This document shows positions 1-64,000 of a DNA stretch of 64,000 nucleotides, piece by piece. Every line of letters begins with the position of its first letter. Within the stretch, counting starts at the first letter, position 1. The position numbers were made by a program, and so were the translations under genes. The notes under the pieces were generated by a model. That model was given only the letters and a program-made list of their open reading frames with translations. It was not told the DNA's origin and searched no databases. The stretch is from Spirulina sp. GTDB lineage: Bacteria; Cyanobacteriota; Cyanobacteriia; Phormidesmidales; Phormidesmidaceae. The stretch lies in contig JBIPSI010000002.1 in the NCBI GenBank assembly GCA_044070495.1, positions 32,001-96,000 of the forward strand. The letters are read 5' to 3'.

Positions 1-767
1 TTTATCTTGTAAACGATAGCCTTGATGTCGAGGCTGATCGACAACATCCAACCAAGTGTAAACGGCCAATTGCCGCAGGCCTAGTTAGTGTGCCAGAAGC
101 AATTTTTATGGCTATTTTCCTGATGGTAGGCACTATCGTTTTGGGTTGGCGACATGAGCCTATGCTGGGGACTACCTTGATCATGTATGCGGTGCTACAG
201 ATTGCCTATAACCTAAAGCTAAAACACACTGTGATTTTAGATGTGGTCGCCATCTCGTTAGGGTTCGTCCTCAGGGCCTACGCTGGGGCTGCGGCTAGCG
301 GCGTTTCCCTATCCAGTTGGTTTCTGCTTTGCACGGCCATGCTGGCCCTATTTCTTGGGGTGGAGAAACGCAAAGCCGAGTTACGCCTCAGCCAAATGAA
401 GGGGGGAAAGTCCCGTAAAGTACTATATCGATACTCACTGCCCCTCCTTGCACGGATGGAAGGCGCGGTCACTACTGGTGCCATCATGTGCTACGCCCTG
501 TGGAGTTCAGGCCCAACGGTAGGGGGATCGCCTACCCCTTGGATGATGTTGACGCTGCCGTTTGTGCTGTATGGCATCTTTCGTTACCAGTTATTGAGTG
601 ATCCAGATGAAATAGCCCGTCGCACCAACGGTACCGATCATGGAGGCCAAAGCGAACGACCTGAAGAGGTATTACTCAGTGATCGGCCCATTCTGCTCAC
701 GGTGGCGAGTTGGGCAGCAACCGCTGGAATTATTCTATATCTGTATAACCAAGGAAGTCTGGCTTAG
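1..767 (+). CDS. UbiA-family prenyltransferase, decaprenyl-phosphate phosphoribosyltransferase-like (5'-partial)
   Basis: The frame is open from position 3 and reads YLVNDSLDVEADRQHPTKCKRPIAAG (UbiA NDxxDxxxD motif plus HPxKxxRP); multi-TM; later KRKAEL and RPEEVLLSD motifs typical of this subfamily. Confidence 0.85.
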   Translation, partial: YLVNDSLDVEADRQHPTKCKRPIAAGLVSVPEAIFMAIFLMVGTIVLGWRHEPMLGTTLIMYAVLQIAYNLKLKHTVILDVVAISLGFVLRAYAGAAASGVSLSSWFLLCTAMLALFLGVEKRKAELRLSQMKGGKSRKVLYRYSLPLLARMEGAVTTGAIMCYALWSSGPTVGGSPTPWMMLTLPFVLYGIFRYQLLSDPDEIARRTNGTDHGGQSERPEEVLLSDRPILLTVASWAATAGIILYLYNQGSLA

Positions 768-867
768 CTCCGCTAGGTCATGCCGATTTCTTCATTGCTT
801 AGCTAGTCAATTGTTGCGTGTCTAACTGCATAAGTAATCCGAATCTTCACCCAAAGATGAATAGCCT

Positions 868-1455
868 ATGGCCTACAACTTAAGACAAAGGGTCGAAAAA
901 AACTTGATGGGGAGGCGAAATTTGAAAAAAGTATCTTTCTTGCCTGTATCTCGTCTTGCCCAAGTTGATCTTTCCGATCTGTGCAGGATGGGGATTAGAG
1001 GAATTATTCTAGATCTAGATAACACAATTGTTTCAGAGGATGATCGCTATCTTTCGCCGGAGGCTGAGGTGTGGATTCAGTCTGCTTTACAAAATGGTAT
1101 GGCACTGTTTATTCTCTCCAATGGCAAACGTCGATACCGAGTAGATTATTGGGCTGATCGGCTAAAAGTCCCAGCCCTCAGTCCAGCCCGTAAGCCTTTT
1201 CCTACAGGATTTAGGCGGGCGCTTAAGGTCATGGGGTGTCGCCCCCACCAAACTGTGGTGATTGGGGATAGCCTACATACGGACGTCATTGGAGCGTGGT
1301 TGGCTGGTTGCACCGCCATTCAGGTAGCTAGCTTACCCCATCCTCCTCGATGGTGGGAGCGCATTGCAGGCCGCTGGCTCCAACGAGCGTATCAATCTAG
1401 TGAAGAACTTTGGCCCTTTGATGGCAGTCTTTACCATCAGATTTCTGTGGATTAG
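868..1455 (+). CDS. YqeG-family HAD IIIA phosphatase (start may be ATG 907)
   Basis: DLDNT motif I, LSN motif II, ARKP motif III, IGDSLHTDV motif IV. Confidence 0.85.
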   Translation: MAYNLRQRVEKNLMGRRNLKKVSFLPVSRLAQVDLSDLCRMGIRGIILDLDNTIVSEDDRYLSPEAEVWIQSALQNGMALFILSNGKRRYRVDYWADRLKVPALSPARKPFPTGFRRALKVMGCRPHQTVVIGDSLHTDVIGAWLAGCTAIQVASLPHPPRWWERIAGRWLQRAYQSSEELWPFDGSLYHQISVD

Positions 1456-1544
1456 GCGAGAGTAGGAACCATTTACCTTTAGACATCCATAGTGAATTTA
1501 ATCGGTTTTACTTCGTTGATTTTGCCCTCGATAGGTTGTCTTTC

Positions 1545-1868
1545 ATGTTTTTTTTAGTGTTGATTATGGCTACCGTGGCCTTGAATACGCTAGCTCAAAT
1601 CTTGCTTAAGGCGGGGTCGGGCCAGTTTCTTCTGAATCCCTATTTATTAGGCGGTATTGCAGCCTACGGGCTAAGCACTCTCATGTATATTTCGGTGCTA
1701 GGTAAGCTCAATTTGTCCCTGGCATATCCACTCATCATTGGCCTGACAACCATTGCCACGACTGTAGCTGGGGCACACTTTTTTCAAGAGAAGGTAGAAC
1801 CGATGGCCTGGGTTGGCATTGGCTTAATGTTGAGTGGTATTAGTGCCCTTACCCTAGGACGACGTTAA
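1545..1868 (+). CDS. SMR/EamA-like 4-TM small membrane protein (ArnE/ArnF flippase-like)
   Basis: About 107 aa, four hydrophobic helices, AQILLK, LSLAYPL and FFQEKV motifs of the DMT/SMR superfamily. Confidence 0.7.
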   Translation: MFFLVLIMATVALNTLAQILLKAGSGQFLLNPYLLGGIAAYGLSTLMYISVLGKLNLSLAYPLIIGLTTIATTVAGAHFFQEKVEPMAWVGIGLMLSGISALTLGRR

Positions 1869-1999
1869 GAGGACGTTTGAAAAGGGTTGCCTCAGGTGCG
1901 ATTGGTCGCTAGATCGGTGTAAATCTACGGGATTTTTGACGACTGAGGCTGACCTCATCGGTATAACTTGGGACACGCTTCGGCTTTTCAAACGTCCTC
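1869..1999. mobile_element. MITE, 131 bp, with 16-bp perfect terminal inverted repeats and a TAA target duplication (IS5/IS1031-group-like ends)
   Basis: GAGGACGTTTGAAAAG (1869-1884) and CTTTTCAAACGTCCTC (1984-1999), flanked by TAA at 1866-1868 and 2000-2002; no transposase ORF inside. Confidence 0.85.
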
Positions 2000-2026
2000 T
2001 AAGATCTTGACGATAGGTAACGGTCA

Positions 2027-2116
2027 GGTAGTGTTCTAGAGCTGTGTATTACTTGTCATACATAGGCCTAGAGCACCACCATATTTTGCCGCTAAACACA
2101 GGTCTAGAACACTACC
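2027..2116. mobile_element. 90-bp element bounded by IS1-like inverted ends, with a third degenerate end copy inside
   Basis: GGTAGTGTTCTAGAGCTGTGT (2027-2047) pairs with ACACAGGTCTAGAACACTACC (2096-2116) with 1 mismatch; degenerate copy ACATAGGCCTAGAGCACCACC at 2060-2080; the GGT(A/G)(A/G)TG start resembles IS1-family ends; no target duplication seen. Confidence 0.55.
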
Positions 2117-2429
2117 CGGATTTTGAATTCAGGAAAAGCTCCTCGACCCGAAACCGAAGGGCTTATGCCAGCACCAAGGGCACGTCCAAACCTTTGTCCA
2201 GTACCCAGCGATTGCCTAGGAAGCGCTACCACCGTCGCTCGGCGCTTTGCGCCTGACGGGCACGACTCGGCACATCATAGGCTTCCCACCCCGGCAGGAT
2301 CAACTGACCACTGCACACCAGCGCGGTCACCATCCAAGCCAGGGCGTTGAGGTGCCGCAGGTCACGGCGATGGCTATATTGATGCAGTAGTGGCAGCACT
2401 TGACAATCCAGGCGGGTGGCGGCTGACAT
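2117..2429 (-). pseudogene. IS4-family transposase remnant (stop codons, large internal deletion, truncated)
   Basis: One frame reads MSAATRLDCQVLPLLHQYSHRRDLRHLNALAWMVTAL...ERRW*RFLGNRWV...PLVLA*ALRFRVEELFLNSK. The last part is the IS4 Y-x2-R-x3-E-x6-K signature with the Tyr position read as TAA. Confidence 0.8.
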
Positions 2430-2519
2430 GGTGCAGACTCTGCGATGACACAAATTTCAGCGTCTCATGTCACCGCACCTGTTCCACCTCGCGTCACGAG
2501 ATTTCAAGCCTTTTGCCCA

Positions 2520-2537
2520 CTTCTGTCAGTCAGTCAG
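2520..2537 (-). mobile_element. Probable left terminal repeat of the IS4-family remnant
   Basis: Minus strand reads CTGACTGACTGACAGAAG about 100 bp upstream of the transposase start; CTGA(C/T) ends are typical of IS4-family (IS10/IS50) elements. Confidence 0.5.
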
Positions 2538-2565
2538 ACAGGGTCGGTGGGTCAGGCCGTTAGGG

Positions 2566-2805
2566 TTAGAATACCTGCTCAATTTCGGCGATTTCGGGGA
2601 TAAATTCCCGCAGGCGACGCTCGATGCCCATGCGTAGGGTCATGGCAGAACTGGGGCAAGATCCACAGGCCCCTTGCAGCCGCAGTTTCACAATCGGGCC
2701 ATCGATTTCCACCAGTTCCACGTTGCCGCCGTCGGCCAGCAGGTAGGGCCGCAGTTCATCTAGCACCTGTTCGACGTTGTCGGAGGTTAGGGCGAGGGTT
2801 TGCAT
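2566..2805 (-). CDS. nfuA: NifU/NfuA Fe-S cluster scaffold
   Basis: 79 aa with [15 protein letters not shown] and GACGSCPSS (CxxC) Nfu motifs. Confidence 0.92.
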
Positions 2806-2925
2806 AACAGAATCCTTTGGTGAGAGTCAGCAGTTCTTCTATTGTAAAGATATCCCTGCGGCTCCAACCGTTGAATTCCTCAAGGGCGGCGATAGATCGA
2901 CCCAGGGCAGCGGTACCGTATGGCG

Positions 2926-2993
2926 AAAAACCCGGTTTCTTCATCGGGTGATGCAAGCGATTTAGTCTTCCCTAGGGTGGACACCGGGTTTCT
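2926..2993 (-). repeat. REPIN-like element, AGAAACC(C/G)GGTTTCT doublet family (reverse orientation)
   Basis: Palindromic units at 2926-2940 and 2979-2993 (53 nt apart); the reverse complement aligns with the copies at 43219 and 48863. Confidence 0.7.
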
Positions 2994-3128
2994 GAACCGA
3001 CGGCCTCGGGCAGGGGCTGGGGGAGCGATTATTCCTTAGCAAAAAGAGTATTCGCCTACGGAAATCTGGGATAAGCTTAGGGCGATATCCACCCCTCAGG
3101 GGGATGTTCGCTGCTCCCACTCAGTTGT

Positions 3129-3764
3129 ATGCGTATGAAGTGGCCATTTCTGGTTAAACCTGCCCTCGTTCGGCGCTTGCCCTCCCGTTTGCTGCTGGCC
3201 TCGCTAGGTACAGCCCTGACCACCGCCGCCGTCATTCCCCTCCACCAGACCGTTCAGGCTCAGAATATTGCCCTGGGCAGCAGCACGATGCTGTGGACCC
3301 AGGCCTCTTTCCCGGTCGAAAATTTCCAGACCTACACCTCCCCCTTTGGCTATCGTCGCGACCCCTACAGTGGGACGCAGCGGTTTCACTACGGCCTAGA
3401 TCTCGCCGCCCCCAACGGCAGCTACATTCGCAACTGGTGGGCCGGGGAAGTGCTGTGGGTGGAAGACCAGGGAGCCTGCGGTACCTCCATTGCCATCCAG
3501 TCGGGGGAATGGACTCACATCTATTGCCACATGCATGGCCGCGTAGAGGGCAGTGGCCAAAGCCAGGTATTGATTGATCGCGAGGGCGGCATTCAACTGC
3601 GCCCAGGGCAAATGGTACCCGCCGGAGCCCGCATTGGCCGCGTGGGGATGACGGGCCGCACCACAGGCCCCCACCTGCACTGGGGCATGAAGTACCAAGG
3701 CAACTGGGTGGATCCAGCCCTGGTGCTCCAGGCCATGTACCTCAGTCAGCAAGCGGCTCGATAA
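3129..3764 (+). CDS. M23-family peptidase
   Basis: HYGLD (HxxxD), YCHM and TGPHLHW (HxH) motifs; N-terminal signal-like segment. Confidence 0.9.
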   Translation: MRMKWPFLVKPALVRRLPSRLLLASLGTALTTAAVIPLHQTVQAQNIALGSSTMLWTQASFPVENFQTYTSPFGYRRDPYSGTQRFHYGLDLAAPNGSYIRNWWAGEVLWVEDQGACGTSIAIQSGEWTHIYCHMHGRVEGSGQSQVLIDREGGIQLRPGQMVPAGARIGRVGMTGRTTGPHLHWGMKYQGNWVDPALVLQAMYLSQQAAR

Positions 3765-3767
3765 GCG

Positions 3768-4565
3768 GTGTCAGGCAGAGTGGTGAGGGGGATGAGGGGC
3801 ATCCGCAACCTAGGGCTAGGGCTGATGATGGGCCTAGCGCTTTTGCTGAATGGCTGCTTTCAGGCCGACCTCACCCTCCGGTTTGACCACCATCACCATG
3901 GCCAATGGAGCCAAACCGTTACCCTGGGCGAGCGCAACCTGGCCTTTGCCAGCGATGCCCTGACCCCTTGGCTTCAGCAACTCCGTCCGGCGGTGCAGCG
4001 GTTGGGGGGTCGCCTGCGCCAAACCCCTACCGCCATCGAGCTAACGGTACCCTTCAGCACCCCAGCGGATTTGGCAGAACGCTTTAACCGGGTATTGGCA
4101 GACCCGATCCCTGGGGAACCCGTTGGTTCACTCCCTGGTGTCCCCCTTGAAGCTCCCGCCGCCACGGTGATTACCCTACCCGCCCTGGGAACGGTGCCCT
4201 TTTACCTAGAAACCCAGGAGCAAAACTGGGGGCTATTCAGTCGAGTGCGGCTGAGGTACGACTTGGATTTGCGTGGGGTGGAATTTTCCTCGGACTCTGC
4301 CATCGGTAGCGACGGTCTCCTAGCCAATCCGGTATCCTTGGCGGTGCAGGTGCCTTGGGGAATAAGCCTGGTTGAAACCGAGAGCCTTGTCCCTGCCCAA
4401 ACCAATCCCACCGAAGCCCGGTGGATCCTACCCCTAGGGGAACAGAGCCATATCGATGTACGGTTTTGGCTCCCCAACTGGATAGGGCTGGGGGGGGTGA
4501 TCCTGGCCTTCACCGTGCTGATGGGCTACGTGATGCGCTATCGCTGGCTAGGGCCACCCCGGTGA
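3768..4565 (+). CDS. DUF3153-like lipoprotein with a C-terminal TM helix
   Basis: Lipobox LLLNGC and C-terminal FWLPNWIGLGG plus TM helix; start may be ATG 3792. Confidence 0.7.
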   Translation: MSGRVVRGMRGIRNLGLGLMMGLALLLNGCFQADLTLRFDHHHHGQWSQTVTLGERNLAFASDALTPWLQQLRPAVQRLGGRLRQTPTAIELTVPFSTPADLAERFNRVLADPIPGEPVGSLPGVPLEAPAATVITLPALGTVPFYLETQEQNWGLFSRVRLRYDLDLRGVEFSSDSAIGSDGLLANPVSLAVQVPWGISLVETESLVPAQTNPTEARWILPLGEQSHIDVRFWLPNWIGLGGVILAFTVLMGYVMRYRWLGPPR

Positions 4566-4608
4566 GTAAGATAGACCTAGACAAAGTGAACCCTTAAGAT
4601 GCAAGGCT

Positions 4609-4953
4609 ATGAAACAAATTAACTTCGTTGTCATTTTTGTCATTGCCCTGGCCCTGGTGTTGTTTGGCATCGAAAACACTGAACCGGTGCTGATTCACAT
4701 TGCCAAGGGGCTGGATGTGGAGGCTCCCCTCTGTGTTGAGCTAATTATGGCCATGGGGGTGGGGGCGGTACTGGCCTGGGTGTTTAGCGTGTGGGCTCAG
4801 GTACAGGGCTACTTTTCCGTGGGGCAGCAGGTGAAGCAGCGGGAACTGCGCATCCAAGAACTGGAACAAGACGTGGAGCGCTACCGGGTAGAACTGGAGG
4901 AACAGAGCCTGCTGCTGCCCGCCTCAGAAGCGAAAGCAGAAGGGCAGAGCTAA
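4609..4953 (+). CDS. LapA (DUF1049)-family membrane protein
   Basis: Two TM helices with FGIENTEPV, followed by a coiled-coil tail. Confidence 0.75.
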   Translation: MKQINFVVIFVIALALVLFGIENTEPVLIHIAKGLDVEAPLCVELIMAMGVGAVLAWVFSVWAQVQGYFSVGQQVKQRELRIQELEQDVERYRVELEEQSLLLPASEAKAEGQS

Positions 4954-5077
4954 GATAGGCCCAGTCTGTGCCGGGGTTACCTAAGACCAGACCATCGCCC
5001 CAGCCTATCGATTGCGCTGGTTCTGACCGTCTGCCCCATTCCCATCGGTATGGCGACCTTCCTCCATCGGTAACCCT

Positions 5078-5950
5078 ATGGCTTCCTCCTCCCTTGCCCA
5101 AACCGCCATTGCCTTCCTGATCGACCTGGCCGAACGGGGCGAAATCGACCCCTGGGATGTGAAGGTGATCGACGTGATGGATCGCTTCCTCACTAGCCTG
5201 CACGACCAGGCCGAATCCCTGGCCCAGCAGGGCCGCACCCCCTACGAAGCCAACCTCTCCGAATCGGGCCAAGCCTTTCTCTATGCCTCCATGCTGGTGC
5301 TGCTGAAGGCCGATTCTATGGTGCGCAGCGAAGCCGAGGAGGCTGAAGAGGTCGAGGAGGATGGGTTCTGGCCAGAGGACGATCTCGCCACCGTACCCCT
5401 GCCCCGCAACCTAGAGCGCCACCTGCATCGGCGGGCGGTGGCGGTGCCCCCCAAACGGCGGCGAGTCACCCTCAACGAACTGATCCAACAGCTCGAAGCC
5501 ATGGCCGAGGTGATGGCCGAACACCAGCCCCGCAATCGGGTACGCCGCGCCAAGCCCCAGGCCAAACGCCAAGCCGTCCGCGCCATTGCCCAACTGGCCC
5601 ACCAGGAAAACCTCTCGGAAATTGCCGCCGCCCTAGAACAGTTTCTCGACGCCTACTGGGACACCCTAGAGGACGACCATCCCTGCTGGCTGGATTTTGA
5701 ACAGTTGATCCAGGCTTGGCCAGACTTTCAGCCCGAGGAATTGAAAACCAGCCACCATTTCGAGACCGACGCCGAAGCCGCCACCCACGAGCGAGTCGGT
5801 GTTTTTTGGGGCCTGCTGTTTCTCTCGGCCCAGTCGAAGGTGGAACTATCCCAACAGGTGTTTTACCGAGACCTGCGGGTACGTAATCTCAACCGTTCTC
5901 CCCTCAGTGCCGAAGAAGCAGGGCTAGCTCCCTTTATCCTGCCAGACTAA
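5078..5950 (+). CDS. scpA: Segregation/condensation protein A (kleisin)
   Basis: GEIDPWDVKVIDVMDRFL, FLYASMLVLLKA and C-terminal FWGLLFLSAQSKVELSQ motifs. Confidence 0.9.
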   Translation: MASSSLAQTAIAFLIDLAERGEIDPWDVKVIDVMDRFLTSLHDQAESLAQQGRTPYEANLSESGQAFLYASMLVLLKADSMVRSEAEEAEEVEEDGFWPEDDLATVPLPRNLERHLHRRAVAVPPKRRRVTLNELIQQLEAMAEVMAEHQPRNRVRRAKPQAKRQAVRAIAQLAHQENLSEIAAALEQFLDAYWDTLEDDHPCWLDFEQLIQAWPDFQPEELKTSHHFETDAEAATHERVGVFWGLLFLSAQSKVELSQQVFYRDLRVRNLNRSPLSAEEAGLAPFILPD

Positions 5951-6001
5951 TCCCACAAATCCAAATTCCATCCCCCGATGCCTCCACCCGCCTAACGGTG
6001 C

Positions 6002-6051
6002 GTAGGGGCGAGGTTTCCTCACCCAAGTTCCCGCCCAGGTTCCCGCCCAGG
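6002..6051 (+). repeat. GTAG-type REP followed by a 12-bp tandem duplication
   Basis: GTAGGGGCGAGGTTTCCTCACCC, then TTCCCGCCCAGG x2; related to the REPs at 13488-13562. Confidence 0.55.
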
Positions 6052-6221
6052 AAAACCGGGATCATCAACGCGAATTCAGGAAAATCCCTGCCTAGAATGT
6101 GTCATCAATTTCGGCCCAAGCCCTTGTGGGCCAAGCCTTTTCTAGAAGACCGAATCAAGTCCTAGACTAGGGGCTGCAACCCTTGATTCCTGAGCTATCA
6201 GAGCCTATTGGATGACAGCCC

Positions 6222-7283
6222 CTAAAACTGTTGGCCAATATAGATAGAACGCACTTCTCCATTGCGACGAATCACCGCCTCTTGGTTGGAGACCGAGACC
6301 AAGCTCCAGCCTGCATTGCCAATGCGCTCACCCATGTAAACCCGCTGGGATACGCCGTTAATTTCAAACAGGGCGGCGGAACGATCCCCTAACTCCAACA
6401 CCCCCACCAAAACATGGTTGACCACGGGGGCAGCGGGCTGGGACGGAGTTGCGGCACTGCCAGGGGCAGGTACGATGGGCGTGGCGGGTAGGGATCCTGC
6501 CATGGAGGGACTCCCCAGGGAAGGCGGGGCAGTCGGTAGGGCGGGGGGGGTGGCCTGGTAGGGAATGTAGACCCGCTCAATTACGTTGATGCGCCCCGGC
6601 AAGCCCAGGCTAGATCCCTGGGAGGGCAACGTTAATCCACCGGGGGGCAGAAGGGATCCATGGGGCAAAAGAGCTTGGGCCTGGGGCGCTTCCGTTTGGG
6701 CTTGGGCGACCTGCTTTTCAATGGCATCTAGGGAACGCTGGAGGTAGGCCAAAAACTCCGCATCGCTTTGCCCCGCCGAGGCCACACTGTCTGCAACTGA
6801 GTCGCTGGGTGGGGTGCCCTCAGGCCGCTGACCAAACCACAACAGGGCCACAACTCCCGCCAGGGAGCAGGCTGTACAGGCCAACAACAGGCGATCTAGC
6901 CATAACCCCATGCGGGTCTTAGGGGGCGCATCGGGCGTGGTAGGAGGCTCGACAGCGGGCACAAGGGTGGTGATAGGGGCCGCCAAGGCTCTGTCCTGAC
7001 CAGGATCGGGGGCTGCTGCCGGGGTTGGCAAGGGCTGAAGGGCGGCTTCATCGGGGCTGGGGGGGGCTTTGAGTTCCTCCTCCACGGCGGCTAGAGCGGT
7101 TTCGTCTCCGTCCAGCAGCCGTTCAAGATCGCCAAATAGGCTGCCCATTAGGGTATCGGCATAGGTGCTCACCATCCCAGCCGGATTCATCACCGTGGTC
7201 TCAGCCGCATCTTCCAGGGAGGGCTGGGGGGCCGTTTCGTCGGGAAGTAGGGTGGCCGTGTTTAGGGGAGTGTCTGGGCTCAT
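6222..7283 (-). CDS. Hypothetical single-TM Pro-rich protein with a C-terminal GspC/PilP-like beta domain
   Basis: Long ORF with one TM helix; C-terminal LVGVLELGDRSAALFEINGVSQRVYMGERIG...WSLVSV resembles the T2SS-C HR/PilP fold (inference). Confidence 0.6.
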   Translation of the reverse strand: MSPDTPLNTATLLPDETAPQPSLEDAAETTVMNPAGMVSTYADTLMGSLFGDLERLLDGDETALAAVEEELKAPPSPDEAALQPLPTPAAAPDPGQDRALAAPITTLVPAVEPPTTPDAPPKTRMGLWLDRLLLACTACSLAGVVALLWFGQRPEGTPPSDSVADSVASAGQSDAEFLAYLQRSLDAIEKQVAQAQTEAPQAQALLPHGSLLPPGGLTLPSQGSSLGLPGRINVIERVYIPYQATPPALPTAPPSLGSPSMAGSLPATPIVPAPGSAATPSQPAAPVVNHVLVGVLELGDRSAALFEINGVSQRVYMGERIGNAGWSLVSVSNQEAVIRRNGEVRSIYIGQQF

Positions 7284-7661
7284 GGGCGTTGTCCTAGGGA
7301 TAGCATCCCAACTCAGCAAATTAAGCAATCGAAATCAGGCTAGCAACCTGGTAACCCAGGCCCGGTGAACGAAGGATGCAGGGGCAGAACCTGGGCGACG
7401 AGACCCTATCGGCCTCAAGGGTTCACCTCAGCCTTGGGCTAGGTCGTAATTTGCTGAAGTGTACTCCAACTTTCAGAATCTTTCACTATTTCGTGATGTT
7501 TCACGAAGTCACAGATCATACCAAGGACGGCTTGACGACCCTCGATTCCCCAGTAGTGTATGGTTGATCGTCGAATCAATCAGGGGGTTTCCAGGTGAAA
7601 TCGTAGCCGCAACGGCATCCTACGGTTCTGGGTTTTGAAAATCGGGGCTATGGGATTCAGG

Positions 7662-8942
7662 TTAAGAAGCCCGTTCGGCGGTGAGCCAATCGATGAACTG
7701 GCGGGCGGTGCGTCCGGATCGTCCGTTGTGGCGGGTGGCCCACTGAAGCGCCTTAGCCGTGAGGTCCTCTGGCTCGATGGCAAGCTGGGCCTGTTTGGCG
7801 AGGTGGTGGACAATGGCCAGATAGGTGGGTTGGTCGGCGGGTTCAAAGGTGAGGGTGAGGCCAAAGCGATCACTAAAGGACAGCTTTTCCTGCACCGTAT
7901 CCCAAGACTGCACCTCGTCTTGGTCGCTGGGGCGGGGGCGATCACTAAAGTATTCCCGCACCAAGTGGCGGCGGTTGGAGGTGGCATAGACCACCACATT
8001 TTGGGGTCGTGCCGTAACGCTGCCCTCCAGCACCACTTTTAGAGATTTAAAGGCGTCATCGTCCTCCTCAAAGGACAAGTCATCCACAAAAATAATGAAT
8101 TTCTGGGGGGCAGTGCGCAGCCGATCCACAATCCGGGGCAGGGCTTGCAGGGCGGGCTTGGGCACTTCTACCAGCCGCAATCCCTGGGGGCCATACTCGT
8201 TGACTAGGGCCTTCACCAAGGAGGATTTTCCCGACCCCCGACTACCGTAGAGCAGCACATTCAGGGCGGGATAGCCCCGCAGTAGTGCCAGAGTGTTCTG
8301 GATTAACTGCTGGCGAGGATAGTCGTAGGCGGCGAGGGTGTCTAGGCGCACGGGGTCGGGGTGGGAGACGCCCTGGAGGTCGTCTCCCTGCCAAGTAAAG
8401 ACCTGGTACTGGGCGAGGGATCCCACCCCCTGCCGTTGGTAGTGGGTGGCGAGGGCTTCCACCTGGTTTGGCCAGGGCTGGTTCAGATCAAAGGCGAAGG
8501 GTAGGGAATCGGGCACCGTGTCCCACGCCACCGGGGGAACCTCTAGGCCACCCACCACCTGCACCCATTCCGCCATTTGGTAACTGGTTAAAGCATTTAG
8601 GCTTTGCAGCAGGGCCAAATCGTGGCGGGCGGCCTGGGCGAGGGCGGCGGGAATGCCCTCTAGCCCCCGGTGCTGCACCTGCTGGGTGAAGGGATTATCG
8701 GCATAGACCATGCGCCGTTGCAGGTAGCTCGACCAGGTTTCCTGGGCCGTTGCTAGGGCCTGAAACCAACGGCCATAGGCCCGCAAACTCTCCACGGTAG
8801 ACTGGCTGGCCACCGCCTCTAGCAGACTCACAAAGGATTGCCCCACCTCATCCTGCAAACTGTCGCCGTAGATCAGCAGGGTGGCGAGGGCTTGGCGATA
8901 GCTCTGAATTTCCGCCACGATGGTGGTTGGAAACTGGGTCAT
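7662..8942 (-). CDS. DUF815-family AAA+ ATPase
   Basis: Walker A GSRGSGKSS, FVDDLSFE, YATSNRRHL, LSFSDRFGL, RSGRTARQF. Confidence 0.9.
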   Translation of the reverse strand: MTQFPTTIVAEIQSYRQALATLLIYGDSLQDEVGQSFVSLLEAVASQSTVESLRAYGRWFQALATAQETWSSYLQRRMVYADNPFTQQVQHRGLEGIPAALAQAARHDLALLQSLNALTSYQMAEWVQVVGGLEVPPVAWDTVPDSLPFAFDLNQPWPNQVEALATHYQRQGVGSLAQYQVFTWQGDDLQGVSHPDPVRLDTLAAYDYPRQQLIQNTLALLRGYPALNVLLYGSRGSGKSSLVKALVNEYGPQGLRLVEVPKPALQALPRIVDRLRTAPQKFIIFVDDLSFEEDDDAFKSLKVVLEGSVTARPQNVVVYATSNRRHLVREYFSDRPRPSDQDEVQSWDTVQEKLSFSDRFGLTLTFEPADQPTYLAIVHHLAKQAQLAIEPEDLTAKALQWATRHNGRSGRTARQFIDWLTAERAS

Positions 8943-9058
8943 AGGTATCCTTGAAATGCTCTCCACAGGGTATCACCATGGTCGAGGGTAAGCCGCTAGC
9001 GCCGCCTTGGACAGAGCCGATTTCCCTGATTTTTACAACCCAAGGGCACACAACGATT

Positions 9059-10030
9059 ATGTCCACCGCCGATATCCAAGCCTTTCTGAACGACCTCCAT
9101 GCCGAACTCCAGCCCCTGCGCCAAGGGCGGCTGGCCTGCTACATTCCAGAACTGGCCAAGGCCAACCCCGACTGGTTTGGTATTAGCGTGGTAACGCTGG
9201 ATGGGCGCAGCTTCGATGTGGGGGATGTGCAGCAAACCTTCACCATTCAGTCCATCTCTAAGGTGTTTGTCTACGGCATGGCCCTAGAGGATTATGGCCG
9301 CGAAAAACTGCTCAAAAAAGTGGGTGTAGAACCCACGGGCGACCCCTTTAATTCGCTGATTCGCCTAGATGAAGACTCGAAGCGACCCGACAACCCCATG
9401 GTGAATGCAGGGGCCATTGCCACCACCAGCCTGATCACCGGGCAAGACCCCGCCGACCGCCTCAACCGCCTGCTGGCTATGTTTCAGCGCTACGTGGGCC
9501 GTGAGGTATTTATCGATATGTCCACGTTTCTATCCGAAAAGGCGACAGGCCACCGCAACCGCGCCATGGCCCACCTAATGCTCAATTTCGGCCTGATCGA
9601 CGAACCCCTCGATGACGCTCTGGATCTTTATTTTCAGCAGTGTTCTGTGCTGGTAAACACCCACGATTTGGCCGTCATGGCCACCACCCTGGCCAACCGA
9701 GGCGTCAACCCCATCACCGGAGAGCAGGCCGTGGATGCGGCCCATGTCCGCGATATCCTCAGCGTTATGTATACCTGCGGCATGTACAACTTCGCCGGAG
9801 AATGGGCCTTTCGAGTGGGAATTCCAGCCAAAAGCGGCGTTTCTGGCGGCATTCTGGCCGTCGTGCCCAACCAGGCGGGCATTGCCGTCTTCTCGCCGCC
9901 CCTCGATAGCCACGGCAACAGTGTGCGGGGGCTAAAGGTGTTTGAGGCCCTCTCCCAGGAGTACGGGTTCCACCTGTTTGACCTGTCTCTGGGCCGATGC
10001 CGCTTCACCGCAGCCCTGGGCAACGGGTGA
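9059..10030 (+). CDS. glsA: Glutaminase A
   Basis: YIPELA, QSISK (SxxK), [23 protein letters not shown]. Confidence 0.95.
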
Positions 10031-10112
10031 GGAACTATCTTGGACGAGTGCCAATTGGCGGCGGCGGCGCTATCATGGGCAGACTGTAGGCGACGTTCTC
10101 CCCCCAGCCCCC

Positions 10113-10628
10113 ATGAAAGGATTTTTGATCGGCCTGTCGAAATTGATCTTGGGCATCACCATTGCCCTGGCCCTGTTGTCCATGGCTGGGGTGGCGACGG
10201 CCCGTTACTTCATGGCTCGTTTGGCGGTGCTGCCTCCCAAACCGCTCTACGGCCAGGAATTGCCCGCTGCTCCTGTACCGGAAGCCGCCGCTCCCGCCGC
10301 TGACCCCGCTGCGCCACCCCCTGCGGCCCCTGCCCCCGCTGCCGCCCCTCCCGCTGCCGAGGCCCCTGCACCGGAGACTCCCACTCCACCGGAAGCCGCC
10401 GCCGCAGAACTACCCCCCGGCAGCTACCCAGCGGTGGTGACGCAACCCATCGGGTTGATTATCCGTTCTGGCCCCGGCACCGAGCATGGCCAAGTGGGCG
10501 GTGTAGACTACAACGCTGAATTAATCGTGCTAGAAGAACCCGCCGACCAGGGCTGGATTAAGGTGCGGGTCGCCAGCACCGGAGCCGAGGGCTGGGTGAA
10601 GGCGGGCAACACCCGCCGTCAGGAATAG
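10113..10628 (+). CDS. Membrane-anchored SH3b-domain protein with a Pro/Ala linker
   Basis: N-terminal TM, PAAP-rich linker, LIIRSGPG...GWIKV...EGWVK SH3b pattern. Confidence 0.8.
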   Translation: MKGFLIGLSKLILGITIALALLSMAGVATARYFMARLAVLPPKPLYGQELPAAPVPEAAAPAADPAAPPPAAPAPAAAPPAAEAPAPETPTPPEAAAAELPPGSYPAVVTQPIGLIIRSGPGTEHGQVGGVDYNAELIVLEEPADQGWIKVRVASTGAEGWVKAGNTRRQE

Positions 10629-11827
10629 GCTTCGACGCAGCGGGCAAACATTTCAACCCCAAGGCTGAGGGCGGTTTCATCGAAATCGAAGCGGGGGTGA
10701 TGGTGGGGGTAGGCGAGGGCCTGATCCACATTGGCCGAACCCAGGAAAAAGTAGCATCCCGGCACTTCTTGCAGGAAAAAGGCCATGTCTTCGCCGCCCA
10801 TGGTGTGGCAATCGGGCACCACCCCCGCCGGAGTTTCCACCACCGCCAAGGCCACCGACCGCACCAGTTCGGCCATGGCGGCATCGTTTACCACGGGTGG
10901 GTAGAGGGCTTGGTAGTCGAGCTGATAGGTTGCGCCCTGGCTTTGGCAAATGCCCGCCACGATTTGTTCGATGCGAGGGGCAAAGTAATCGGCATAGCGG
11001 GGGTCGAAGTAGCGCACGGTGCCCGCCAGTTCGGCCATGTCGGCAATCACGTTGGGGGCATGGCCGCTGTGGAACTTGCCGATGCTCACCACCGCCGACT
11101 GGATGGGATCAATATTGCGAGCCACAATGGTTTGGAGAGCATTCACAAGCTGGGCACCCACCACGATGGAATCCACGGTTTGGTGGGGCAGCGCCCCGTG
11201 GCCACCCTTGCCCTGCACCGTGATTTTGAAGAGTTCCGTCGCCGCCATCAGCGGGCCGTTGCGTACCCCCACCGTGCCTAGGGGCAGGTTATTCCACAGG
11301 TGTAGGCCGATGATGGCCTCTACGTCGGGGTTCTTCAGCGCCCCCGCCTCAATCATCGGTTTTGCCCCCCCTGGGCCTTCCTCGGCAGGCTGAAAAATTA
11401 CCTTCACCGTGCCCCGCCACTGGTCTCGGTGTTGGGACAGGTAGCGCACCGTGCCTAGGGCAATGGCCACATGGCCATCGTGGCCACAGGCGTGCATCAC
11501 CCCATCGTGCTGCGAGCGGTAGGGCACTTGATTTTCTTCGTGGATGGGCAGGGCGTCCATGTCGGCCCGAATGCCCAGCACAGGCCCCGGCTGTCCGCTT
11601 TCAATCACCGCGACGATTCCCGTTTTGGCGATACCCGTCTGGTGAGGAATACCCCAATCGGTGAGCTGTTGCTGAATGAACGCCGCCGTCAGATTCTCGC
11701 GAAAACCAAGCTCTGGGCGTTGATGCAGGTGTCGTCGCCAAGCCACCAGGTCTGGGCGCAGGGCTTGGATGGCGGGTCGAATTTTGTCAGCATGGATCAG
11801 CCGGGGCGGCAGGGTCGTCGCAAACAT
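10619..11827 (-). CDS. M20D amidohydrolase (N-acyl-L-amino acid amidohydrolase-like)
   Basis: RRHLHQRPELGFRE, RADMDALP, MHACGHDGH, FQPAEEG, GGEDM, HHHPRF. Confidence 0.92.
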   Translation of the reverse strand: MFATTLPPRLIHADKIRPAIQALRPDLVAWRRHLHQRPELGFRENLTAAFIQQQLTDWGIPHQTGIAKTGIVAVIESGQPGPVLGIRADMDALPIHEENQVPYRSQHDGVMHACGHDGHVAIALGTVRYLSQHRDQWRGTVKVIFQPAEEGPGGAKPMIEAGALKNPDVEAIIGLHLWNNLPLGTVGVRNGPLMAATELFKITVQGKGGHGALPHQTVDSIVVGAQLVNALQTIVARNIDPIQSAVVSIGKFHSGHAPNVIADMAELAGTVRYFDPRYADYFAPRIEQIVAGICQSQGATYQLDYQALYPPVVNDAAMAELVRSVALAVVETPAGVVPDCHTMGGEDMAFFLQEVPGCYFFLGSANVDQALAYPHHHPRFDFDETALSLGVEMFARCVEAYS

Positions 11828-12306
11828 AGGAGATTTTGTAGGACTAGATTAGGAAACTTGTAATCCTTGAGAATCAAGAATTGGCAACAAGATCAAGAAA
11901 TGGCAACGTTCTTGGTTCTAGAGGTTCGGCAACCCCAAAGATGCAAAAATCCTGAACGTCAGCGAATCTAGAAACCGCTGCAAGGCCAACATCATGATCT
12001 GGGTGAAGACCATAGGGAGCGATGGGCCACTAGGGTGATTATACCGGATTACTCCAAGGTCGGCCTGAGCCTTGAGTGACCATGGGGCGGTGCTTCATCA
12101 GGGTCTCCTTCACCCTAGGAGGGCAGGTCGAGCCTTACCCTGGGCCGTCTCCCCAGACGCTAAACATCCTGACGGTTAGGGCTTATCCTGGAATGTATAC
12201 AATGGATTTGGCACGCCCAAGTACGGCTAGTCCGTGGGATTTGGTGTGCCCAAGTGCGGCCAGTGCGTTCCTCAACTCGGATAGATCACGGTTAGGAGAG
12301 TCTCAG

Positions 12307-13470
12307 ATGTACAAGTTGAAAGTGGTAATTGTGGGGGCCGGAATCGGCGGATTAACCACGGGGATTGCCATGAAGCAGGCGGGCTACCAGGTCGAGGTGT
12401 ACGACCGGGTGACGGAACTCCGTCCGGCGGGGGCTGGGATTTCCCTGTGGTCGAACGGGGTGAAGGTGCTGAACCGCCTGGGGCTAGGGGAAAAACTGGC
12501 GGCCATCGGCGGCGAAATGAACGCCATGGAATACCGCAGCCACACCGACGAACAACTGAGCTATGTCGATCTGCATCCCCTCTTCGAGCAGGTGGGACAA
12601 CGGCCCTATCCCGTCGCTAGAGCCGACCTACAGACCATGCTGCTAGAGGAATTTGGCCCCGAAAACGTCCATCTGGGGATGCCCTGTGTGGCGGTGGAGC
12701 AGGATGAGCAGTCGGCCACCGCTATCTTTGAAAACGGCCATCGGGCCACGGGGGATCTGGTAATTGGGGCCGATGGCGTCCATTCCGCCGTGCGAGCCCA
12801 CGTGCTGGGGCGGTCGGTGTCGCGTCGCTATGCCCGCTACGTCAACTGGAATGGCCTAGTCGCCGTCGATGAGTCTCTCTGCGCCAAGGATCGCTGGGTG
12901 ATCTACGTGGGCGAGAGCAAACGCGCCTCCATGATGCCCGTGGGCGGGGATCGTTTCTATTTCTTCTTCGGTGCACCCATGGTCGAAGGAACCCAGGTAG
13001 ACCCGGCCCATCGCCGCGATGAGCTAGCGGACATCTTCCAGGGCTGGCCCACCGCCGTGCAGCGCCTGATCGAAGCCATCGACCCCCACAGCACCAACCG
13101 CCTGGAAATTGGCGATATTGACCCCCTAGAGCGTCTGGTGCGAGGCCGCATTGCCCTGCTGGGAGACTCGGCCCACGCCACCACCCCCACCCTAGGCCAG
13201 GGCGGCTGCCAAGCCATTGAAGGGGCGGAGGTACTGACCCGCTATCTGCTCACCACCACCATCAGCGTGCCCGATGCCCTCAACCGCTACGAAAAGGCCC
13301 GTAAAGATCGCACCGCTGAACTCGTCCTCAAAGCCCGCAAGCGTAGCAGTGTGATCTACGGCCACGAACCCTCCGCCACCCAGCAGTGGTACCGCGACCT
13401 CAAGCAAGAACCCCCCGAATCCGTGATTAACGCCCTGGCGAAGGTGATTCTAACTGGGCCAATGGGCTAG
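12307..13470 (+). CDS. hpxO: FAD-dependent monooxygenase, urate hydroxylase HpxO-like
   Basis: GAGIGG, AGISLWSNGVK, GQRPYPVARADLQ, YVNWNGLV, GDSAHATTPTLGQGGCQA; Shine-Dalgarno AGGAGAG before ATG 12307. Confidence 0.8.
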   Translation: MYKLKVVIVGAGIGGLTTGIAMKQAGYQVEVYDRVTELRPAGAGISLWSNGVKVLNRLGLGEKLAAIGGEMNAMEYRSHTDEQLSYVDLHPLFEQVGQRPYPVARADLQTMLLEEFGPENVHLGMPCVAVEQDEQSATAIFENGHRATGDLVIGADGVHSAVRAHVLGRSVSRRYARYVNWNGLVAVDESLCAKDRWVIYVGESKRASMMPVGGDRFYFFFGAPMVEGTQVDPAHRRDELADIFQGWPTAVQRLIEAIDPHSTNRLEIGDIDPLERLVRGRIALLGDSAHATTPTLGQGGCQAIEGAEVLTRYLLTTTISVPDALNRYEKARKDRTAELVLKARKRSSVIYGHEPSATQQWYRDLKQEPPESVINALAKVILTGPMG

Positions 13471-13487
13471 GGATCACCGGATCCGCA

Positions 13488-13562
13488 GGCGAGGAGACCT
13501 TGTGTCTACGGGTTGGGTTGTTGCTGATATGAACGGGCGAGGAGACCTCGCCCCTACGGGTT
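13488..13562 (-). repeat. Two GTAG-type REP palindromes between convergent hpxO and mrpF
   Basis: GGCGAGGAGACCTTGTGTCTACGGGTT and GGGCGAGGAGACCTCGCCCCTACGGGTT. Confidence 0.7.
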
Positions 13563-13614
13563 GTCGGGTGGGGAATTGGGGTTTTCTAATACGGTTTTGC
13601 TATGGGCTATCGTA

Positions 13615-13890
13615 TTAGCTATTCATCACAGTACTCAGGCGTTTGAGAACTTGGGCTAACAACATCAGAGCCGCATTGCCGACGCTGAGAATTAAAATTC
13701 CCACCACGCCGATCATCCAGTCATCGCGCAACACCGAAATCACTAGGATCATCACCGAAGTCTTGGTGGCAATGCTGGCAAAGGCCAACATTCGCTGCCA
13801 AATGTCTTCATCGCGAAAGGCTTCCACCATGGGGATCAATAGCGCCCCAATCATGGCGATCAGCATGAGGGTCATCGGTTGACTGGTCAT
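13615..13890 (-). CDS. mrpF: Mrp/Mnh Na+/H+ antiporter subunit F-like
   Basis: 91 aa, three TM helices, overlaps the mrpE stop; position in the operon. Confidence 0.7.
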   Translation of the reverse strand: MTSQPMTLMLIAMIGALLIPMVEAFRDEDIWQRMLAFASIATKTSVMILVISVLRDDWMIGVVGILILSVGNAALMLLAQVLKRLSTVMNS

Positions 13891-14276
13891 GGGCTGGGCC
13901 TCCGGGTAATACGGTGAACTTCGTACCAGCCCTGCTCTCGGTAGTGCTGGACGATGGTTTTTGGGGTGAAGGTAATCAGAAAAATATCGAGGAAAATTAG
14001 GCTGGGGGATCGCCGAGGTTTGGCCCGTTCCACGGTCACCACTTCATGATTGTGGGGGCGAAACATGATTTCAAAGGCTTCAAAATAGGCTTGGGGAATG
14101 GCCACCACCACTTCCCACAGCGTCCGCAGCCAGTCTTTTAAACGCCCCGGATTGGTGACGCCCCTAGGCAACAGTAGGGCTACGCTCACCCCAATTAAAA
14201 TGTTAGGCCAACTGAAATCTGCTGTCAGCAAAAACCAGATGGTCAAACGCAGCAGAATGTTTAAATATCCCGTCAT
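13887..14276 (-). CDS. mrpE: Mrp/Mnh subunit E
   Basis: IWFLLT...NILIG N-terminus and LITFTPKT motif (cf. ITLTPGT). Confidence 0.85.
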   Translation of the reverse strand: MTGYLNILLRLTIWFLLTADFSWPNILIGVSVALLLPRGVTNPGRLKDWLRTLWEVVVAIPQAYFEAFEIMFRPHNHEVVTVERAKPRRSPSLIFLDIFLITFTPKTIVQHYREQGWYEVHRITRRPSP

Positions 14277-15706
14277 ACCAATACCATCCCTAATAGTCCT
14301 AAAATTGCTAGCGCCATCATGCCAATCAGATGCTCAAATTCCTCCAGCATACGGGGTAGTTTCACGGTCAATCGACGGATGAGAACCAGGTAGATTAACC
14401 ATCCCAAAAAAATTGTGGCTAGGGGTTTAAGGACGTTATCCCAAGTATAGGCTTCGTAGTACACCACGTTAGCCGCTACTAGCCCACCCAGCAACAGAAC
14501 CATCGCTGGCCAAAAACCAGATTTCACCGCTTGGCTGGGGTCAGCTTTTTGGGGTAAGAAGATGAATTTTGCAAAGGAAATAGATGTGCCTAGGGCCGCT
14601 AGATTCATGGCGATCACCTGCCAGTCTGCCAGGTTTTTCATGGTTAGCACCTTGGCCCCAAACCCTGACAATAACGGGAATCCAGAGATGGAGAAACTGG
14701 CGATCACCAGGGCAATCCAAATGGGGCGGTGAATGGGCTGATCGTGCAGGGCTTTGAAATTTCGGTTGGGCAAATTCCCAGCGCAGAGAAACAGCGCCGC
14801 CTTCACAAAACCGTGGGTGAGAGCATAGAAGCCACCCACCTCTGGAGCCGCCAACACAAACCCCATCTGGGAAATGGTGTGGAAGGCGAGCATTCGTTTG
14901 GTGTCTTTTTCAAACATGGCATAGGCTACCCCTAAAAGGGCCGTAGCCACCCCAAACAGGCGCACCAGCGGGTCAAGTTCCCCTACTAGTAAGGCCATGC
15001 GGGCTAGGGGAAAAACCCCTGCTTTGACCACCACCCCAGACAGCAGCGCCGAAACCGGACTTTCCGATTCGGAATGGGTGAGCGGTAGCCATAGACCCGA
15101 CACAAAAATACCGCCCTTGGTGAGCAGTCCTAATAGAATCAACGCCTGGGCTTCGATGGGAGCATCTGCCAACCCAGTAAACGTAAAGGACTGGCGGGTT
15201 TGGTAGACCAAAATGGCCCCCACCAGGTAAAACAGCATGGCCGTGTTGCTAACAAATAGATAGCGCAGAGCGACCCATAGGGTTTTGTCGCTGCGGGGGT
15301 AGGCAATCAGCAAAAAGGCAGCAACGCCAATCACCTCTAGAGCCACATAGAGACTAATTAAATCAGCACAGATAAAAGCCGCATTAACACTACCGTGCAA
15401 AATGATGGTCTGAGTGTAGAAAAACGATGGCTTCCCGCTGGGCCAACAGTAGAGAATTACTGCCGCCGTTACGAGGGCATTAGTCAAAATAAAAAAGGCG
15501 CTGAGGTCATCCACTAAAAGCGTGACACCAAAGCTATCGAGTAAATGGAGTTCGAGGGGGAAGGATTGAAGAAAAATCCCCCCGGCATAGGCGAGGGAAA
15601 CCAGGGTGACGCCAAAGGCCAAAAATCGGGCAGCCTGGGGCAATAGATAAATGCTAAAGCCGATAAAAAACGGCAGCGTGACCCACAGCAAGGAGCTTAG
15701 CGCCAT
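14273..15706 (-). CDS. mrpD: Mrp/Mnh subunit D-like antiporter, copy 2
   Basis: DLISLYVALEV, WLPLTHSESESPVSALLSGVVVKAG, KRMLAFHTISQMG. Confidence 0.88.
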   Translation of the reverse strand: MALSSLLWVTLPFFIGFSIYLLPQAARFLAFGVTLVSLAYAGGIFLQSFPLELHLLDSFGVTLLVDDLSAFFILTNALVTAAVILYCWPSGKPSFFYTQTIILHGSVNAAFICADLISLYVALEVIGVAAFLLIAYPRSDKTLWVALRYLFVSNTAMLFYLVGAILVYQTRQSFTFTGLADAPIEAQALILLGLLTKGGIFVSGLWLPLTHSESESPVSALLSGVVVKAGVFPLARMALLVGELDPLVRLFGVATALLGVAYAMFEKDTKRMLAFHTISQMGFVLAAPEVGGFYALTHGFVKAALFLCAGNLPNRNFKALHDQPIHRPIWIALVIASFSISGFPLLSGFGAKVLTMKNLADWQVIAMNLAALGTSISFAKFIFLPQKADPSQAVKSGFWPAMVLLLGGLVAANVVYYEAYTWDNVLKPLATIFLGWLIYLVLIRRLTVKLPRMLEEFEHLIGMMALAILGLLGMVLV

Positions 15707-15773
15707 GGCCTACCCCTCCCGGTCAATAAACCGATGCATGGATCTAGCCATGGACAGAAATTCGCAGTAGTTT

Positions 15774-17225
15774 TTACCACGACCATGACCAAACCATCCA
15801 AAATACGAAAACCAACATCACGCTCATGCCACCAATGAGATTTTCAAAGTTTTCCATCACCCTGGGGATTGTCAACGGCGTTGTTCGTATCCATTGCCCC
15901 CAGACTAGCCAGCCCGCACCAATTACCCCCAAGGCTTTGAGAACATTAAACCAGGTGAGTGTTTGCGGCAGGTAGGCCAAATTTAGGCCCACTAAAGCCG
16001 TCAGCAGCAGCAACAGTGACACCCCTAATCCAGGATTTTTGACGAAGGCCTGGAAGTCATGGCGACGGTGGGGGAGAAAGATAAATTTAGCGTAGAGAAT
16101 TGCGGTTCCCACGGCAGCGAGATTGAGTACCCAACTTTGCCAGGGCAAAACCGCCTTGAGCGTCAACATTTTGGTGCTAAAGCCAAGGAATAAGGGAAAC
16201 CCTGAAATCGAGAGACTAGCTAGGGTAATGGGGAGCCAAAGCTGAGTGTCGATGGGATTTTGGCGCAGGGTGGGCAGGTCGCGGCTGGGCAAGTTACCCA
16301 CTCCAAGGAAGAGGGCCGCTTTACCGAGGCCATGGGCCAAGGCGTAGGGGCCAGCCACACTGGGGGCGACTAACACCCAGCCCAACTGCGAGAGGGTGCT
16401 ACAGGCCAGAACGCGCTTGGTATCGCGGTCAAAGAGGGCATAAAGTACCCCCAGCAGAGCCGCAGCCATGCCAAATAATCTGACGAGGGGAAGTAACTCC
16501 TCCATCATCAAGGCACAGCGCACCAGGGGAAATACCCCCGCCTTGACGACCACCCCAGACAACAGGGCCGATACCGGGCTTTCCGATTCCGCGTGGGTGA
16601 GGGGGAGCCACAACCCCGACACAAAAATCCCCCCTTTGGCCAGCAGCCCCACCACAATTAAAACCAGCGCTTCAAGGGGAGCATTGAGCAGCCCAGAAAA
16701 GGCAAAGGACTGGTTGGATTGGTAGACCAAAATGGCTCCTACCAAGTAGAACAACATGGCCGTATTACTGATAAATAGGTAGCGCAGAGCCACCCATAGG
16801 GTGCGGTCTTGGCGAGGGTAGGCCACCAAAAGGAAGGCGGCAATTCCAATCACCTCCAGGGCCACGTATAGGCTAATGAAATCAGCACAGATAAAGGCCG
16901 AGTTGAGACTGCCGTGGAGAATGATGGCCTGGGTGTAGAAAAATGAGGTTTTTGGGGTGCGCCAACAGTAGAGAATGACCGCCGCCGTTACGAGGGTATT
17001 CGTCAGAATAAAAAAGGCGCTGAGATTGTCAATGAGAAGAATAACCCCAAAGCTATCCAACAGATTTAAATTAAGGGAAGCCGGATGCAGAAACACCCCT
17101 AGGGTGTAGGCCAAGGAGACCAGCGTTACCCCCAAGGCTAGGACGCGGTCAGCCTTGGGCAAGAGATAAATACTAAACCCAGCCAACAGGGGCAGGGTAA
17201 TCCAGATAACGGTAAATATTGTCAT
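15774..17225 (-). CDS. mrpD: Mrp/Mnh subunit D-like antiporter, copy 1
   Basis: Paralog of 14273-15706: DFISLYVALEV, WLPLTHAESESPVSALLSG, KRVLACSTLSQLG. Confidence 0.88.
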   Translation of the reverse strand: MTIFTVIWITLPLLAGFSIYLLPKADRVLALGVTLVSLAYTLGVFLHPASLNLNLLDSFGVILLIDNLSAFFILTNTLVTAAVILYCWRTPKTSFFYTQAIILHGSLNSAFICADFISLYVALEVIGIAAFLLVAYPRQDRTLWVALRYLFISNTAMLFYLVGAILVYQSNQSFAFSGLLNAPLEALVLIVVGLLAKGGIFVSGLWLPLTHAESESPVSALLSGVVVKAGVFPLVRCALMMEELLPLVRLFGMAAALLGVLYALFDRDTKRVLACSTLSQLGWVLVAPSVAGPYALAHGLGKAALFLGVGNLPSRDLPTLRQNPIDTQLWLPITLASLSISGFPLFLGFSTKMLTLKAVLPWQSWVLNLAAVGTAILYAKFIFLPHRRHDFQAFVKNPGLGVSLLLLLTALVGLNLAYLPQTLTWFNVLKALGVIGAGWLVWGQWIRTTPLTIPRVMENFENLIGGMSVMLVFVFWMVWSWSW

Positions 17226-17578
17226 GGCTCATACCCCTTTTCGATGACGCGAGTTTCTAGGGTGGGGTTATCCCTGGCTAATTTCATCACCCCTACCAGC
17301 ATCAAGGCCTGAATCGAAAAGCCGATGACAATGGCCGTTAAAATTACCGCCTGGGGTACAGGGTCAGCATAGGAGGACTTAGGCGTTTCGGTGAGAATGG
17401 GGGTGTACACTCCGGTTCTAGCCGCCACCAGAACAAACAGCGCAACAACTCCAGTACTCATCACATCCATGGCGATAATTTTCATCACCAGATTTTCCTT
17501 GAAGATAATGCCCAAAAAGCCCATCAAAATCGTGGCATAGACGCAGGCATAAAGTATGGTATCTCCCCCTAGCTGCAT
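17222..17578 (-). CDS. mrpC: Mrp/Mnh subunit C
   Basis: NLVMKIIAMDVM and ADPVPQAVILTAIVIGFS motifs. Confidence 0.92.
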   Translation of the reverse strand: MQLGGDTILYACVYATILMGFLGIIFKENLVMKIIAMDVMSTGVVALFVLVAARTGVYTPILTETPKSSYADPVPQAVILTAIVIGFSIQALMLVGVMKLARDNPTLETRVIEKGYEP

Positions 17579-17636
17579 TTTGGTTTAGCTCCCCTCAATT
17601 ACGGCGTTGATAACGTCTAGATTACGACTTAACCTT

Positions 17637-18710
17637 TTAAGATTGTGTAACGAGCCAGGTTAACCCCGTGGCCATAACAATAATTTGTAAACTCAGCAAA
17701 AGCCAATCAGCCCACATCACCCGCCTTGTCCAAACCTCCTCATTTTTATCGACCCAGTAGGCGGTAACAATCACCTCGACAATGGAGGCAAAAATCAGGA
17801 TGTAGGCAATCACGTAGATTTCATCCATCAGCACGAGATAGCCTAAGTCGGGGAGGGCATCTGCATAGGTTTCTTGCAGAAAAACGGTGGTGAGTAGGGC
17901 TGTCACTGGCAGCGCCACCCGTGAATCAATATGCTGGGGTGCGAGCAACAGAGCGGCACAGCTTGAGGCCAATACAATCAACAGCGGCAACAACAATTTC
18001 CAAGTAAAGAAGCTCCAGGGGCGGGCAATATTGAGGGAATAGCGCAGCACCGAATGTTCTGACCGACTCGGCAAACGGGGATCGCCAAAGTTGGTGTCGT
18101 AGGTTCTCACCAGGCTATCGATGGTGGAGCCTACAATTGACCAGCCGGGGATGGTTAAAAACTGGGAATAGCCCGATGCCTCGTCATCCGCGACATAGAT
18201 AAGTTGATCTGTGGTGTAGGCCGAGTTCTCCATAAAAATGCTGAGGTTGTACTGATCGAGGGGATAGCGTTTGAGGTCAAAGGATTGGAGGAAGCGCCCT
18301 TCTACCCGTGAGATTTGGTAAAAACTGCCATCGGGCAACCGTTCTGGCTCAGGGTGGGCGGGGACAGACATCATCGACCAATCGCTAATGCTGTTGGTGA
18401 CTTCTAAATAGGTGATTGGGTCAATATCTCCTTGCCACTTAAACCACATATAGAAATCGGCATAAAAAGAATTGCTTTTGAGATCGATATCGTAAATGCT
18501 GACGGCAAAAATTCCGGTTTCTACCCGCTCGACTTGGGTGGATAGGGAGACGGGCTGCCTCGGAGAAGCTGGGGGCAAAAATGACCACTGACCTAGGCTA
18601 ATTTTGAGGCTGATGAGGAGGATTCCTACACCCAAAAGCAATAGCATAGACAGAGCCTTTGGAAAGTTCTCTGTGACTTCAGTCCACCGCCGAAATGGAA
18701 ACAGATGCAT
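17637..18710 (-). CDS. Pentameric ligand-gated ion channel subunit (GLIC/ELIC-like), copy B
   Basis: Beta-sandwich pattern VETGIF...FYADFYMWFKW, Pro-loop DLKRYPLDQYNL, IPGWSI, pre-M1 Arg and M1 WKLLLP, M2 DSRVALPVTALLTTVFLQE, M2-M3 loop LPDLGYL, then M3 and M4. Confidence 0.88.
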   Translation of the reverse strand: MHLFPFRRWTEVTENFPKALSMLLLLGVGILLISLKISLGQWSFLPPASPRQPVSLSTQVERVETGIFAVSIYDIDLKSNSFYADFYMWFKWQGDIDPITYLEVTNSISDWSMMSVPAHPEPERLPDGSFYQISRVEGRFLQSFDLKRYPLDQYNLSIFMENSAYTTDQLIYVADDEASGYSQFLTIPGWSIVGSTIDSLVRTYDTNFGDPRLPSRSEHSVLRYSLNIARPWSFFTWKLLLPLLIVLASSCAALLLAPQHIDSRVALPVTALLTTVFLQETYADALPDLGYLVLMDEIYVIAYILIFASIVEVIVTAYWVDKNEEVWTRRVMWADWLLLSLQIIVMATGLTWLVTQS

Positions 18711-18880
18711 CGCCAACGTCCAGCAAAGATGGAGTCAGTTTAGCGCTTCTATCCCCTTCACTCTATCCCTTTTCCCAAGACGGTTATCGCTCATACATAG
18801 GGCTGAGGGGAGATCCCAGGGTTCTTACTGGCAATCGGTTAAGGAACCTGTCCAGCGGTGACAGAACCCTGGGATCTAAG

Positions 18881-20290
18881 TTATGAGGCAGGGTCGGCCT
18901 TGGCGGCAACGGCATCTTCCTCGGAGCCTTTGAAGGCGATACGGAGGAAGGGTGGGGCCAGGAAGGTGGTGGCAATCACCATGATGATGATGGCCGCTTC
19001 CAGGGGCTTGGACAGCACGCCGCTGGCGGAACCGATGCCCGCAAATACCAGGCCCACCTCACCACGGGGCACCATGCCGATGCCGATGGCCAGTTTATTG
19101 AGTTGGGCTTGGCCGAAGGTGGTCCAGCCCGTGATCACCTTGCCCAGAATGGCGACGGCCAGCAGGAAGACCGCAATCACCAGGCCTTCGCGGTTGGCGG
19201 GAACGGCGGGGTTGAGCACACCCAGGTCGGCCTTGGCCCCCACGGTGACGAAGAAAATCGGCACCAGGATGTCGGCGATGGGCATCACTTGGCGATCCAG
19301 TTCCTTGCGCTTGTCGGTTTCATCCAGCACTAGGCCAGCGGCGAAGGCTCCCAGAATGGCCTCCAGGTGAATGACGTTGGCCAAGAAAGCCATCAAAAAG
19401 GCGAAGGTGAGGGCGGGGATGACCAGGTTGCCGCGCGTTTGCAGTTTGTCGGCAATGGCGACGAAGGAACTGTTGAAGAATTTACCCAGGAAGATGGCCC
19501 CCAGCAGGAACCCGGTGGCGCTGACGATCAGGTAGATGACGTTCATCACGTCTACCTCGCCCGTTTTGGCTAAGCTAGCGACCACAGCCAGGACAATGAT
19601 GCCCAACACGTCGTCAATCACCGCCGCACCAACGATGATTTGCCCTTCGGCGGATTTAAGCTGGCCAATTTCCGACAGCACCTTGGAGGTAATGCCGATA
19701 CTGGTGGCGGTCAATGCGGCCCCGGCAAAGATAGCGGGAATGGTGGGCACATGGAACAGGGTCATCAGCCCTACGGTGCCCAGGGCAAAGGGGGCGGCCA
19801 CACCGACAACGGCCACAATCGCCGCCTGGTAGCCCACTTTTTGCAGTTCGCGCAGGTCGGATTCTAGGCCGATCTCAAACAATAGGATGATGACGCCCAG
19901 TTCTGCCAGCACCGAAACCACTTCGCTCTGGCTGTGGAAGACCTCGGTGACCGCTTCGGGGGACAATCCACCCAGCCATTGCAGCAGGTGCATCAGTTGA
20001 GAATCCGCCGCCATCGCCCCGCTTTCGGGGAAAACAATCAGGTTCAGGGCGGAGGTACCCACAATCACCCCGGCCACCAATTCCCCCAGCACCGGGGGCA
20101 GGTCTACCAGGCGAGACAGTTCGCCCCCCAGTTTGCTGGCGATGTAGATCACCACCAGGCTGAGCAGAACCCCAGCTAGGACAAGCGGCCCAACTTCGGC
20201 ATCCACTTCAGGAGCCGCCGCCAGCAGTCCCCAGGATGCGGCGGCCTCTAGCCCCCTCGAAATCATCGTCACACCATTCAAATCAACCAT
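18881..20290 (-). CDS. nhaS3: CPA2-family Na+/H+ antiporter NhaS3
   Basis: LVLAGVLLSLVVIYIASKLGGEL, ATSIGIT, AAVIDDVLG, GMVPRGEVG; GAGG Shine-Dalgarno before ATG 20290. Confidence 0.9.
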   Translation of the reverse strand: MVDLNGVTMISRGLEAAASWGLLAAAPEVDAEVGPLVLAGVLLSLVVIYIASKLGGELSRLVDLPPVLGELVAGVIVGTSALNLIVFPESGAMAADSQLMHLLQWLGGLSPEAVTEVFHSQSEVVSVLAELGVIILLFEIGLESDLRELQKVGYQAAIVAVVGVAAPFALGTVGLMTLFHVPTIPAIFAGAALTATSIGITSKVLSEIGQLKSAEGQIIVGAAVIDDVLGIIVLAVVASLAKTGEVDVMNVIYLIVSATGFLLGAIFLGKFFNSSFVAIADKLQTRGNLVIPALTFAFLMAFLANVIHLEAILGAFAAGLVLDETDKRKELDRQVMPIADILVPIFFVTVGAKADLGVLNPAVPANREGLVIAVFLLAVAILGKVITGWTTFGQAQLNKLAIGIGMVPRGEVGLVFAGIGSASGVLSKPLEAAIIIMVIATTFLAPPFLRIAFKGSEEDAVAAKADPAS

Positions 20291-20377
20291 AGATACCTCT
20301 ATCGAATCTCCGTCAAATCTCTGGCAAATCTGTATCAAATCCGCGTTAGGGCGACCGTGGCCCATCGCCCCAGGATA

Positions 20378-21451
20378 TTAGCTCCATAAAATCAACCCTA
20401 TGGCCCCCAAGAAAATCGCCACAATTTGCCCAATCAGGAGCCAGCGATCCACCTTGATCACTTGGTGATACCGTTCCGGTTTCCCTTCCTTAATCCAGTC
20501 GGCAGTGAGAATCGCCTCGGCGATGGAAAGAAAGATCAAAACGTAGGCGATCACGTAGATCTTATCCATCAAGACCAGGTAGCCAATATCGGGCAGACTT
20601 GAGGAATAGGACTCCTGCAAAAATACCGTGGTCAGCAGGGCGGTGACGGGGAGGGCAATGCGAGAATCGCTGTATTCAGGATTGAGCAGCAGCGATCCCC
20701 AACTGGAGGCCACCACGATCACTAGGGGCAACAGCAACTTCCAAAGAAAGAAGCTGGGGGGTCGAGCAATTTGAAGGGAATACTTGAGAATCGAATGCTG
20801 GGCTCCATCGCCTAGGCGAGTATCTCCAAAGTTAGTGCTGTATTCGCGCAGCAGCGTCTCCAGTTTAAACCCCATAATGCGCCAGCCAGGAATCGCCAAG
20901 GTCTCGGAGTAGCCCGACTGATCGGGTTCTGCCACGTAGACTAAATCATCGATGGTGTAGGCAGAGTTTTCCAAGATAAGGCTTAAATAATGGCGATCCA
21001 AAGGGTATCGAGCCAGGGAAAGGGGCTGCACAAAACGGCCCTCAACCCGCCAAATTTGGTATTGACGATTATCCTCTAAAATTTCAGGCTCCTCATAGGT
21101 CGGCGTGATCACCATGCCCCAATCATCCACCCCATTGGAAAACTCCAACTGAGCGAGGGGATCAATGTCCCCCTGCCACTTAAACCAGGCATAAAAATCG
21201 GCGTAGTAGGTATTGCTGGATGGATCTAAATCGTAGACATTCATCGCAAACAATCCGGTTTCAACAATTGCAGATTGGCTCGGTACCGTGGTCAGGGGTT
21301 GGAAGACATGGTAGAGATCCACCCCGTCCTCCGATTGTCGTAATCCCAGTTGGAGTAGAACCGTAACTAGAGCAACGCTTAGGGCGGCGAAGACAAAGGT
21401 ACGGGCTTTGTGCCGTCTACTCCAAGGCAAAAGTTGGTGAAGAAAATGCAT
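20378..21451 (-). CDS. Pentameric ligand-gated ion channel subunit (GLIC/ELIC-like), copy A
   Basis: VETGLF...YYADFYAWFKW, Pro-loop SLARYPLDRHYL, IPGWRI, ARPPSFFLWKLLLP, M2 DSRIALPVTALLTTVFLQE, LPDIGYLVLMD, M4. Confidence 0.88.
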   Translation of the reverse strand: MHFLHQLLPWSRRHKARTFVFAALSVALVTVLLQLGLRQSEDGVDLYHVFQPLTTVPSQSAIVETGLFAMNVYDLDPSSNTYYADFYAWFKWQGDIDPLAQLEFSNGVDDWGMVITPTYEEPEILEDNRQYQIWRVEGRFVQPLSLARYPLDRHYLSLILENSAYTIDDLVYVAEPDQSGYSETLAIPGWRIMGFKLETLLREYSTNFGDTRLGDGAQHSILKYSLQIARPPSFFLWKLLLPLVIVVASSWGSLLLNPEYSDSRIALPVTALLTTVFLQESYSSSLPDIGYLVLMDKIYVIAYVLIFLSIAEAILTADWIKEGKPERYHQVIKVDRWLLIGQIVAIFLGAIGLILWS

Positions 21452-21488
21452 GGTCTAGGGGGCGTAACAGGGCCATTCGGCAGGGGTA

Positions 21489-21589
21489 GAGGTAGGGTGG
21501 CAGTGCCCACCCTAAGGTTCCTAGGAAATATACCCCCGCCATCGGCCCATCCTACTGCCCCGGAGGTAGGGTGGCAGTGCCCACCCTAC
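21489..21589. repeat. Cluster of GTAG-type REP palindromes between bicA and pLGIC-A
   Basis: GAGGTAGGGTGGCAGTGCCCACCCTA at 21489-21514 and 21563-21588, plus a degenerate copy ending CCCATCCTAC at about 21538-21555. Confidence 0.75.
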
Positions 21590-21593
21590 GGAG

Positions 21594-23297
21594 CTAGAGC
21601 ATGCGGGGCACTTCCGATCCGGCGGTATCACCGGAGTAGTCGATGCCGTCGATGGCCGCGAGGACTTTGAGGGAGGCCTTCAGGGCTTCGGCGCGGGTTT
21701 GGACGAGGTGTTTGGCGGGGACAAACCGCAGCACACCTAGTTTTTCTAGGCGTTTCAGGGTTTTGCCCTTCGCGCCAACCAGGAACACCTGCCGTCCGGC
21801 GTCCGCCGCATCTTGGATGGCGTTTTCTAGGGCCAGGGCCGCTGTCACGCCCAGGTGGGGCACGTCTTGCAAGTCCACAATCAGCACATCGTGGTCTTCC
21901 ATGGCGGTATGTTCTTGGGAAATGGCCCGTGCCACGCCGAAGATCATGGGGCCATCCAGGTGGAAGAGCAGAATCCGGCCCTTAGCCCGATCCATGAGGG
22001 CGCTTTCTTCGTCGTTGAGGGGAAAGTCGCCGTCGAAGTCGGTGATGGTTTTTACGCCCTCTGATTGCAGGCTGCTGAGGCGGTCGATGGTGAGCATGTT
22101 GGCGATGAACACGCCCACCCCCACGGCCACAATCAAGTCCACAAACACGGTCAGGAACATCACCCCGTACATAATGGCGGTGCCCTTCCAGGACACATGG
22201 TGCGCCCGCTTCAGGAAGCTCCAGTCCAAAATATCGAAGCCGACCTTGACGGCAATCCCCGCTAGCACCGCCAGGGGAATCACCTTGGTGAGCGGAGCCG
22301 CCCAGAGAACGACCACCAGCAGAATCGCCGCCCGAATCAGACCCGACAGCGCCGTGCGGCCCCCGGCCTGGATGTTGACCACCGTCCCCATGGTGGCCCC
22401 AGCACCGGGCATCCCGCCAAACAGACCGGACATCAGGTTGCCGATCCCTTGGCCAATCAGTTCTTTGTTGGGGTCGCTTTGGGTGCGGGTAATGCTGTCG
22501 GCAATCATCGCCGTCAGCAGGGCATCAATACAGCCCAACATCCCCAGCACCAAGCCATCCACCAGCATCACCCGCAGTTGGTCGGCGCTGAACATGGGCA
22601 GTTGCAGCGTCGGCAATCCGGTGGGAATTTCCCCAATCAGGCGCAGATCGGCATTGGCAAACACCGTCAGGGCCAGAATCGTCCCGGCCACCAGCACCAA
22701 CAACTGAGGCGGTACCCAGCGCTTTAACTGCTTCGGCATCAGGAACAGCACCGCCAGGGAGAACACCCCCAGGGCCACCTCCGCCGGATCGAGGGTGCTG
22801 ATTAGCGTCGGCAAACTGGTGAGGGTGCCGACCACGCCGCCCTTGGGAGTGGCATGGCCCAAAAATGGCCCCAGTTGCAGGATAATTAGAATCACCCCAA
22901 TGCCCGACATAAACCCAGAAATCACCGGGTAGGGCATGAGGGTAACGTAGCGCCCCAGCTTGAGAAATCCAAAGATAATCTGGAAAAAACCCGCCAGCAT
23001 GGCGACCGTAAAGGCCATGGCCATACCATTTTCGGGATTGGCCGCCACCAGTTGAGCGATCACAGCGGTAAACACCACCGTCATCGGCCCCGTAGGTTCA
23101 GAAATTAGCGTGGGTGTGCCCCCAAACAACGCCGCAAAAAAGCCCACGATCACAGCCCCATAGAGACCGGATGCAGGCCCAGCCCCAGAGGCCACCCCAA
23201 AGGCCAGGGCCATCGGTAGCGCAATCACCGCTGCGGTGACGCCCCCAAACAAGTCACCCCGCCAGTGGCGGAAGCTAATTCGATTTGTGATGCCCAT
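21594..23297 (-). CDS. bicA: SulP/SLC26 Na+-dependent bicarbonate transporter BicA
   Basis: MGITNRISF...RGDLFGGVTAAVIALPMALAFGVASGAG, ISEPTGPMT, GCIDALLT, GAGATMGTV, C-terminal STAS domain (GPMIFG). Confidence 0.92.
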   Translation of the reverse strand: MGITNRISFRHWRGDLFGGVTAAVIALPMALAFGVASGAGPASGLYGAVIVGFFAALFGGTPTLISEPTGPMTVVFTAVIAQLVAANPENGMAMAFTVAMLAGFFQIIFGFLKLGRYVTLMPYPVISGFMSGIGVILIILQLGPFLGHATPKGGVVGTLTSLPTLISTLDPAEVALGVFSLAVLFLMPKQLKRWVPPQLLVLVAGTILALTVFANADLRLIGEIPTGLPTLQLPMFSADQLRVMLVDGLVLGMLGCIDALLTAMIADSITRTQSDPNKELIGQGIGNLMSGLFGGMPGAGATMGTVVNIQAGGRTALSGLIRAAILLVVVLWAAPLTKVIPLAVLAGIAVKVGFDILDWSFLKRAHHVSWKGTAIMYGVMFLTVFVDLIVAVGVGVFIANMLTIDRLSSLQSEGVKTITDFDGDFPLNDEESALMDRAKGRILLFHLDGPMIFGVARAISQEHTAMEDHDVLIVDLQDVPHLGVTAALALENAIQDAADAGRQVFLVGAKGKTLKRLEKLGVLRFVPAKHLVQTRAEALKASLKVLAAIDGIDYSGDTAGSEVPRML

Positions 23298-23349
23298 CGC
23301 CAGCACCTAAATCCTTTTATTGAAGTTAATAAATGTTGAAAACTTTTGC

Positions 23350-23365
23350 ATCGACAAAAGTCTAT
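23350..23365 (-). promoter_or_regulatory. NdhR/CcmR-like operator (ATAG-N8-CTAT, one mismatch)
   Basis: Minus strand ATAG-ACTTTTGT-CGAT in the AT-rich region about 55 bp upstream of the bicA start. Confidence 0.6.
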
Positions 23366-23452
23366 ACATAGAACCATAACATCTCCGTTCGGCAAATCTC
23401 ACGGGATCTACGATTGATTTTCCTGATAGGGGTGAAAAGCTGGTGGAATAAC

Positions 23453-23848
23453 CTAATCGCGCTGTTCGAGGTGCTGGCGGATAGCCTTAAGCTCCTCCAG
23501 AATTTGCCGCAACAGGTCGGTGGTGACGGTTTCTGTGGCGGGCTGCACCTGAATCACGGGCTGAAGCCCCAGTACTTCCTCAGCAAAGCGGCGCACCTCC
23601 TGGGGCCGAAACACCAAGGGTTCGTCCTTATTCTGGCGTAGTTCGGGGTTGAGTTTTCTGGGATCGTAGGGCGGGTTGAGGAGGTCGGGGTCGGTGTTGG
23701 CGTAGCGGTAGACCGAGGCCCGCGAGCGGTTGAGATAGCGCTGCACGTCGTCAATGGTCAACCCCGACTCTGGGGTCGGGAAGGTAGCCCCTAAGCTGGG
23801 CTTGGTAACGTTGGACAATTCGCTGGGGGAAAAATCGGGGAAACTCAT
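23453..23848 (-). CDS. Small HTH protein (excisionase/HTH_17-like; cyanobacterial 'resolvase'-annotated family)
   Basis: LTIDDVQRYLNRSRASVYRY HTH and C-terminal amphipathic helix; no catalytic recombinase domain visible. Confidence 0.7.
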   Translation of the reverse strand: MSFPDFSPSELSNVTKPSLGATFPTPESGLTIDDVQRYLNRSRASVYRYANTDPDLLNPPYDPRKLNPELRQNKDEPLVFRPQEVRRFAEEVLGLQPVIQVQPATETVTTDLLRQILEELKAIRQHLEQRD

Positions 23849-24043
23849 GACGGCAGCGGCGCAAACCTAGGGTGCTGTTGGGGTGACGCGATATTCGTTG
23901 GTTACTTTAGCAGGTTCAGCCGAGTACTCCTTATATTCTAGAGCGGGCAATTGTTCTGGGGCTATTGCCCCGTTAGAACCTCGAACGGGCTACTATTTGA
24001 GGGAATTTGGTCAGGGAGATTTGGGCGAATCCGCCGATTGGTC

Positions 24044-26650
24044 ATGGTACACAAGCGCCTAGAACCGTTCCTCAGTCGAAAGCGCGTGGCCGTGGTAGAA
24101 GCCTGCGTGATTGGGCTGGTGTCGGGGCTGGCGGCGGTGTTGCTGAAGCAGGGAGTAGAATGGCTGACCCTGTGGCGTACGAATACGACCCTGCCTCTAT
24201 GGGTGGCGCTGCCGCTGATTGGCCTGGGGGGCGGCTATCTATCGGGCTGGCTGGTAGAGCGACTGGCCCCGGAGGCATCGGGCAGCGGCATTCCCCAGGT
24301 GAAGGCGGCGCTGGGGTTTGCCAAGATGCCCCTAAATTTGCGGGTGGCGCTGGTGAAATTGGTCAGTACCCTTTTGGCCCTGGGGTCTGGGCTGTCTTTG
24401 GGGCGGCAGGGGCCAACGGTGCAGATTGGGGCGGCCCTGGCGGCGCAGCTTAGTCGTTGGGTGCCCACTTCGCCGGAGTATCGGCGGCAGCTCATTTCGG
24501 CAGGAGCGGCGGCGGGGCTGGCGGCGGGGTTCAATGCGCCCATTGCCGGGGTGTTGTTTGTGGTGGAGGAACTGCTTCAGGATTTTTCCGACCTCACCCT
24601 GGGCAGCGCCATTTTGGCCTCGTTTATTGGAGCAGTGGTGTCGCGGCTGCTGGGGGGGCAGGGGCTAAACCTGGTGATGGAGGCCAAGCCCGTTAGCCTG
24701 TCGGTCTATGACCTGCCCTTTTTGGTGGTTTTGGGATTGCTGGCGGGACTGCTGGGGTCACTGTTTCGGCGGGGCATTTTTGGCAGCTTGGCCTTTTTTA
24801 GGCAATTTAAAACCCTCGGCCTGCCCGGTCGCATTGGCCTAGCAGGGCTGGTGACGGGGCTGGTAGGGGTGTTTGTGCCCGTGGCCGCTGTGGATAATAC
24901 GGGTCTTCAGGAATTTCTGGTGACCGGATCGGCGGGCTGGAAACTGATTGCCGTGGCCTTTGTCGTCAAGTTTTTGCTGACCCTGCTGGCCTACGGCTCT
25001 GGGGCGGCGGGGGGTATTTTTGCGCCCTCCCTGGTGCTGGGGGCGGCACTGGGATGCCTAGTGAGTTTTTTGGCCCAGGGAGCCTACACGGGATTTGGGG
25101 CATGGCCGATGCCGGAAGCCCTGGGCAGCACCACCACCTACGCCCTCACCGGGATGGGAGCCTTTTTTAGCGCGGTGACGGGGGTGCCGATTACGGCCAT
25201 CGTCATCGTGTTTGAGATGACCGCCAACTTTAATCTGGTGCTGCCGCTGATGATTGGCTCCGGTATCGCCTACCTGATTGCCGACCGGGCCAACCGAGGC
25301 TCCATCTACAATCGCCTGCTGGAACTGAAGGGCATCCACCTGGAACCTGTGGCCCAGGCCAATAATCCCTGGGCACACCTCACCGCCGCCGACCTGATGC
25401 AGCGCCGGGTAGAAACCCTCTCCAGCCAGATCACCCTACCGGAAGTCGTGCAGGCTTTTTCGAGATCCCACCATCGCGGCTTTCCGGTATTGGAAGAAGG
25501 GCGACTGGTGGGCATCGTTACCCAAAGCGACCTGGGTGAGGCCAGCAGTCAGGGGCTAGAACCCTACCTCACCCTGAAGGATTTGATGACGCCCCACCCC
25601 GTCACCGTGGCCCCCGATGCGCCTCTGCCCAGGGTGCTACACCTGCTGAACCGCCTCAAGCTCAGCCGTTTGCCCGTCACCGAGGGCAACAAACTGGTGG
25701 GCATCATCACCCGTGCCGACATCATCCGGGCCGAGTCGGATCAAGTCAGCGGCGACCTGCCAGAACTTGGCCCCCAGGCCGAACCCTCCTACGTCGTCTT
25801 CCAGCAACGCGCTCCGGCCACGGGGCAGGGTCGTTTATTGGTGCCCCTAGCCGACCCCCAAACCGCCCCCGACTTAATCAAAATTTCCGCCGCCATTGCC
25901 CACGGTCTGCACTACGAATTGGAGTGCGTCCATGTGGTGCGGGTGCCGCGCAGTGTCGCCCCCGCCGAAGCCAGGGTAGACCTGCAAACGGCGGAACCCC
26001 TGCGCCAACTGGCCCTCTCCTACGCCGAACACAGTGGCCTGTCGGTGCATTTCCAAGTCCGCGCCGCCCACGAAATTGGCCGCACCCTGCTGGAAGTCAT
26101 CCGCGACCGCCACATCGACCTCGTCCTCATGGGCTGGCACCACCCCACCCTCACCCCCGGTCGCGTCATCAACAGCGTGGTGGATACCCTGATTCGCCAA
26201 GCCCCCTGCCAGGTGCTCGTCGTCCGCCCAGGCCGCAACCTCAGCTTTAACCACTGGCTGCTACCCACGGCGGGCGGCCCCAATGCCCAAAGCGCCCACC
26301 GCCTGCTGCCCGGACTGATCACCCTCGGCAAAACCCCCGACGTTCACCTCTGCACCATCTGCCACCCCGAACAGGGCAAATGCCTTACGCCGCAGTACCT
26401 CTCTACCCTCGCCGATGACCTCGAAGCCGCCCTGAATCGGCCCGTCCGTACCCATGTCGTCACCCACACCTCGGTATCCGAGGCCATCCTCGACCTCTCC
26501 CAACAGTGCCAAAGCGACGCCATTCTGCTGGGGGCTTCCCGTGAAAACCTGCTCAGCCAAGTGCTGAAGGGCAACGTGCCCCTAGAAATTGCCCAACAAA
26601 CCGATATCACGATCATCCTGCTGCGCCAAGTGGAGGATGAGAGCGAGTAG
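24044..26650 (+). CDS. CLC-family chloride channel/transporter with a CBS pair and tandem USP domains
   Basis: GSGIP, GRQGP, GFNAPIAG, GIFAP, SIY; CBS motifs (HRGFPV, LSRLPV); USP-like LLVP...DLVLMG and DAILLGA. Confidence 0.92.
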   Translation: MVHKRLEPFLSRKRVAVVEACVIGLVSGLAAVLLKQGVEWLTLWRTNTTLPLWVALPLIGLGGGYLSGWLVERLAPEASGSGIPQVKAALGFAKMPLNLRVALVKLVSTLLALGSGLSLGRQGPTVQIGAALAAQLSRWVPTSPEYRRQLISAGAAAGLAAGFNAPIAGVLFVVEELLQDFSDLTLGSAILASFIGAVVSRLLGGQGLNLVMEAKPVSLSVYDLPFLVVLGLLAGLLGSLFRRGIFGSLAFFRQFKTLGLPGRIGLAGLVTGLVGVFVPVAAVDNTGLQEFLVTGSAGWKLIAVAFVVKFLLTLLAYGSGAAGGIFAPSLVLGAALGCLVSFLAQGAYTGFGAWPMPEALGSTTTYALTGMGAFFSAVTGVPITAIVIVFEMTANFNLVLPLMIGSGIAYLIADRANRGSIYNRLLELKGIHLEPVAQANNPWAHLTAADLMQRRVETLSSQITLPEVVQAFSRSHHRGFPVLEEGRLVGIVTQSDLGEASSQGLEPYLTLKDLMTPHPVTVAPDAPLPRVLHLLNRLKLSRLPVTEGNKLVGIITRADIIRAESDQVSGDLPELGPQAEPSYVVFQQRAPATGQGRLLVPLADPQTAPDLIKISAAIAHGLHYELECVHVVRVPRSVAPAEARVDLQTAEPLRQLALSYAEHSGLSVHFQVRAAHEIGRTLLEVIRDRHIDLVLMGWHHPTLTPGRVINSVVDTLIRQAPCQVLVVRPGRNLSFNHWLLPTAGGPNAQSAHRLLPGLITLGKTPDVHLCTICHPEQGKCLTPQYLSTLADDLEAALNRPVRTHVVTHTSVSEAILDLSQQCQSDAILLGASRENLLSQVLKGNVPLEIAQQTDITIILLRQVEDESE

Positions 26651-26681
26651 AAGGCAACTCATACCCAATTCGCAGGTAGTC

Positions 26682-27719
26682 CTAGGGAAGCCAGCCCTGG
26701 CTCCTGAGCCGTTCCCAGGCAACCTTGAGATGCTGAGGCTTAAAGATTTGACGCTTGCGATCACTCCAGGCTTGTACCCCATCGATGGCAACCGCCACAT
26801 CTATGGCGGCTTGGGGGTTGTGCTTAGCGACCCAATGCACCGTCGCCAGCATCTCCATGCCGTAGGGGGTCTCAAACCCTTCAATGAGCTGACTCACCTG
26901 ATCGAGTCGCTGGTGGGCATCGGGATGGTCGGCCAAAAACGTGGCGGCAGCCTCTCGGCCCTGGGGTAGCACGGTAATTTGTGACCGCTGGGAGCGATCC
27001 CCGTAGCCCTGGATGTAGTGTCCATCAATGCGCTGAAGGGCGTGGTTGAGCTTGTCGGCGTAGGGGCCGTAGTGGTGTGGCTTAAACTCCAGCTTCAGAC
27101 CCGGCTCACCCGCTTCCTGGAGTAGGTAAGCTAGCTTTTGGGCCTCCAGACGCCCCAGGCGATAGCCCGGTATGCCATAGCGATCAAACAAAGACACCAC
27201 CAGCGCCCGTGATCGGGTCATGGGTGGTTTTGAGGTATTGACCTGCACCTGGGCAGCGGCGGGGGCACCTCCCGGCTCAAACAACATGACAGTTATGGCG
27301 GGCAGATCCGCGAAAGCCTCGACAATCAGCGGCTTCACCACCGCCCAATCCAGCCCCCCATTGCCACAGCCCAAGGGCGGAATCGCAATCGATGCTAACC
27401 CCAACCGTTGCACCTCGGCCACCAAGGCCACCAGTCCTGCCTGAATGTCCTCTAGTTTTGATTTGCCCTTCCAGTGGCGCTTGGTGGGAAAGTTGATGAT
27501 GTAGCGCGGATTAAACAGGTTGCCCGTGGCCACGGTGAACATCCGACCGGGCTGCACCTCCCCCTGATCACAGGCCCGCTTATATTGCTTAAAGTTCTCT
27601 GGGAAAGCCTGCTTAAACTGCAAGGCAATACCTTTACCCATCACCCCAACACAGTTCACGGTGTTGACCAGGGCTTCAGCCTTTGCTTCAAGTAGGTTGC
27701 CTTGCCGAAACTCAATCAT
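26682..27719 (-). CDS. darG: DarG antitoxin (macrodomain DNA ADP-ribosyl glycohydrolase plus C-terminal domain)
   Basis: GNLL...ALVNTVNCVGVMGKGIALQFK, INFPTKRHW, IAIPPLGCGNGGL; C-terminal QKLAYLLQ, YGPYA, GFETPYGMEMLATVHW. Confidence 0.92.
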   Translation of the reverse strand: MIEFRQGNLLEAKAEALVNTVNCVGVMGKGIALQFKQAFPENFKQYKRACDQGEVQPGRMFTVATGNLFNPRYIINFPTKRHWKGKSKLEDIQAGLVALVAEVQRLGLASIAIPPLGCGNGGLDWAVVKPLIVEAFADLPAITVMLFEPGGAPAAAQVQVNTSKPPMTRSRALVVSLFDRYGIPGYRLGRLEAQKLAYLLQEAGEPGLKLEFKPHHYGPYADKLNHALQRIDGHYIQGYGDRSQRSQITVLPQGREAAATFLADHPDAHQRLDQVSQLIEGFETPYGMEMLATVHWVAKHNPQAAIDVAVAIDGVQAWSDRKRQIFKPQHLKVAWERLRSQGWLP

Positions 27720-27777
27720 GTCTTAATTGCTTGCCAGTTAATACTATTGTACTGTGATTGTGTAACGAAAGCTAACG

Positions 27778-28419
27778 CTAGTAATACCAGTCAGGGTAAA
27801 CCGTAACTGGAGTCTCATCGCCAAAGGTCTGCAAAACTTGATGCACCTGTTGCTGCATGGCCCGATTTTGCACCCCAATTTCCTGAACTAGCTCCCAGGG
27901 CAGTTGTTCAAACACCAAAAATTCGGCCTGTCGCTTACATTTACGGTTAGGGTCGTCATTGGTGTCGGCCCAGTATTTAGAGCGCATCACCTCCCAATCG
28001 ATGACATGCTCTAGCAGATCAGTATCGTCATAAAAATCAGCGTAGGCCATCACGGCATGGCCATCGGTAAAGGCGTAGGGGCAGTCTGTTGCGGTGATCG
28101 CCTCTACCGTGGTTACGAGATGAAGGATGGCCCCTTGTCCGCCTTGGTAGGCCGAAACAGTACCGCAATGAATGGCGTACAACATAGGTGAGCGAGGGGC
28201 AAAGTAGAAGGGCACGTAGTCGTGCAGATACCCACCAGCCCCGCAGGGGACAACTCTCCTGGCGCGACGGTCTTGGATGTTGCCGTAGGAGATATCTTGA
28301 AACGCTGCGCCTTGCCGCTGAAGCTGGCTATTGGCCAACAGCCCCCCAGCCTGGAGGATGGGGCCGAGATTACCAACATGGGTGATGTGAAACAAACGGG
28401 TTGGCATGGCTAGACGCAT
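27778..28419 (-). CDS. darT: DarT DNA ADP-ribosyltransferase toxin (DUF4433)
   Basis: FHITHVGNL..IL..GGL, IQDRRA, LHDYVPFYFAPRSPMLY, FTDGHA, KRQAEFLV (catalytic Glu), terminal WYY; start 28419 or 28407. Confidence 0.92.
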   Translation of the reverse strand: MRLAMPTRLFHITHVGNLGPILQAGGLLANSQLQRQGAAFQDISYGNIQDRRARRVVPCGAGGYLHDYVPFYFAPRSPMLYAIHCGTVSAYQGGQGAILHLVTTVEAITATDCPYAFTDGHAVMAYADFYDDTDLLEHVIDWEVMRSKYWADTNDDPNRKCKRQAEFLVFEQLPWELVQEIGVQNRAMQQQVHQVLQTFGDETPVTVYPDWYY

Positions 28420-28431
28420 CCATGATTCAGT

Positions 28432-30102
28432 CTAGGGTTCCTCGGTTGTCCCAGGCTTGTTACCATCAGCCGCCAGTAACTCATCTAGCTTGGCCTGCAC
28501 TTTTGCCGCATCGGGGGAACTGACCTGCTGAAAAATGGCCAGCGCCTCCTGTAACAAGGGCACCGCTGCTGACTTGTCACCTCGGTGATCTGCTAACAGT
28601 TCTCCATACTTCCACAGGGTTTGAGCTTCACTCCAAACACTGCCCACCCGCCGACAGGTTACCAGTGCCTGCTGATAGAGCGCAATGGCCTCTGCAATCT
28701 CCCTCTGCTTGGCCCTAAGATTTCCTAGCGCCCGCAGCGAAACGACCGTGGCCTGAGCATTCTCGATCCGCTCACATATCTCTAGGGACTGCTGGAGTAG
28801 GTCGATAGCCTCTACTAACTCACCCTGTTGGTCTTTGAGTATAGCGAGTTGCTGCAACGAACCTACTTTGCCTTGGTCATTTTCAACTCGTTCACAGAGT
28901 ATGAGAGAACGCTGGCACAGAGCAATCGCCTCCACCACCTCACCCTGTTTGCTCTTGAAAATTGCAAGTCCCTCCAACAAATTTGCCCTGTCAGAGTCAT
29001 TCCCGATCCGCTCATAGATCGCAAGAGCCTGCTGGCATAGGTCGATGGCTTCTGCTACTCTTCCTTGATAGCCGATGAGAACTGCTTGGTATTGCAGCGT
29101 TATAGCCAAGAGATACTCATCAATACCCCGATTCAGTCTAATGGCTTCGTTGAGACTCTGAGCGGCGGCATCGCTATTGCCTATCCTGTAGGCTACATAC
29201 CCTTGCCGATTTAGGTAATTGATTCTAATACGGACATCGGCGGTGGTTTCTGGCGACCAAGTCGGCAGCGAGAAAATGGGAGCCACCCGACTGAGGGCTT
29301 CTTTCGCTTTTGGAAACTCTCCGGCAAATAGGTGAACCTGGCCCAGTTCAGTTAGGGCTTTGGCGGCGATGCGGAGGTCATCTTTGGGGCAGTCGGCAGT
29401 TTGGGGATCAAATTCTTGGGCCAGTTGTTCTAAAAGTGTGATACGTTCTTGGCGTTCTAGGCGATTGAGGCTACCCAGAATTTTGTTGGCATGGAGGCCG
29501 CGAATATAGGCATTATCGGTGCTGGTTTGGGTGCTGAGAATTCTGAATACTCCAGATTTCCAGCTCCAGAAATCTGGGGCAAATTGGATGAGGCGGTTGA
29601 TGGCGTAGCTGGGCAGGCACAGCAGCACCGGATAGGGCACAGAATTGATCCAGGTATCGCGGACAAAGTTGAGGTCTTGCAGCAGAGGGGGATAGTCGCC
29701 AAACAGGCCGATGGCGTTTTCTAGCCCTCGCACCAGGATGACCTTTTTGCGTTCCAACAGGGTAGAAATAGGGGACGGTAACTGTTGAATGCGGTCTTCT
29801 AGGGCATCTTTTAAAAATCGCAGATTAGGGTCATCCAAAATGAAGGTATGGAACTCCATTTGGGCGCAGTCTGGGCGGGCTTGCAGGGCCTTGAGGACGG
29901 CATCGAAATCGGAGGTGAAATTGATTTCTAAAAAACCTAGGGTAAAGCCCTCGGCAAAGTCGATAAAGCGGGCCAGTTCGTCTAGGGTTTCGGTATTTTG
30001 GGCCATCCAGGGGCTAACGTCCCTCGGATCAGGGGCCGGGGTATCTACGGGTGGGGCCGCAGCCTGGGAGGATCGGCGATTAAAGAAGTTGTTCCAGGGC
30101 AT
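28432..30102 (-). CDS. TPR-repeat protein with a degenerate NTPase-like N-terminal domain
   Basis: N-terminal ILVRGLE...LNFVRD...APDFWSW segment with no Walker A; about five 40-aa repeats (QGxxxEAIxLxQQ/RxLxIxERI). Confidence 0.8.
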   Translation of the reverse strand: MPWNNFFNRRSSQAAAPPVDTPAPDPRDVSPWMAQNTETLDELARFIDFAEGFTLGFLEINFTSDFDAVLKALQARPDCAQMEFHTFILDDPNLRFLKDALEDRIQQLPSPISTLLERKKVILVRGLENAIGLFGDYPPLLQDLNFVRDTWINSVPYPVLLCLPSYAINRLIQFAPDFWSWKSGVFRILSTQTSTDNAYIRGLHANKILGSLNRLERQERITLLEQLAQEFDPQTADCPKDDLRIAAKALTELGQVHLFAGEFPKAKEALSRVAPIFSLPTWSPETTADVRIRINYLNRQGYVAYRIGNSDAAAQSLNEAIRLNRGIDEYLLAITLQYQAVLIGYQGRVAEAIDLCQQALAIYERIGNDSDRANLLEGLAIFKSKQGEVVEAIALCQRSLILCERVENDQGKVGSLQQLAILKDQQGELVEAIDLLQQSLEICERIENAQATVVSLRALGNLRAKQREIAEAIALYQQALVTCRRVGSVWSEAQTLWKYGELLADHRGDKSAAVPLLQEALAIFQQVSSPDAAKVQAKLDELLAADGNKPGTTEEP

Positions 30103-31426
30103 GGATTTGCCTCACCAGGGGGTTAACGTAGAGCCAGCGCTGGGCGGAATCGTCCGCCTGTTCGTATTCCAAGACCGTGATGTTGAACAGCATGGATTTT
30201 AGGGTGGCCTCTAGTTCGGCCTGGTTGGGCATGGCCTTGGTGCGGCACACCTGGGCCAAAATCGGGTAGTGCTCTTGGGGAATAAACCGCTCGAAGTTGT
30301 TTTTCTCCTTGGCGGCAGCCTTGGCCACATCGGCACGGGTAATGTTGCCCTTCGCCAGCAAGCAGGTGTCGCGCATTAGGTGCATCAGTTGGCGCACATG
30401 GCCGCCGCTCAGCTTTACCAAATCCATTAGGGCTTCCGGTTCGGCAAAGAGGGCGGCGGTGTCTACCCGTTGCTCAATAATCTTCGCCATGGCCGCCAGC
30501 CCTGCCTCGTCGTAGTCTAGGGTGGGCTGGGCTGGGTCGTAGCGGTAGATATTCACCATCGGCATCACATTCAGATTGCCAAAGGTGTTGCTGTAGTTGG
30601 CCCCAGCGGAGATGACGGAAATGGGCACGGTGTAGACGATGACCGTTTGCAATTCCCGCAGTTGGTTGGCGTATTTCAAAAACAGATGTTCGCCTACTTC
30701 TGGGGGCACTCGATCTAGGTTGTCGAAAATCAGCAGAAAACCCTTGCAATTGGGCCGCTTGGTGATGATTTTCTCCGTGGCATCCTTCAGCAGGGCGTTG
30801 GTGTTGGCTTGCAGTTGGGAAAAGCTTTGCTGAAGGCTTTCCCTCACCTTGCGCTTGTAGGTGTCGGATCCCTTAATCTGGCTCAGCAGTTTGGCGGCTA
30901 ACCTTCCTATCAGGGGAATCTGTACCCCCGCCTCGGCTTCGGTGCTTAGGGAAACCGACTTTTCGACGCTTTGCTCGGTTTCCCCGGTAATTTCTTTAAA
31001 CCAATCCCAAAAGGCTTTGCTGAGCTTGGGATCGGGACTGAGTTCCCACTCCTTCATCTTCTCGGTGATGCGCTGGATAATGACCAGGTAAATGTCTTTG
31101 TAGTCGGCATCGTTGATGTCGAGTTCGTCGGTGGCCACCACGTAGATAATTTCGTAGCTCAGCGCCCACTGACGCTCTAGGCGGCGCAGTTCCGTGCTTT
31201 TGCCGCAGCCACGATGGCCCGTAAACAGAATCGCCGCTGACTCTTTGGCTTCCAAGTAGTCCAGTTCACGGTTTACCCCTGCAATGGCCACTTCGTTACG
31301 CACCGCCGACAGGTCAACTCGATAGCGGTCTAGGTCGGCCCCGGTCAAGGCTCCGAGGTTGCAGACCCGAAAGGCTTGTTTGAGGGTGGTGGCCCGCCCC
31401 TGGGGCAAGGGTGAATCCATGGTCAT
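30080..31426 (-). CDS. P-loop AAA+/STAND-like ATPase
   Basis: Walker A GHRGCGKSTE, Walker B LLIFDNLDR, SGGHVRQL, C-terminal VNPLV; overlaps the TPR gene by 23 bp; start 31426 (alternative GTG 31495). Confidence 0.85.
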   Translation of the reverse strand: MTMDSPLPQGRATTLKQAFRVCNLGALTGADLDRYRVDLSAVRNEVAIAGVNRELDYLEAKESAAILFTGHRGCGKSTELRRLERQWALSYEIIYVVATDELDINDADYKDIYLVIIQRITEKMKEWELSPDPKLSKAFWDWFKEITGETEQSVEKSVSLSTEAEAGVQIPLIGRLAAKLLSQIKGSDTYKRKVRESLQQSFSQLQANTNALLKDATEKIITKRPNCKGFLLIFDNLDRVPPEVGEHLFLKYANQLRELQTVIVYTVPISVISAGANYSNTFGNLNVMPMVNIYRYDPAQPTLDYDEAGLAAMAKIIEQRVDTAALFAEPEALMDLVKLSGGHVRQLMHLMRDTCLLAKGNITRADVAKAAAKEKNNFERFIPQEHYPILAQVCRTKAMPNQAELEATLKSMLFNITVLEYEQADDSAQRWLYVNPLVRQIHALEQLL

Positions 31427-31510
31427 TGCCGTTAACCGTTGGGCTATGGATTCTAGGGTATCGGTTTCTTCGACCGATGACCCAGATCTTGACACACCAA
31501 AGTGTCAAAG

Positions 31511-32704
31511 TCAGGGTTTGGGCTGGTTCACCAGGCGCAGGCGGGAGCGGCGGGGCAGGGGCAAGGTAACAGGATCGTCGGCATGGATTTCGCGGGCGGC
31601 GCGTACCAGCAGGGCGGCGGTGGCTAAGCTTGCCACCATGGAACTGCCGCCGTAGCTGACTAGGGGAAAGGGTAATCCTGTGGTGGGCAACACGCCGCTG
31701 GCTACGCCAATGTTGAGCAATGACTGCCCCACCAGCAGCACCATGGATCCAATGGCCACCAGTTTATGCAGGGGATGGGTGACCCGTAGGGCTACGATGA
31801 GCGCCACAGTGGCATAGATGGCCAAGAAGCTGAGCAGCAGTACCCCGCCGATGAAGCCAAACTCCTCGGCGTAGACCGCAAAGATAAAGTCGGTGTATTG
31901 GATGGGCAGGGAGTAGAGCTTTTGTTGGGAAAGGCCAAAGCCCTGGCCCCAAAGCCCACCGGAACCAATAGCCAGCAGGCTTTGGATGAGCTGATAGCCC
32001 TGATCGCCAGGGTCAGCCCAGGGGTTGAGGAAGGAGATAATCCGTTGGCGTTGGTAGGTTTTGAGGCTGACGCTGAGGGTAGCGGTGGCCAAGCCGCTAA
32101 AGGCCGCCAAACCTACGTAGCTGTAGGGTAAACCTGCTGCTAAGGCAATCAGCCAGAGGGTGAGGCCGCAGATGGCCGCTGTACTCAGGTTGGGCTGAAG
32201 CAGAATGGCGGCTAAAATCGCCACAAAAATCCCTAGCCAGGTGAGGCGGTTGCGCCAGGTGAGCTGATCCCAACGGCCAAACAATCGTGCCCCTTGGAGC
32301 ACCAAGCAGGGCTTCAGCAACTCCGAAGGCTGGATCATAAACGGCCCCAGGGGCAGCCAGCGGGTGGCTCCGTTTACCGTTACCCCCAGGGCTGGAACTA
32401 GGGTGAGCAACACCAGACCAAACAGCACTATCAGCACTAGGCCCGCCCCCCGCAGCAGTCGATCTAGGGGCGTGTGGACAATGCGGTTGAAGATCACTAG
32501 GCCCACCGTCACCCACATCATCTGCACGAGAACGTAGTGCAGCCCGTGGCCCTGCTCTGTGATGGAAACGGCGTAGGAAGCGGAAAACAGGATCAGCAGC
32601 CCGAAGCCCAGCCACAGGAAGGTGAGCCAACGCAGCCAGCGGGCCTCCGCCGACCATTCGGCCACGGTGGGATCGAGCCAGGGAATAACGTGCGTGAGTT
32701 TCAA
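31511..32704 (-). CDS. ftsW: SEDS-family peptidoglycan polymerase FtsW
   Basis: NGATRW, IQPSELLK, LLQPNLST, GYQLIQS, LPIQYTDFIF, PTTGLPFPLVSYGGSS; probable TTG start 32704. Confidence 0.88.
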   Translation of the reverse strand: MKLTHVIPWLDPTVAEWSAEARWLRWLTFLWLGFGLLILFSASYAVSITEQGHGLHYVLVQMMWVTVGLVIFNRIVHTPLDRLLRGAGLVLIVLFGLVLLTLVPALGVTVNGATRWLPLGPFMIQPSELLKPCLVLQGARLFGRWDQLTWRNRLTWLGIFVAILAAILLQPNLSTAAICGLTLWLIALAAGLPYSYVGLAAFSGLATATLSVSLKTYQRQRIISFLNPWADPGDQGYQLIQSLLAIGSGGLWGQGFGLSQQKLYSLPIQYTDFIFAVYAEEFGFIGGVLLLSFLAIYATVALIVALRVTHPLHKLVAIGSMVLLVGQSLLNIGVASGVLPTTGLPFPLVSYGGSSMVASLATAALLVRAAREIHADDPVTLPLPRRSRLRLVNQPKP

Positions 32705-32836
32705 CCGAAGATCCCTCAGTAATGGGCTAGGTGGGGTGGGCTGGATGGGCTGATGGGGATGGGCAACCCAAATTTTCAGGGTCAGTATAGCCGAGGAACC
32801 GCTGAACGACACAGAATTTCCCGGAACCGTGGGTAA

Positions 32837-32902
32837 AGAAACCCGGCTTCTCGGCTATACAGCCCACGATCTCGCAGGTAGCCAGCCAGCAACCGGGGTT
32901 TT
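32837..32902. repeat. Degenerate REPIN-like AGAAACC(C/G)GGTTTCT doublet
   Basis: AGAAACCCGGCTTCT (32837-32851) and AGCAACCGGGGTTTT (32888-32902). Confidence 0.55.
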
Positions 32903-32922
32903 CGCCCCAGGACACCGATGGC

Positions 32923-34512
32923 CTAGGCGGTTTCCGCCATCCGATCCGGCAGTCCCTCCAGGAGGGGGGCTAGGTCTTGCTTGAGCTGGCCAGCCCGGAT
33001 AAATTCGGCATAGGTGTCGGCCTCAATGGCCAGCAGTTCTTCCCGCAGTTGTTCCGAGGCGTAGCGCTGGATTTCGGGGTGTTTATGCTCCAGATCGACG
33101 AGGTTTTCCTGGACTTCCTTCAGTTGTCCGGCCACCAAAGCCCGCTGATAGCCGACAAATTCCGGGTCAAATTCCTGATTATCCTGAATTTCATCGAGGC
33201 GTTGCAGCACTCGCGTCAGGGCCACCCGCTGGGCGCTCATCTGCTGATATTCCACCCGTAGGGGCTGGTCGCCTAGGAGGTTGAGGGCCTCTAGGAGCGG
33301 TTTAGTGGTCAAGCCCTGCACCAGCAAGGTAAACAGCATCACCCCAAATACCACGCCGATCACTTCCTGCCGTTCGCCCAACACCGCTGGCACACTCAGG
33401 GCCAGGGCCACCGACACCGATCCCCGCAGCCCGCCCCACCAGAGGACGGTTTGCCCCGCCAGCGGCAGATCCATCTCTGGCCCCGTGACGGCATTACTGA
33501 GGGCACCCAGGCCGTAGACGCTGATGGCACGGGCGATCACCATAATCACAATGGCGACAAAAATCTTGTCGAGGTTGGCCATCAGCCCCGCAAACTGCAC
33601 CTGGTCGCCAATCAGCAAAAAGACGATGGAATTGATGAAAAACGACACAAACTCCCAAAATTCCGATACCACCAGGCGGGTACGGGGGTTCATGCCGATG
33701 CGGGAGCCAAAATTGCCTAAAATCAGCCCCGTGGTGACCACAGCGATCACCCCGGATCCGCCCAATTCCTCCGCCACCAAGTAGGTGCCGTAGGCCGATA
33801 CTAGGGTAAGGGACTGCTCCACTAGGGGAATATCAAAGCGCTGGGTGAGGAAGGAAATACCAAAGCCAATCAGCCCACCAATGCTGATCCCCACCCCCAC
33901 AAACACCAGGAATCGGGCCACGGTTACCGCCGCATCCAACGGTTCTAGTCCCAGGGCCAAGCCCAGCAGCAGGTTGAAGGCTACCACCGCCACGCCGTCG
34001 TTAAATAGGCTCTCCCCCTCCATAATCGTGGTGAGCTTTTTATCGACGCCCAACTCCCGGAACAGCGCCACCACCGACACCGGATCCGTGGCCGATAGAC
34101 TAGCCCCCACCAGCAAAGCCGTCGCCAGGGATGCCCCGGCAAAGGTTTGCAACCCCCACACCAAACTGCCCACGCAGATCACCACGCCGAAGATGGCATA
34201 GAGCACCACGGGCACCGCATACTGCTTCAGCTTTTGCCAGTTCAGGTTCCAGGCGGCCTCAAACAGCAGCGGCGGCAAAAAGATAAAGAGAATCAACTGG
34301 GGCGACAGGTTAATCAGCCGCACATCCACCAGGGCCAGCCCCAGGCCCACCAGCAGCAACAGCAGGGTATAGGGGATATTTCGCAGCACGCTAAACATGC
34401 GCGACAGGGTGGCTACCCCCAGGGAAACCGACAGCACCAGGCAAAATTGGCGCAGATGGGCCTCAATACTGGGATCCTCCAGCATCGATTCAACGGCAAG
34501 TAAAAGACTCAT
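32923..34512 (-). CDS. nhaS1: CPA1-family Na+/H+ antiporter NhaS1
   Basis: QFCLVLSVSLGVATLS, IPYTLLL, FLPPLLFEAA, ATDPVSV, EGESLFNDG, GGLRG; long soluble C-terminal tail. Confidence 0.85.
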   Translation of the reverse strand: MSLLLAVESMLEDPSIEAHLRQFCLVLSVSLGVATLSRMFSVLRNIPYTLLLLLVGLGLALVDVRLINLSPQLILFIFLPPLLFEAAWNLNWQKLKQYAVPVVLYAIFGVVICVGSLVWGLQTFAGASLATALLVGASLSATDPVSVVALFRELGVDKKLTTIMEGESLFNDGVAVVAFNLLLGLALGLEPLDAAVTVARFLVFVGVGISIGGLIGFGISFLTQRFDIPLVEQSLTLVSAYGTYLVAEELGGSGVIAVVTTGLILGNFGSRIGMNPRTRLVVSEFWEFVSFFINSIVFLLIGDQVQFAGLMANLDKIFVAIVIMVIARAISVYGLGALSNAVTGPEMDLPLAGQTVLWWGGLRGSVSVALALSVPAVLGERQEVIGVVFGVMLFTLLVQGLTTKPLLEALNLLGDQPLRVEYQQMSAQRVALTRVLQRLDEIQDNQEFDPEFVGYQRALVAGQLKEVQENLVDLEHKHPEIQRYASEQLREELLAIEADTYAEFIRAGQLKQDLAPLLEGLPDRMAETA

Positions 34513-34731
34513 AGGGTCAGCGTCCTGAGGTAAACAGCCAGGGTCACAGTTCTACCCACCAGCACCAAGGGCAGGCACAGGCAAGATAGACCACACCTAG
34601 GGGATTCGGCAACCCCCTAGGATGACGGGCGGCTACGGGCCTGCGGATTGAGGAGGTCTTTCGGGACAAACCTCAGGACGCTGGCCCAGATTTGTCCTTG
34701 GGGATTGACCCAGAGGATTGACCCAGGGCAT

Positions 34732-36084
34732 CTACCGCATGGTGACGAACTCTTCGGCGGAACTGGGGTGGATGGCGATGGTGGCATCGAAGTCGGCCTT
34801 GGTGGCTCCCATCTGCACGGCAATGGCCACGCCCTGGATGATTTCGGCGGCGTAGTCCCCTACCATGTGCGCCCCCAATACCTTATCGGTGGGCTGGTGA
34901 ACAATCAGCTTCATCAGGGTGCGGGCTTCCATGCCGGGGACGCTGTAGTACATGGGCCGGAAGCGGGAGCGGTAGATTTTGATGCTGTCCTCGCCGTACT
35001 TGGCCTTGGCCTGTTCCTCGGTCATCCCCACGGTGCCCATTTCGGGGGTGGTGAAGACGGCGGTGGGCACAATGGCGTGGCTCATCAGGCCCGGTTTGTT
35101 GCCAAATTCGGTATCGGCAAAGATGCGTCCTTCCTTGATGGCCACGGGGGTAAGGTTCACCCGGTCGGTGACATCGCCCACGGCGAAAATGTGGGGCACG
35201 GCGGTACGGTGGTGTTCGTCTACGGCGATGGCTCCGTGGTGGATTTCAACGCCTGTGTTCTCTAGGCCAAGACCCTGAACGTTGGGGCGGCGTCCGGTGG
35301 CGGCAAGGCTGACGGCATCGGCTAGGATGTGCTCCTGCTTTTCGGGGGTGGCGATGGTGACATCCACCCCGGCCTCGGTTTTGTGGATGGCGATCAGTTC
35401 GCAGTGGGTCATCAGGGTGATGCCCTGCTGGGTCATGGCGTTTTGAATTTCGGTCCGCAGTTCTTCGTCAAAGCCGCGCAGAATTTTGTCGCCCCGCACC
35501 ACCTGCACCACTTCGGTACCCAGGCCGTTGAGAATACAGGCAAACTCGCTGCCGATGTAGCCGCCGCCCAGGATCACCACCCGCTTGGGCTGCTGGGGCA
35601 GGTGAAAAATGTCATCGGAGGTGATGGTGTATTCAATGCCGGGAACATCGGGCTTGACGGGCTTGCCCCCCACGGCAATCAGAATTTTTTCGGCGGTGAC
35701 TTTCTGATTGCCCACCTCCAAGGTGTGCTCATCCACAAAGCGGGCATAGTGCGGAAAGAGTTGCACCGAAGACTTGTCCAGCATGGTGCCGTAGATGCCG
35801 TTGAGGCGGGTGACTTCGGTATCCAGCGCCTTAACCAGGGTGGGCCAGTCAAAATGGCGATCCCCCACCGTCCAGCCATAGCCAGCGGCGGCCTCAAACT
35901 GGTCGGGGAAATGGGAGGCATAGACCATCAGCTTTTTGGGCACACAGCCCCGGTTCACACAGGTTCCCCCCAAGCGTCCGGCCTCGGCAAGGCCCACCTT
36001 GGCCCCATACTCGGCGGCTCGACGGGCGGCGGCAATGCCCCCGGATCCGCCCCCGATCACAAATAAATCAAAATCATAGGCCAT
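34732..36084 (-). CDS. gor: Glutathione-disulfide reductase
   Basis: GGGSGG, GGTCVNRGCVPKK, GGGYIG, C-terminal HPSSAEEFVTMR. Confidence 0.95.
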   Translation of the reverse strand: MAYDFDLFVIGGGSGGIAAARRAAEYGAKVGLAEAGRLGGTCVNRGCVPKKLMVYASHFPDQFEAAAGYGWTVGDRHFDWPTLVKALDTEVTRLNGIYGTMLDKSSVQLFPHYARFVDEHTLEVGNQKVTAEKILIAVGGKPVKPDVPGIEYTITSDDIFHLPQQPKRVVILGGGYIGSEFACILNGLGTEVVQVVRGDKILRGFDEELRTEIQNAMTQQGITLMTHCELIAIHKTEAGVDVTIATPEKQEHILADAVSLAATGRRPNVQGLGLENTGVEIHHGAIAVDEHHRTAVPHIFAVGDVTDRVNLTPVAIKEGRIFADTEFGNKPGLMSHAIVPTAVFTTPEMGTVGMTEEQAKAKYGEDSIKIYRSRFRPMYYSVPGMEARTLMKLIVHQPTDKVLGAHMVGDYAAEIIQGVAIAVQMGATKADFDATIAIHPSSAEEFVTMR

Positions 36085-36250
36085 GGTTCTATCCCCCTGG
36101 TTGGTCACACTATTTCCTAGTGTATCGAGGTTGAGCAAACCCTATGGGTTGAATGAATCACAAATTTGATGGAGTTGGGAATCGGGGTTGCCTCGTTGAA
36201 ATGGGGTAGGAATGCGGTCTGAAGGTGAATGTGGTTGAGGCCGTCGAGCC

Positions 36251-37417
36251 TTAATTCGGCACAATTTCTGTAACCACTTGGCCACCGTTATTCTGGCCGC
36301 CATCCACCACAAAGGTGCCCTCCTGCAAGCGGCCAATCCCCCGACTACCGTTGAGGTTGAGGGCCGGATTGACCTGTTGATAATTCACCCGTCCCTCGGC
36401 CACCAGAATTTGGTCAGGAATCGTCCAGGTGAGTTGATCGGTGGTGAGGCGGGATTGGGGTTGCTGCCGCACCGCCACCACGTCTTGGCTGACGCGAATC
36501 ACCTCGTTGGCCAAATCCATCGCCCCCTGGCGACCCGTTACCACTAGGCCATCGGTAGGACGAGTTAGGGTCAGCGGTTGATTTACATTAATTTGCTCCT
36601 CGGCCACCCGCCACTCCAGCACCTCACTGGTGAGGGTGAGGGGTAACGCGAGGAACTGCATGGTGACCGCCCCCTGAAGGGTAGCCACGTCTTCGGCTAG
36701 ATTCACTTGCCCCCGCTGCCCCTGCACCACCTCAGTAATGGTGGCGTCTTTAAATTGTTCAATGCGCAAGGGCTGAGGGCTGTCGATCATCTCTTGATCC
36801 CAGGACCACAGCAATTGTTGGGCTTGCAGCTTCAGCCAGGGTTCAGTTTTGGGGTCTTCCACCACGGTGTTGGCTACCACATTGCCCAACAGTTCCATGC
36901 GGTTTTCGCGATTGAAGACCCGGAATTCATCCGCCGTGGCCCGCAGTTGGGGATGGGTTCCGGTCACGGCTTGGCGCATTACCAGCACATCTTCCTGGGG
37001 CCGCCATTCCATTTCCTTGCCCCGCAGCACCGCACCGTTTTTAACCCCCGTGGCCACAATATTGCCGCGCAAAATAATGGTGTTGCCGTTGTCGCGCATT
37101 TCCCCGGTGTCGGCAGTGACATTGTAGATCACCTCGCCATCTTGAAAAAGCTCGCCATCGGGGCGGGTAAACATGGCCACGGATCGATCCGGGCTGTAGG
37201 TGGCTTCCTCCGCCTTCACCCGCCACAGTAGAACGCCGTTTTCGTCGGGCTGTTCTAGGGTGACATTCCGCAGGGTAAACTCCGCCTCCACCGATGACTC
37301 CGGTGTATCGGTAGACGGAGGGGGAGCCAAGGGGCCAAGCCCTAGCCAATACATCCCTAACCCAAGAACGGCAGCTACCCCAACCCCCACTGTAATCTGC
37401 TGTTTTTTCCCCATCAT
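36251..37417 (-). CDS. lptC: LPS export periplasmic protein LptC (long cyanobacterial form)
   Basis: N-terminal TM and repeated beta-jellyroll segments (TLEQPDENG.LLWRVKA); lies next to the NYN gene and metG. Confidence 0.75.
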   Translation of the reverse strand: MMGKKQQITVGVGVAAVLGLGMYWLGLGPLAPPPSTDTPESSVEAEFTLRNVTLEQPDENGVLLWRVKAEEATYSPDRSVAMFTRPDGELFQDGEVIYNVTADTGEMRDNGNTIILRGNIVATGVKNGAVLRGKEMEWRPQEDVLVMRQAVTGTHPQLRATADEFRVFNRENRMELLGNVVANTVVEDPKTEPWLKLQAQQLLWSWDQEMIDSPQPLRIEQFKDATITEVVQGQRGQVNLAEDVATLQGAVTMQFLALPLTLTSEVLEWRVAEEQINVNQPLTLTRPTDGLVVTGRQGAMDLANEVIRVSQDVVAVRQQPQSRLTTDQLTWTIPDQILVAEGRVNYQQVNPALNLNGSRGIGRLQEGTFVVDGGQNNGGQVVTEIVPN

Positions 37418-37462
37418 CGTGCCGCTAGGGATAGCCCCGCTCCGAATGCGCCGCTATCTATC

Positions 37463-38101
37463 CTAGCCCCTCGCCTCCGGCTCCGCCGCCAGATCCTCCG
37501 TTCCGCCCAGGCTAGGCAGCGGACGATAGGTGTAGTTGTGCTGGGGGGCACGGGGGTTTTTCTTGATGTCGTCCTTCACCAGTTCTAGGTCAATGTAGCG
37601 GTCGGCTACGTTGATTAGACTGTCGCTGGTCATGGAACGTAGACTCACCACCTCGATGCGGGCTCCCCGATAGCTGGCGGCATCGGCAGCGTAGGCCAAA
37701 TCCCCATCGCCGCTGACCAGCACCGCCGTGTCGTAGTAGTTCACTAGAGCCACCAGATCCACGGCAATTTCCACATCCAAATTGGCCTTTTTAGATCCAT
37801 CGGGCAACTGCACTAAGTCCTTGGCAATCACTCGATAGCCGTTGCGCCGCATCCACAGCAAAAAGCCCTGCTGCTTTTCGTTACTGCGATCCACGCCCGT
37901 ATAGAAGAACGACCGAAACAGGCGTGATCCAGCGGTTAGCTTACAGAGCAACTTGGTGTAGTCAATCTCAATCCCCAATTGCAGGGCGGCATAGAACAGG
38001 TTAGAACCATCGATGAAGATAGCCACCCGTCCCCGGTTGTCGAGCACTTGCTCAGGGGTAAAAATGGCGTCTTCGCTGATTAAAGAATGAGCGTCTAGCA
38101 T
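37463..38101 (-). CDS. NYN-domain LabA/DUF88-family protein
   Basis: FIDGSNLFY, KANLDVEIAVD, LVSGDGD. Confidence 0.88.
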   Translation of the reverse strand: MLDAHSLISEDAIFTPEQVLDNRGRVAIFIDGSNLFYAALQLGIEIDYTKLLCKLTAGSRLFRSFFYTGVDRSNEKQQGFLLWMRRNGYRVIAKDLVQLPDGSKKANLDVEIAVDLVALVNYYDTAVLVSGDGDLAYAADAASYRGARIEVVSLRSMTSDSLINVADRYIDLELVKDDIKKNPRAPQHNYTYRPLPSLGGTEDLAAEPEARG

Positions 38102-38193
38102 GGGATTTTTATCCGGTTGTATTAAATCAGAGGGGTTTTAAAGGGGCTTTTATGGGGCAGTAATAATGTATTCTCCGTGGGTTAAGGCGGGGG

Positions 38194-39786
38194 CTAATCC
38201 ACGACTTCAGAAATCTCAATCCGCTGAAAAATAGGCTTGGCCTCCCCTAGGGATTGCCCTGGGGGCAGCATTCCCCAGGTAGACTGCTCAGCAAAGGACA
38301 GATCATCAGCAATGGAACGCTGGTTAAAATCCACCCCATAGCCAAGCTGCCGATAAATTTCGTTGCTCAGCCCCGGCACCACGGGCGACAACAGGTAGGC
38401 GGCAAGGCGTACCGATTCGAGGACAGCGTATAAAACGGCTTCGGTTTCCGCCTGTTTCCCTTGCTTAAAGAGACTCCAGGGGGCTTCGTCGTCAAGGAAC
38501 TTATTGCTGGCCTGCACCAGTCCCAGAACAGCGGTACAAGCTTGGCTAAATTTCAACTGCTGATAGGCCTCGGCAACGGTGTTTCCCAAGGCTTTACCCA
38601 TGCCCTTTAACCGATGGTCATCCGTTAAAGACATAGGATCAACAGAGGGAACCTTTTCTCCACAATAACGCGCCGCCATCTTTATCGTGCGATTTAACAG
38701 ATTTCCTAAATCATTGGCCAAATCAGCGTTGAGAACGTTGATGAACCGGGTTTCGTTAAAATCCCCGTCTTTGCCAAATTCAATTTCTCGCAGAAAGTAG
38801 TAGCGGACGGCGTCAGGCCCATATTTATCAACCAATTCCACAGGATCGAGGGTATTTCCTAGGCTTTTGCCCATTTTCAAGCCATCTTTGGTTAAAAAGC
38901 CATGGCCAACCACCTGCCCAGGCACAGGCAACCCCGCCGACATCAGCATGGCGGGCCAATACACGGCATGAAACCGCAGAATATCTTTGCCAATCAGGTG
39001 CACATTAATGGGCCACCACTGGCTCGTTGCGGCCTCTAAATTGGGGGTTTCGTTGGGGTCTTGCAGGGCGGTCACATAGCCTAAAAGGGCGTCAAACCAG
39101 ACGTAGAGGGTGTGGTGGGGATCCGTGGGCACCGGAAAGCCCCAGTCCAAATTGACGCGAGAGATAGAAAAGTCTTGCAAGCCCCGTGTGACAAAGCTCA
39201 AAACCTCATTGCGGCGGGTTTCGGGCTGAATGAAATCGGGCCGTTCGGCATAGAGTTGCTCTAGTTTTTCCTGGTAGTTAGACAGCCGAAAGAAATAATT
39301 CTGCTCATCCCGCCATTCCACGGTTTTGTTGGGATGGAGGGGGCAGCGGTGGTCATCCAACAAATCCCGCTCTTCTTTAAATTCTTCGCAGGAGACGCAG
39401 TACCAGCCCTGCTGCTGCCCCTGGTAAATATCTCCTTTTTCCCACACCCGCTGAAAAAACTCCCGCACAATTACCTCATGGCGGGGGGATGTGGTGCGAA
39501 TAAATCGATCCCATTGAATATTTAACTTCTGCCACAGGCTTTCAAACCCCGCCACCACCTGATCGCAATGATCCTGGGGCGAAATTCCCCGTTCTTCGGC
39601 GGTGCGGAGAATTTTTTGGCCGTGCTCATCGGTACCGGTAATCATCAACACGGGCTGCCCCGTCAGGCGATGGAACCGGGCAACCACGTCCGCCGCAATG
39701 GTGGTGTAGGCGCTGCCAATGTGGGGCAGGTCGTTGACGTAGTAGAGCGGGGTGGTGATGGCGAAGGGGGCAGCGTTGAAGGTCAT
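38194..39786 (-). CDS. metG: Methionine--tRNA ligase
   Basis: ITTPLYYVN, HIGS, GTDEHG, YVWFDAL, KMGKS. Confidence 0.96.
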   Translation of the reverse strand: MTFNAAPFAITTPLYYVNDLPHIGSAYTTIAADVVARFHRLTGQPVLMITGTDEHGQKILRTAEERGISPQDHCDQVVAGFESLWQKLNIQWDRFIRTTSPRHEVIVREFFQRVWEKGDIYQGQQQGWYCVSCEEFKEERDLLDDHRCPLHPNKTVEWRDEQNYFFRLSNYQEKLEQLYAERPDFIQPETRRNEVLSFVTRGLQDFSISRVNLDWGFPVPTDPHHTLYVWFDALLGYVTALQDPNETPNLEAATSQWWPINVHLIGKDILRFHAVYWPAMLMSAGLPVPGQVVGHGFLTKDGLKMGKSLGNTLDPVELVDKYGPDAVRYYFLREIEFGKDGDFNETRFINVLNADLANDLGNLLNRTIKMAARYCGEKVPSVDPMSLTDDHRLKGMGKALGNTVAEAYQQLKFSQACTAVLGLVQASNKFLDDEAPWSLFKQGKQAETEAVLYAVLESVRLAAYLLSPVVPGLSNEIYRQLGYGVDFNQRSIADDLSFAEQSTWGMLPPGQSLGEAKPIFQRIEISEVVD

Positions 39787-40173
39787 AGAACGGTGTGTAA
39801 AGGTTAGCCTTCGGGCAGTGGAAAACCCTGGTGAAGCGGAAATCATCCCTCTGCCCTAGGCAAAGGCAATCAAACCGCAAAAGGCCATCATACAAGGAAC
39901 CTGAACCCCTTGCCTAATCAGGCATCGAAGGGGGTAAAGGTAGGTTGTGTCGGCCATAGTGTAGCCCCTGTTTTGGTGGTGTCCTCCGCAGCGCCCAGAA
40001 GATTTAACCATTGCGTTTCTAACGTGGATGTGCTGTGCCTGGACTATGCAGGCTATAGGAGACTCCCATGGGGAGAATCCGTAGGCTTTGGCCATCCCCC
40101 GCTAGAATGGAGGTGTCGAAATGCTTCATACTTTGTTACAACAAGTAGAGATGTTGGGTTGGTATTAACCTCT

Positions 40174-40968
40174 ATGTTCGGCGGCTTTACCGGGTTCCAG
40201 CCAAACGCAGCGAACGATTTCGGCGAACGGATGATCAATTCCGTGGTCACCCAGTCCCTTCGGCACATGTTCAGCCGCAGTGATTCCATTGATGTGGCCG
40301 TCCGTTGTTCGCCCCCTAGCAAGCTCTTGCAGGGCACCGTAGACAGCTTCCGCATGGAAGGACGCGGACTGGTGATCCGCAACGAATTTGAAACCGCAGA
40401 GATGATGTTTGAAACCGATGCGGTCGCCATCGACGTGGGGGCAGCCATTGGCGGCAAAATTCGTCTGCGCCAGCCCACCCAGGCCATTGCCCAGGTGGTG
40501 CTCACCGAAGACGCCATCAACCGCGCCTTTGAAGCGGCCCTCGTGCGCCAACACCTAGAGGGCGTGGACGACGAAATCTTCACCAACATCTCCGGTGGCG
40601 ATCCCCTCACCTTCCGCGATATCCACATCACCCTCCAGCCCGATCAACGGGTGATCATCTCCGCAAAAACCGACCTGCCCAATAAAAAAGATGTGCCGAT
40701 TCAACTTACGGCCACCATCACCGTGGAAAAGCGGCGACGGATTATCTTTGCCGAGGCGGAATTCTTGGCCGATGGCATCCCCGATACCATTCGATCCCTC
40801 TCCGCTACGCTCACCCAGGGCTTTGCCACCGTCCTCAACCGCATGGTGGATCTAGAGCGCTTTAATCTGGATGGGGTGCTGCTGCGGGTCAACCGCCTAG
40901 AAACCCAGGGCAACCAACTTGTCTTCAGCGGTTATGCCCAGATCGAATACTTCCCCGGCACGGTCTAG
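40174..40968 (+). CDS. DUF2993/LmeA-like protein
   Basis: PSKLLQGTVDSFRMEGRGL...LTEDAINRAF pattern typical of cyanobacterial DUF2993 proteins. Confidence 0.7.
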   Translation: MFGGFTGFQPNAANDFGERMINSVVTQSLRHMFSRSDSIDVAVRCSPPSKLLQGTVDSFRMEGRGLVIRNEFETAEMMFETDAVAIDVGAAIGGKIRLRQPTQAIAQVVLTEDAINRAFEAALVRQHLEGVDDEIFTNISGGDPLTFRDIHITLQPDQRVIISAKTDLPNKKDVPIQLTATITVEKRRRIIFAEAEFLADGIPDTIRSLSATLTQGFATVLNRMVDLERFNLDGVLLRVNRLETQGNQLVFSGYAQIEYFPGTV

Positions 40969-41074
40969 GATAAGCCTCAGCCATGGATGACGCTAGGTGA
41001 GTCCTCTCGGATCATCGGTTCAGTGGGTTCGCCTATTCTGAAGATAGCCATTGGCGTTATTCTGCCGTTCCACC

Positions 41075-41290
41075 ATGAAAAGCCAACTCCTCAACCTCAC
41101 CTACGAAATTGAGCTACAGCCCGGTGAAACTTTCACCTTTCCCGATGACTGGAAGCCATCCCTGGGGGCTGGACGCTGGAAAATCACCATCGAGCCGGTG
41201 CTCAATCAGGAACCTGATGCCACGGTTCCAATGGACGATAGCGCTTTCCTGAACAGCTATGTTGATGAGGATGAGGGACTCTATTTGTAG
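41075..41290 (+). CDS. Small acidic protein, AbrB/antitoxin-like, apparently orphan
   Basis: 71 aa MKSQLLNLTYEIELQPGE...AFLNSYVDEDEGLY; beta-rich N-terminus and acidic tail. Confidence 0.55.
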   Translation: MKSQLLNLTYEIELQPGETFTFPDDWKPSLGAGRWKITIEPVLNQEPDATVPMDDSAFLNSYVDEDEGLYL

Positions 41291-41339
41291 GGTCAATCTC
41301 CTGGCTAACTGACACAACGCCGAAAAGCCTTGATCTCTC

Positions 41340-41372
41340 GTAGGTTGGGTGGCGCGATAGCAGAACCCAACA
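41340..41372 (+). repeat. GTAG-type REP palindrome
   Basis: GTAGGTTGGGT-GGCGCGATAGCAGA-ACCCAACA. Confidence 0.55.
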
Positions 41373-41456
41373 AGCCCGAAGTCCTCGTTTCGTAGAATTC
41401 GATGGCCTAGGCAAGTCTAGAAAGTCAGGGTATTCTTGTACTAAACAAGATGTGCC

Positions 41457-43181
41457 ATGACGACCTCCCATCCCCTCGGTTCGGTCATTCAAGGATCCCT
41501 TAGTCAGGGGTTAGAAATTCGCCTACATCCCGATATTTCGGTGGAAGAGATGCGGGTAGGCAAGTTTTTGGTGGTGCGGGGGCGGCGATCCCAGTTTTTT
41601 TGCATGTTGACCGATGTGGCCTTGGGCACGGGTAGCCAGCGAATTTTGGCCCATCCCCCAGAGCCAGAAAACCTGTTTTTGCAGGAGGTGCTGGCGGGCA
41701 CGGGCACCTATGGCACCTTGACCCTAATTCCCATGCTGATGTTTACGGAGGGAACCGGGGATAGGGAACAGGAAACAGGAAACAGGGGACGAAAAAATGC
41801 TGCCAAGGATAGCGGAGGAAGCTACATAGCCCACAGTAATGCGGAGGTAGAGCTACTCCCGGTGAAAACGATTCCGGCCCACTTTAGCCAGGTCTATGAG
41901 GCGAGCGAGCGGGATTTTCGGATTATTTTTGGCTGGGAAGATGATCCCCATCGGCGCAATTTTGCCATTGGTCAACCGATTGATATGGAGGTACCCGTCT
42001 GCCTAGATTTAGACCGCTTTGTGGAACGCAGCAACGGCATTTTTGGTAAATCCGGTACCGGCAAATCCTTTTTGACGCGGTTGCTGCTGGCGGGCACCAT
42101 TCAGCGGGGGGCGGCGGTGAATCTCATCTTTGATATGCACTCTGAGTACGGCTGGGAGGCGGTGAGTGAGGGCAAGCAGTTTAGCACCGTCAAGGGGTTG
42201 CGCCAATTGTTTCCGGGGCAGGTGCAGATGTTTACCCTGGATCCAGAATCGACCCAGCGGCGAGGGGTAAATGATGCCCAGGAATTATTTATTGGCTTCG
42301 ACCAAATTGATGTAGAAGATTTGGCCTTGGTGCGGGGAGAACTGAATCTTTCAGAGGCCAGTCTGGAGAATGCGATTATCCTGCGTAACGAATTTGGCAA
42401 GTCCTGGATCAACCGTTTGTTGATGATGACGAACGAGGAAATTCAGGAATTTTGCGAAACCAAAATGGGCAGCAAATCTTCGATTATGGCTCTGCAACGG
42501 AAGCTGACTCGATTAGCCGACTTGAAGTATCTACGCAACACCAGCACCACCAACTACGTGGGTAGAATCCTGGCTGCTTTGGATGAGGGGCAGCATGTGG
42601 TGGTGGAATTTGGATCCCAGTCCACCATGCTGGCCTATATGCTGGCGACAAACGTGATCGCCCGCCGCATCCATGCCAGCTATGTGCAAAAGGCCGACCG
42701 CTTTCTACAAACCAAAAATCCCGTGGATCGGCCCCGCCAACTGATGATTACCATCGAAGAGGCCCACCGTTTTCTCGACCCTGCCACCGCCAAGCAGACT
42801 ATTTTTGGCACCATTGCGCGGGAAATGCGGAAATACTTCGTTACCCTGCTGGTAGTGGATCAGCGGCCCTCCGGCATCGACAACGAGGTGATGTCTCAAA
42901 TTGGCACCCGCATCACCGCCCTGCTCAACGACGAAAAGGACATTGACGCCATTTTTACGGGGGTTTCCGGTGGGCAAAACCTGCGATCCGTCCTGGCCAA
43001 GCTGGACTCTAAACAGCAGGCGCTGATCCTTGGCCATGCCGTGCCCATGCCCGTGGTGGTACGCACCCGTCCCTACGATGCCACTTTCTACGCCCAGGTG
43101 GGCCAAACCACCTGGGAAGACCTGCCCGACGATCTGGTTCTCCCCGCCGCCGCCCAGGCCAAGGCCGATTTGGGTCTATAA
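41457..43181 (+). CDS. HerA/FtsK-family ATPase (HAS barrel plus DUF87)
   Basis: N-terminal HAS barrel (GSVIQGS), GKSGTGKS, IFDMHSEYG, IEEAHRF, REMRKY, DQRPS. Confidence 0.88.
   Translation: MTTSHPLGSVIQGSLSQGLEIRLHPDISVEEMRVGKFLVVRGRRSQFFCMLTDVALGTGSQRILAHPPEPENLFLQEVLAGTGTYGTLTLIPMLMFTEGTGDREQETGNRGRKNAAKDSGGSYIAHSNAEVELLPVKTIPAHFSQVYEASERDFRIIFGWEDDPHRRNFAIGQPIDMEVPVCLDLDRFVERSNGIFGKSGTGKSFLTRLLLAGTIQRGAAVNLIFDMHSEYGWEAVSEGKQFSTVKGLRQLFPGQVQMFTLDPESTQRRGVNDAQELFIGFDQIDVEDLALVRGELNLSEASLENAIILRNEFGKSWINRLLMMTNEEIQEFCETKMGSKSSIMALQRKLTRLADLKYLRNTSTTNYVGRILAALDEGQHVVVEFGSQSTMLAYMLATNVIARRIHASYVQKADRFLQTKNPVDRPRQLMITIEEAHRFLDPATAKQTIFGTIAREMRKYFVTLLVVDQRPSGIDNEVMSQIGTRITALLNDEKDIDAIFTGVSGGQNLRSVLAKLDSKQQALILGHAVPMPVVVRTRPYDATFYAQVGQTTWEDLPDDLVLPAAAQAKADLGL
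41750..41791 (+). repeat. STRR-like heptamer array (6 x 7 bp), in frame inside the HerA-like gene
   Basis: GGGAACC GGGGATA GGGAACA GGAAACA GGAAACA GGGGACG. Confidence 0.7.
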
Positions 43182-43218
43182 TCCCCAGTCCTGATACTTG
43201 GCCCCTAAAATTCTGGTA

Positions 43219-43300
43219 CAGAACCCCGGTGTCTACCCTTGGAATGGCTAGATCTCGTAGACGCACCGACGCAGAAACCGGGGTTCTCTCAATCCTGAAC
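43219..43300 (+). repeat. REPIN-like element (about 82 bp)
   Basis: Palindromic units at 43220-43234 and 43273-43287; aligns over its full length with 48863-48944. Confidence 0.75.
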
Positions 43301-43307
43301 CGATGCC

Positions 43308-43928
43308 CTAGGGGTTGACTGGTGTTACCGTCCATTGACCATCGCCAATGTACTGATATTGGGTGCGGGTTTGGGGGTTGCCCCGCAGTTCTAGGTGATC
43401 CACGCCGTCGGGTTGGAGCAGTCCTAGGCAAAACCTAGGCGGCGGGCCGGGATGATGGGCGAGTTCTGCCGATACCTCAAACCCAGAATCATCGTGGCGA
43501 GGGGTGCCTGGGGTGGGCCAGTGGAAGGACTGGCGGCTGGCCTCGGAGAGGGATTCCCAGCGATCCTGACGGGCCTGGAGGAGGGCGGGATCAGCGGTGT
43601 CGGCGGTCACCAAGATAATGGCCCCGGCTAGGCGAAACTGTTCGCGGGTTTGGGTGAAGTACCAGCACAGTTCTCCCCAGGGGGTACCCGTCAAGTCTCT
43701 GACCTTAGCACTGCGGGTATCGGTAACGAACATCAGAGCATTGCTGTGTCCATAGAAGCCCCGAAACACCACCGTGCGGTTTGTGGGACGACCATGGGCG
43801 GCCAGGGTGGCCAGTTGCACGTAGCGGCTATGGGGCTTGCTGCGGTTGCGGTGCATGGCCCTCGCCAGGGGGCTACGCCAGGGGGCTAGGGCATCGGGGT
43901 CAACAACGGCGGTTCCAAAATCAGACAT
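43308..43928 (-). CDS. Pyridoxamine 5'-phosphate oxidase-like FMN-binding protein (Npun_F5749 family)
   Basis: YVQLAT...PTNRTVVFRGF, TDTRSAK, CWYFTQTREQFR, VDHLELRGNPQ. Confidence 0.85.
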   Translation of the reverse strand: MSDFGTAVVDPDALAPWRSPLARAMHRNRSKPHSRYVQLATLAAHGRPTNRTVVFRGFYGHSNALMFVTDTRSAKVRDLTGTPWGELCWYFTQTREQFRLAGAIILVTADTADPALLQARQDRWESLSEASRQSFHWPTPGTPRHDDSGFEVSAELAHHPGPPPRFCLGLLQPDGVDHLELRGNPQTRTQYQYIGDGQWTVTPVNP

Positions 43929-44062
43929 ACTAGAAGCTGGGTCTAGAGCAACGTTGAGATTGCTAGGGGGGATTCTAGCCTAGGAGTATCCTAAGCGAGA
44001 TGTTGTGCCCTTCTACCCCATGACCTATCGCGGTTACCTGTTGACCAAGTGAGACTGTACGT

Positions 44063-45157
44063 ATGATCGTTGCCATCCTTTTGCTGATTGCTGGGGGCGG
44101 ACTATTGCTGGTAGGGGCCGAGTCCCTGGTAAAAGGAGCGTCTAGATTGGCGGGATTGTTCGGGATTTCTCCTCTCATTATTGGACTCACCGTAGTCGCC
44201 TACGGCACCAGTGCCCCAGAAATGGCAGTGAGCATTCAGTCTAGTCTGGCGGGCCAGGGAGACATCGCCCTGGGGAACGTGATTGGCAGCAACATTTTTA
44301 ACGTACTAGTCATTTTAGGGCTGTCGTCCTTGGTGGCCCCCTTGGTGGTGGCGCAGCAGCTCATTCGCCTGGATGTGCCCATTATGATTGGGGTTTCGGC
44401 CCTGCTATTTTTCTTTTCCCTCGATCAGCGGCTTCAGCCCTCCGACGGGATCATCCTGCTGATGGGCGGTGTGGTCTATACGGTCTTTTTGATATACCTC
44501 AGCCGCCGCGAAAACAACGCCGACGTTCAGGCCGAATACGATCAAGAATATGGCCTCAAGGAGAGATCCCCATGGAGTTGGCTCACCAACCTGGGCTGGA
44601 TGGTCTTGGGCCTGGGCACCCTAGTCTTGGGGTCGCGCCTGTTTATCAACGGTGCGGTAGACATTGCGACAACCCTTGGCGTTAGCCAACTGGTGATTGG
44701 CTTAACCATTGTCGCGGCTGGCACCTCCCTACCCGAATTAGCCACCTCCGTGGTCGCCACACTGCGCGGCGAACGGGATATTGCTGTGGGCAACGTGGTC
44801 GGCAGCAATATTTTCAATATTTTGACGGTGCTTGGGGTAATGGCCCTGGCATCGGGTAATGGGGTGGCGATTCCCACTGCCGTGCTCCATTTCGACCTGC
44901 CCGTCATGGTGGCGGTCGCCGTGGCATGCATCCCCATCTTTGCCACAGGCAATGTTATCTCCCGCTGGGAGGGGGTGCTGTTTAGTGGCTACTATGTGGC
45001 CTACGCCGCCTACCTGATCCTGCGGGCCTCGGATCATGCCCACCTGGGTCTCTTCAGCCAAATTATGCTGCTGTTTGTGATTCCCATTACGGTGATCACC
45101 CTGGCCACGGTGTTGTTCCGCACTTGGCCCAAGGGGCAGACCCCCGATCAACCCTAG
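44063..45157 (+). CDS. Ca2+/Na+ (CaCA, YrbG-like) antiporter
   Basis: Alpha-repeats GTSAPE/GNVIGSN and GTSLPE/GNVVGSN. Confidence 0.9.
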   Translation: MIVAILLLIAGGGLLLVGAESLVKGASRLAGLFGISPLIIGLTVVAYGTSAPEMAVSIQSSLAGQGDIALGNVIGSNIFNVLVILGLSSLVAPLVVAQQLIRLDVPIMIGVSALLFFFSLDQRLQPSDGIILLMGGVVYTVFLIYLSRRENNADVQAEYDQEYGLKERSPWSWLTNLGWMVLGLGTLVLGSRLFINGAVDIATTLGVSQLVIGLTIVAAGTSLPELATSVVATLRGERDIAVGNVVGSNIFNILTVLGVMALASGNGVAIPTAVLHFDLPVMVAVAVACIPIFATGNVISRWEGVLFSGYYVAYAAYLILRASDHAHLGLFSQIMLLFVIPITVITLATVLFRTWPKGQTPDQP

Positions 45158-45232
45158 GCCCACCGATCCTAGGGACGCAGGATAAGATCCGAGGTCTGAG
45201 TTCGTTCATCGTTGAAACGTTTTGCCTATCCC

Positions 45233-46825
45233 ATGACCCTTGCCATTGATTTTGGAACCAGCAATACCGTGATCAGCCGCTGGAATGCGGCCCTCCAGAG
45301 ACCCGAAACCGTTGCCCTCCCAGGCTTAAGTTTGGTGCTGGGCAACGATCCGCCCCTGGTACCTAGCTTGGCCTACGTAGAGCGGCGAGGGCCAGAGGGC
45401 CTAGTGGTGGGTCAAGCGGTGCGGGATCGCGGTCTGGATGTCACCACCGATCCCCGGTTTTTTCGCAATGTAAAGCGGGGCATTGGCGTTCCCTGGCGGG
45501 GTTTTTTGCCCGAAATCGACGGTCAAACCGTTACCTTTGATCAGGTCGGCCAGTGGTTCCTAGAAGCCGTTCTTACCCAGGCCAAGGCCGAGACCAACGA
45601 AGCCGACTGCCTGGTGTTCACCGTTCCCGTAGACAGCTTTGAAGCCTATCGATTGTGGCTAGGGGAATTAGCGGAACGGCTGGAGTTTGGCCAAGTACGC
45701 ATGATTGACGAACCCACCGCCGCTGCCCTCGGCTATGGCCTCACCCAGGAGAAAACCCTGCTGGTGATGGACTTTGGCGGCGGCACCCTAGACTGGTCGC
45801 TGGTGCAGTTGGCCACTCCGGTGGAAAAGGCACCGATGGGGTTCATGCTGAAGTGGGGCCGCAAACCCGCCGATCAACCCAGCACCCAAAAGCCCCAAAC
45901 CGCCCGTGTCCTGGCCAAGGCTGGAGAAAACCTGGGCGGAGCCGACATCGACAACTGGCTGGTGGATTACTTTCACCAAACCCAGGGCATTCCCATTTCG
46001 GCCCTCACCCAACGGCTGGCGGAACGGTTGAAGATTCGGCTTTCCGAAGCCCCCACCGCCCAGGAAGTCTACTTTGACGACACCGCCTTCGACACCTACG
46101 ATCTCAGCCTCAACCGCGATCAGTTCGACCAGATTCTGCACCAGCACCAATTCTTTGACCGCTTAGAGGCCAGCCTTAACCAAGTGCTCCAGCAAGCTCG
46201 CCGCCAGGGGGTAGCCCCAGAGGACATCGAAGCGGTGTTGCTGGTGGGGGGCACCGCCCAAATTCCCGCCGTTCAAGCCTGGGTGCAGCAGCGCTTCCCC
46301 GCTGAAAAAATCAAAGCCGACCGCCCCTTTGAAGCCGTCGCCCAGGGGGCACTCCAGGTCAACCTAGGGCTTGAGGTGGAAGACTTTCTCTACCACAGCT
46401 ACGGCATCCGCTACTGGGATCGACGCAACAATTGCCACGGCTGGCACCCCATCATTCAGCAGGGCCAACCCTACCCCATGGCCCAGCCCGTGGAAATCAC
46501 CCTAGGGGCCTCGGTGGAAAAGCAGCCCAGCCTCGAACTGATCCTTGGCGAACTGGGGGAAGCCGCCACCCAAACCGAGGTGTATTTTGAAAACGGTCGC
46601 CTAGTCACCCGCCAACTTTCTGAGGCCAACCGCAGCGTCCAGCCCCTCAACGACAAGGACGGTGCCCGCACCATTGCCCAACTCAATCCGCCCGGATTCC
46701 CTGGCAGTGATCGGGTGCGCGTTCTGTTTTTCGTCGATGCGGATCGCCTATTGCGCATCACCGTCGAGGACATTTTGACCGGGGATACGCTCATGACCAA
46801 CCAAGCCGTCGTCAAACTCAGCTAG
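45233..46825 (+). CDS. Hsp70-family (atypical DnaK-like) protein
   Basis: [33 protein letters not shown]; truncated substrate-binding region. Confidence 0.85.
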
Positions 46826-47016
46826 CCTCAGCCGAATCGCAACGCCCTCACAGCCCTCATGCCAAAGTCCTCTTTTCCATCACCTTCAGAGGAATCGGGG
46901 GCATACAATACCGGAAGGAAAGGCAGCGGGGAACAGATTGGCTTAGGATTGAAAGGTTCTATCTGTCCCGATTGGCCCTAGGGGTTTGGGAAGGTTCCTC
47001 GGTTAATACAGTCGCC

Positions 47017-48774
47017 ATGAAGTCTACCGTCGCACAGCTTAAGACCCAGATTCAGCGGGCCATGGTCGCCGCCTTTGGGGAAGATCTCGCCGATACCGAC
47101 CCAATGTTGGTGCCCACCAGCAACCCCAAATTTGGTGACTTTCAGGCGAATGTAGCCATGTCCCTCGCCAAGCCCCTCAAGCAAAGCCCCCGCGATATTG
47201 CTCGCCAAATCGTTGAAAATCTGGATCTTGGCGACCTGTGCGACACCCCAGAAATCGCTGGCCCTGGCTTCATTAACCTGCGGCTGAAAACGGCCTATCT
47301 AGAGGGTCAGTTAAAGACGATGCAGGCGGATCCGCGTTTGGGCGTCGCCCCGGTAGAGCAGCCCCAAACGGTGATTGTGGACTTCTCCAGCCCCAACATC
47401 GCCAAGGAAATGCACGTCGGTCACCTGCGGTCTACCATCATTGGTGATTCCATTGCGCGGGTGCAGGAATTCATGGGTCACAGGGTGCTGCGCCTCAACC
47501 ATGTGGGCGATTGGGGCACCCAGTTTGGGATGCTGATTACCCACCTCAAAGAAGCCTGTCCCGAAGCCCTGGAGGCCGATTCCACCGTGGATATTGGCGA
47601 CTTGGTGGCTTTCTACAAACAGGCGAAATTGCGCTTCGATACGGACGACGACTTCAAAACCCGTTCCCGCGAGGCGGTAGTGGACTTACAGGCTGGAGAG
47701 GACACCGCCACCAAAGCCTGGAACGTGCTCTGCGCCCAGTCGCGCCAGGAATTTCAAAAGCTCTACGACCGTCTAGATATTCAGATCCAAGAGCGGGGCG
47801 AATCCTTCTACAACCCCTTCCTCGCGGATGTCGTGAAAGATTTGGAGGCCCAAGGGCTGTTGGTGGAGGATCAGGGCGCAAAGGTGGTGTTTGTGGATGG
47901 CTTCACCAATAAGGACGGCAACCCCCTGCCGCTGATCATCCAAAAAACCGATGGCGGCTACAACTACGCCACCACTGACCTCGCCGCCATCCGCTACCGC
48001 ACCGGAAAAGATGGGGCCGAACGGGTGCTCTATGTCGTCGATGCAGGCCAGGGCAACCACTTCGCCCAGGTGTTCCAGGTCGCTGCCAAGGCCGGGTGGA
48101 TTCCCAACGGAGTCGAACTCACCCACGTTCCCTTTGGGGTGGTGCAGGGGGAAGACGGCAAAAAGTTCAAAACCCGCTCCGGCGACACCGTGCGCCTGAA
48201 GGATTTGCTGGACGAAGCCGTCAGCCGTGCCCGTACCGATCTCGAAACCCGCATTCAAGCCGAGGAACGCCAGGAAACCGAAGACTTCATCCAAAATGTG
48301 GCCGAAGCCGTGGGCATTGGTGCGGTCAAGTACGCAGACCTCAGCCAAAACCGCACCAGCAACTACATCTTCAGCTTCGACAAAATGCTGGCCCTGCAAG
48401 GCAACACCGCCCCCTACATGCTCTATGCCTACGTGCGGGTGCAGGGCATTGCTCGCAAGGGTGGCATCGATTTCGACCACCTCCCCGCCGAGGCCAACCT
48501 GCACCTAGGGGACGACAGCGAATTTGCCCTGGCCCGCTACCTGCTGCAACTGGATACCGTCCTCGAAGAAGTGGCCCAGGATCTCTACCCCAACCGCCTC
48601 TGCCAATACCTGTTTGAACTCAGCCAAACCTTCAACCAGTTCTACGACCGCTGTTCCGTCCTCCAGGCCGAAGAACCCCAGCGTACCTCCCGGCTGATTC
48701 TGTGCGACCTCACCGCCAAAACCCTAAAGCTTGGCCTCTCATTGCTGGGCATTCGCGTGCTGGAACGGATGTAG
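47017..48774 (+). CDS. argS: Arginine--tRNA ligase
   Basis: [48 protein letters not shown]-terminal LERM. Confidence 0.97.
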
Positions 48775-48862
48775 CCATGCGCTGCTGGAGTATCGGGAGT
48801 CACCACGGAGGATTTGCTCTAAAAATAGAGCGTTATTTTTTGGGGTGACTAGAACGCCGGAA

Positions 48863-48944
48863 CAGAAACCCGGTTTCTACGCTTGGAAAGGCCAAGCCTC
48901 GTGGGCACACCGACGAAGAAACCGGGTTTCTCTCAATCCTGAAC
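48863..48944 (+). repeat. REPIN-like element (about 82 bp)
   Basis: AGAAACCCGGTTTCT (48864-48878) and AGAAACCGGGTTTCT (48917-48931), then CTCAATCCTGAAC as in the 43219 copy. Confidence 0.8.
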
Positions 48945-48956
48945 TGCTGTCCTAGC

Positions 48957-50183
48957 TCACCCCCGCCGACCTTGCCGCCGATTCCGCCAAAAATATCCCC
49001 CCAACAGCAGGGCGGAGAGCAAAGAGATCGCTGGGCCATTGGGTACGGGTTGGGGTGTGGGCGTGGGCCGCACCGGGGGCAAATCGGCACGGGCAACGAG
49101 TTGTACCAAGGGATCTGGCTCAGGAATGGTAATTTCTGGCTCCTGGGGAAGGTCGGGTAGCCAGGGTTGAGGTGAAAGGCCGAGGGGTTCCTGGAAGGTT
49201 ACAGAATCTCCGCCCAGCGTTCCCGCTGTCCACGGTTCTCCCGCCACTTGAGAACGGGTGTCGGATGTGGCTTCTGGGGGCCGAAACCAGGGTACAGCGG
49301 CGGCGTAGCCTGGGGTATCGGCACCCACAACGTTGCCAGTCCTGGGTTCTAAGGACAATTCTGGGGGCGCAGGTTGGCTATCTGGAACGGGGGGAAGCGT
49401 CAGGGCTACGGCATCGGGGGCGGCATCTAGGAAAGCGGGGGTTGTTGTTGGGGGGCCAACGGCACCGCTGGCGGGGAACTGATTAGGCTGGTCGCCCAGC
49501 AGCGGGCTTTGGCGGACAAAGTCGATTTGCGCCTGGGTGAGCTGCCCCAGATTGGCCCCATCGGGGGTGATCTCCGCAATGGAGAGGGGCGAACGGCGGC
49601 TGAGGCCATCGGTCATCAGGTTGTTGGCTCCTCCAGCCCCAAAGTTGCCGTGGGTGAGGCCCAGGTTGTGGCCAATTTCGTGGCCCACAGTATCGATGCG
49701 GTCTAGGCCGTTGTTAAAGCCCAGCAGGTTGTCGCTGACCACCACACCATTCAGGTCAATCCAGCCGAGGCCGAGGGTTTCGGTATCGTTGTCGTAGGCA
49801 AAAATGCGATCCACAAACCACAGGTTCAGTGGTCCCGTGGTGCGGGTAGAGAGCGGGTGACGACCGAAGGCCCCCGATCCTCCACCAAAGGAGAGTTCTG
49901 AAAACTCCTGTTGATCATCAATGGTGAGAAAGCGGCTGTCGTTGAGGCGGTTGGGGGTGAGGAAATCAATCACCACATTGGCCTGCGCCCAGAGTTTGCG
50001 AGTCGCTTCCTCAAAAAGGGCCAATTCGGCACAAATTAGGCCAAAATCGTCGCAAACCTGGATCGGCTGCACGCTGAGAAATCGCGTAGGGGGGGCTGAG
50101 CCAGAGTCAGATCCACCACCACCGCAGGCCGTTAGGGTTAGGGAAAACCCAACCGCAATCCAGTACCTAGATTTCACAACCAT
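48957..50183 (-). CDS. Metzincin zinc metalloprotease lipoprotein with a PEP-CTERM-like C-terminus
   Basis: Lipobox LTAC, HEIGHNLGLTH, Met-turn NLM, Pro/Thr linker, VPNGP-hydrophobic helix-RNRRQGRR. Confidence 0.8.
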   Translation of the reverse strand: MVVKSRYWIAVGFSLTLTACGGGGSDSGSAPPTRFLSVQPIQVCDDFGLICAELALFEEATRKLWAQANVVIDFLTPNRLNDSRFLTIDDQQEFSELSFGGGSGAFGRHPLSTRTTGPLNLWFVDRIFAYDNDTETLGLGWIDLNGVVVSDNLLGFNNGLDRIDTVGHEIGHNLGLTHGNFGAGGANNLMTDGLSRRSPLSIAEITPDGANLGQLTQAQIDFVRQSPLLGDQPNQFPASGAVGPPTTTPAFLDAAPDAVALTLPPVPDSQPAPPELSLEPRTGNVVGADTPGYAAAVPWFRPPEATSDTRSQVAGEPWTAGTLGGDSVTFQEPLGLSPQPWLPDLPQEPEITIPEPDPLVQLVARADLPPVRPTPTPQPVPNGPAISLLSALLLGGYFWRNRRQGRRG

Positions 50184-50446
50184 CGGCTAAAAGAGCACAG
50201 GGGGCTACGCAAAGCATCGTTAAAGAGGGCACACGCATAATCGCGGGACGTTGATATCGAGAGACTAGTTCCAGAAGCTGGACTCCAGGAATTTACGGAT
50301 TGCTCCGGGAAACTACGGATATTCCATGGCCACTGTAGCGAATCCGTCTGGCCAGAGTCCCCTCAAACAACGGAGCTTCATGGAAAATTTAAAGCTGTCG
50401 CGCCCAATTTCCTGGAGCGTACGGATGCCAAGGGATTCGGCATCCA

Positions 50447-50483
50447 ACAAAAAACCCAGGGTTCTTCAAGAACCCTGGGTTTT
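50447..50483 (-). terminator. Intrinsic terminator of ftsH3
   Basis: Perfect inverted repeat AAAACCCAGGGTTCTT/AAGAACCCTGGGTTTT ending in a T-run on the minus strand, about 25 bp past the stop. Confidence 0.8.
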
Positions 50484-50507
50484 GAGTGTTCAGCGAGGGA
50501 CTACCGC

Positions 50508-52349
50508 TTAGGCAATGGAGGCCATGCGAACGTCACTCGTGGCTAGCAGTTGTTGAAGCTCGTCGGCATCGACGGTTTCTTTGTCCACCAGCATCCGAGC
50601 CAGTTGGTCAAGGATGTGGCGGTTGCTCACTAGCACATCCTTGGCACGACGATAGGCTTCGTCCACCAGGGAGCGCACCTCGGAGTCGATGGTAGCGGCG
50701 GTTTCTTCGGAGAAATCGCGCTCGGCGGCGATGTCGCGGCCTAGGAACATGTTGCCCTGCTGACGGCCAAGGGCCACGGGGCCGAGCTTGTCACTCATGC
50801 CGAAGCGAGTCACCATTTGACGGGCCACACGGGCCACCTGTTGCAGGTCATTGGAAGCACCCGTGGTCACTTCCTCTTCGCCGAAGATGATCTCTTCAGC
50901 AATGCGGCCACCGAGGGCAACGGCCATCTGGTTTTGCAGGTAGGAGCGGGAGTAAAGGCCCGACTCTAGCCGATCTTCGCTGGGGGTAAACCAGGTGAGA
51001 CCACCCGCCCGACCACGAGGAATGATGCTGATCTTCTGCACGGGGTCGTAGTCCGGCATTAGGGCACCAACGAGGGCATGGCCTGCTTCGTGGTAGGCGA
51101 CTAGTTCTTTGCGGCGTTCGCTCATGACGCGGTCTTTCTTCTCAGGGCCAGCCAGCACCCGGTCGATGGCATCGTTCACCTCATCCATGGAGATTTCGGT
51201 GAGGTTGCGGCGGGCGGCCAGAATCGCGGCCTCGTTCAGCAGGTTAGACAGGTCGGCCCCGGTGAAGCCAGGGGTACGACGGGCGATCTTTTGCAGATCC
51301 ACATCCTTGGAGAAGGTCTTGCCACGGGCGTGGACGTTGAGGATTTCCAGGCGTCCGGCATAGTCGGGCCGATCCACCACCACCTGACGGTCGAATCGAC
51401 CGGGGCGCAGCAGGGCGGCATCTAACACGTCGGGGCGGTTGGTGGCGGCGATGATGATGATGCCCGTGTTGCCCTCAAAGCCGTCCATTTCGGTCAGCAG
51501 TTGGTTGAGGGTTTGTTCGCGCTCGTCGTTGCCGCCGCCAAGACCCGCACCGCGCTGACGGCCTACGGCGTCAATCTCGTCGATGAACACGATACAGGGC
51601 GCGTTGGCCTTGGCCTGTTCAAATAGGTCGCGGACGCGAGAGGCACCGACCCCCACAAACATCTCCACAAACTCGGAACCGGAGATAGAGAAGAAGGGCA
51701 CCCCAGCTTCGCCAGCCACAGCCTTGGCCAGCAGGGTTTTACCCGTCCCCGGAGGGCCAACCAACAGCACACCCTTGGGAATTTTGGCCCCCACGGCGGT
51801 GAAGCGGTCAGCGTTCTTGAGGAAGTCCACCACTTCGGTCAATTCCAGTTTGGCCTGCTCAATACCCGCCACATCACCAAAGGTGACCTGGGTTTGAGGC
51901 TCCATCTGCACCCGGGCCTTGGACTTACCAAAGTTCATGGCCTGGTTGCCGGGGCCGTTTTGGGCGCGGCGCAACACAAAGAACAGCACCACCAACAGCA
52001 GTACCGGGATCAGCAACGTGCTGAAGGCGCGAACCCAAACGCTATCGTCGCTTTGGGGCAGCACCACAATGTCCACATTGTTGGTTTCTAGGGTGTTGAT
52101 CAGTTCAGGATCGTTGGGAAGGTTAACGACGATCTGGCCGTTACCCTCGGGATCGGTGAACCGAGCCTTGGTGCGGTCAGAGCTGATGCTGACCCGCTCG
52201 ATTTGATTACCTTGCACAGCATCGAGGAACTTGCTGTAGCGCCAAGTCTGGGTTTCGACCCCAGATCCATCGAAAATAGCCGTGGCCAGAGCGATGACCA
52301 CAATGACCAGCAGTGCGTATAGACCTGCATTTCTCCACCGTTTGTTCAC
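50508..52349 (-). CDS. ftsH3: ATP-dependent zinc metalloprotease FtsH (FtsH3 type)
   Basis: [15 protein letters not shown]-terminus, [27 protein letters not shown]. Confidence 0.93.
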
Positions 52350-52436
52350 CGGGGTAATGCCTCCACTAATGGGTTGAACGTGAATGGGAACCGTGTTATC
52401 TCAGAACAAGTTTTGAGTAAACCGATTAATTAGAAG

Positions 52437-52454
52437 ATTATTAACTAATGTTAA
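52437..52454 (-). promoter_or_regulatory. HLR1-like (RpaB) direct repeat upstream of ftsH3
   Basis: TTAACATT-AG-TTAATAAT against KTTACAWW-N2-KTTACAWW (7/8 and 6/8 matches). Confidence 0.4.
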
Positions 52455-52497
52455 CGCCATCTGCCAGAATGGGCCATCTTCCGGCCCAATTTTTGGG

Positions 52498-53301
52498 CTA
52501 GGGGGCCTCGAAGACCGCCCGTAACCCCCGCAGGCTCCCAGCTTGCGGGTTAAACAATAGTCTACTGTGATTGGTTAAAACCGTGTGAATGGGAACCACC
52601 TGCACGGCGGAGTTGGAGTAGGCCAGGGACTCAAACCGCTGCACCACCTCCGGCACCCAGGGATCTTGACAGACCGAGATGCCCTGCTGCTGTAGGGATT
52701 CACACAGATGCAGTCGCGCTACCCCTGGCAGTAGGCCCTCCTCCAGGGGCGGCGTCCACCATTGCCCATCGGCCCAACCCCAGAGGTTGCCCGTGCTGGT
52801 TTCTAGCCAATGTCCAGCCGCGTCGATCAAAATCGCTTCCCGCGCCCCTTGGTGTTGGGCCTGTTGTAGCGCCAGCCAACCACCCAGGTAGTTCCCGGTT
52901 TTATACCCCGGCAAAGCCCGCCGATAGAGATCCCCCGCCGCCAGCCAAGCAGTGATGCCTTGGGACTGCATCTCGCCTAGGTTCGCTGGCAATGGGCGAC
53001 CCGTCACCAGTTCCCGACCATCGGGCAGGCAAGTAATCCGCAACACGGGAAAGGATGGTTTCAGCCATTCGGCCCCCTGGCGCACCCGATCCCAGTCCGG
53101 CTCTGGCCATTGGAATGCCGCCAACCCGTGGCGCAACCGATGCAGGTGATCCTCCCAGCGGGTGAGGGAATGGGCTAGGTCGTTCTGATAAACCCGCAGA
53201 GTGGTAAACACCGTGGCTCCATAGAGAAAGGCGGGTTCGTTAACCGCCAGGGTGAGATCATCGCCCTCAACGGGTTGGCCGGAGAACCAGTAAGTCATCA
53301 A
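52498..53301 (-). CDS. Class IV aminotransferase / 4-amino-4-deoxychorismate lyase-like
   Basis: YGATVFTT, HLHRL, YKTGNY (PLP Lys), ETSTGN, LLPGVAR. Confidence 0.85.
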   Translation of the reverse strand: MMTYWFSGQPVEGDDLTLAVNEPAFLYGATVFTTLRVYQNDLAHSLTRWEDHLHRLRHGLAAFQWPEPDWDRVRQGAEWLKPSFPVLRITCLPDGRELVTGRPLPANLGEMQSQGITAWLAAGDLYRRALPGYKTGNYLGGWLALQQAQHQGAREAILIDAAGHWLETSTGNLWGWADGQWWTPPLEEGLLPGVARLHLCESLQQQGISVCQDPWVPEVVQRFESLAYSNSAVQVVPIHTVLTNHSRLLFNPQAGSLRGLRAVFEAP

Positions 53302-53330
53302 TTCAGTCGGGCATTAAAGCAGCCGCTTAC

Positions 53331-53555
53331 TATAGCGGATTTCACTGGGTTGAAGTCTATTGTGATGATTCCCCCTGCCCCCCTTATCAAGGGTGGTACG
53401 GATTTCAATAGCGGATTTCACTTGATTGAAGTTCATTGCGATAATCCCCCCCGCCCCCTTATCAAGGGGGATACAGCGTGAAACTTAGACCGCCAGGCAC
53501 TGGGGGGATCTAGAACTCCGTGAGGGTGTAACTCACGCTATCGAGATTCGCTGTA
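53331..53555. mobile_element. Degenerate IS630-like MITE with a duplicated left 62 bp
   Basis: TATAGCGGATTTC at 53331 against GAGATTCGCTGTA at 53543-53555 (imperfect inverted ends, TA-bounded); 53332-53393 repeats at 53408-53468, each with a CCCCTTATCAAGGG hairpin. Confidence 0.55.
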
Positions 53556-53612
53556 GATTCGCTGTAGATGTAGAGGCAACCCTAACGTTAGAGGTCGCCT
53601 TAACGTCAGAGC

Positions 53613-55139
53613 TTACTGCATTCGATCAATGGTGCGGTATTGGATGGCTTCCGCGATGTGGTGGGTTTGCAGGTGTTCGGCCCCATCGAGGTCGGCAATG
53701 GTGCGGCCCACTTTGAGGATGCGGTCGGTGGCGCGGGCGGAGAGACCCAGTTTGCGGACGGCTCCTTCTAAGAGGGTGCGGCTGGTGTCGTCGAGGGGGC
53801 ACCAGTCCTTGAGGTGACGGCTTTGCATGTCGGCGTTGCATTGCAGCTTGGGTTCGGCCTTAAAGCGGTCGTGGGCGCGCTGGCGGGCCTGCTGCACCCG
53901 ATCCCGTACGGGTTCCGAGGCTTCTCCGGGCTGGTGTTGGGTCATTTCTTCGGGTTTGATGCGACTTACCACCACTTGCAGGTCAATGCGATCCATCAGC
54001 GGCCCAGAGAGGCGAGACCAGTAGTTTTCGCGGCTGCGGGGGGAGCAGGTGCAGGGCTGAACGGAATCGCCATAGAACCCACAGGGGCAGGGATTGGTGC
54101 TGGCAATCAGGGTAAACTGGGCCGGAAATACGACGGATTGCCGGGTGCGGGTGATGGTGACATAGCCGTCTTCGAGGGGCTGGCGCAAAAATTCCAGGAC
54201 ATCTCGTTTAAACTCAGTCAGCTCGTCCAAAAATAAAATACCTCTATGGGCCAGGGAGATTTCCCCCGGTTTGGGGTAACTGCCACCGCCCACCAGGGAA
54301 GGCCCAGAGGCGGAATGGTGGGGGCTGCGAAAGGGGCGGGTGTTGACCAGGGTGCCCTTCTCCTTCAGCAATCCGGCCACGGAGTGAATTTGGGTGACAT
54401 CCAGGGCTTCCTCAAACTGCAAGGGCGGCAGGATGGAGGGCAACCGTCGAGCCAACATGGTTTTACCGCTTCCCGGTGGCCCCACGAAGATCAAATTATG
54501 GCCTCCAGCGGCGGCGATTTCCAGGGCGCGTCGGGCCTGGGCTTGGCCCTTCACGTCCCGTAGGTCTAAGGCTCCGGCGTGGTCGGTATTCAGGCTGCGG
54601 TCATCGTAGGTGACGGGGCTGTGGTTGCCCGGATTGTTGAGGAAATCGGCCACTTCGGAGACATGCTTGAAGGCGTAGACCGTTAGACCGGGCACTACGG
54701 CGGCTTCTCGGCCATTATCGGCGGGGACGACTAGGCCGCGTATCCCCAATTTTTGGGCGGCGGCGGCGATGGGCAACACCCCAGCTACGGCCCGCAAACT
54801 GCCGTCGAGAGAGACTTCGCCTAGGAATAGGAGATCGTTGAGGGCTTCGGTTTGCACCTGTTCGGCGGCGGCGAGGATGCCCACGCTGATGGGCAGGTCA
54901 AAAATCGGGCCTTCCTTCCGCAGATCCGCCGGGGTGAGATTGATCACCACCTTGCGCATGGGGAAGGGAAACCCAGCATTTTTCAGCGCGGCTTTGACCC
55001 GTTCCCGCGATTCCTGCACGGCGGTATCGGGCAGGCCGACAATGACGACCCCCGGTAGTCCACCCGATAAGTCCACCTCCACCCCAACCTTGAGGGCGTC
55101 AATGCCCATCAACGATGCACTCCAAACTCTTGCCAGCAT
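53613..55139 (-). CDS. comM: YifB/ComM Mg-chelatase-like AAA ATPase
   Basis: VGLPDTAVQESRERV, GPPGSGKT, PFRSPHHSAS, FLDELTEF, NPCPCG, LSARATDRILKV. Confidence 0.93.
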   Translation of the reverse strand: MLARVWSASLMGIDALKVGVEVDLSGGLPGVVIVGLPDTAVQESRERVKAALKNAGFPFPMRKVVINLTPADLRKEGPIFDLPISVGILAAAEQVQTEALNDLLFLGEVSLDGSLRAVAGVLPIAAAAQKLGIRGLVVPADNGREAAVVPGLTVYAFKHVSEVADFLNNPGNHSPVTYDDRSLNTDHAGALDLRDVKGQAQARRALEIAAAGGHNLIFVGPPGSGKTMLARRLPSILPPLQFEEALDVTQIHSVAGLLKEKGTLVNTRPFRSPHHSASGPSLVGGGSYPKPGEISLAHRGILFLDELTEFKRDVLEFLRQPLEDGYVTITRTRQSVVFPAQFTLIASTNPCPCGFYGDSVQPCTCSPRSRENYWSRLSGPLMDRIDLQVVVSRIKPEEMTQHQPGEASEPVRDRVQQARQRAHDRFKAEPKLQCNADMQSRHLKDWCPLDDTSRTLLEGAVRKLGLSARATDRILKVGRTIADLDGAEHLQTHHIAEAIQYRTIDRMQ

Positions 55140-55256
55140 GGCCTTTTCCCTTGCAGATGCCGGGGTTAGCGTGCCCAGATGGCTAGGGGGGATCGCTACA
55201 GCAACGGGAATTCAGCCAAATCCATCATAGGGGAGGCCGTTAAATCGGGCTTTAGA

Positions 55257-55299
55257 TGTAATTCCCTATACAGTACGTCCCAAAACCGAGTCCTATAAC
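55257..55299 (+). promoter_or_regulatory. NtcA-activated promoter
   Basis: TGTA-ATTCCCTA-TACA (55257-55272); -10-like TATAAC at 55294-55299, exactly 22 nt after TAC. Confidence 0.75.
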
Positions 55300-55423
55300 A
55301 GGGCTGGATAGCTGTGTTAATTTTGGCTGATTTATTAATTTGGTCTGAAATTATCCGCTTGAGGCTGAGCCGTCTGGGAAACTAGGCGCAACATTATCAA
55401 GACTTGAATGCGGGAGACTCAGA

Positions 55424-56599
55424 ATGCAAGAGGTTCAGATCGTCTCAATTTCTAGTAACGAGGCGATCCCCGCTGATCTTCAAGGCGAGGCCAAGGGGGT
55501 ATCGCTGCGGGATGTGACCAAACGCTACGGGTCGTTTGCGGCGGTGCAGAACATTACCCTGGATGTTCCAGCGGGTTCCTACACCTGTTTGCTGGGGCCA
55601 AGTGGCTGCGGCAAAACCACGACCATGCGGATGATTGCCGGACACGAAGAGATTACCGAGGGCGACATTTATATTGGCGATCTACGCATTAACGGCCTAC
55701 CCGCTACTCAGCGCAATACGGCCATGATGTTCCAGAACTACGCCCTTTTCCCCCACAAAACCGTATGGGACAACGTGGATTTTGGCCTGAAAATGCGTAA
55801 GCTTTCCCTCCAAGACCGCAAGACACGGGTGGGGGAAATTTTGGAAATTTTGGGGCTGAGCCAATTTAGCGACCGCAAGCCCGCCATGCTCAGCGGCGGT
55901 CAGCAACAGCGGGTGGCCCTAGCCCGTGCCCTGGTGACGCGCCCCCAGGTGTTGATGCTGGACGAACCCCTCAGCGCCCTGGATGAAAACCTGCGGGTAA
56001 AAACCCGTGGCGAACTCCGCAAACTTCAGCGCCAGTTTGGCATGACCTTCATCCAAGTCACCCACAACCAGGATGAGGCCTATTCCCTCTCCGATCAAAT
56101 TGTGGTGATGGATCATGGCCGAGTCGATCAGGTGGGCACCCCGGCAGACATTTTTTCGCGGCCTGCTTCGCGGTTCGTGGCCAATTTCACCGGAGACAAC
56201 AACATCTTCGAGGGCACCGTTACTCAGTCTGTGGCCGATACCCAGGGGCAGATCATCCAGTTGGATGTCCCTAACCTCGGTACCCTGCTGTGCAAAGGTG
56301 ACTATGCCCAGGTGGGGAGTACGGCGGCTTGCTGTGTGCGGGCGGATCTGATTCAGATGAAGCCCCTAGCCGAGGCCGAAGCCAGCGGCCCAACCCCCGC
56401 CATCAACCGGGTCACGGCCCGGATTGCGGCGGTGGAATTTACGGGCTACATCACACGGGTTGCCCTTGTATTAGAGCGCTCTGGGGCCGAGGTGCTCTAC
56501 AAAGCCCGCACCCCCGACTGGTTGCAAACCACCTTCCAGGAAGGGCAAATCGTCGCCCTCGACTGGGCTGCTGCCGACTGTATTTTCCTGGCCCACTAG
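55424..56599 (+). CDS. ABC transporter ATP-binding protein (PotA-like, TOBE domain)
   Basis: GPSGCGKT, LSGGQQQR, LDEPLSALD. Confidence 0.92.
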   Translation: MQEVQIVSISSNEAIPADLQGEAKGVSLRDVTKRYGSFAAVQNITLDVPAGSYTCLLGPSGCGKTTTMRMIAGHEEITEGDIYIGDLRINGLPATQRNTAMMFQNYALFPHKTVWDNVDFGLKMRKLSLQDRKTRVGEILEILGLSQFSDRKPAMLSGGQQQRVALARALVTRPQVLMLDEPLSALDENLRVKTRGELRKLQRQFGMTFIQVTHNQDEAYSLSDQIVVMDHGRVDQVGTPADIFSRPASRFVANFTGDNNIFEGTVTQSVADTQGQIIQLDVPNLGTLLCKGDYAQVGSTAACCVRADLIQMKPLAEAEASGPTPAINRVTARIAAVEFTGYITRVALVLERSGAEVLYKARTPDWLQTTFQEGQIVALDWAAADCIFLAH

Positions 56600-56674
56600 G
56601 GCGAATCCCGTGGGGGTATCTCACGGCGCTATCAGCGTTTCTCCTCACCTGTCGTTTTTCAACATAAGTCAGCC

Positions 56675-57979
56675 ATGGGTAAGTTTTCTCGTCGTCAAGT
56701 CATCCGCACTGGCCTCGCTGCCGGAGCTTTCCTCACTGCCACCCGTTGCGCCGCCCCATCAGGCACGCCTAATAATCCGGCCCCTGGCCCCCAAGTCAAC
56801 GCTAATAATGCTAAGGATGTCACCCTGCGGCTGATTGGCACCGGGGTATCGCAAATTAACGAAATTCGCGACAAAGCCCAAGAAGACCTCGGTTTTAAGT
56901 TTGAAATGCGTGCCCTCAGCACCGAGGAAAACAACCAAATTGCCATCACCCAGCCCGGCCAATACGACATTTTTGATGGGGAGTACTTTAGCCTTCCCCT
57001 AGTCGTGCCCTCCGGCAATCTGCAAGCCATTGATATTAAGCGCATCACCAACTACGACAAGATTGTCTCCTTCTTTAGAACCGGGGAATTTAAGGGAATG
57101 CCCGTGGAGCAATCCCAAGGCACAGCCCCCTTCAAAGTGCAGTATTTAACTGGGCCAGACTCAAAGGAATTTGCCCCTGAGCCTACCGATTTTGCTACCA
57201 TGATTCCCTTCCAGTACAACGCTGATACCCTGGGCTATCGGCCCGACTTGGTAGGGCGCGAAATTAAAAGCTGGGGCGAACTCTTTAACCCCGAATTTAA
57301 AGGTAAAACCTCGATCCTAGACATTCCCCAAATCGGCATTATGGATGCAGCCATGGTCGCCGAAGCCCTGGGCCTGATGACCTTTGCCGACAAAGGCAAC
57401 ATGACCAAGGCCGAAATCGATCAAATCATCGACATTCTGAAGGAGCAAAAAGCCAATGGCCAATTCCGAGCCTTCTGGAAAACCTTTGATGAGTCGGTGA
57501 ACTTGATGAGCTCCGGCGAAGTGGTGCTGCAATCCATGTGGTCGCCCGCCGTTACCGCCGTCCAATCCCAGGGCATTGAATGTATCTATGCGCCCCTCGA
57601 AGAAGGCTATCGTGGCTGGGGTGGCGGCATCGGCCTATCTAAAAACCTAGAAGGAATGCAGCTCGACGCCGCCTACGAATACATCAACTGGATGTTAGAC
57701 GGCTGGGTGGGGGCCTTCCTCGGTCGCCAAGGCTACTACAGCGCTTCTCCAGAAACCGCTAAGACCTTCATGACGCCTGCCGAGTGGGATTTCTGGTACG
57801 AAGGAAAACCCGCCGCCGAAGATATTGTTGATCCCTTCGGCAAAACCCTGGCCACGGCTGGCACGGTTCGCGATGGGGGCTCCTTCGATGAGCGTTTTGG
57901 CAACATTGTCTGCTGGAACTCCACCATGGAAGAAAACACCTACCTCGTCCAGAAGTGGAATGAGTTTATTGCCTCCTAA
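56675..57979 (+). CDS. PotD/PotF-like solute-binding protein with a Tat signal
   Basis: SRRQVI twin-arginine signal, YNADTLGYRPDL, WSPAV; operon context. Confidence 0.85.
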   Translation: MGKFSRRQVIRTGLAAGAFLTATRCAAPSGTPNNPAPGPQVNANNAKDVTLRLIGTGVSQINEIRDKAQEDLGFKFEMRALSTEENNQIAITQPGQYDIFDGEYFSLPLVVPSGNLQAIDIKRITNYDKIVSFFRTGEFKGMPVEQSQGTAPFKVQYLTGPDSKEFAPEPTDFATMIPFQYNADTLGYRPDLVGREIKSWGELFNPEFKGKTSILDIPQIGIMDAAMVAEALGLMTFADKGNMTKAEIDQIIDILKEQKANGQFRAFWKTFDESVNLMSSGEVVLQSMWSPAVTAVQSQGIECIYAPLEEGYRGWGGGIGLSKNLEGMQLDAAYEYINWMLDGWVGAFLGRQGYYSASPETAKTFMTPAEWDFWYEGKPAAEDIVDPFGKTLATAGTVRDGGSFDERFGNIVCWNSTMEENTYLVQKWNEFIAS

Positions 57980-58009
57980 TAGGGTTTCTTAGAACATTCA
58001 TTGTGAGGC

Positions 58010-58039
58010 CGTAGGGTGCATTTGCGAAGCAATGCACCC
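58010..58039 (+). repeat. GTAG-type REP palindrome
   Basis: CGTAGGGTGCATT-TGCGAAGC-AATGCACCC. Confidence 0.6.
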
Positions 58040-58093
58040 AAAATGCCATGCTACGGATTACCCTACCATCATGAGTTTCCGGTATTCTAACCT

Positions 58094-58951
58094 ATGTCTC
58101 AAACTTGGAAAATCCTCAAGCCCTATGCCTTGATCACTCCCCAAACGTTAGTCTTTCTAATGTTTCTGGTGTTTCCCATTGTGATGATTGGGGTAGTCAG
58201 CTTTTGGGAGTTTACGGGCTATTCCATGGTGCCCGCCTTCACCTTAGATAACTACATCGGTATTTTCACCTCCGATGTCACGGTAAAAACCTACCTCAAC
58301 ACCTTTAAGTTCCTAGGACTAACCTGGCTATTTACCCTGCTGATTGGTTATCCTGTCGCCTACTTCATTGCTTTTCATGTGCCAAAGTTGCAGTGGCAAA
58401 TACTTCTTTTCCTATTATGTACAATTCCTTTTTGGACTTCTAATATTATTCGGATGATTTCCTGGTTGCCCCTACTAGGGAGAGAGGGCTTAGTTAATCA
58501 GGTTTTGCAGAATCTTGGCCTAGTTCAGGAGCCTCTGGAGTTTTTACTCTATTCTGATTTTGCTGTGGTTTTGGGTATGGTGCATTTGTACGTTATTTTC
58601 ATGATTGCACCCATTTTCAATAGCCTAATGCGAATTGACCGTACCCTGATAACCGCTGCTGAAGACTTAGGGGCCTCAGGATTTGAGGTATTGAAGGAAA
58701 TTATTCTGCCACTCTCGGCTCCAGGAATTGCCATTGGCTCCATTTTTATCGTGACGTTAATTATGGGGGAATTTGTTACGGTGCGGCTGATGGGGGGTGG
58801 GCAATCGGCCTCGGTAGGCAAGTTGATTCAAACCCAAATTGGTAGTTTGCAATATCCCCTAGCGGCGGCCAACGCCATGATCCTATTAATCGTGACATTG
58901 CTAATCGTGATTTCTATTCTGCGAGTGTTGGATATCCGGAAGGAACTTTAG
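58094..58951 (+). CDS. ABC permease (PotB-like)
   Basis: IPFWTSNIIR and EAA-like loop AAEDLGA. Confidence 0.9.
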   Translation: MSQTWKILKPYALITPQTLVFLMFLVFPIVMIGVVSFWEFTGYSMVPAFTLDNYIGIFTSDVTVKTYLNTFKFLGLTWLFTLLIGYPVAYFIAFHVPKLQWQILLFLLCTIPFWTSNIIRMISWLPLLGREGLVNQVLQNLGLVQEPLEFLLYSDFAVVLGMVHLYVIFMIAPIFNSLMRIDRTLITAAEDLGASGFEVLKEIILPLSAPGIAIGSIFIVTLIMGEFVTVRLMGGGQSASVGKLIQTQIGSLQYPLAAANAMILLIVTLLIVISILRVLDIRKEL

Positions 58952-58976
58952 GACGATTCAATCCAGAACATCACGC

Positions 58977-59564
58977 CTAAAAGCGATTGACGGTGATAGT
59001 GAAATCAGGCAGTACAGCCTCCCCAGAAAGTTCCGTCGGCAGCGTTTGGATGTCCACAGAGCCATCAGACCGGTAGACTTCCACCTGTTGATCGACAGGA
59101 TTAACTAGCCAACCCAGTCGAACCCCATTATCTATGTATTCTCGCATTTTGCTCTGTAACCGATCTAAACGATCTGTTCTAGATCGTAGCTCCATCACAA
59201 AGTCGGGGGCGATGGGTGGGAATTTCTGTTGCTGTTCGGGGGTGAGCGATTGCCAGCGATCCAGCGTAACCCAGGCGGCATCGGGTGAACGCTTACTACC
59301 CAGGGGAAGCTGGAAAATCGTAGATGAGCTAAACACTTTTCCTAGCCGAGTTTGCCGATTCCACAGCACTAAGTCTGCCCCCAACTCAATCTCTTGGCTA
59401 CCGCTCTCACCACCCACAGGAGGCATGACAATCAGGGCTCCCTCTATCGTTTGCTCAAGGGCCAAGTCTGGATTATCCAAACACAGTTGGTAAAACTGAT
59501 CATCATTTAAATGGAGCGACTGAAAATTCAGTTCTATTGGAGAATCTAGCGTCGGCATGGCCAT
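58977..59564 (-). CDS. Uma2/DUF820 endonuclease-fold protein, antisense within the ABC operon
   Basis: MPPVGGESG, RSPDAAWV, PDFVMELRS, KMREYIDNGVRLGWLVNP. Confidence 0.9.
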   Translation of the reverse strand: MAMPTLDSPIELNFQSLHLNDDQFYQLCLDNPDLALEQTIEGALIVMPPVGGESGSQEIELGADLVLWNRQTRLGKVFSSSTIFQLPLGSKRSPDAAWVTLDRWQSLTPEQQQKFPPIAPDFVMELRSRTDRLDRLQSKMREYIDNGVRLGWLVNPVDQQVEVYRSDGSVDIQTLPTELSGEAVLPDFTITVNRF

Positions 59565-59623
59565 GTTTCCCAGGGCTAGTTCTCCCATCATATCCTAGTC
59601 ATCTCTTGCATCGAGGCGATCCG

Positions 59624-60433
59624 ATGAAAAAGCATCCCCTATCGTTCTACGTTCTCCTGGTTTTCTTCTGCCTGTTTGTGCTGTTTCTCTACGGCCCCAT
59701 GATTACGATTTTTATCCTATCCCTGCAAGGGCCGGACGGAACCTTGACCTTCCCGGTGAGGAGTTTTGGCTTTTATTGGCTGGGCCAGGTGTTCCAGGAA
59801 CAGCGGGTAGGAAATTTTGTGGAGCCCTTCTTCCGGTCGCTGATTTTGGCCCTTGCGGTGATGGCCGTTACCATCGTCTGCTCGGTGCTGGCTAGCATGG
59901 GTTTTCGGCAGCGGTTTAAAGGATCAACGGTAATTTTTTACCTAACGGTGGCCAGTTTAATTGTGCCGAGTATTTTGATTTCCCTCGGCATTGGGGTGGC
60001 CTTTCAGGTGTTGGGCTGGCAGACTAATTGGTTTTCCTCTGGCCTAGGGGCACATTTAACTTGGACGCTGCCCGTAGCCTTTTTAATCATGCTGGGGATC
60101 TTTAACCGCTTTAACCCCGCCTACGAAGAAGCCGCCCGTGACCTCGGAGCCACCGATCCCAAGACTTTTTGGGAAATTGTGCTGCCCTTAATTGCCCCTA
60201 GTTTGCTGGGGGTAGGCCTACTCACCTTCACCCTGTCCTACGACGAATTTACTCGCACCTCCCTGGTTTCCGGCCAGCGCAATACCCTACCCCTAGAAAT
60301 TTTTGGCATGACCACCAACGTCACCTCCCCAGCCCTCTATGCCCTAGGGACGCTGACCACGCTGTTTTCTGCCTCGCTGATTTTGGTGGCCTATTTTGCC
60401 TATCGCGCCATCGTCCAACGCCAGCGCACCTAA
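59624..60433 (+). CDS. ABC permease (PotC-like)
   Basis: FLYGPM, EEAARDLGA, LSYDEF, TLPLEI. Confidence 0.9.
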   Translation: MKKHPLSFYVLLVFFCLFVLFLYGPMITIFILSLQGPDGTLTFPVRSFGFYWLGQVFQEQRVGNFVEPFFRSLILALAVMAVTIVCSVLASMGFRQRFKGSTVIFYLTVASLIVPSILISLGIGVAFQVLGWQTNWFSSGLGAHLTWTLPVAFLIMLGIFNRFNPAYEEAARDLGATDPKTFWEIVLPLIAPSLLGVGLLTFTLSYDEFTRTSLVSGQRNTLPLEIFGMTTNVTSPALYALGTLTTLFSASLILVAYFAYRAIVQRQRT

Positions 60434-60445
60434 GTCCCGGGCTGA

Positions 60446-60531
60446 TTAAAGTAGATTGCGATGGCCTCTGTTCCACCGATTAATGGGGATACAGCGTGAA
60501 GCTTGGATGGATAGGTACTGGAGGAATCCAG
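60446..60531 (+). repeat. Degenerate second copy of the element core at 53425-53515
   Basis: Shares GGGGATACAGCGTGAA exactly and has colinear flanks (ATTGCGAT...; ...AGG.ACTGG.GG.ATC.AG). Confidence 0.55.
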
Positions 60532-60627
60532 TCGAATTGATTATTACACCCGTCCTGGGAGCAACCTGGCCTTCGGCTGCTCCAACTTACGGCGTACAAT
60601 ATTAAGCAATATTTCAATAGTTGTGCC

Positions 60628-61455
60628 GTGACCGATACCCTCACCCGCCCCCGACAGATCGAGACTCGCGCCTTACCCCTCAAGACGCTTTGGGCCGATA
60701 CCCTTACCATCTTCTGGGGGGACTGGCTCGATCTGCGGGTGCGGATTCCCCAGGTGGCTTCGTCGGGGTTGGTGTCGCCGCTGATCTATATCTTGGCCTT
60801 TGGGCTGGGGTTGGGGGGAGCTATTGACCAAGTCACTACGCCGCCCGCAGGCGATACCTACCTGGAATTTATTTTGCCGGGGATGGTGGCTCTCTCTTCG
60901 ATGGTGATTAGTTTCGGTGGCACGACGTTTTCGATTTGTGGGGATCGCCTTTTCACCAAAACCTTCGAGGAAATGCTGCTCTATCCCGTCCATCCCCTAG
61001 CGCTGCACCTGGGTAAAATGCTGGCGGGCATTGTGCGCGGTTTGATGACGGCGGGGTCAGTCATCCTTGTGGCGGTGTTGTTTACCGGACGGTTTTGGAG
61101 CTTTATCAACCCCCTGTTTTTGTTGCTGGTGGTGCTCAACTGCGCGGTGTTTGCGGGACTGGGGGTGATTGTGGGCTTGAATGTAAAGTCCTTGGAGAGT
61201 GTGGGACTGTTCAATAATTTTTTGATTGTTCCCATGTCGTTCTTAGGGGGCACCTTCTTCGACCCAGCCATGTTGCCCCCTGCCCTCAAAGTGATTGTTT
61301 ACCTCCTTCCCCTCACCTACACCACCATTGGGTTGCGGGCTGCCGCCTACCTGCCGCTGGCGGAGTTTCCCTGGTATTCCATTCCCGTTCTAATTGCGGT
61401 AGCTGCGGTGCTTGCCTTTGTTGGTGCCCAACAGTTCTCTAGCCAGCAGGATTAG
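60628..61455 (+). CDS. ABC-2 type exporter permease
   Basis: YLEFILPGMVAL, PMSFLGGTFF, LPLTY. Confidence 0.88.
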   Translation: MTDTLTRPRQIETRALPLKTLWADTLTIFWGDWLDLRVRIPQVASSGLVSPLIYILAFGLGLGGAIDQVTTPPAGDTYLEFILPGMVALSSMVISFGGTTFSICGDRLFTKTFEEMLLYPVHPLALHLGKMLAGIVRGLMTAGSVILVAVLFTGRFWSFINPLFLLLVVLNCAVFAGLGVIVGLNVKSLESVGLFNNFLIVPMSFLGGTFFDPAMLPPALKVIVYLLPLTYTTIGLRAAAYLPLAEFPWYSIPVLIAVAAVLAFVGAQQFSSQQD

Positions 61456-61785
61456 CCTGGTTACAGCGTCTTCCGGTGTAAGCCTACGGTTAGAGCGCGG
61501 TCTCATCAGGTCATATCCATGGGTCAACATTGCCTCAGGCTATGGGTATAGGAGACGGGCTGAGAACGATGCTGTGTCCAGCGGCGAGAAGCCCAACCCT
61601 AACCCTAACCGTTAGCGCATCGGCAATCTCCCCCAATTCGTGGTTTTGACTCGCTTGGGCAACCAATTCCCTAGTTTTTACGGTTTTACAATTTGTAGAC
61701 TGATTCAAAAATCCTAATAGATCCCCAGGAGATCCGTGGATGGTGAGCCTGTTTTCGTCAAGTTACATCTGATGAGCATGGAAAC

Positions 61786-61813
61786 AGCCCATACTTGAGG
61801 TGGGCTCTTTTTT
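61786..61813 (+). terminator. Intrinsic terminator-like hairpin upstream of the GGDEF/EAL gene
   Basis: AGCCCA-TACTTGAGG-TGGGCT followed by CTTTTTT. Confidence 0.6.
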
Positions 61814-61956
61814 GTTCCCGTTCTTATATTGGGCACACTAAGACGTAGTTGCTCAGCCAAGAAATGGCTCCCTTCAAGTTTGATTGAGGGATCCGGTGGC
61901 CAGCCCCAGCCGCCGATCCACCGTTGCCATGGTTGGCCTCATCTACAAAGGATCCT

Positions 61957-63705
61957 ATGACCATGACCGATCTTGCTGACCATCGGATACCGCCCCTCGC
62001 GATACCTCAGTCCTTCCCAGGGCTTGGGATCCTCAATCACCTACCCGACGCCATTGTGGTGGTGGGCCATCAGGGTCAACTGCTGTTCTGTAATCACCAA
62101 GCCCAGGTGTTGCTATCGGGATATCTCGCTAGTCTCTGGGCCATGGATGGCGATGATCATGTCCGGGTGCTGGATCGTTACCACTGCCCCCTTGAGCAGA
62201 GTCAGCTACCCCTGCGGCGGATTGTGGCAGGGGAAACCCTAGAAAACGAAGAACTCATCCTGGTGCGGCGAGGGGCCGATCATCTGCTGTGGGTAGCGGT
62301 GAGTGGTGGCCCAGTGACGACCTACGGGACGGCGGCAGGCATCCTCTCGGTACGCAATATTTCAGGCAGGAAACAGCGAGAAGTCCAACTTCAGCGGCAG
62401 GCCTACCAAGATGCCCTAACGCAGTTGCCCAATCGGTCGGCCTTGATAGATCGAGTGAATAACCTCTTGGCCCAGGGGCGATCCCCAAATTCGATGGCAC
62501 TCCTCTTTATCGATCTAGATCGGTTTAAGGATGTCAACGATAACCTAGGGCACCAGGTGGGGAACCAATTGCTCACTGAGTTGGGCCAGCGTCTAAGGCG
62601 ATCTCTGCCAGCCCAGACTATGGCAGCCCGCATTGGGGGCGATGAGTTTGCGGCTTTGGTGGAACAGGGGGCCGTAGCAGATGCCATCGCTCTGGCCGAA
62701 AGTCTCCGACAGGCCATCATTCAACCCTTTCACTTGGCTAACCACGATATTTACGTGGACGCCAGCATTGGCATTGCCCCCGGCCCCGGAGACTACCGCC
62801 ACGCCGAGGACTGGCTGCGCGATGCCGATGCCGCCATGTATCAAGTCAAGGATCAACCCGATGGTCACTGGTGTATTTTCGATGGCTCATTACAGGCACA
62901 GCACAGCCATCGCATCCAGGTGGAAACCGCCCTGCGTCAAGCCCTAGAACGGGGAGAACTACGGCTGCACTACCAGCCCATTGTCACCATCAGCAACCAG
63001 GCCATCATCGGCTTTGAAGCCCTGGTTCGCTGGGAACACCCTGAGCGGGGGCTGCTGATGCCAGGGGAATTTATCGCCATGGCGGAGGCAAGCGGGTTGA
63101 TTATTCCCCTCAGTTGGTGGGTTTTAGAAGAAGCCTGCCAACAAATGCAAGCCTGGACTGAAGCCTATCCCGGCACCGCCCACTTCACCGTCAGCGTGAA
63201 CATGTCCAGCAAACAGTTTTTCCAGAAAAACCTGGTGGCCAAGGTTCAGGAAATCTTGACCAAAACGGGTTTCGATCCCCATCGCCTCAAGCTCGAAATC
63301 ACCGAGGGCGTGCTGATTGACCATTCCGAATCCATCATCGCCACCCTAGAAGAACTACGCGCCCTCGGCATTCGCCTAGCCGTCGATGACTTTGGTACCG
63401 GCTACTCCTCCCTCAGCTACCTGCACCGCTTCCCCTTCGATTGCCTTAAAATTGACCGATCTTTTATTGAAAACGCCGATCAAGATTTCGAGAAACTAGA
63501 AATCCTTCAATCCGTCGTTCGCCTTGCCTGGAACCTCGGCCTTGATGTGGTGGCCGAAGGCGTAGAAACCCACCGCCACTATGCCCAACTCAAGGCCCTA
63601 CGCTGCGAATCGGGGCAAGGATACCTGTTTTCTAGGCCCCTCCCCGCCGCCGCCGCCGAGGAAATGATTCAAGCGGAACTGAACAACCCCCACGAGGCCG
63701 ACTAG
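61957..63705 (+). CDS. PAS-GGDEF-EAL c-di-GMP turnover protein
   Basis: PAS (LPDAIVVV...NHQA), DALTQLPNR, IGGDEF, FEALVRW, DDFGTGYSSL, AEGVET. Confidence 0.92.
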   Translation: MTMTDLADHRIPPLAIPQSFPGLGILNHLPDAIVVVGHQGQLLFCNHQAQVLLSGYLASLWAMDGDDHVRVLDRYHCPLEQSQLPLRRIVAGETLENEELILVRRGADHLLWVAVSGGPVTTYGTAAGILSVRNISGRKQREVQLQRQAYQDALTQLPNRSALIDRVNNLLAQGRSPNSMALLFIDLDRFKDVNDNLGHQVGNQLLTELGQRLRRSLPAQTMAARIGGDEFAALVEQGAVADAIALAESLRQAIIQPFHLANHDIYVDASIGIAPGPGDYRHAEDWLRDADAAMYQVKDQPDGHWCIFDGSLQAQHSHRIQVETALRQALERGELRLHYQPIVTISNQAIIGFEALVRWEHPERGLLMPGEFIAMAEASGLIIPLSWWVLEEACQQMQAWTEAYPGTAHFTVSVNMSSKQFFQKNLVAKVQEILTKTGFDPHRLKLEITEGVLIDHSESIIATLEELRALGIRLAVDDFGTGYSSLSYLHRFPFDCLKIDRSFIENADQDFEKLEILQSVVRLAWNLGLDVVAEGVETHRHYAQLKALRCESGQGYLFSRPLPAAAAEEMIQAELNNPHEAD

Positions 63706-63747
63706 GCCGTTAGTCCGCAACAAGGGTTAGGTTGGGATCCATCCAGC

Positions 63748-64000
63748 CTAGGACACCTCCCCAGGGTCAACACCCAATTGCCGGAGTCGTTCGGCAAGTT
63801 GTTCGGCCCGTTGGCGTTCTTGCTCGGCCCGTTGGCGTTCTTGCTCAGCCCGTTGGCGTTCCTGAGATACTTGCTCACTGCCCCACAGCAGCAGATGGCC
63901 ATTGGCATCCCACCAGCGCAGCCAGGTTGCGGTCATTTCCGCTTTTTTCCCAGACCAGAGGCCCAGAAAAAGGTTGAGTTCGGCAATCCAGTAGCGGCCT
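63748..64000 (-). CDS. Uma2-family protein, C-terminal part (runs off the window)
   Basis: GRYWIAELNLFLGLW...WLRWWD...(AE)QERQR x3...LAERLRQLGVDP; 21-nt tandem repeat at 63802-63864. Confidence 0.8.
   Translation of the reverse strand, partial: GRYWIAELNLFLGLWSGKKAEMTATWLRWWDANGHLLLWGSEQVSQERQRAEQERQRAEQERQRAEQLAERLRQLGVDPGEVS

Follow-up and report, generated by a model that had tools for sequence, protein, structure and literature searches.

Among the closest described systems is the bicA-napA(nhaS3)-mnh operon of Synechococcus sp. PCC 7002 (SYNPCC7002_A2371-A2380), for which low-CO2 induction and CcmR control are reported in the portion of PMC12789804 consulted, and which appears in the consulted portions of PMC12789804 and PMC10096703 as a member of the CcmR regulon that is up at 0.04% CO2. 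The locus described here shares with it the order of bicA, a CPA2 antiporter and mrp/mnh genes, together with a LysR-type box upstream. It differs in having two interleaved channel genes, A2373-A2380 being given as MNH genes in the part of the PCC 7002 source consulted; in having five genes in its mrp part (C, D, D, E-like, F-like) as against the eight (A2373-A2380) given there; and in a second half-site of the box that reads CGAT, not CTAT.

The two channels resemble the prokaryotic pLGICs (pentameric ligand-gated ion channels) GLIC and ELIC in a beta-sandwich outer domain, a Pro-loop without the flanking Cys pair, and four membrane helices of which M3 and M4 are joined by a very short link. 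With GLIC, the proton-gated channel of Gloeobacter violaceus, they share a cyanobacterial host and a pore that is acidic at -2', hydroxyl-bearing at 6' and hydrophobic at 9' (PMC3590989, in the part consulted). Unlike GLIC and ELIC, to which they are 16-21% identical in Foldseek alignments, they fall below the Pfam and NCBIfam cut-offs, have Arg at 0', Phe at 13' and a long loop C with an invariant Y...FG motif, and belong to a separate, highly conserved clade present in at least nine phyla. In alkaliphilic Bacillus, voltage-gated Na+ channels provide the Na+ re-entry for Mrp-dependent pH homeostasis. These offer an analogy only, that of a gated cation channel completing a Na+ cycle driven by an Mrp-type antiporter; they are of an unrelated family, voltage-gated and not pentameric ligand-gated, and no genetic linkage is implied. 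The arrangement reported here is not described in the literature searched.

Organization of the gene cluster

The window, i.e. the whole stretch of 64,000 nucleotides analysed (Spirulina sp., GCA_044070495.1 JBIPSI010000002.1:32001-96000), carries at 13615-23306 the nine co-oriented minus-strand genes that had been proposed: BicA, channel A, an NhaS3-like antiporter, channel B, MrpC, two MrpD and two small membrane ORFs. From bicA to the last gene the ORFs are spaced by 142, 12, 164, 58, -4, 67, -4 and -4 bp, so that the longest spacer is 164 bp. In order of transcription the features are:

23350-23365, minus strand: ATAG-N8-CGAT box, which precedes the bicA ATG (23297) by 52 nt and is a candidate CcmR/NdhR-type operator
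21594-23306, minus strand: bicA (570 aa from GTG 23306, with an ATG at 23297), encoding a Na+-dependent bicarbonate transporter of the SulP/STAS type
21493-21588, minus strand: two exact copies (21567-21588 and 21493-21514) of a REP-like 22-nt palindrome at the insertion edge in the bicA/channel A spacer, 2 matches against 0 expected
20378-21451, minus strand: pLGIC-A (channel A, P0001, 357 aa), homolog of Pro-loop pentameric channels, inserted in this genome only
18881-20290, minus strand: nhaS3-like CPA2 Na+/H+ antiporter, 469 aa from the probable start ATG 20290; the ORF is open to 20365 (18881-20365)
18812-18876, minus strand: hairpin with a 14-bp stem right after the nhaS3 stop, without a U-tract and absent from the terminator predictions; spacer z -2.18
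17637-18716, minus strand: pLGIC-B (channel B, P0002), paralog of A, 359 aa from TTG 18716 or 357 aa from ATG 18710
17222-17578, minus strand: mrpC, Pfam Oxidored_q2, NF005620 180.6 bits against a cut-off of 91
15774-17225, minus strand: mrpD copy 1, Proton_antipo_M, NF005564 704.6 bits against a cut-off of 439
14273-15706, minus strand: mrpD copy 2, Proton_antipo_M, NF005564 807.3 bits against a cut-off of 439
13887-14276, minus strand: MrpE-like small membrane ORF (orf129, 129 aa), weak NCBIfam MrpE match, E 0.005
13615-13890, minus strand: MrpF-like small ORF (orf91, 91 aa) of MrpF-like size, with roughly three hydrophobic stretches on visual inspection of the sequence

Most of the gene names proposed at first hold. 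BicA matches the NCBIfam equivalog NF050096 with 932.3 bits (cut-off 880) as well as Pfam Sulfate_transp and STAS, and mrpC and both mrpD copies lie above their cut-offs. The nhaS3 product matches Pfam Na_H_Exchanger (1.2e-67), its match to the CPA2 model TIGR00932 falling below the cut-off of the latter; its similarity to relatives starts at 20227-20191, and with ATG 20290 as the start (469 aa, as in relatives) the spacer to channel A grows from 12 to 87 bp. The labels mrpE and mrpF are weakly supported: orf129 has no match in Pfam or the PDB and orf91 none to a family HMM; both ORFs are kept in other cyanobacteria, orf129 after mrpD and orf91 at the cluster end. An alphaRep match of orf91 in the PDB was judged spurious because the protein is hydrophobic. 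Subunits A-G of an Mrp/Mnh complex are not encoded together here, E-like being weak and F-like assigned by topology, with mrpG (PF03334) and mnhB (PF04039) on a separate contig (C1, 155876-157357), so that the mrp block by itself does not encode a whole antiporter. The same C-D(-D)-E-F set recurs beside nhaS3 in other cyanobacteria.

The channel proteins

Channels A and B are 57% identical to each other, and in phmmer searches of the PDB both find GLIC chimeras, GLIC, ELIC and GABA-A chains (E 1.1e-17 and 4.4e-19, respectively), channel B aligning to GLIC over residues 53-323. Each of the motifs claimed for them at the outset is present in both (ATG numbering): the YPLD Pro-loop at 149, which as in prokaryotic members lacks the flanking Cys pair, the W motif IPGW at 187, the pre-M1 Arg in IARP at 228 and the M1 Pro in LLLPL at 239; by sequence similarity both domains are likewise represented. 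An AlphaFold2 model of pLGIC-A (pLDDT 82.8, pTM 0.71) consists of one N-terminal helix, ten strands and the four expected C-terminal helices, predicted membrane helices at 232-255, 261-283, 289-321 and 325-356. Foldseek matches this model to GLIC, GluCl, GlyR and ELIC with probability 1.00 and E ~1e-19 over 316-360 columns. Curated profiles are less accommodating: PF02932 gives 19.0 and 21.1 bits against 28.1, PF02931 18.3 bits against 26, TIGR00860 74.7 and 62.5 bits against 280, and NF033918 60.4 and 36.3 bits against 500. Of the checks named in the first-pass annotation, the structural comparison with GLIC bears out the assignment and the PF02931/PF02932 search stays below the Pfam cut-offs. 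With significant E-values and missed curated cut-offs, both proteins are true but divergent pLGIC homologs that form a divergent subfamily.

In the alignment of channel B to GLIC, Asp, Thr and Leu are paired with Glu-2', Ser6' and Ile9', respectively. The charge-selectivity filter occupies the pore's cytoplasmic end, where cation-selective GLIC has Glu-2' (PMC3590989, in the part consulted). A pore with this set of residues (Asp -2', Thr 6', Leu 9', Phe 13') would thus most likely select for cations and stay shut until a periplasmic signal arrives.

Distribution and insertion history

Many cyanobacteria have the bicA-nhaS3-mrp backbone: at 40 other nhaS3 loci bicA adjoins nhaS3 in 30, and the full co-oriented cluster is found in 17. 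None of these 40 loci has a channel gene, and the channels are thus dispensable for the low-carbon module in nearly all cyanobacteria. Conversely, bicA, nhaS3 and mrp are absent around the channel family in 76 of 80 genome loci and in all nine metagenome loci. Within the genus the family is uncommon (12/53 genomes), and this genome has two members, both within the operon. Channel B occupies its operon position in seven of the 53 genomes, one copy being a pseudogene; its orthologs (77-87% identity) in the six other carriers are found in exactly the six genomes of the genus with a BicA at least 95% identical, and none of ten bicA loci fetched from genus genomes outside this subclade has a channel. 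The linkage, proposed as part of a low-carbon/Na+/pH module, thus reaches beyond one strain for channel B and stands as far as the channels are embedded in the cluster, with B under purifying selection in several species; it is limited to a single subclade within one genus, and a general module is not supported. Channel A has no ortholog above 60% identity in the 52 other genus genomes. It is a 1.4-kb insertion adjoining the duplicated palindromic repeat, and it interrupts synteny with four relatives from 21594 to ~20227. The channel B of the window is nested within the B clade, to which a long stem branch leads, and channel A occurs in none of the B-bearing relatives; A is therefore a later gain.

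The selection data bear on whether the genes still have a role. Against five intact orthologs channel B has a dN/dS of 0.10-0.12, which indicates purifying selection; bicA (against five orthologs) has 0.04-0.06 and nhaS3 0.06-0.07. The pseudogene, in G339 (a genome 89% complete), has a stop, a ~100 bp deletion removing the Pro-loop region, and frameshifts. Together with the presence of channel A in a single genome and the long stem of the B clade, this could be taken to mean that the channels are decaying insertions heading for loss, without a present role. We regard this as very improbable, since both genes of the window are intact and full-length with every listed invariant family residue kept, channel B has a dN/dS of ~0.11 and the structural model is confident.

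The main rival to a role in carbon uptake, doubtful and yet to be taken seriously, is that the channels are passengers, which landed in long repeat-rich spacers through REP- or MITE-associated recombination, have their own promoters and a function unrelated to carbon uptake, as in other carriers of the family, and sit at a position that is tolerated rather than selected. The family neighborhoods are unrelated and heterogeneous, with no neighbor common to the 80 loci, and this, the restriction of linkage to one subclade and the G339 pseudogene all favor such an origin. It accounts less readily for two separate gains of so uncommon a family in one 10-kb operon with no other genomic copy, for constraint on channel B across five species-level genomes, or for L034, in which B stays beside bicA-nhaS3 with mrp not adjacent.

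Composition and divergence divide the cluster in another way. Channel B and the mrp genes have low GC3 (0.58-0.67) and high dS (0.6-1.8), as compared to a GC3 of 0.75 and a dS of 0.34-0.50 for bicA and nhaS3. In genus genomes without channel B, moreover, nhaS3 and mrpC are separated by 380-510 bp, which suggests that mrp is a sub-unit of the cluster, and the 58 bp between channel B and mrpC are unstructured. These features would suit a channel B that is a partner of Mrp and not of BicA, a cation re-entry route letting Mrp keep the cytoplasm acidified at high pH, with channel A as a later, duplicate-like addition. This seems quite unlikely: in L034 channel B is followed by an unrelated DUF3611 gene on the opposite strand, no channel is found in the 19 clusters outside the genus that join bicA, nhaS3 and mrp or in three more loci with nhaS3 beside mrpC-D, and the mrp block here is incomplete.

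The upstream box and the intergenic spacers

The ATAG-N8-CGAT box noted upstream of the cluster was found again, and 13 of 16 distinct genus genomes, plus L081, carry the exact pattern at an identical offset, which argues for a conserved cis element rather than a chance match. In three distant cyanobacterial loci ATAG-N8-CTAT, which we take to be the NdhR/LysR-type operator consensus, is located further upstream. A conserved CcmR/NdhR-like box heading the cluster, as a candidate operator, is thus supported.

The spacer between bicA and channel A is strongly structured (-80.5 kcal/mol, z -4.27). An element similar to its 22-nt palindrome is present in one copy after bicA in L121 and L034, and after nhaS3 in L124 and L126. 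The post-bicA and post-nhaS3 spacers of the clade carry REP-like or MITE-like repeats and differ between genomes, which points to insertion hot spots, as would be expected of passengers. Also on the passenger side are the GC3 of the channels (0.58-0.60; A 0.60) amid genes at 0.75, and a TAAACT-containing segment ~35 nt before the channel B ATG that is conserved among orthologs. Against promoters of their own, neither a terminator-like nor a sigma-70-like site was found in the four spacers flanking the channel genes. The fall in GC3 from bicA and nhaS3 to the channels and the strong hairpins after bicA and nhaS3 would fit lower expression downstream. The 142- and 164-bp spacers upstream of the channel genes could nevertheless hold promoters, and the hairpins could stop transcription; both count against the reading preferred below.

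Proposed role of the channels

We tentatively prefer, at somewhat less than even confidence, to regard the two proteins as gated channels, probably selective for cations, that joined a CcmR-type low-carbon operon on two occasions as accessory components and would tune its Na+ cycle. In one Nodosilinea-like lineage the widespread operon, in which a CcmR/NdhR-type box precedes bicA, nhaS3 and mrpC-D-D-E-F, has been extended twice by genes of one channel family: first by entry of channel B into the nhaS3-mrpC spacer, in the ancestor of the small subclade, and later by entry of channel A into the bicA-nhaS3 spacer of this genome only, beside the duplicated REP-like palindrome. Each subunit is predicted to start with a signal or anchor helix at the N terminus, followed by a beta-sandwich that faces outward and bears the YPLD Pro-loop and then by four membrane helices, and should assemble into pentamers opened by a periplasmic cue; a small ligand, pH and a divalent ion are candidates for this cue. 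Expression of the channels would most likely be by read-through from the bicA promoter, below the level of bicA and nhaS3. As a gated cation (Na+/K+) path they may complete or trim the Na+ cycle and the membrane potential expected to arise from symport by BicA and antiport by NhaS3/Mrp when inorganic carbon is low or pH is high. Such a role needs tight gating, because the Na+ gradient built by the operon would be dissipated through a cation channel left open.

Cluster position does not establish membership of the pathway, and the locus is a testable lead on the role of such channels in bacteria. A stronger form of the preferred reading, which we consider unlikely, would make the channel one of the working components of the carbon-concentrating machinery, induced together with BicA at low CO2 and responding to a periplasmic carbonate-chemistry cue (pH, Ca2+ or bicarbonate/carbonate) that opens it, to give a gated return path for Na+ or other cations by which Na+-coupled bicarbonate uptake is kept in balance with extrusion through NhaS3/Mrp; A and B might form a heteromer. 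If true, this would be the first physiological job for a prokaryotic Cys-loop-receptor homolog.

Operon organization and gene identities

Two intact genes of the pentameric ligand-gated ion channel (pLGIC) fold lie inside a conserved operon of the low-carbon type. The ORF listing of the window bears out the run of nine co-oriented minus-strand genes (13615-23306) reported in the first-pass annotation, with successive spacers of 142, 12, 164, 58, -4, 67, -4 and -4 bp, and family scans (Pfam, NCBIfam) name seven of the nine.

The nine ORFs of the operon, in order on the minus strand.
within 13615-23306, minus strand: BicA (NCBIfam equivalog NF050096, 932 bits against a cut-off of 880; Pfam Sulfate_transp and STAS)
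20378-21451, minus strand: channel A (pLGIC-A, protein P0001)
within 13615-23306, minus strand: nhaS3 (CPA2 Na_H_Exchanger of the NhaS3 kind)
17637-18716, minus strand: channel B (pLGIC-B, protein P0002)
within 13615-23306, minus strand: MrpC (NCBIfam NF005620)
within 13615-23306, minus strand: MrpD, two copies (NCBIfam NF005564, both above cut-off)
within 13615-23306, minus strand: orf129 (MrpE-like)
within 13615-23306, minus strand: orf91 (MrpF-like)

The last two labels, mrpE and mrpF in the first-pass annotation, are less secure: orf129 has a single weak MrpE match (E 0.005) and an empty PDB search, and orf91 has no family match and resembles MrpF in size and, as judged by eye, in its approximately three hydrophobic stretches. 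A PDB match of orf91 to designed alphaRep proteins was judged spurious. The nhaS3 ORF as listed is probably over-extended, since homology in relatives begins at 20227-20191 and the ATG at 20290 would give 469 residues, the same as in relatives. mrpG (PF03334) and mnhB (PF04039) are found on a different contig of the same genome (C1:155876-157357); its Mrp genes are thus split over at least two loci.

The backbone is of the same kind as the known bicA-napA-mnh operon of Synechococcus sp. PCC 7002, where bicA is A2371, napA A2372 and MNH A2373-A2380, members of the CcmR regulon that are up at 0.04% CO2 (PMC12789804). In the class, 291 of 301 genomes have a match to the window NhaS3, and the survey took the 40 places that match best, one per genome. 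This backbone is common, since bicA adjoins nhaS3 in 30 of the 40 loci and the full co-oriented bicA-nhaS3-mrpC-D(-D)-E-F cluster is found in 17, with two more having all three parts rearranged. A channel gene is present at none of these 40 loci. It is the interleaving of channels in the operon that is new; as the first-pass annotation had supposed, no paper tying pLGICs to bicA, antiporters or an operon context was found outside subscription journals.

Beyond bicA, a 131-residue ORF (23453-23848, minus strand) has a weak helix-turn-helix match, and the homology of relatives extends through it. It separates the bicA cluster from a gene transcribed away from it (23951-26650, plus strand) that encodes an 899-residue fusion of a ClC chloride channel/exchanger with two CBS and two universal-stress-protein domains. 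There follows, at 26682-28419 (minus strand), a DarT/DarG toxin-antitoxin pair, a DNA ADP-ribosyltransferase and its glycohydrolase partner, which each pass the NCBIfam cut-offs. A CPA1 Na+/H+ antiporter (32923-34512, minus strand) and a Ca2+/Na+ antiporter (44063-45157, plus strand) lie within 25 kb.

Fold, pore and family of the channel proteins

By sequence and predicted fold, channels A and B are genuine pLGIC homologs and belong to a divergent subfamily. The two proteins, 357-359 residues long, are 57% identical to each other over 304 residues, and their phmmer matches among all PDB chains (best E 1.1e-17 for A and 4.4e-19 for B) include GLIC-GABA-A chimeras, the prokaryotic members GLIC and ELIC, and many GABA-A subunits; B is aligned to GLIC across residues 53-323, a stretch covering both domains. 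An AlphaFold2 model of A, built from a 22-row family alignment (mean pLDDT 82.8, pTM 0.71), has an N-terminal helix at 8-38, ten strands, and helices at 232-255, 261-283, 289-321 and 325-356. Foldseek matches this model to GLIC, GluCl, GlyR and ELIC in the PDB (E ~1e-19, probability 1.00, 316-360 columns, TM-scores of 0.49-0.62), in support of the pLGIC fold claimed from the sequence. The signature described earlier, i.e. the Pro-loop, strand 9 Trp, pre-M1 Arg and M1 Pro, is likewise present in both proteins (YPLD 149, IPGW 187, IARP 228, LLLPL 239); the Cys pair is absent from both. The proposed HMM check came out mixed: the ligand-gated-channel models do match, only below curated cut-offs (18-21 bits against 26-28 for Pfam; 36-75 bits against 280-500 for NCBIfam). 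The two proteins thus share a superfamily with GLIC and ELIC by fold and significant similarity, outside the curated thresholds, and as predicted channels they may work like GLIC and ELIC.

In the phmmer alignment to GLIC the pore residues are Asp -2', Ser -1', Arg 0', Ala 2', Thr 6', Leu 9', Phe 13' and Glu 16'. A paper on GLIC describes its pore rings, the charge-selectivity filter lying at the cytoplasmic end of the pore, where this cation channel has Glu-2' (PMC3590989). From this one alignment and the position of the filter, we infer that the channels would be cation-selective.

The wider family comprises at least 280 proteins (E <= 0.001, word-indexed search), most of them unnamed or annotated "hypothetical protein". 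Conservation across its alignment is unusually high: the mean column identity is 57%, and the 55 columns that are invariant include many aromatic or charged residues in the outer domain. Context was surveyed at 80 family loci from species-representative genomes of Cyanobacteriota, Pseudomonadota, Verrucomicrobiota, Chloroflexota, Thermomicrobiota, Ignavibacteriota, Bacteroidota, Actinomycetota, Bacillota and Spirochaetota. This is a large and very conserved pLGIC subfamily, spanning nine phyla or more, that curated Pfam and NCBIfam cut-offs miss. A conserved family partner was sought by all-against-all clustering of 519 neighbor ORFs from the 80 loci and rejected, no partner recurring at more than seven loci; among the 284 neighbors within two genes of the channel, the 128 that were Pfam-scanned (loci L001-L038) have unrelated functions. 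In three Microcoleus loci (L003:8037-10116, L004:7537-9575, L005:10001-11824) the channel homolog is closely followed by an EF-hand Ca2+-binding ORF, which in L003 overlaps the homolog by ~25 nt and is fused to a urea-transporter fragment. From this arrangement, a part in Ca2+ signaling may be suspected for some family members.

Extent of the linkage

Seen from the channel side, linkage beyond close relatives did not hold up. When the nine window proteins were used as tblastn queries against the 80 loci, bicA, nhaS3 or cluster-type mrp was found beside the channel in only four (L011, L018, L022 and L034), all close relatives with BicA 96-97% identical. Four others (L020, L021, L023, L031) gave just distant MrpD-like matches of 24-30%, and in L020 and L031 these were ruled out as mrp, the genes being NDH-1 subunits. 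None of nine metagenome channel loci has a bicA, nhaS3 or mrp neighbor.

Locus L031, from an uncultured cyanobacterium (3249-11044), carries ndhF3, an ndhD-type gene (subunit M family), the CO2-hydration protein gene chpY, a divergent 165-residue ORF, a LysR gene and the channel homolog, with a Ca2+/H+ exchanger upstream. The channel follows the LysR gene and is separated from ndhF3-ndhD3-chpY by 1.8 kb and two intervening genes. PDB chain 5y2v, which we take to be NdhR, is matched by the LysR protein at E 1e-12, is not its top match and is not close. L031 is a second case of proximity to carbon-uptake genes, the link being weak and loose because the LysR gene pairs with the divergent 165-residue ORF. 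Planktothrix loci were ruled out as a carbon-uptake link, since the nearby Proton_antipo_M genes are of the ndhD1/ndhF1 type and on the opposite strand. The linkage is narrow and lineage-restricted, and so it does not carry over to pLGICs in general or to carbon-concentrating mechanisms at large.

Channel B within the genus

The same-genus loci are from Nodosilinea, plus one Phormidium sp. FACHB-1136 (L022). A family member of any type is present in 12 of 53 genus genomes, the window genome included, and B-type orthologs (77-87% identity) occur in six others, exactly those with BicA at least 95% identical. In a sample of 14 stretches (13 bicA loci and one channel-only locus), B lies inside the operon in 3 of the 13 bicA loci, and no channel is present in the other ten, all outside the subclade; five of these ten have bicA-nhaS3-mrp with a 380-510 bp gap at B's place. 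In L034, B follows bicA-nhaS3 and mrp is not adjacent. In one genus genome (locus L123:5290-6240) B is a pseudogene, with an in-frame stop, frameshifts and a ~100-bp deletion removing the Pro-loop region between intact nhaS3 and mrpC, although that assembly is 89% complete and assembly error could account for it.

That the channel genes are passengers, with no part in the module, is a real possibility, a weight that reflects a module working channel-free nearly everywhere and one lineage losing B. Channel B has a dN/dS of 0.10-0.12 against five orthologs; the values are 0.04-0.06 for bicA and 0.06-0.07 for nhaS3. B is retained in the operon under purifying selection across several species, and simple decay of the channel genes is highly improbable.

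Insertion history and composition

The window is collinear with four relatives except from 21594 to ~20227, the segment holding channel A. An A-type gene above 60% identity is absent from the other genus genomes searched, and a search for its donor among metagenomes gave nine loci matching A, none above 60%. The nearest protein, P0003 (77% identical), occurs only on contigs of at most 1857 bp without context. A and B are the sole two family copies in the window genome, both in the operon. In the tree, A groups with P0003 (support 99); the B clade has support of 100 and a long stem (0.65 by FastTree, 1.04 under a mixture model), and A and B may be sisters (support 72). Since window B is nested in the B clade and no B-clade relative has A, a later gain of A than of B would be more parsimonious.

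The bicA-A spacer contains a 22-nt palindrome in two exact copies, with none expected by chance. One similar palindromic element follows bicA in L121 and in L034, and other small repeats occur in spacers of the window's clade. Tandem C-/G-rich palindromic MITE-like repeats in L022 (8150-8400 and 9780-9960) and L018 (2070-2250) occupy the same two operon spacers as the window's channel A and post-nhaS3 hairpin. Both spacers are hot spots in which small mobile repeats collect.

bicA and nhaS3 have a GC3 of 0.75, the two channel genes 0.58-0.60 and the mrp genes 0.59-0.67; dS against relatives is 0.34-0.50 for bicA and nhaS3 and 0.4-1.9, varying by genome pair, for channels and mrp. This sharp split inside the operon points to a mosaic history or to differences in expression level.

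Regulatory and transcription signals

The ATAG-N8-CGAT box noted upstream of the cluster was located at 23365-23350, the bicA ATG (23297) being 52 nt downstream. Of 16 distinct genus genomes, 13 have the exact box at an identical offset and the remaining three have variants of one to several bases at that place; the exact box is present in L081 too. Of the distant loci, ATAG-N8-CTAT is found at three, in a more upstream position, and no exact match at five.

In the spacers flanking the channel genes, consensus scans found no terminator-like or sigma-70-like sites; the overall totals were 11 terminator-like sites (14.6 expected) and 3 promoter-like sites (7.4 expected). An Rfam scan of 13000-24500 found no family at E <= 0.1. 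Strong structure is present in the bicA-A spacer (z -4.27) and none in the B-mrpC spacer; nhaS3 is followed by a 14-bp hairpin that has no U-tract. A TAAACT-containing segment ~35 nt upstream of the B start, conserved among orthologs, could be an internal promoter.

A search among sequencing runs found none with RNA of this organism, and in three metatranscriptome runs only sequence of relatives is present, as contigs. Two runs of one study each have one contig joining 20191 to 21603, which in a relative connects the end of bicA with the start of nhaS3 without A, and parts of B are covered by contigs with 86-91% identity to the window; such contigs are evidence neither of a single transcript nor of transcription. 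Channel A bins are without cover in all four runs, which is uninformative.

Possible role and significance

The channels may be expressed by read-through at a level below that of bicA and nhaS3, and would assemble as pentamers, selective for cations and bearing a sensing domain in the periplasm. They could provide a gated return path for cations and so trim the membrane potential, the pH or the Na+ cycle during BicA symport and NhaS3/Mrp antiport. This accessory role is tentatively taken as the most plausible reading; a variant centered on Mrp seems rather unlikely. Ca2+ is one candidate cue, as background only, suggested by analogy with Anabaena, for which one study describes responses of bicA, an NhaS3-like gene and mrp genes to Ca2+ shifts (PMC4915528).

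The locus offers a concrete, testable setting, and a usable experimental handle, for the role of a pLGIC: a channel gene under purifying selection in a well-understood operon. GLIC, ELIC and other prokaryotic pLGICs serve as structural models of human neurotransmitter receptors and, to our knowledge, their cellular role is essentially unknown. One carrier of the linkage, Phormidium sp. FACHB-1136, has a culture-collection-style strain name, and the counterpart operon of PCC 7002 is induced at low CO2.

Follow-up and report, generated by a model that had tools for sequence, protein, structure and literature searches.

The proton-gated GLIC of Gloeobacter violaceus and the amine-gated ELIC of Erwinia/Dickeya are major structural models of bacterial pLGICs. 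The physiological roles of these bacterial channels are, to our knowledge, essentially unknown, and we know of no operon partner of GLIC. In animals, heteromeric receptors such as nAChR, GABA-A and GlyR alpha/beta are built from paralogues that agree closely in M2 and differ more in the ECD; different species have the same sets of subunits, some of which are non-functional alone. For bacteria, Tasneem et al. 2004 take single-copy genomes to imply homopentamers, and a predicted cation-selective pLGIC of Microbulbifer degradans is described as sharing an operon with a Na+/H+ transporter, with a link to the Na+ cycle proposed (PMC549065). The acidic ring at -2' of GLIC is described as part of the charge-selectivity filter (PMC3590989).

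Two pLGIC genes, copies A and B, occur in the window analysed here, a 64,000-nucleotide stretch of DNA from Spirulina sp. Both lie within a bicA / CPA2 Na+/H+ antiporter / Mrp-like operon, and the antiporter gene is located between them (Table 1). As in Microbulbifer degradans, a bacterial pLGIC gene stands beside a Na+/H+ transporter gene. However, that organism is a gammaproteobacterium and the association involves one neighbour gene, whereas here the context is a bicA-CPA2-Mrp carbon-uptake operon and the association is found twice.

Table 1. Features of the operon and of the segment carrying copy B, in window positions
Feature	Position	Strand	Remarks
Pair of short hydrophobic ORFs (129 aa, 91 aa)	13615..14276	-	4-nt overlap; expected mrpE/mrpF places
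Mrp/Mnh subunit D, second copy	14273..15706	-	NCBIfam NF005564, 807.3 bits (cut-off 439)
Mrp/Mnh subunit D, first copy	15774..17225	-	NCBIfam NF005564, 704.6 bits (cut-off 439)
Mrp/Mnh subunit C	17222..17578	-	NCBIfam NF005620, 180.6 bits (cut-off 91); Pfam Oxidored_q2
pLGIC copy A	17637..18710	-	357 aa from ATG; M2 DSRVALPVTALLTTVFLQE
CPA2 Na+/H+ antiporter, NhaS3-like, 469 aa	18881..20290	-	Pfam Na_H_Exchanger, 1.2e-67
1.34 kb segment with pLGIC B, this genome only	20227..21566	-	BLASTN synteny against 5 A-only operons
pLGIC copy B	20378..21451	-	357 aa; signal/anchor helix, beta-sandwich ECD, M1-M4; M2 DSRIALPVTALLTTVFLQE
20-nt palindromic element AGGGTGGGCACTGCCACCCT, two exact copies	21494-21513 and 21568-21587	-	left edge of B segment
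bicA, SulP/STAS Na+-dependent bicarbonate transporter	21594..23306	-	Pfam Sulfate_transp and STAS
Small protein, 131 aa, 5' of bicA	23453..23848	-	Pfam HTH_17, E 2.9e-4, under gathering score

The bicA product matches the NCBIfam equivalog NF050096 (BicA) with 932.3 bits against a cut-off of 880, and in the PDB it matches 6ki1 (E 1.5e-175) and 6ki2 (STAS, 2e-41). The antiporter scores 182 bits against an NCBIfam CPA2 subfamily model, under its cut-off of 238, and shares 93–96% identity with its positional counterpart in six genomes; its ORF stays open as far as 20365.

Copies A and B both encode pLGIC subunits. They correspond to the minus-strand ORFs at 17637-18716 and 20378-21451. The first of these has an in-frame TTG two codons 5' of the ATG, at 18716, and the database form of A (P0060) is 357 residues long. 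The translations contain the two M2 segments to which a sequence-only reading of this DNA had drawn attention, differing by one V/I change and followed by LPDLGYLVLMD in A and LPDIGYLVLMD in B. That reading, given for 17637..21451, made no mention of the antiporter gene within this span. Superfamily membership is supported by phmmer searches against the PDB, which returned 248 sequences at E<=10. The best sequence scores are those of GABA-A and GlyR transmembrane domains, and the matches to B include a GLIC-GABA-A chimera (1.1e-17, the best value), GLIC (6.1e-12) and ELIC (5.9e-12 for the whole protein, 2.8e-8 for M1-M3 alone). The curated pLGIC models are matched below their cut-offs (Pfam Neur_chan_memb, 19–21 bits against 28.1; NCBIfam LIC, 62–75 bits against 280), so the genes belong to a divergent subfamily.

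In the AF2 model of B (pLDDT 87.7), strands at residues 61–229 are followed by four helices (232–255, 261–283, 294–320 and 325–356). The best Foldseek match to this model is GLIC (1.6e-23, TM 0.79–0.80 over ~311 residues), and the top 28 matches are all GLIC or GLIC chimeras (TM 0.75–0.80). This evidence for the fold covers A through its gapless alignment to B from residue 60. The subfamily shares with GLIC a cyanobacterial origin, the absence of the Cys-loop disulfide, the Pro-loop (RYPLD in A and B, aligned with RYPFD of GLIC) and an acidic -2' ring. However, identity to GLIC is only 18–22%, and the pore residues S6', I9', A13' and I16' given for GLIC (PMC3590989) contrast with R0', P4', T6', L9', F13' and E/Q16' in the subfamily. 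ELIC resembles the pair in M1 (PSYYLW against PSFFLW) and in an acidic residue adjoining R0', but this residue aligns at -1' in ELIC, with a one-residue gap, and the ELIC ECD is not detectably closer to A or B. P150 and R230 (the pre-M1 Arg) are invariant in a 75-row alignment, the latter also in all 119 family rows. Each gene encodes a complete subunit, with a signal/anchor helix at the N-terminus, a beta-sandwich ECD containing the RYPLD Pro-loop, M1-M4 and a D-2'/T6'/L9'/F13' pore.

The two copies are 57% identical over 304 aligned residues. The pore helix is best conserved (M2 90.5%, 19/21), the N-termini are worst conserved (10%) and the ECD is moderately diverged (57%), with intermediate values for M1 (70%), the M2-M3 loop and M3 (69%) and M4 (35%), and 12.5% for the M3-M4 loop. 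The earlier description of both ECD and N-termini as more diverged is accurate for the N-termini and applies to the ECD only in moderate degree. When the register is fixed through alignment to GlyR/GABA-A transmembrane domains and ELIC, the Arg falls at 0', in agreement with the numbering first proposed, and the pore of both copies carries D-2', P4', T6', L9', F13' and E16'.

Because A and B are homologous, chance is not an issue here; the issue is whether the pattern is special to the pair. M2 is nearly invariant across 119 family members of unrelated genomes: all have D/E-2', R0', L9' and Q15', while F13' is found in 117, T6' in 115 and P4' in 105. E16', which A and B have in common, is present in only 17 of the 119. 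Across 2,961 pairs of family members with comparable core identity, the mean identity is 54.6% in the ECD, 70.5% in the TMD and 78.9% in M2, and on the same domain scale A and B show 57.0%, 72.4% and 90.5%. For M2 identity, A and B rank within the top 10% of similarly diverged family pairs. Their TMD/ECD identity ratio, at 1.27, is that of the family (1.29±0.10), and 57% of pairs equal or exceed it. The combination of a conserved pore and a diverged ECD, from which the sequence-only reading had derived a candidate heteropentamer, is not special to A and B but is the family norm. The near-identical M2 is the result of purifying selection on the pore throughout the family and no mark of co-assembly. 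Gene conversion was considered as a source of the M2 identity and rejected, as the same codon is used at only 24% of identical residues in the M2 window. The cation selectivity proposed for both channels can reasonably be assumed, because in all 119 members an acidic side chain occupies -2', where GLIC has its Glu-2'.

The genome has exactly two copies of the subfamily, and single copies are the rule elsewhere. In a class sample of 401 genomes, nine others have a close orthologue (E<=1e-100), with one match each, and in an order sample of 173 genomes, 13 others have a match at E<=1e-60, again one each; no second genome with two copies was found in either sample. The operon was surveyed at 27 other loci in the genus, each with an antiporter gene at least 86% identical. 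At 20 of these mnhC comes straight after the antiporter gene and no pLGIC gene is present. Another six carry A as the sole copy, placed between the antiporter gene and mnhC (frameshifted at one of the six), and the remaining locus was assigned to neither group. B is present at none of the 27. A metagenome operon (L072) also has A only, which brings the syntenic operons with A and without B to seven, whereas A and B occur together at one of 28 loci. Unlike the subunit sets of animal receptors, the pair is confined to a single genome, and elsewhere either type is found without the other. B-like genes in other genomes stand alone, and no conserved partner of stand-alone members was found among 29 neighbours at 12 cyanobacterial loci or among a further 26 at 14 loci from metagenomes or other sources. 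ClpB, ValRS, ABC1 kinase, PHA synthase, peptidases and GNAT are among these neighbours. The exception is a family member in one genome (G139) that adjoins ndhF3-ndhD3-cupA and a LysR gene.

Copy A falls in a 14-row clade with 100% support, and all members with known context lie between the antiporter gene and mnhC. The clade has a long stem branch and 15 signature substitutions, of which several fall within the ECD, Pro-loop and M2-M3 region. A of this genome is nested at the tip of this A-only clade and departs from none of its 176 invariant positions. In this genus, one sub-lineage of the bicA / CPA2 antiporter / mnh operon has A as its resident channel. B belongs to a neighbouring branch of the family; its nearest relative is P0002 (77% identity), whose longest contig is 1,857 bp. 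A recent tandem duplication of A was rejected, as the 57% identity of A and B is far under the 70–87% found within the A clade. An old duplication within the operon, followed by repeated loss of B, is formally conceivable, and a weakly supported node of the best tree (SH-aLRT 78) does make B and P0002 the sister group of the A clade.

The segment carrying B takes the place of the bicA-antiporter spacer and of the first ~25–30 codons of the antiporter gene. BLASTN synteny with five A-only operons ends at 21566-21600 and restarts at 20191-20227, and the N-terminus of the antiporter is unlike all six others compared. GC3 is 0.60 in B and 0.75 in each flanking gene. These junctions, read from the assembly of this genome alone (74 contigs), indicate an insertion of B into the bicA-antiporter spacer that is unique to this genome. 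The palindromic element at the left edge of the segment has 2 matches in the window against 0.03 expected in shuffles. A similar hairpin lies 3' of bicA in two other genomes (G460 and G487).

Neither copy shows degeneration, judged by family-conserved positions and full-length frames: at 57 positions conserved in at least 95% of the family, B departs once and A twice. There was no sign that A and B have lost or changed conserved residues of the ECD or interface in a complementary way. The dN/dS check suggested earlier was run on A against four A-only orthologues instead of on A against B, where synonymous sites are saturated at 57% identity, and gave 0.10–0.12. A is under purifying selection.

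We consider A and B to be, quite probably, two separately recruited accessory cation channels of a mainly cyanobacterial GLIC-like subfamily, each able to homopentamerise. Each would form its own homopentameric, cation-selective channel with the ECD facing the periplasm (or thylakoid lumen) and would be gated by pH or a small solute. The gene order suggests a role as a regulated Na+/K+ shunt in a Na+ circuit, which would be driven by BicA (Na+/HCO3- symport) and the NhaS3-like/Mrp antiporters (Na+ export for H+). The name NhaS3 is borrowed, by description and with no claim of orthology, from the CCM literature, in which NhaS3 and Mnh are presented as auxiliaries building the Na+ gradient for HCO3- uptake (PMC10096703, PMC13249358). 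The gating of A and B would probably differ. Two channels with different stimuli had been the fallback of the sequence-only reading and fit better than a heteropentamer; the long stem and signature substitutions of the A clade are consistent with a difference in stimuli.

The link by operon between a pLGIC and carbon uptake is more interesting than the question of the heteropentamer. Gene order ties this subfamily to a defined module, Na+-coupled bicarbonate uptake plus Na+/H+ antiport, through an insertion of A kept in seven other operons and a second, separate insertion of B here, and the locus offers a testable setting for the natural stimulus and role of the channel. Among the papers found, including the available text of two CCM reviews, none connects the cyanobacterial CCM with a pLGIC.

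We find no support for a pentamer of mixed subunits, because the near-identical M2 is common to the whole family and the other genomes examined have one copy or none; there is also no subfunctionalisation in either copy. Mixed pentamers in this one strain are conceivable. Copies A and B share a strand within a single apparent operon, with spacers of 58–170 nt and terminator-like sites no more frequent than in shuffles (11 against 13.8±4.2), and are probably made together. Subunits from one transcript might then mix, in this strain only, into channels of variable composition with the properties of neither homomer. The paralogues are both intact, share E16' and are 72% identical across M1-M3, so they could physically mix. 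However, a pore conserved throughout the family provides nothing specific to the pair, A and B-like genes each occur alone elsewhere, A is unchanged since the arrival of B, and the two genes are not adjacent, all of which makes such mixing unlikely. A complex prediction for A(50-357) with B(48-357), made with alignments and without controls, scored 0.08 against a mark of 0.32 and counts neither way.

It is less likely still that B is a redundant passenger, recently transferred and with no distinct role, that is poorly expressed, being lost or replacing A. B is specific to this genome, lies on compositionally distinct DNA and has rewritten the antiporter N-terminus, and A itself is dispensable in the genus, as the operons lacking it and the frameshifted copy illustrate. 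Against this, B retains 56 of the 57 family-conserved positions in a full-length frame, and the two acquisitions of such a pLGIC by this operon speak for selection; the third family member, beside ndhF3-ndhD3-cupA and a LysR regulator, also speaks against a passenger. A further reading combines a role of this subfamily as a gated cation valve of the cyanobacterial CCM, its periplasmic domain sensing pH or a Ci- or Na+-related solute and the channel, captured twice by the operon, tuning the Na+ circuit that powers BicA, with co-assembly of A and B here. This combination is improbable; if true, the co-assembly would be the first natural heteromeric pLGIC of a prokaryote, a proposal for which co-location is currently the evidence. 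An evolved, obligate heteropentamer whose stoichiometry is fixed, as in the nAChR or GABA-A receptors of animals, is suggested by co-location and the shared pore helix and by nothing else, and is highly improbable given the single co-occurrence, the lack of complementary residue loss and the position of A at the tip of an A-only clade, from which an ancestral pair would need at least four losses against one gain.

In the Mrp part of the operon, one C and two D subunits score above the curated cut-offs; no A, B or G gene follows on the operon strand, as the neighbouring gene has the reverse orientation. The two small hydrophobic ORFs match nothing in Pfam or NCBIfam up to E 1 and are kept in synteny (76–96% and 85–91% identity); by gene order they would be candidates for mrpE and mrpF. 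At the other end of the operon, the 131-aa protein weakly matches a helix-turn-helix family of Pfam and no NCBIfam model and is a possible regulator, and its gene is kept at the same position in G460, G455, G477, G469 and L072 with 77–85% identity.

The two pLGIC genes, A and B, share 57% identity across 304 aligned residues. By region, identity is 10% in the N-terminus, 57% in the extracellular domain (ECD), 70% in M1, 90.5% (19/21) in M2, 69% in the M2–M3 loop and M3, 12.5% in the M3–M4 loop and 35% in M4. The M2 strings quoted in the sequence-only reading are exact in both open reading frames, as is the LPD(L/I)GYLVLMD motif, which is present in both. HMMER alignments to GlyR/GABA-A transmembrane domains and to ELIC place the arginine at 0', and the pore numbering of that reading is therefore right. 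Pfam and NCBIfam models match A and B only under their curated cut-offs. Searches of PDB sequences with phmmer recover GLIC–GABA-A chimeras (E 1.1e-17), and GLIC and ELIC at about 6e-12. The AF2 model of B, built from an alignment of 75 rows, predicts a beta-sandwich followed by four helices (pLDDT 87.7), and the best Foldseek matches of this predicted structure are GLIC structures (E 1.6e-23, TM 0.79–0.80). The RYPLD of the Pro-loop aligns with GLIC RYPFD, and the pre-M1 arginine is invariant in family alignments. A and B are true pLGIC subunits and belong to a divergent subfamily. A total of 280 relatives at E<=1e-5 came from the database search, most of them unnamed; those with names are mostly cyanobacterial (Geminocystis, Nodosilinea, Pantanalinema, Planktothrix, Tolypothrix), with one from an Ignavibacteriaceae bacterium.

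Genes of the operon, neighbouring genes and sites at the B segment (window coordinates; order along the minus strand)
Order	Feature	Coordinates	Strand	Support or remark
	Operon	13615-23848	minus	
1	Small HTH-like gene		minus	
2	bicA		minus	NCBIfam BicA equivalog 932 bits (cut-off 880); PDB 6ki1 E 1.5e-175
3	pLGIC B	20378-21451	minus	
4	CPA2 Na+/H+ antiporter		minus	Pfam 1.2e-67
5	pLGIC A	17637-18716	minus	ATG at 18710 is the probable start
6 onward	mnhC, then mnhD x2		minus	All over curated cut-offs
End	Two small membrane ORFs		minus	No family match
	Fusion gene: CLC chloride channel, CBS and two Usp domains	23951-26650	plus	Divergent from the operon
	Putative FAD monooxygenase-like gene after the last small ORF	12076-13470	plus	GxGxxG motif, by eye
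	End of synteny with A-only operons	21566-21600		BLASTN
	Restart of synteny	20191-20227		BLASTN; inside the antiporter gene
	5' end of the antiporter gene	20227-20290		
	Palindrome AGGGTGGGCACTGCCACCCT, two exact copies	21494-21513; 21568-21587		

Both genes lie in a same-strand run (13.6–23.8 kb) with bicA, a CPA2 antiporter gene and mnh genes. No mnhG-, mnhA- or mnhB-like gene was found downstream of the last small ORF (13470-13615 and downstream). Two copies of mnhD are present in the source genome and in the compared genomes G460, G455 and G463, and one in G487 (locus L062), G469 (L070) and a metagenome operon (L072). The operon is a compositional mosaic, with GC at third codon positions (GC3) of 0.75–0.76 for three genes (HTH, bicA, antiporter) and of 0.58–0.67 for A, B and every mnh-like gene. 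Within the genus, mnhD is 60–95% identical, and bicA and the antiporter 94–98%. The position of the divergent CLC gene is kept in G460, G455, G477 and G469 (94–97% identity). [quoted passage not shown]

The near-identity of the two M2 segments had been read as fitting a candidate heteropentamer, probably cation-selective, on the argument that a conserved pore is combined with diverged ECDs. M2 is, however, near-invariant throughout the family: among 119 homologues D/E-2', R0', L9' and Q15' occur in all 119, F13' in 117, T6' in 115 and P4' in 105. The sole variable position is 16' (Q in 98, E in 17), and the holders of E include A, B and neighbouring branches. Over 2,961 family-member pairs of similar core identity, mean identity is 54.6% in the ECD, 70.5% in the transmembrane domain (TMD) and 78.9% in M2. 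The TMD/ECD ratio of A and B (1.27) is ordinary against 1.29±0.10 for these pairs, 10% of which equal or exceed A–B in M2 identity. Gene conversion is rejected as the source of the M2 identity; only 24% of the identical residues in the M2 window use the same codon, and conservation is at the protein level. Neither copy shows degeneration, and no private changes were found in A, whose dN/dS against four A-only orthologues is 0.10–0.12 overall, 0.05–0.10 in the ECD and 0.03–0.07 in M1–M3. These tests take away the evidence for mixing of A and B, although they do not show mixing to be impossible. An A–B heteropentamer is left unsupported and, in this one strain, is a less likely possibility. The cation-channel reading of the two genes is plausible, with an acidic residue at -2' in 119/119. 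Among the papers listed by full-text searches, none reports a prokaryotic heteromeric pLGIC, and Tasneem et al. 2004 (PMC549065) takes single-copy genomes to imply homopentamers.

The pair itself is not conserved across the sampled genomes. The source genome has exactly two copies, A and B. In a class-wide sample (401 genomes), close orthologues (E<=1e-100) were matched in 9 other genomes, once per genome, the two pieces in G172 being one split gene. The few genomes of this sample with several matches (~30% identical) hold more distant pLGIC families. Some small-genome cyanobacteria that belong to another family (G001, G298, G306, G366) carry 2–4 distant pLGIC paralogues, about 30% identical to B, each at its own locus, in open frames of 376–474 aa. 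The class thus includes genomes with several pLGIC copies, though not of this subfamily. An order-level sample (173 genomes) yields 13 other genomes with one match each at E<=1e-60. Seven of the 13 matches are 47–59% identical to A, and the other six are A-type (77–87%; the G469 copy is a partial match, 80%). Each of the six A-type genes sits in this operon, flanked by the antiporter gene on one side and mnhC on the other, and the bicA–antiporter interval is free of channel genes in all six. The metagenome contig L072 (75% to A) has the same A-only arrangement. The G469 gene (L070, G469:C150, 5357-6093) is split among three reading frames and has nothing corresponding to residues 1–82; a pseudogene and an assembly error in this 89%-complete genome are the two explanations. 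A genus survey with the antiporter protein as query gave 27 further loci with a copy at least 86% identical. The antiporter gene is followed directly by mnhC in 20 of these, with no pLGIC; six have A only, one was not resolved and none has B. The copy numbers and the genus survey therefore mark the channel as an accessory of the operon, A occurring in a single sub-lineage and B only in this genome.

A quick IQ-TREE phylogeny of 83 rows included A, B, 18 genome ORFs and 63 of 120 database matches (those ranked 2–30 with a length of 320 aa or more, every A-type match and one in three of the remainder). The A clade consists of 14 rows (100% support) on a long stem (0.58), and the window's A is nested at its tip beside G460 and G463. 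B pairs with the database relative P0002 (77% identical, 100% support). Both lineages fall inside a 27-row clade (96% support); in the best tree B and P0002 are sister to the A clade, with an SH-aLRT of only 78%.

BLASTN alignment with five A-only operons shows about 90% identity through bicA, and then a break in synteny that ends inside the antiporter gene. The intervening 1.34 kb contains B and stands in place of the short intergenic spacer, roughly 130–340 bp by gene coordinates, that A-only operons have there. GC3 of B is 0.60 against 0.75 in both flanking genes, although it is low in A and the mnh genes too (0.58–0.67). The first ~25–30 residues of the antiporter (MVDLNGVTMISRG...) bear no relation to the N-terminus MTEILSSLS... 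seen in the other six operons of the comparison; the start of the antiporter was thus rewritten by the same insertion that carried B in. The two palindrome copies (20 nt each) are located in the stretch from the bicA stop to the start of B, at the left junction of the genome-specific segment, and a similar hairpin occurs 3' of bicA in G460 and G487. The insertion may have used the palindrome as its recombination site. An ancestral operon holding both A and B would cost at least four independent losses of B, compared with a single gain. B is not a recent duplicate of A, a possibility ruled out by the placement of B with P0002 and of A in its own clade. The more interesting result is a channel subfamily captured repeatedly by a carbon-uptake and Na+-cycling operon.

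We regard the fold, pore residues, operon, copy-number pattern and insertion as established. Beyond these, A and B would each form their own homopentameric cation channel, with the sensor domain probably toward the periplasm or lumen, and each may provide the BicA/Na+-antiporter circuit with a gated Na+/K+ shunt. In the family, according to PMC3590989, the charge-selectivity filter is marked by a ring of acidic residues at the pore's cytoplasmic end, and the hydrophobic 9' and 13' rings are the barrier. The A clade is distinguished by 15 signature positions, located in the ECD and Pro-loop (104, 107–109, 120, 134, 141, 145) and at the M2 top and M2–M3 loop (281, 289), with five others besides. 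As judged from these positions, the pattern suggests that gating of A has diverged from that of B-type channels. Among the papers listed by the full-text searches, none connects pLGICs with bicA, nhaS3 or mrp; Tasneem et al. 2004 (PMC549065) pointed to one pLGIC whose gene adjoins that of a Na+/H+ transporter and saw in it a possible link to the Na+ cycle. A single additional hint of a CCM link comes from the genome G139 (L041, G139:C214, 3738-11533), where 100 bp separate a stand-alone family member from the LysR regulator gene upstream of it, which is itself preceded by ndhF3-, ndhD3- and cupA(ChpXY)-like genes (ChpXY match, CupA-like, E 6e-146). No conserved neighbours were found at the other stand-alone family members examined. 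The NdhF-like, NdhD-like and ChpXY genes of G139 constitute an inducible CO2-uptake module.
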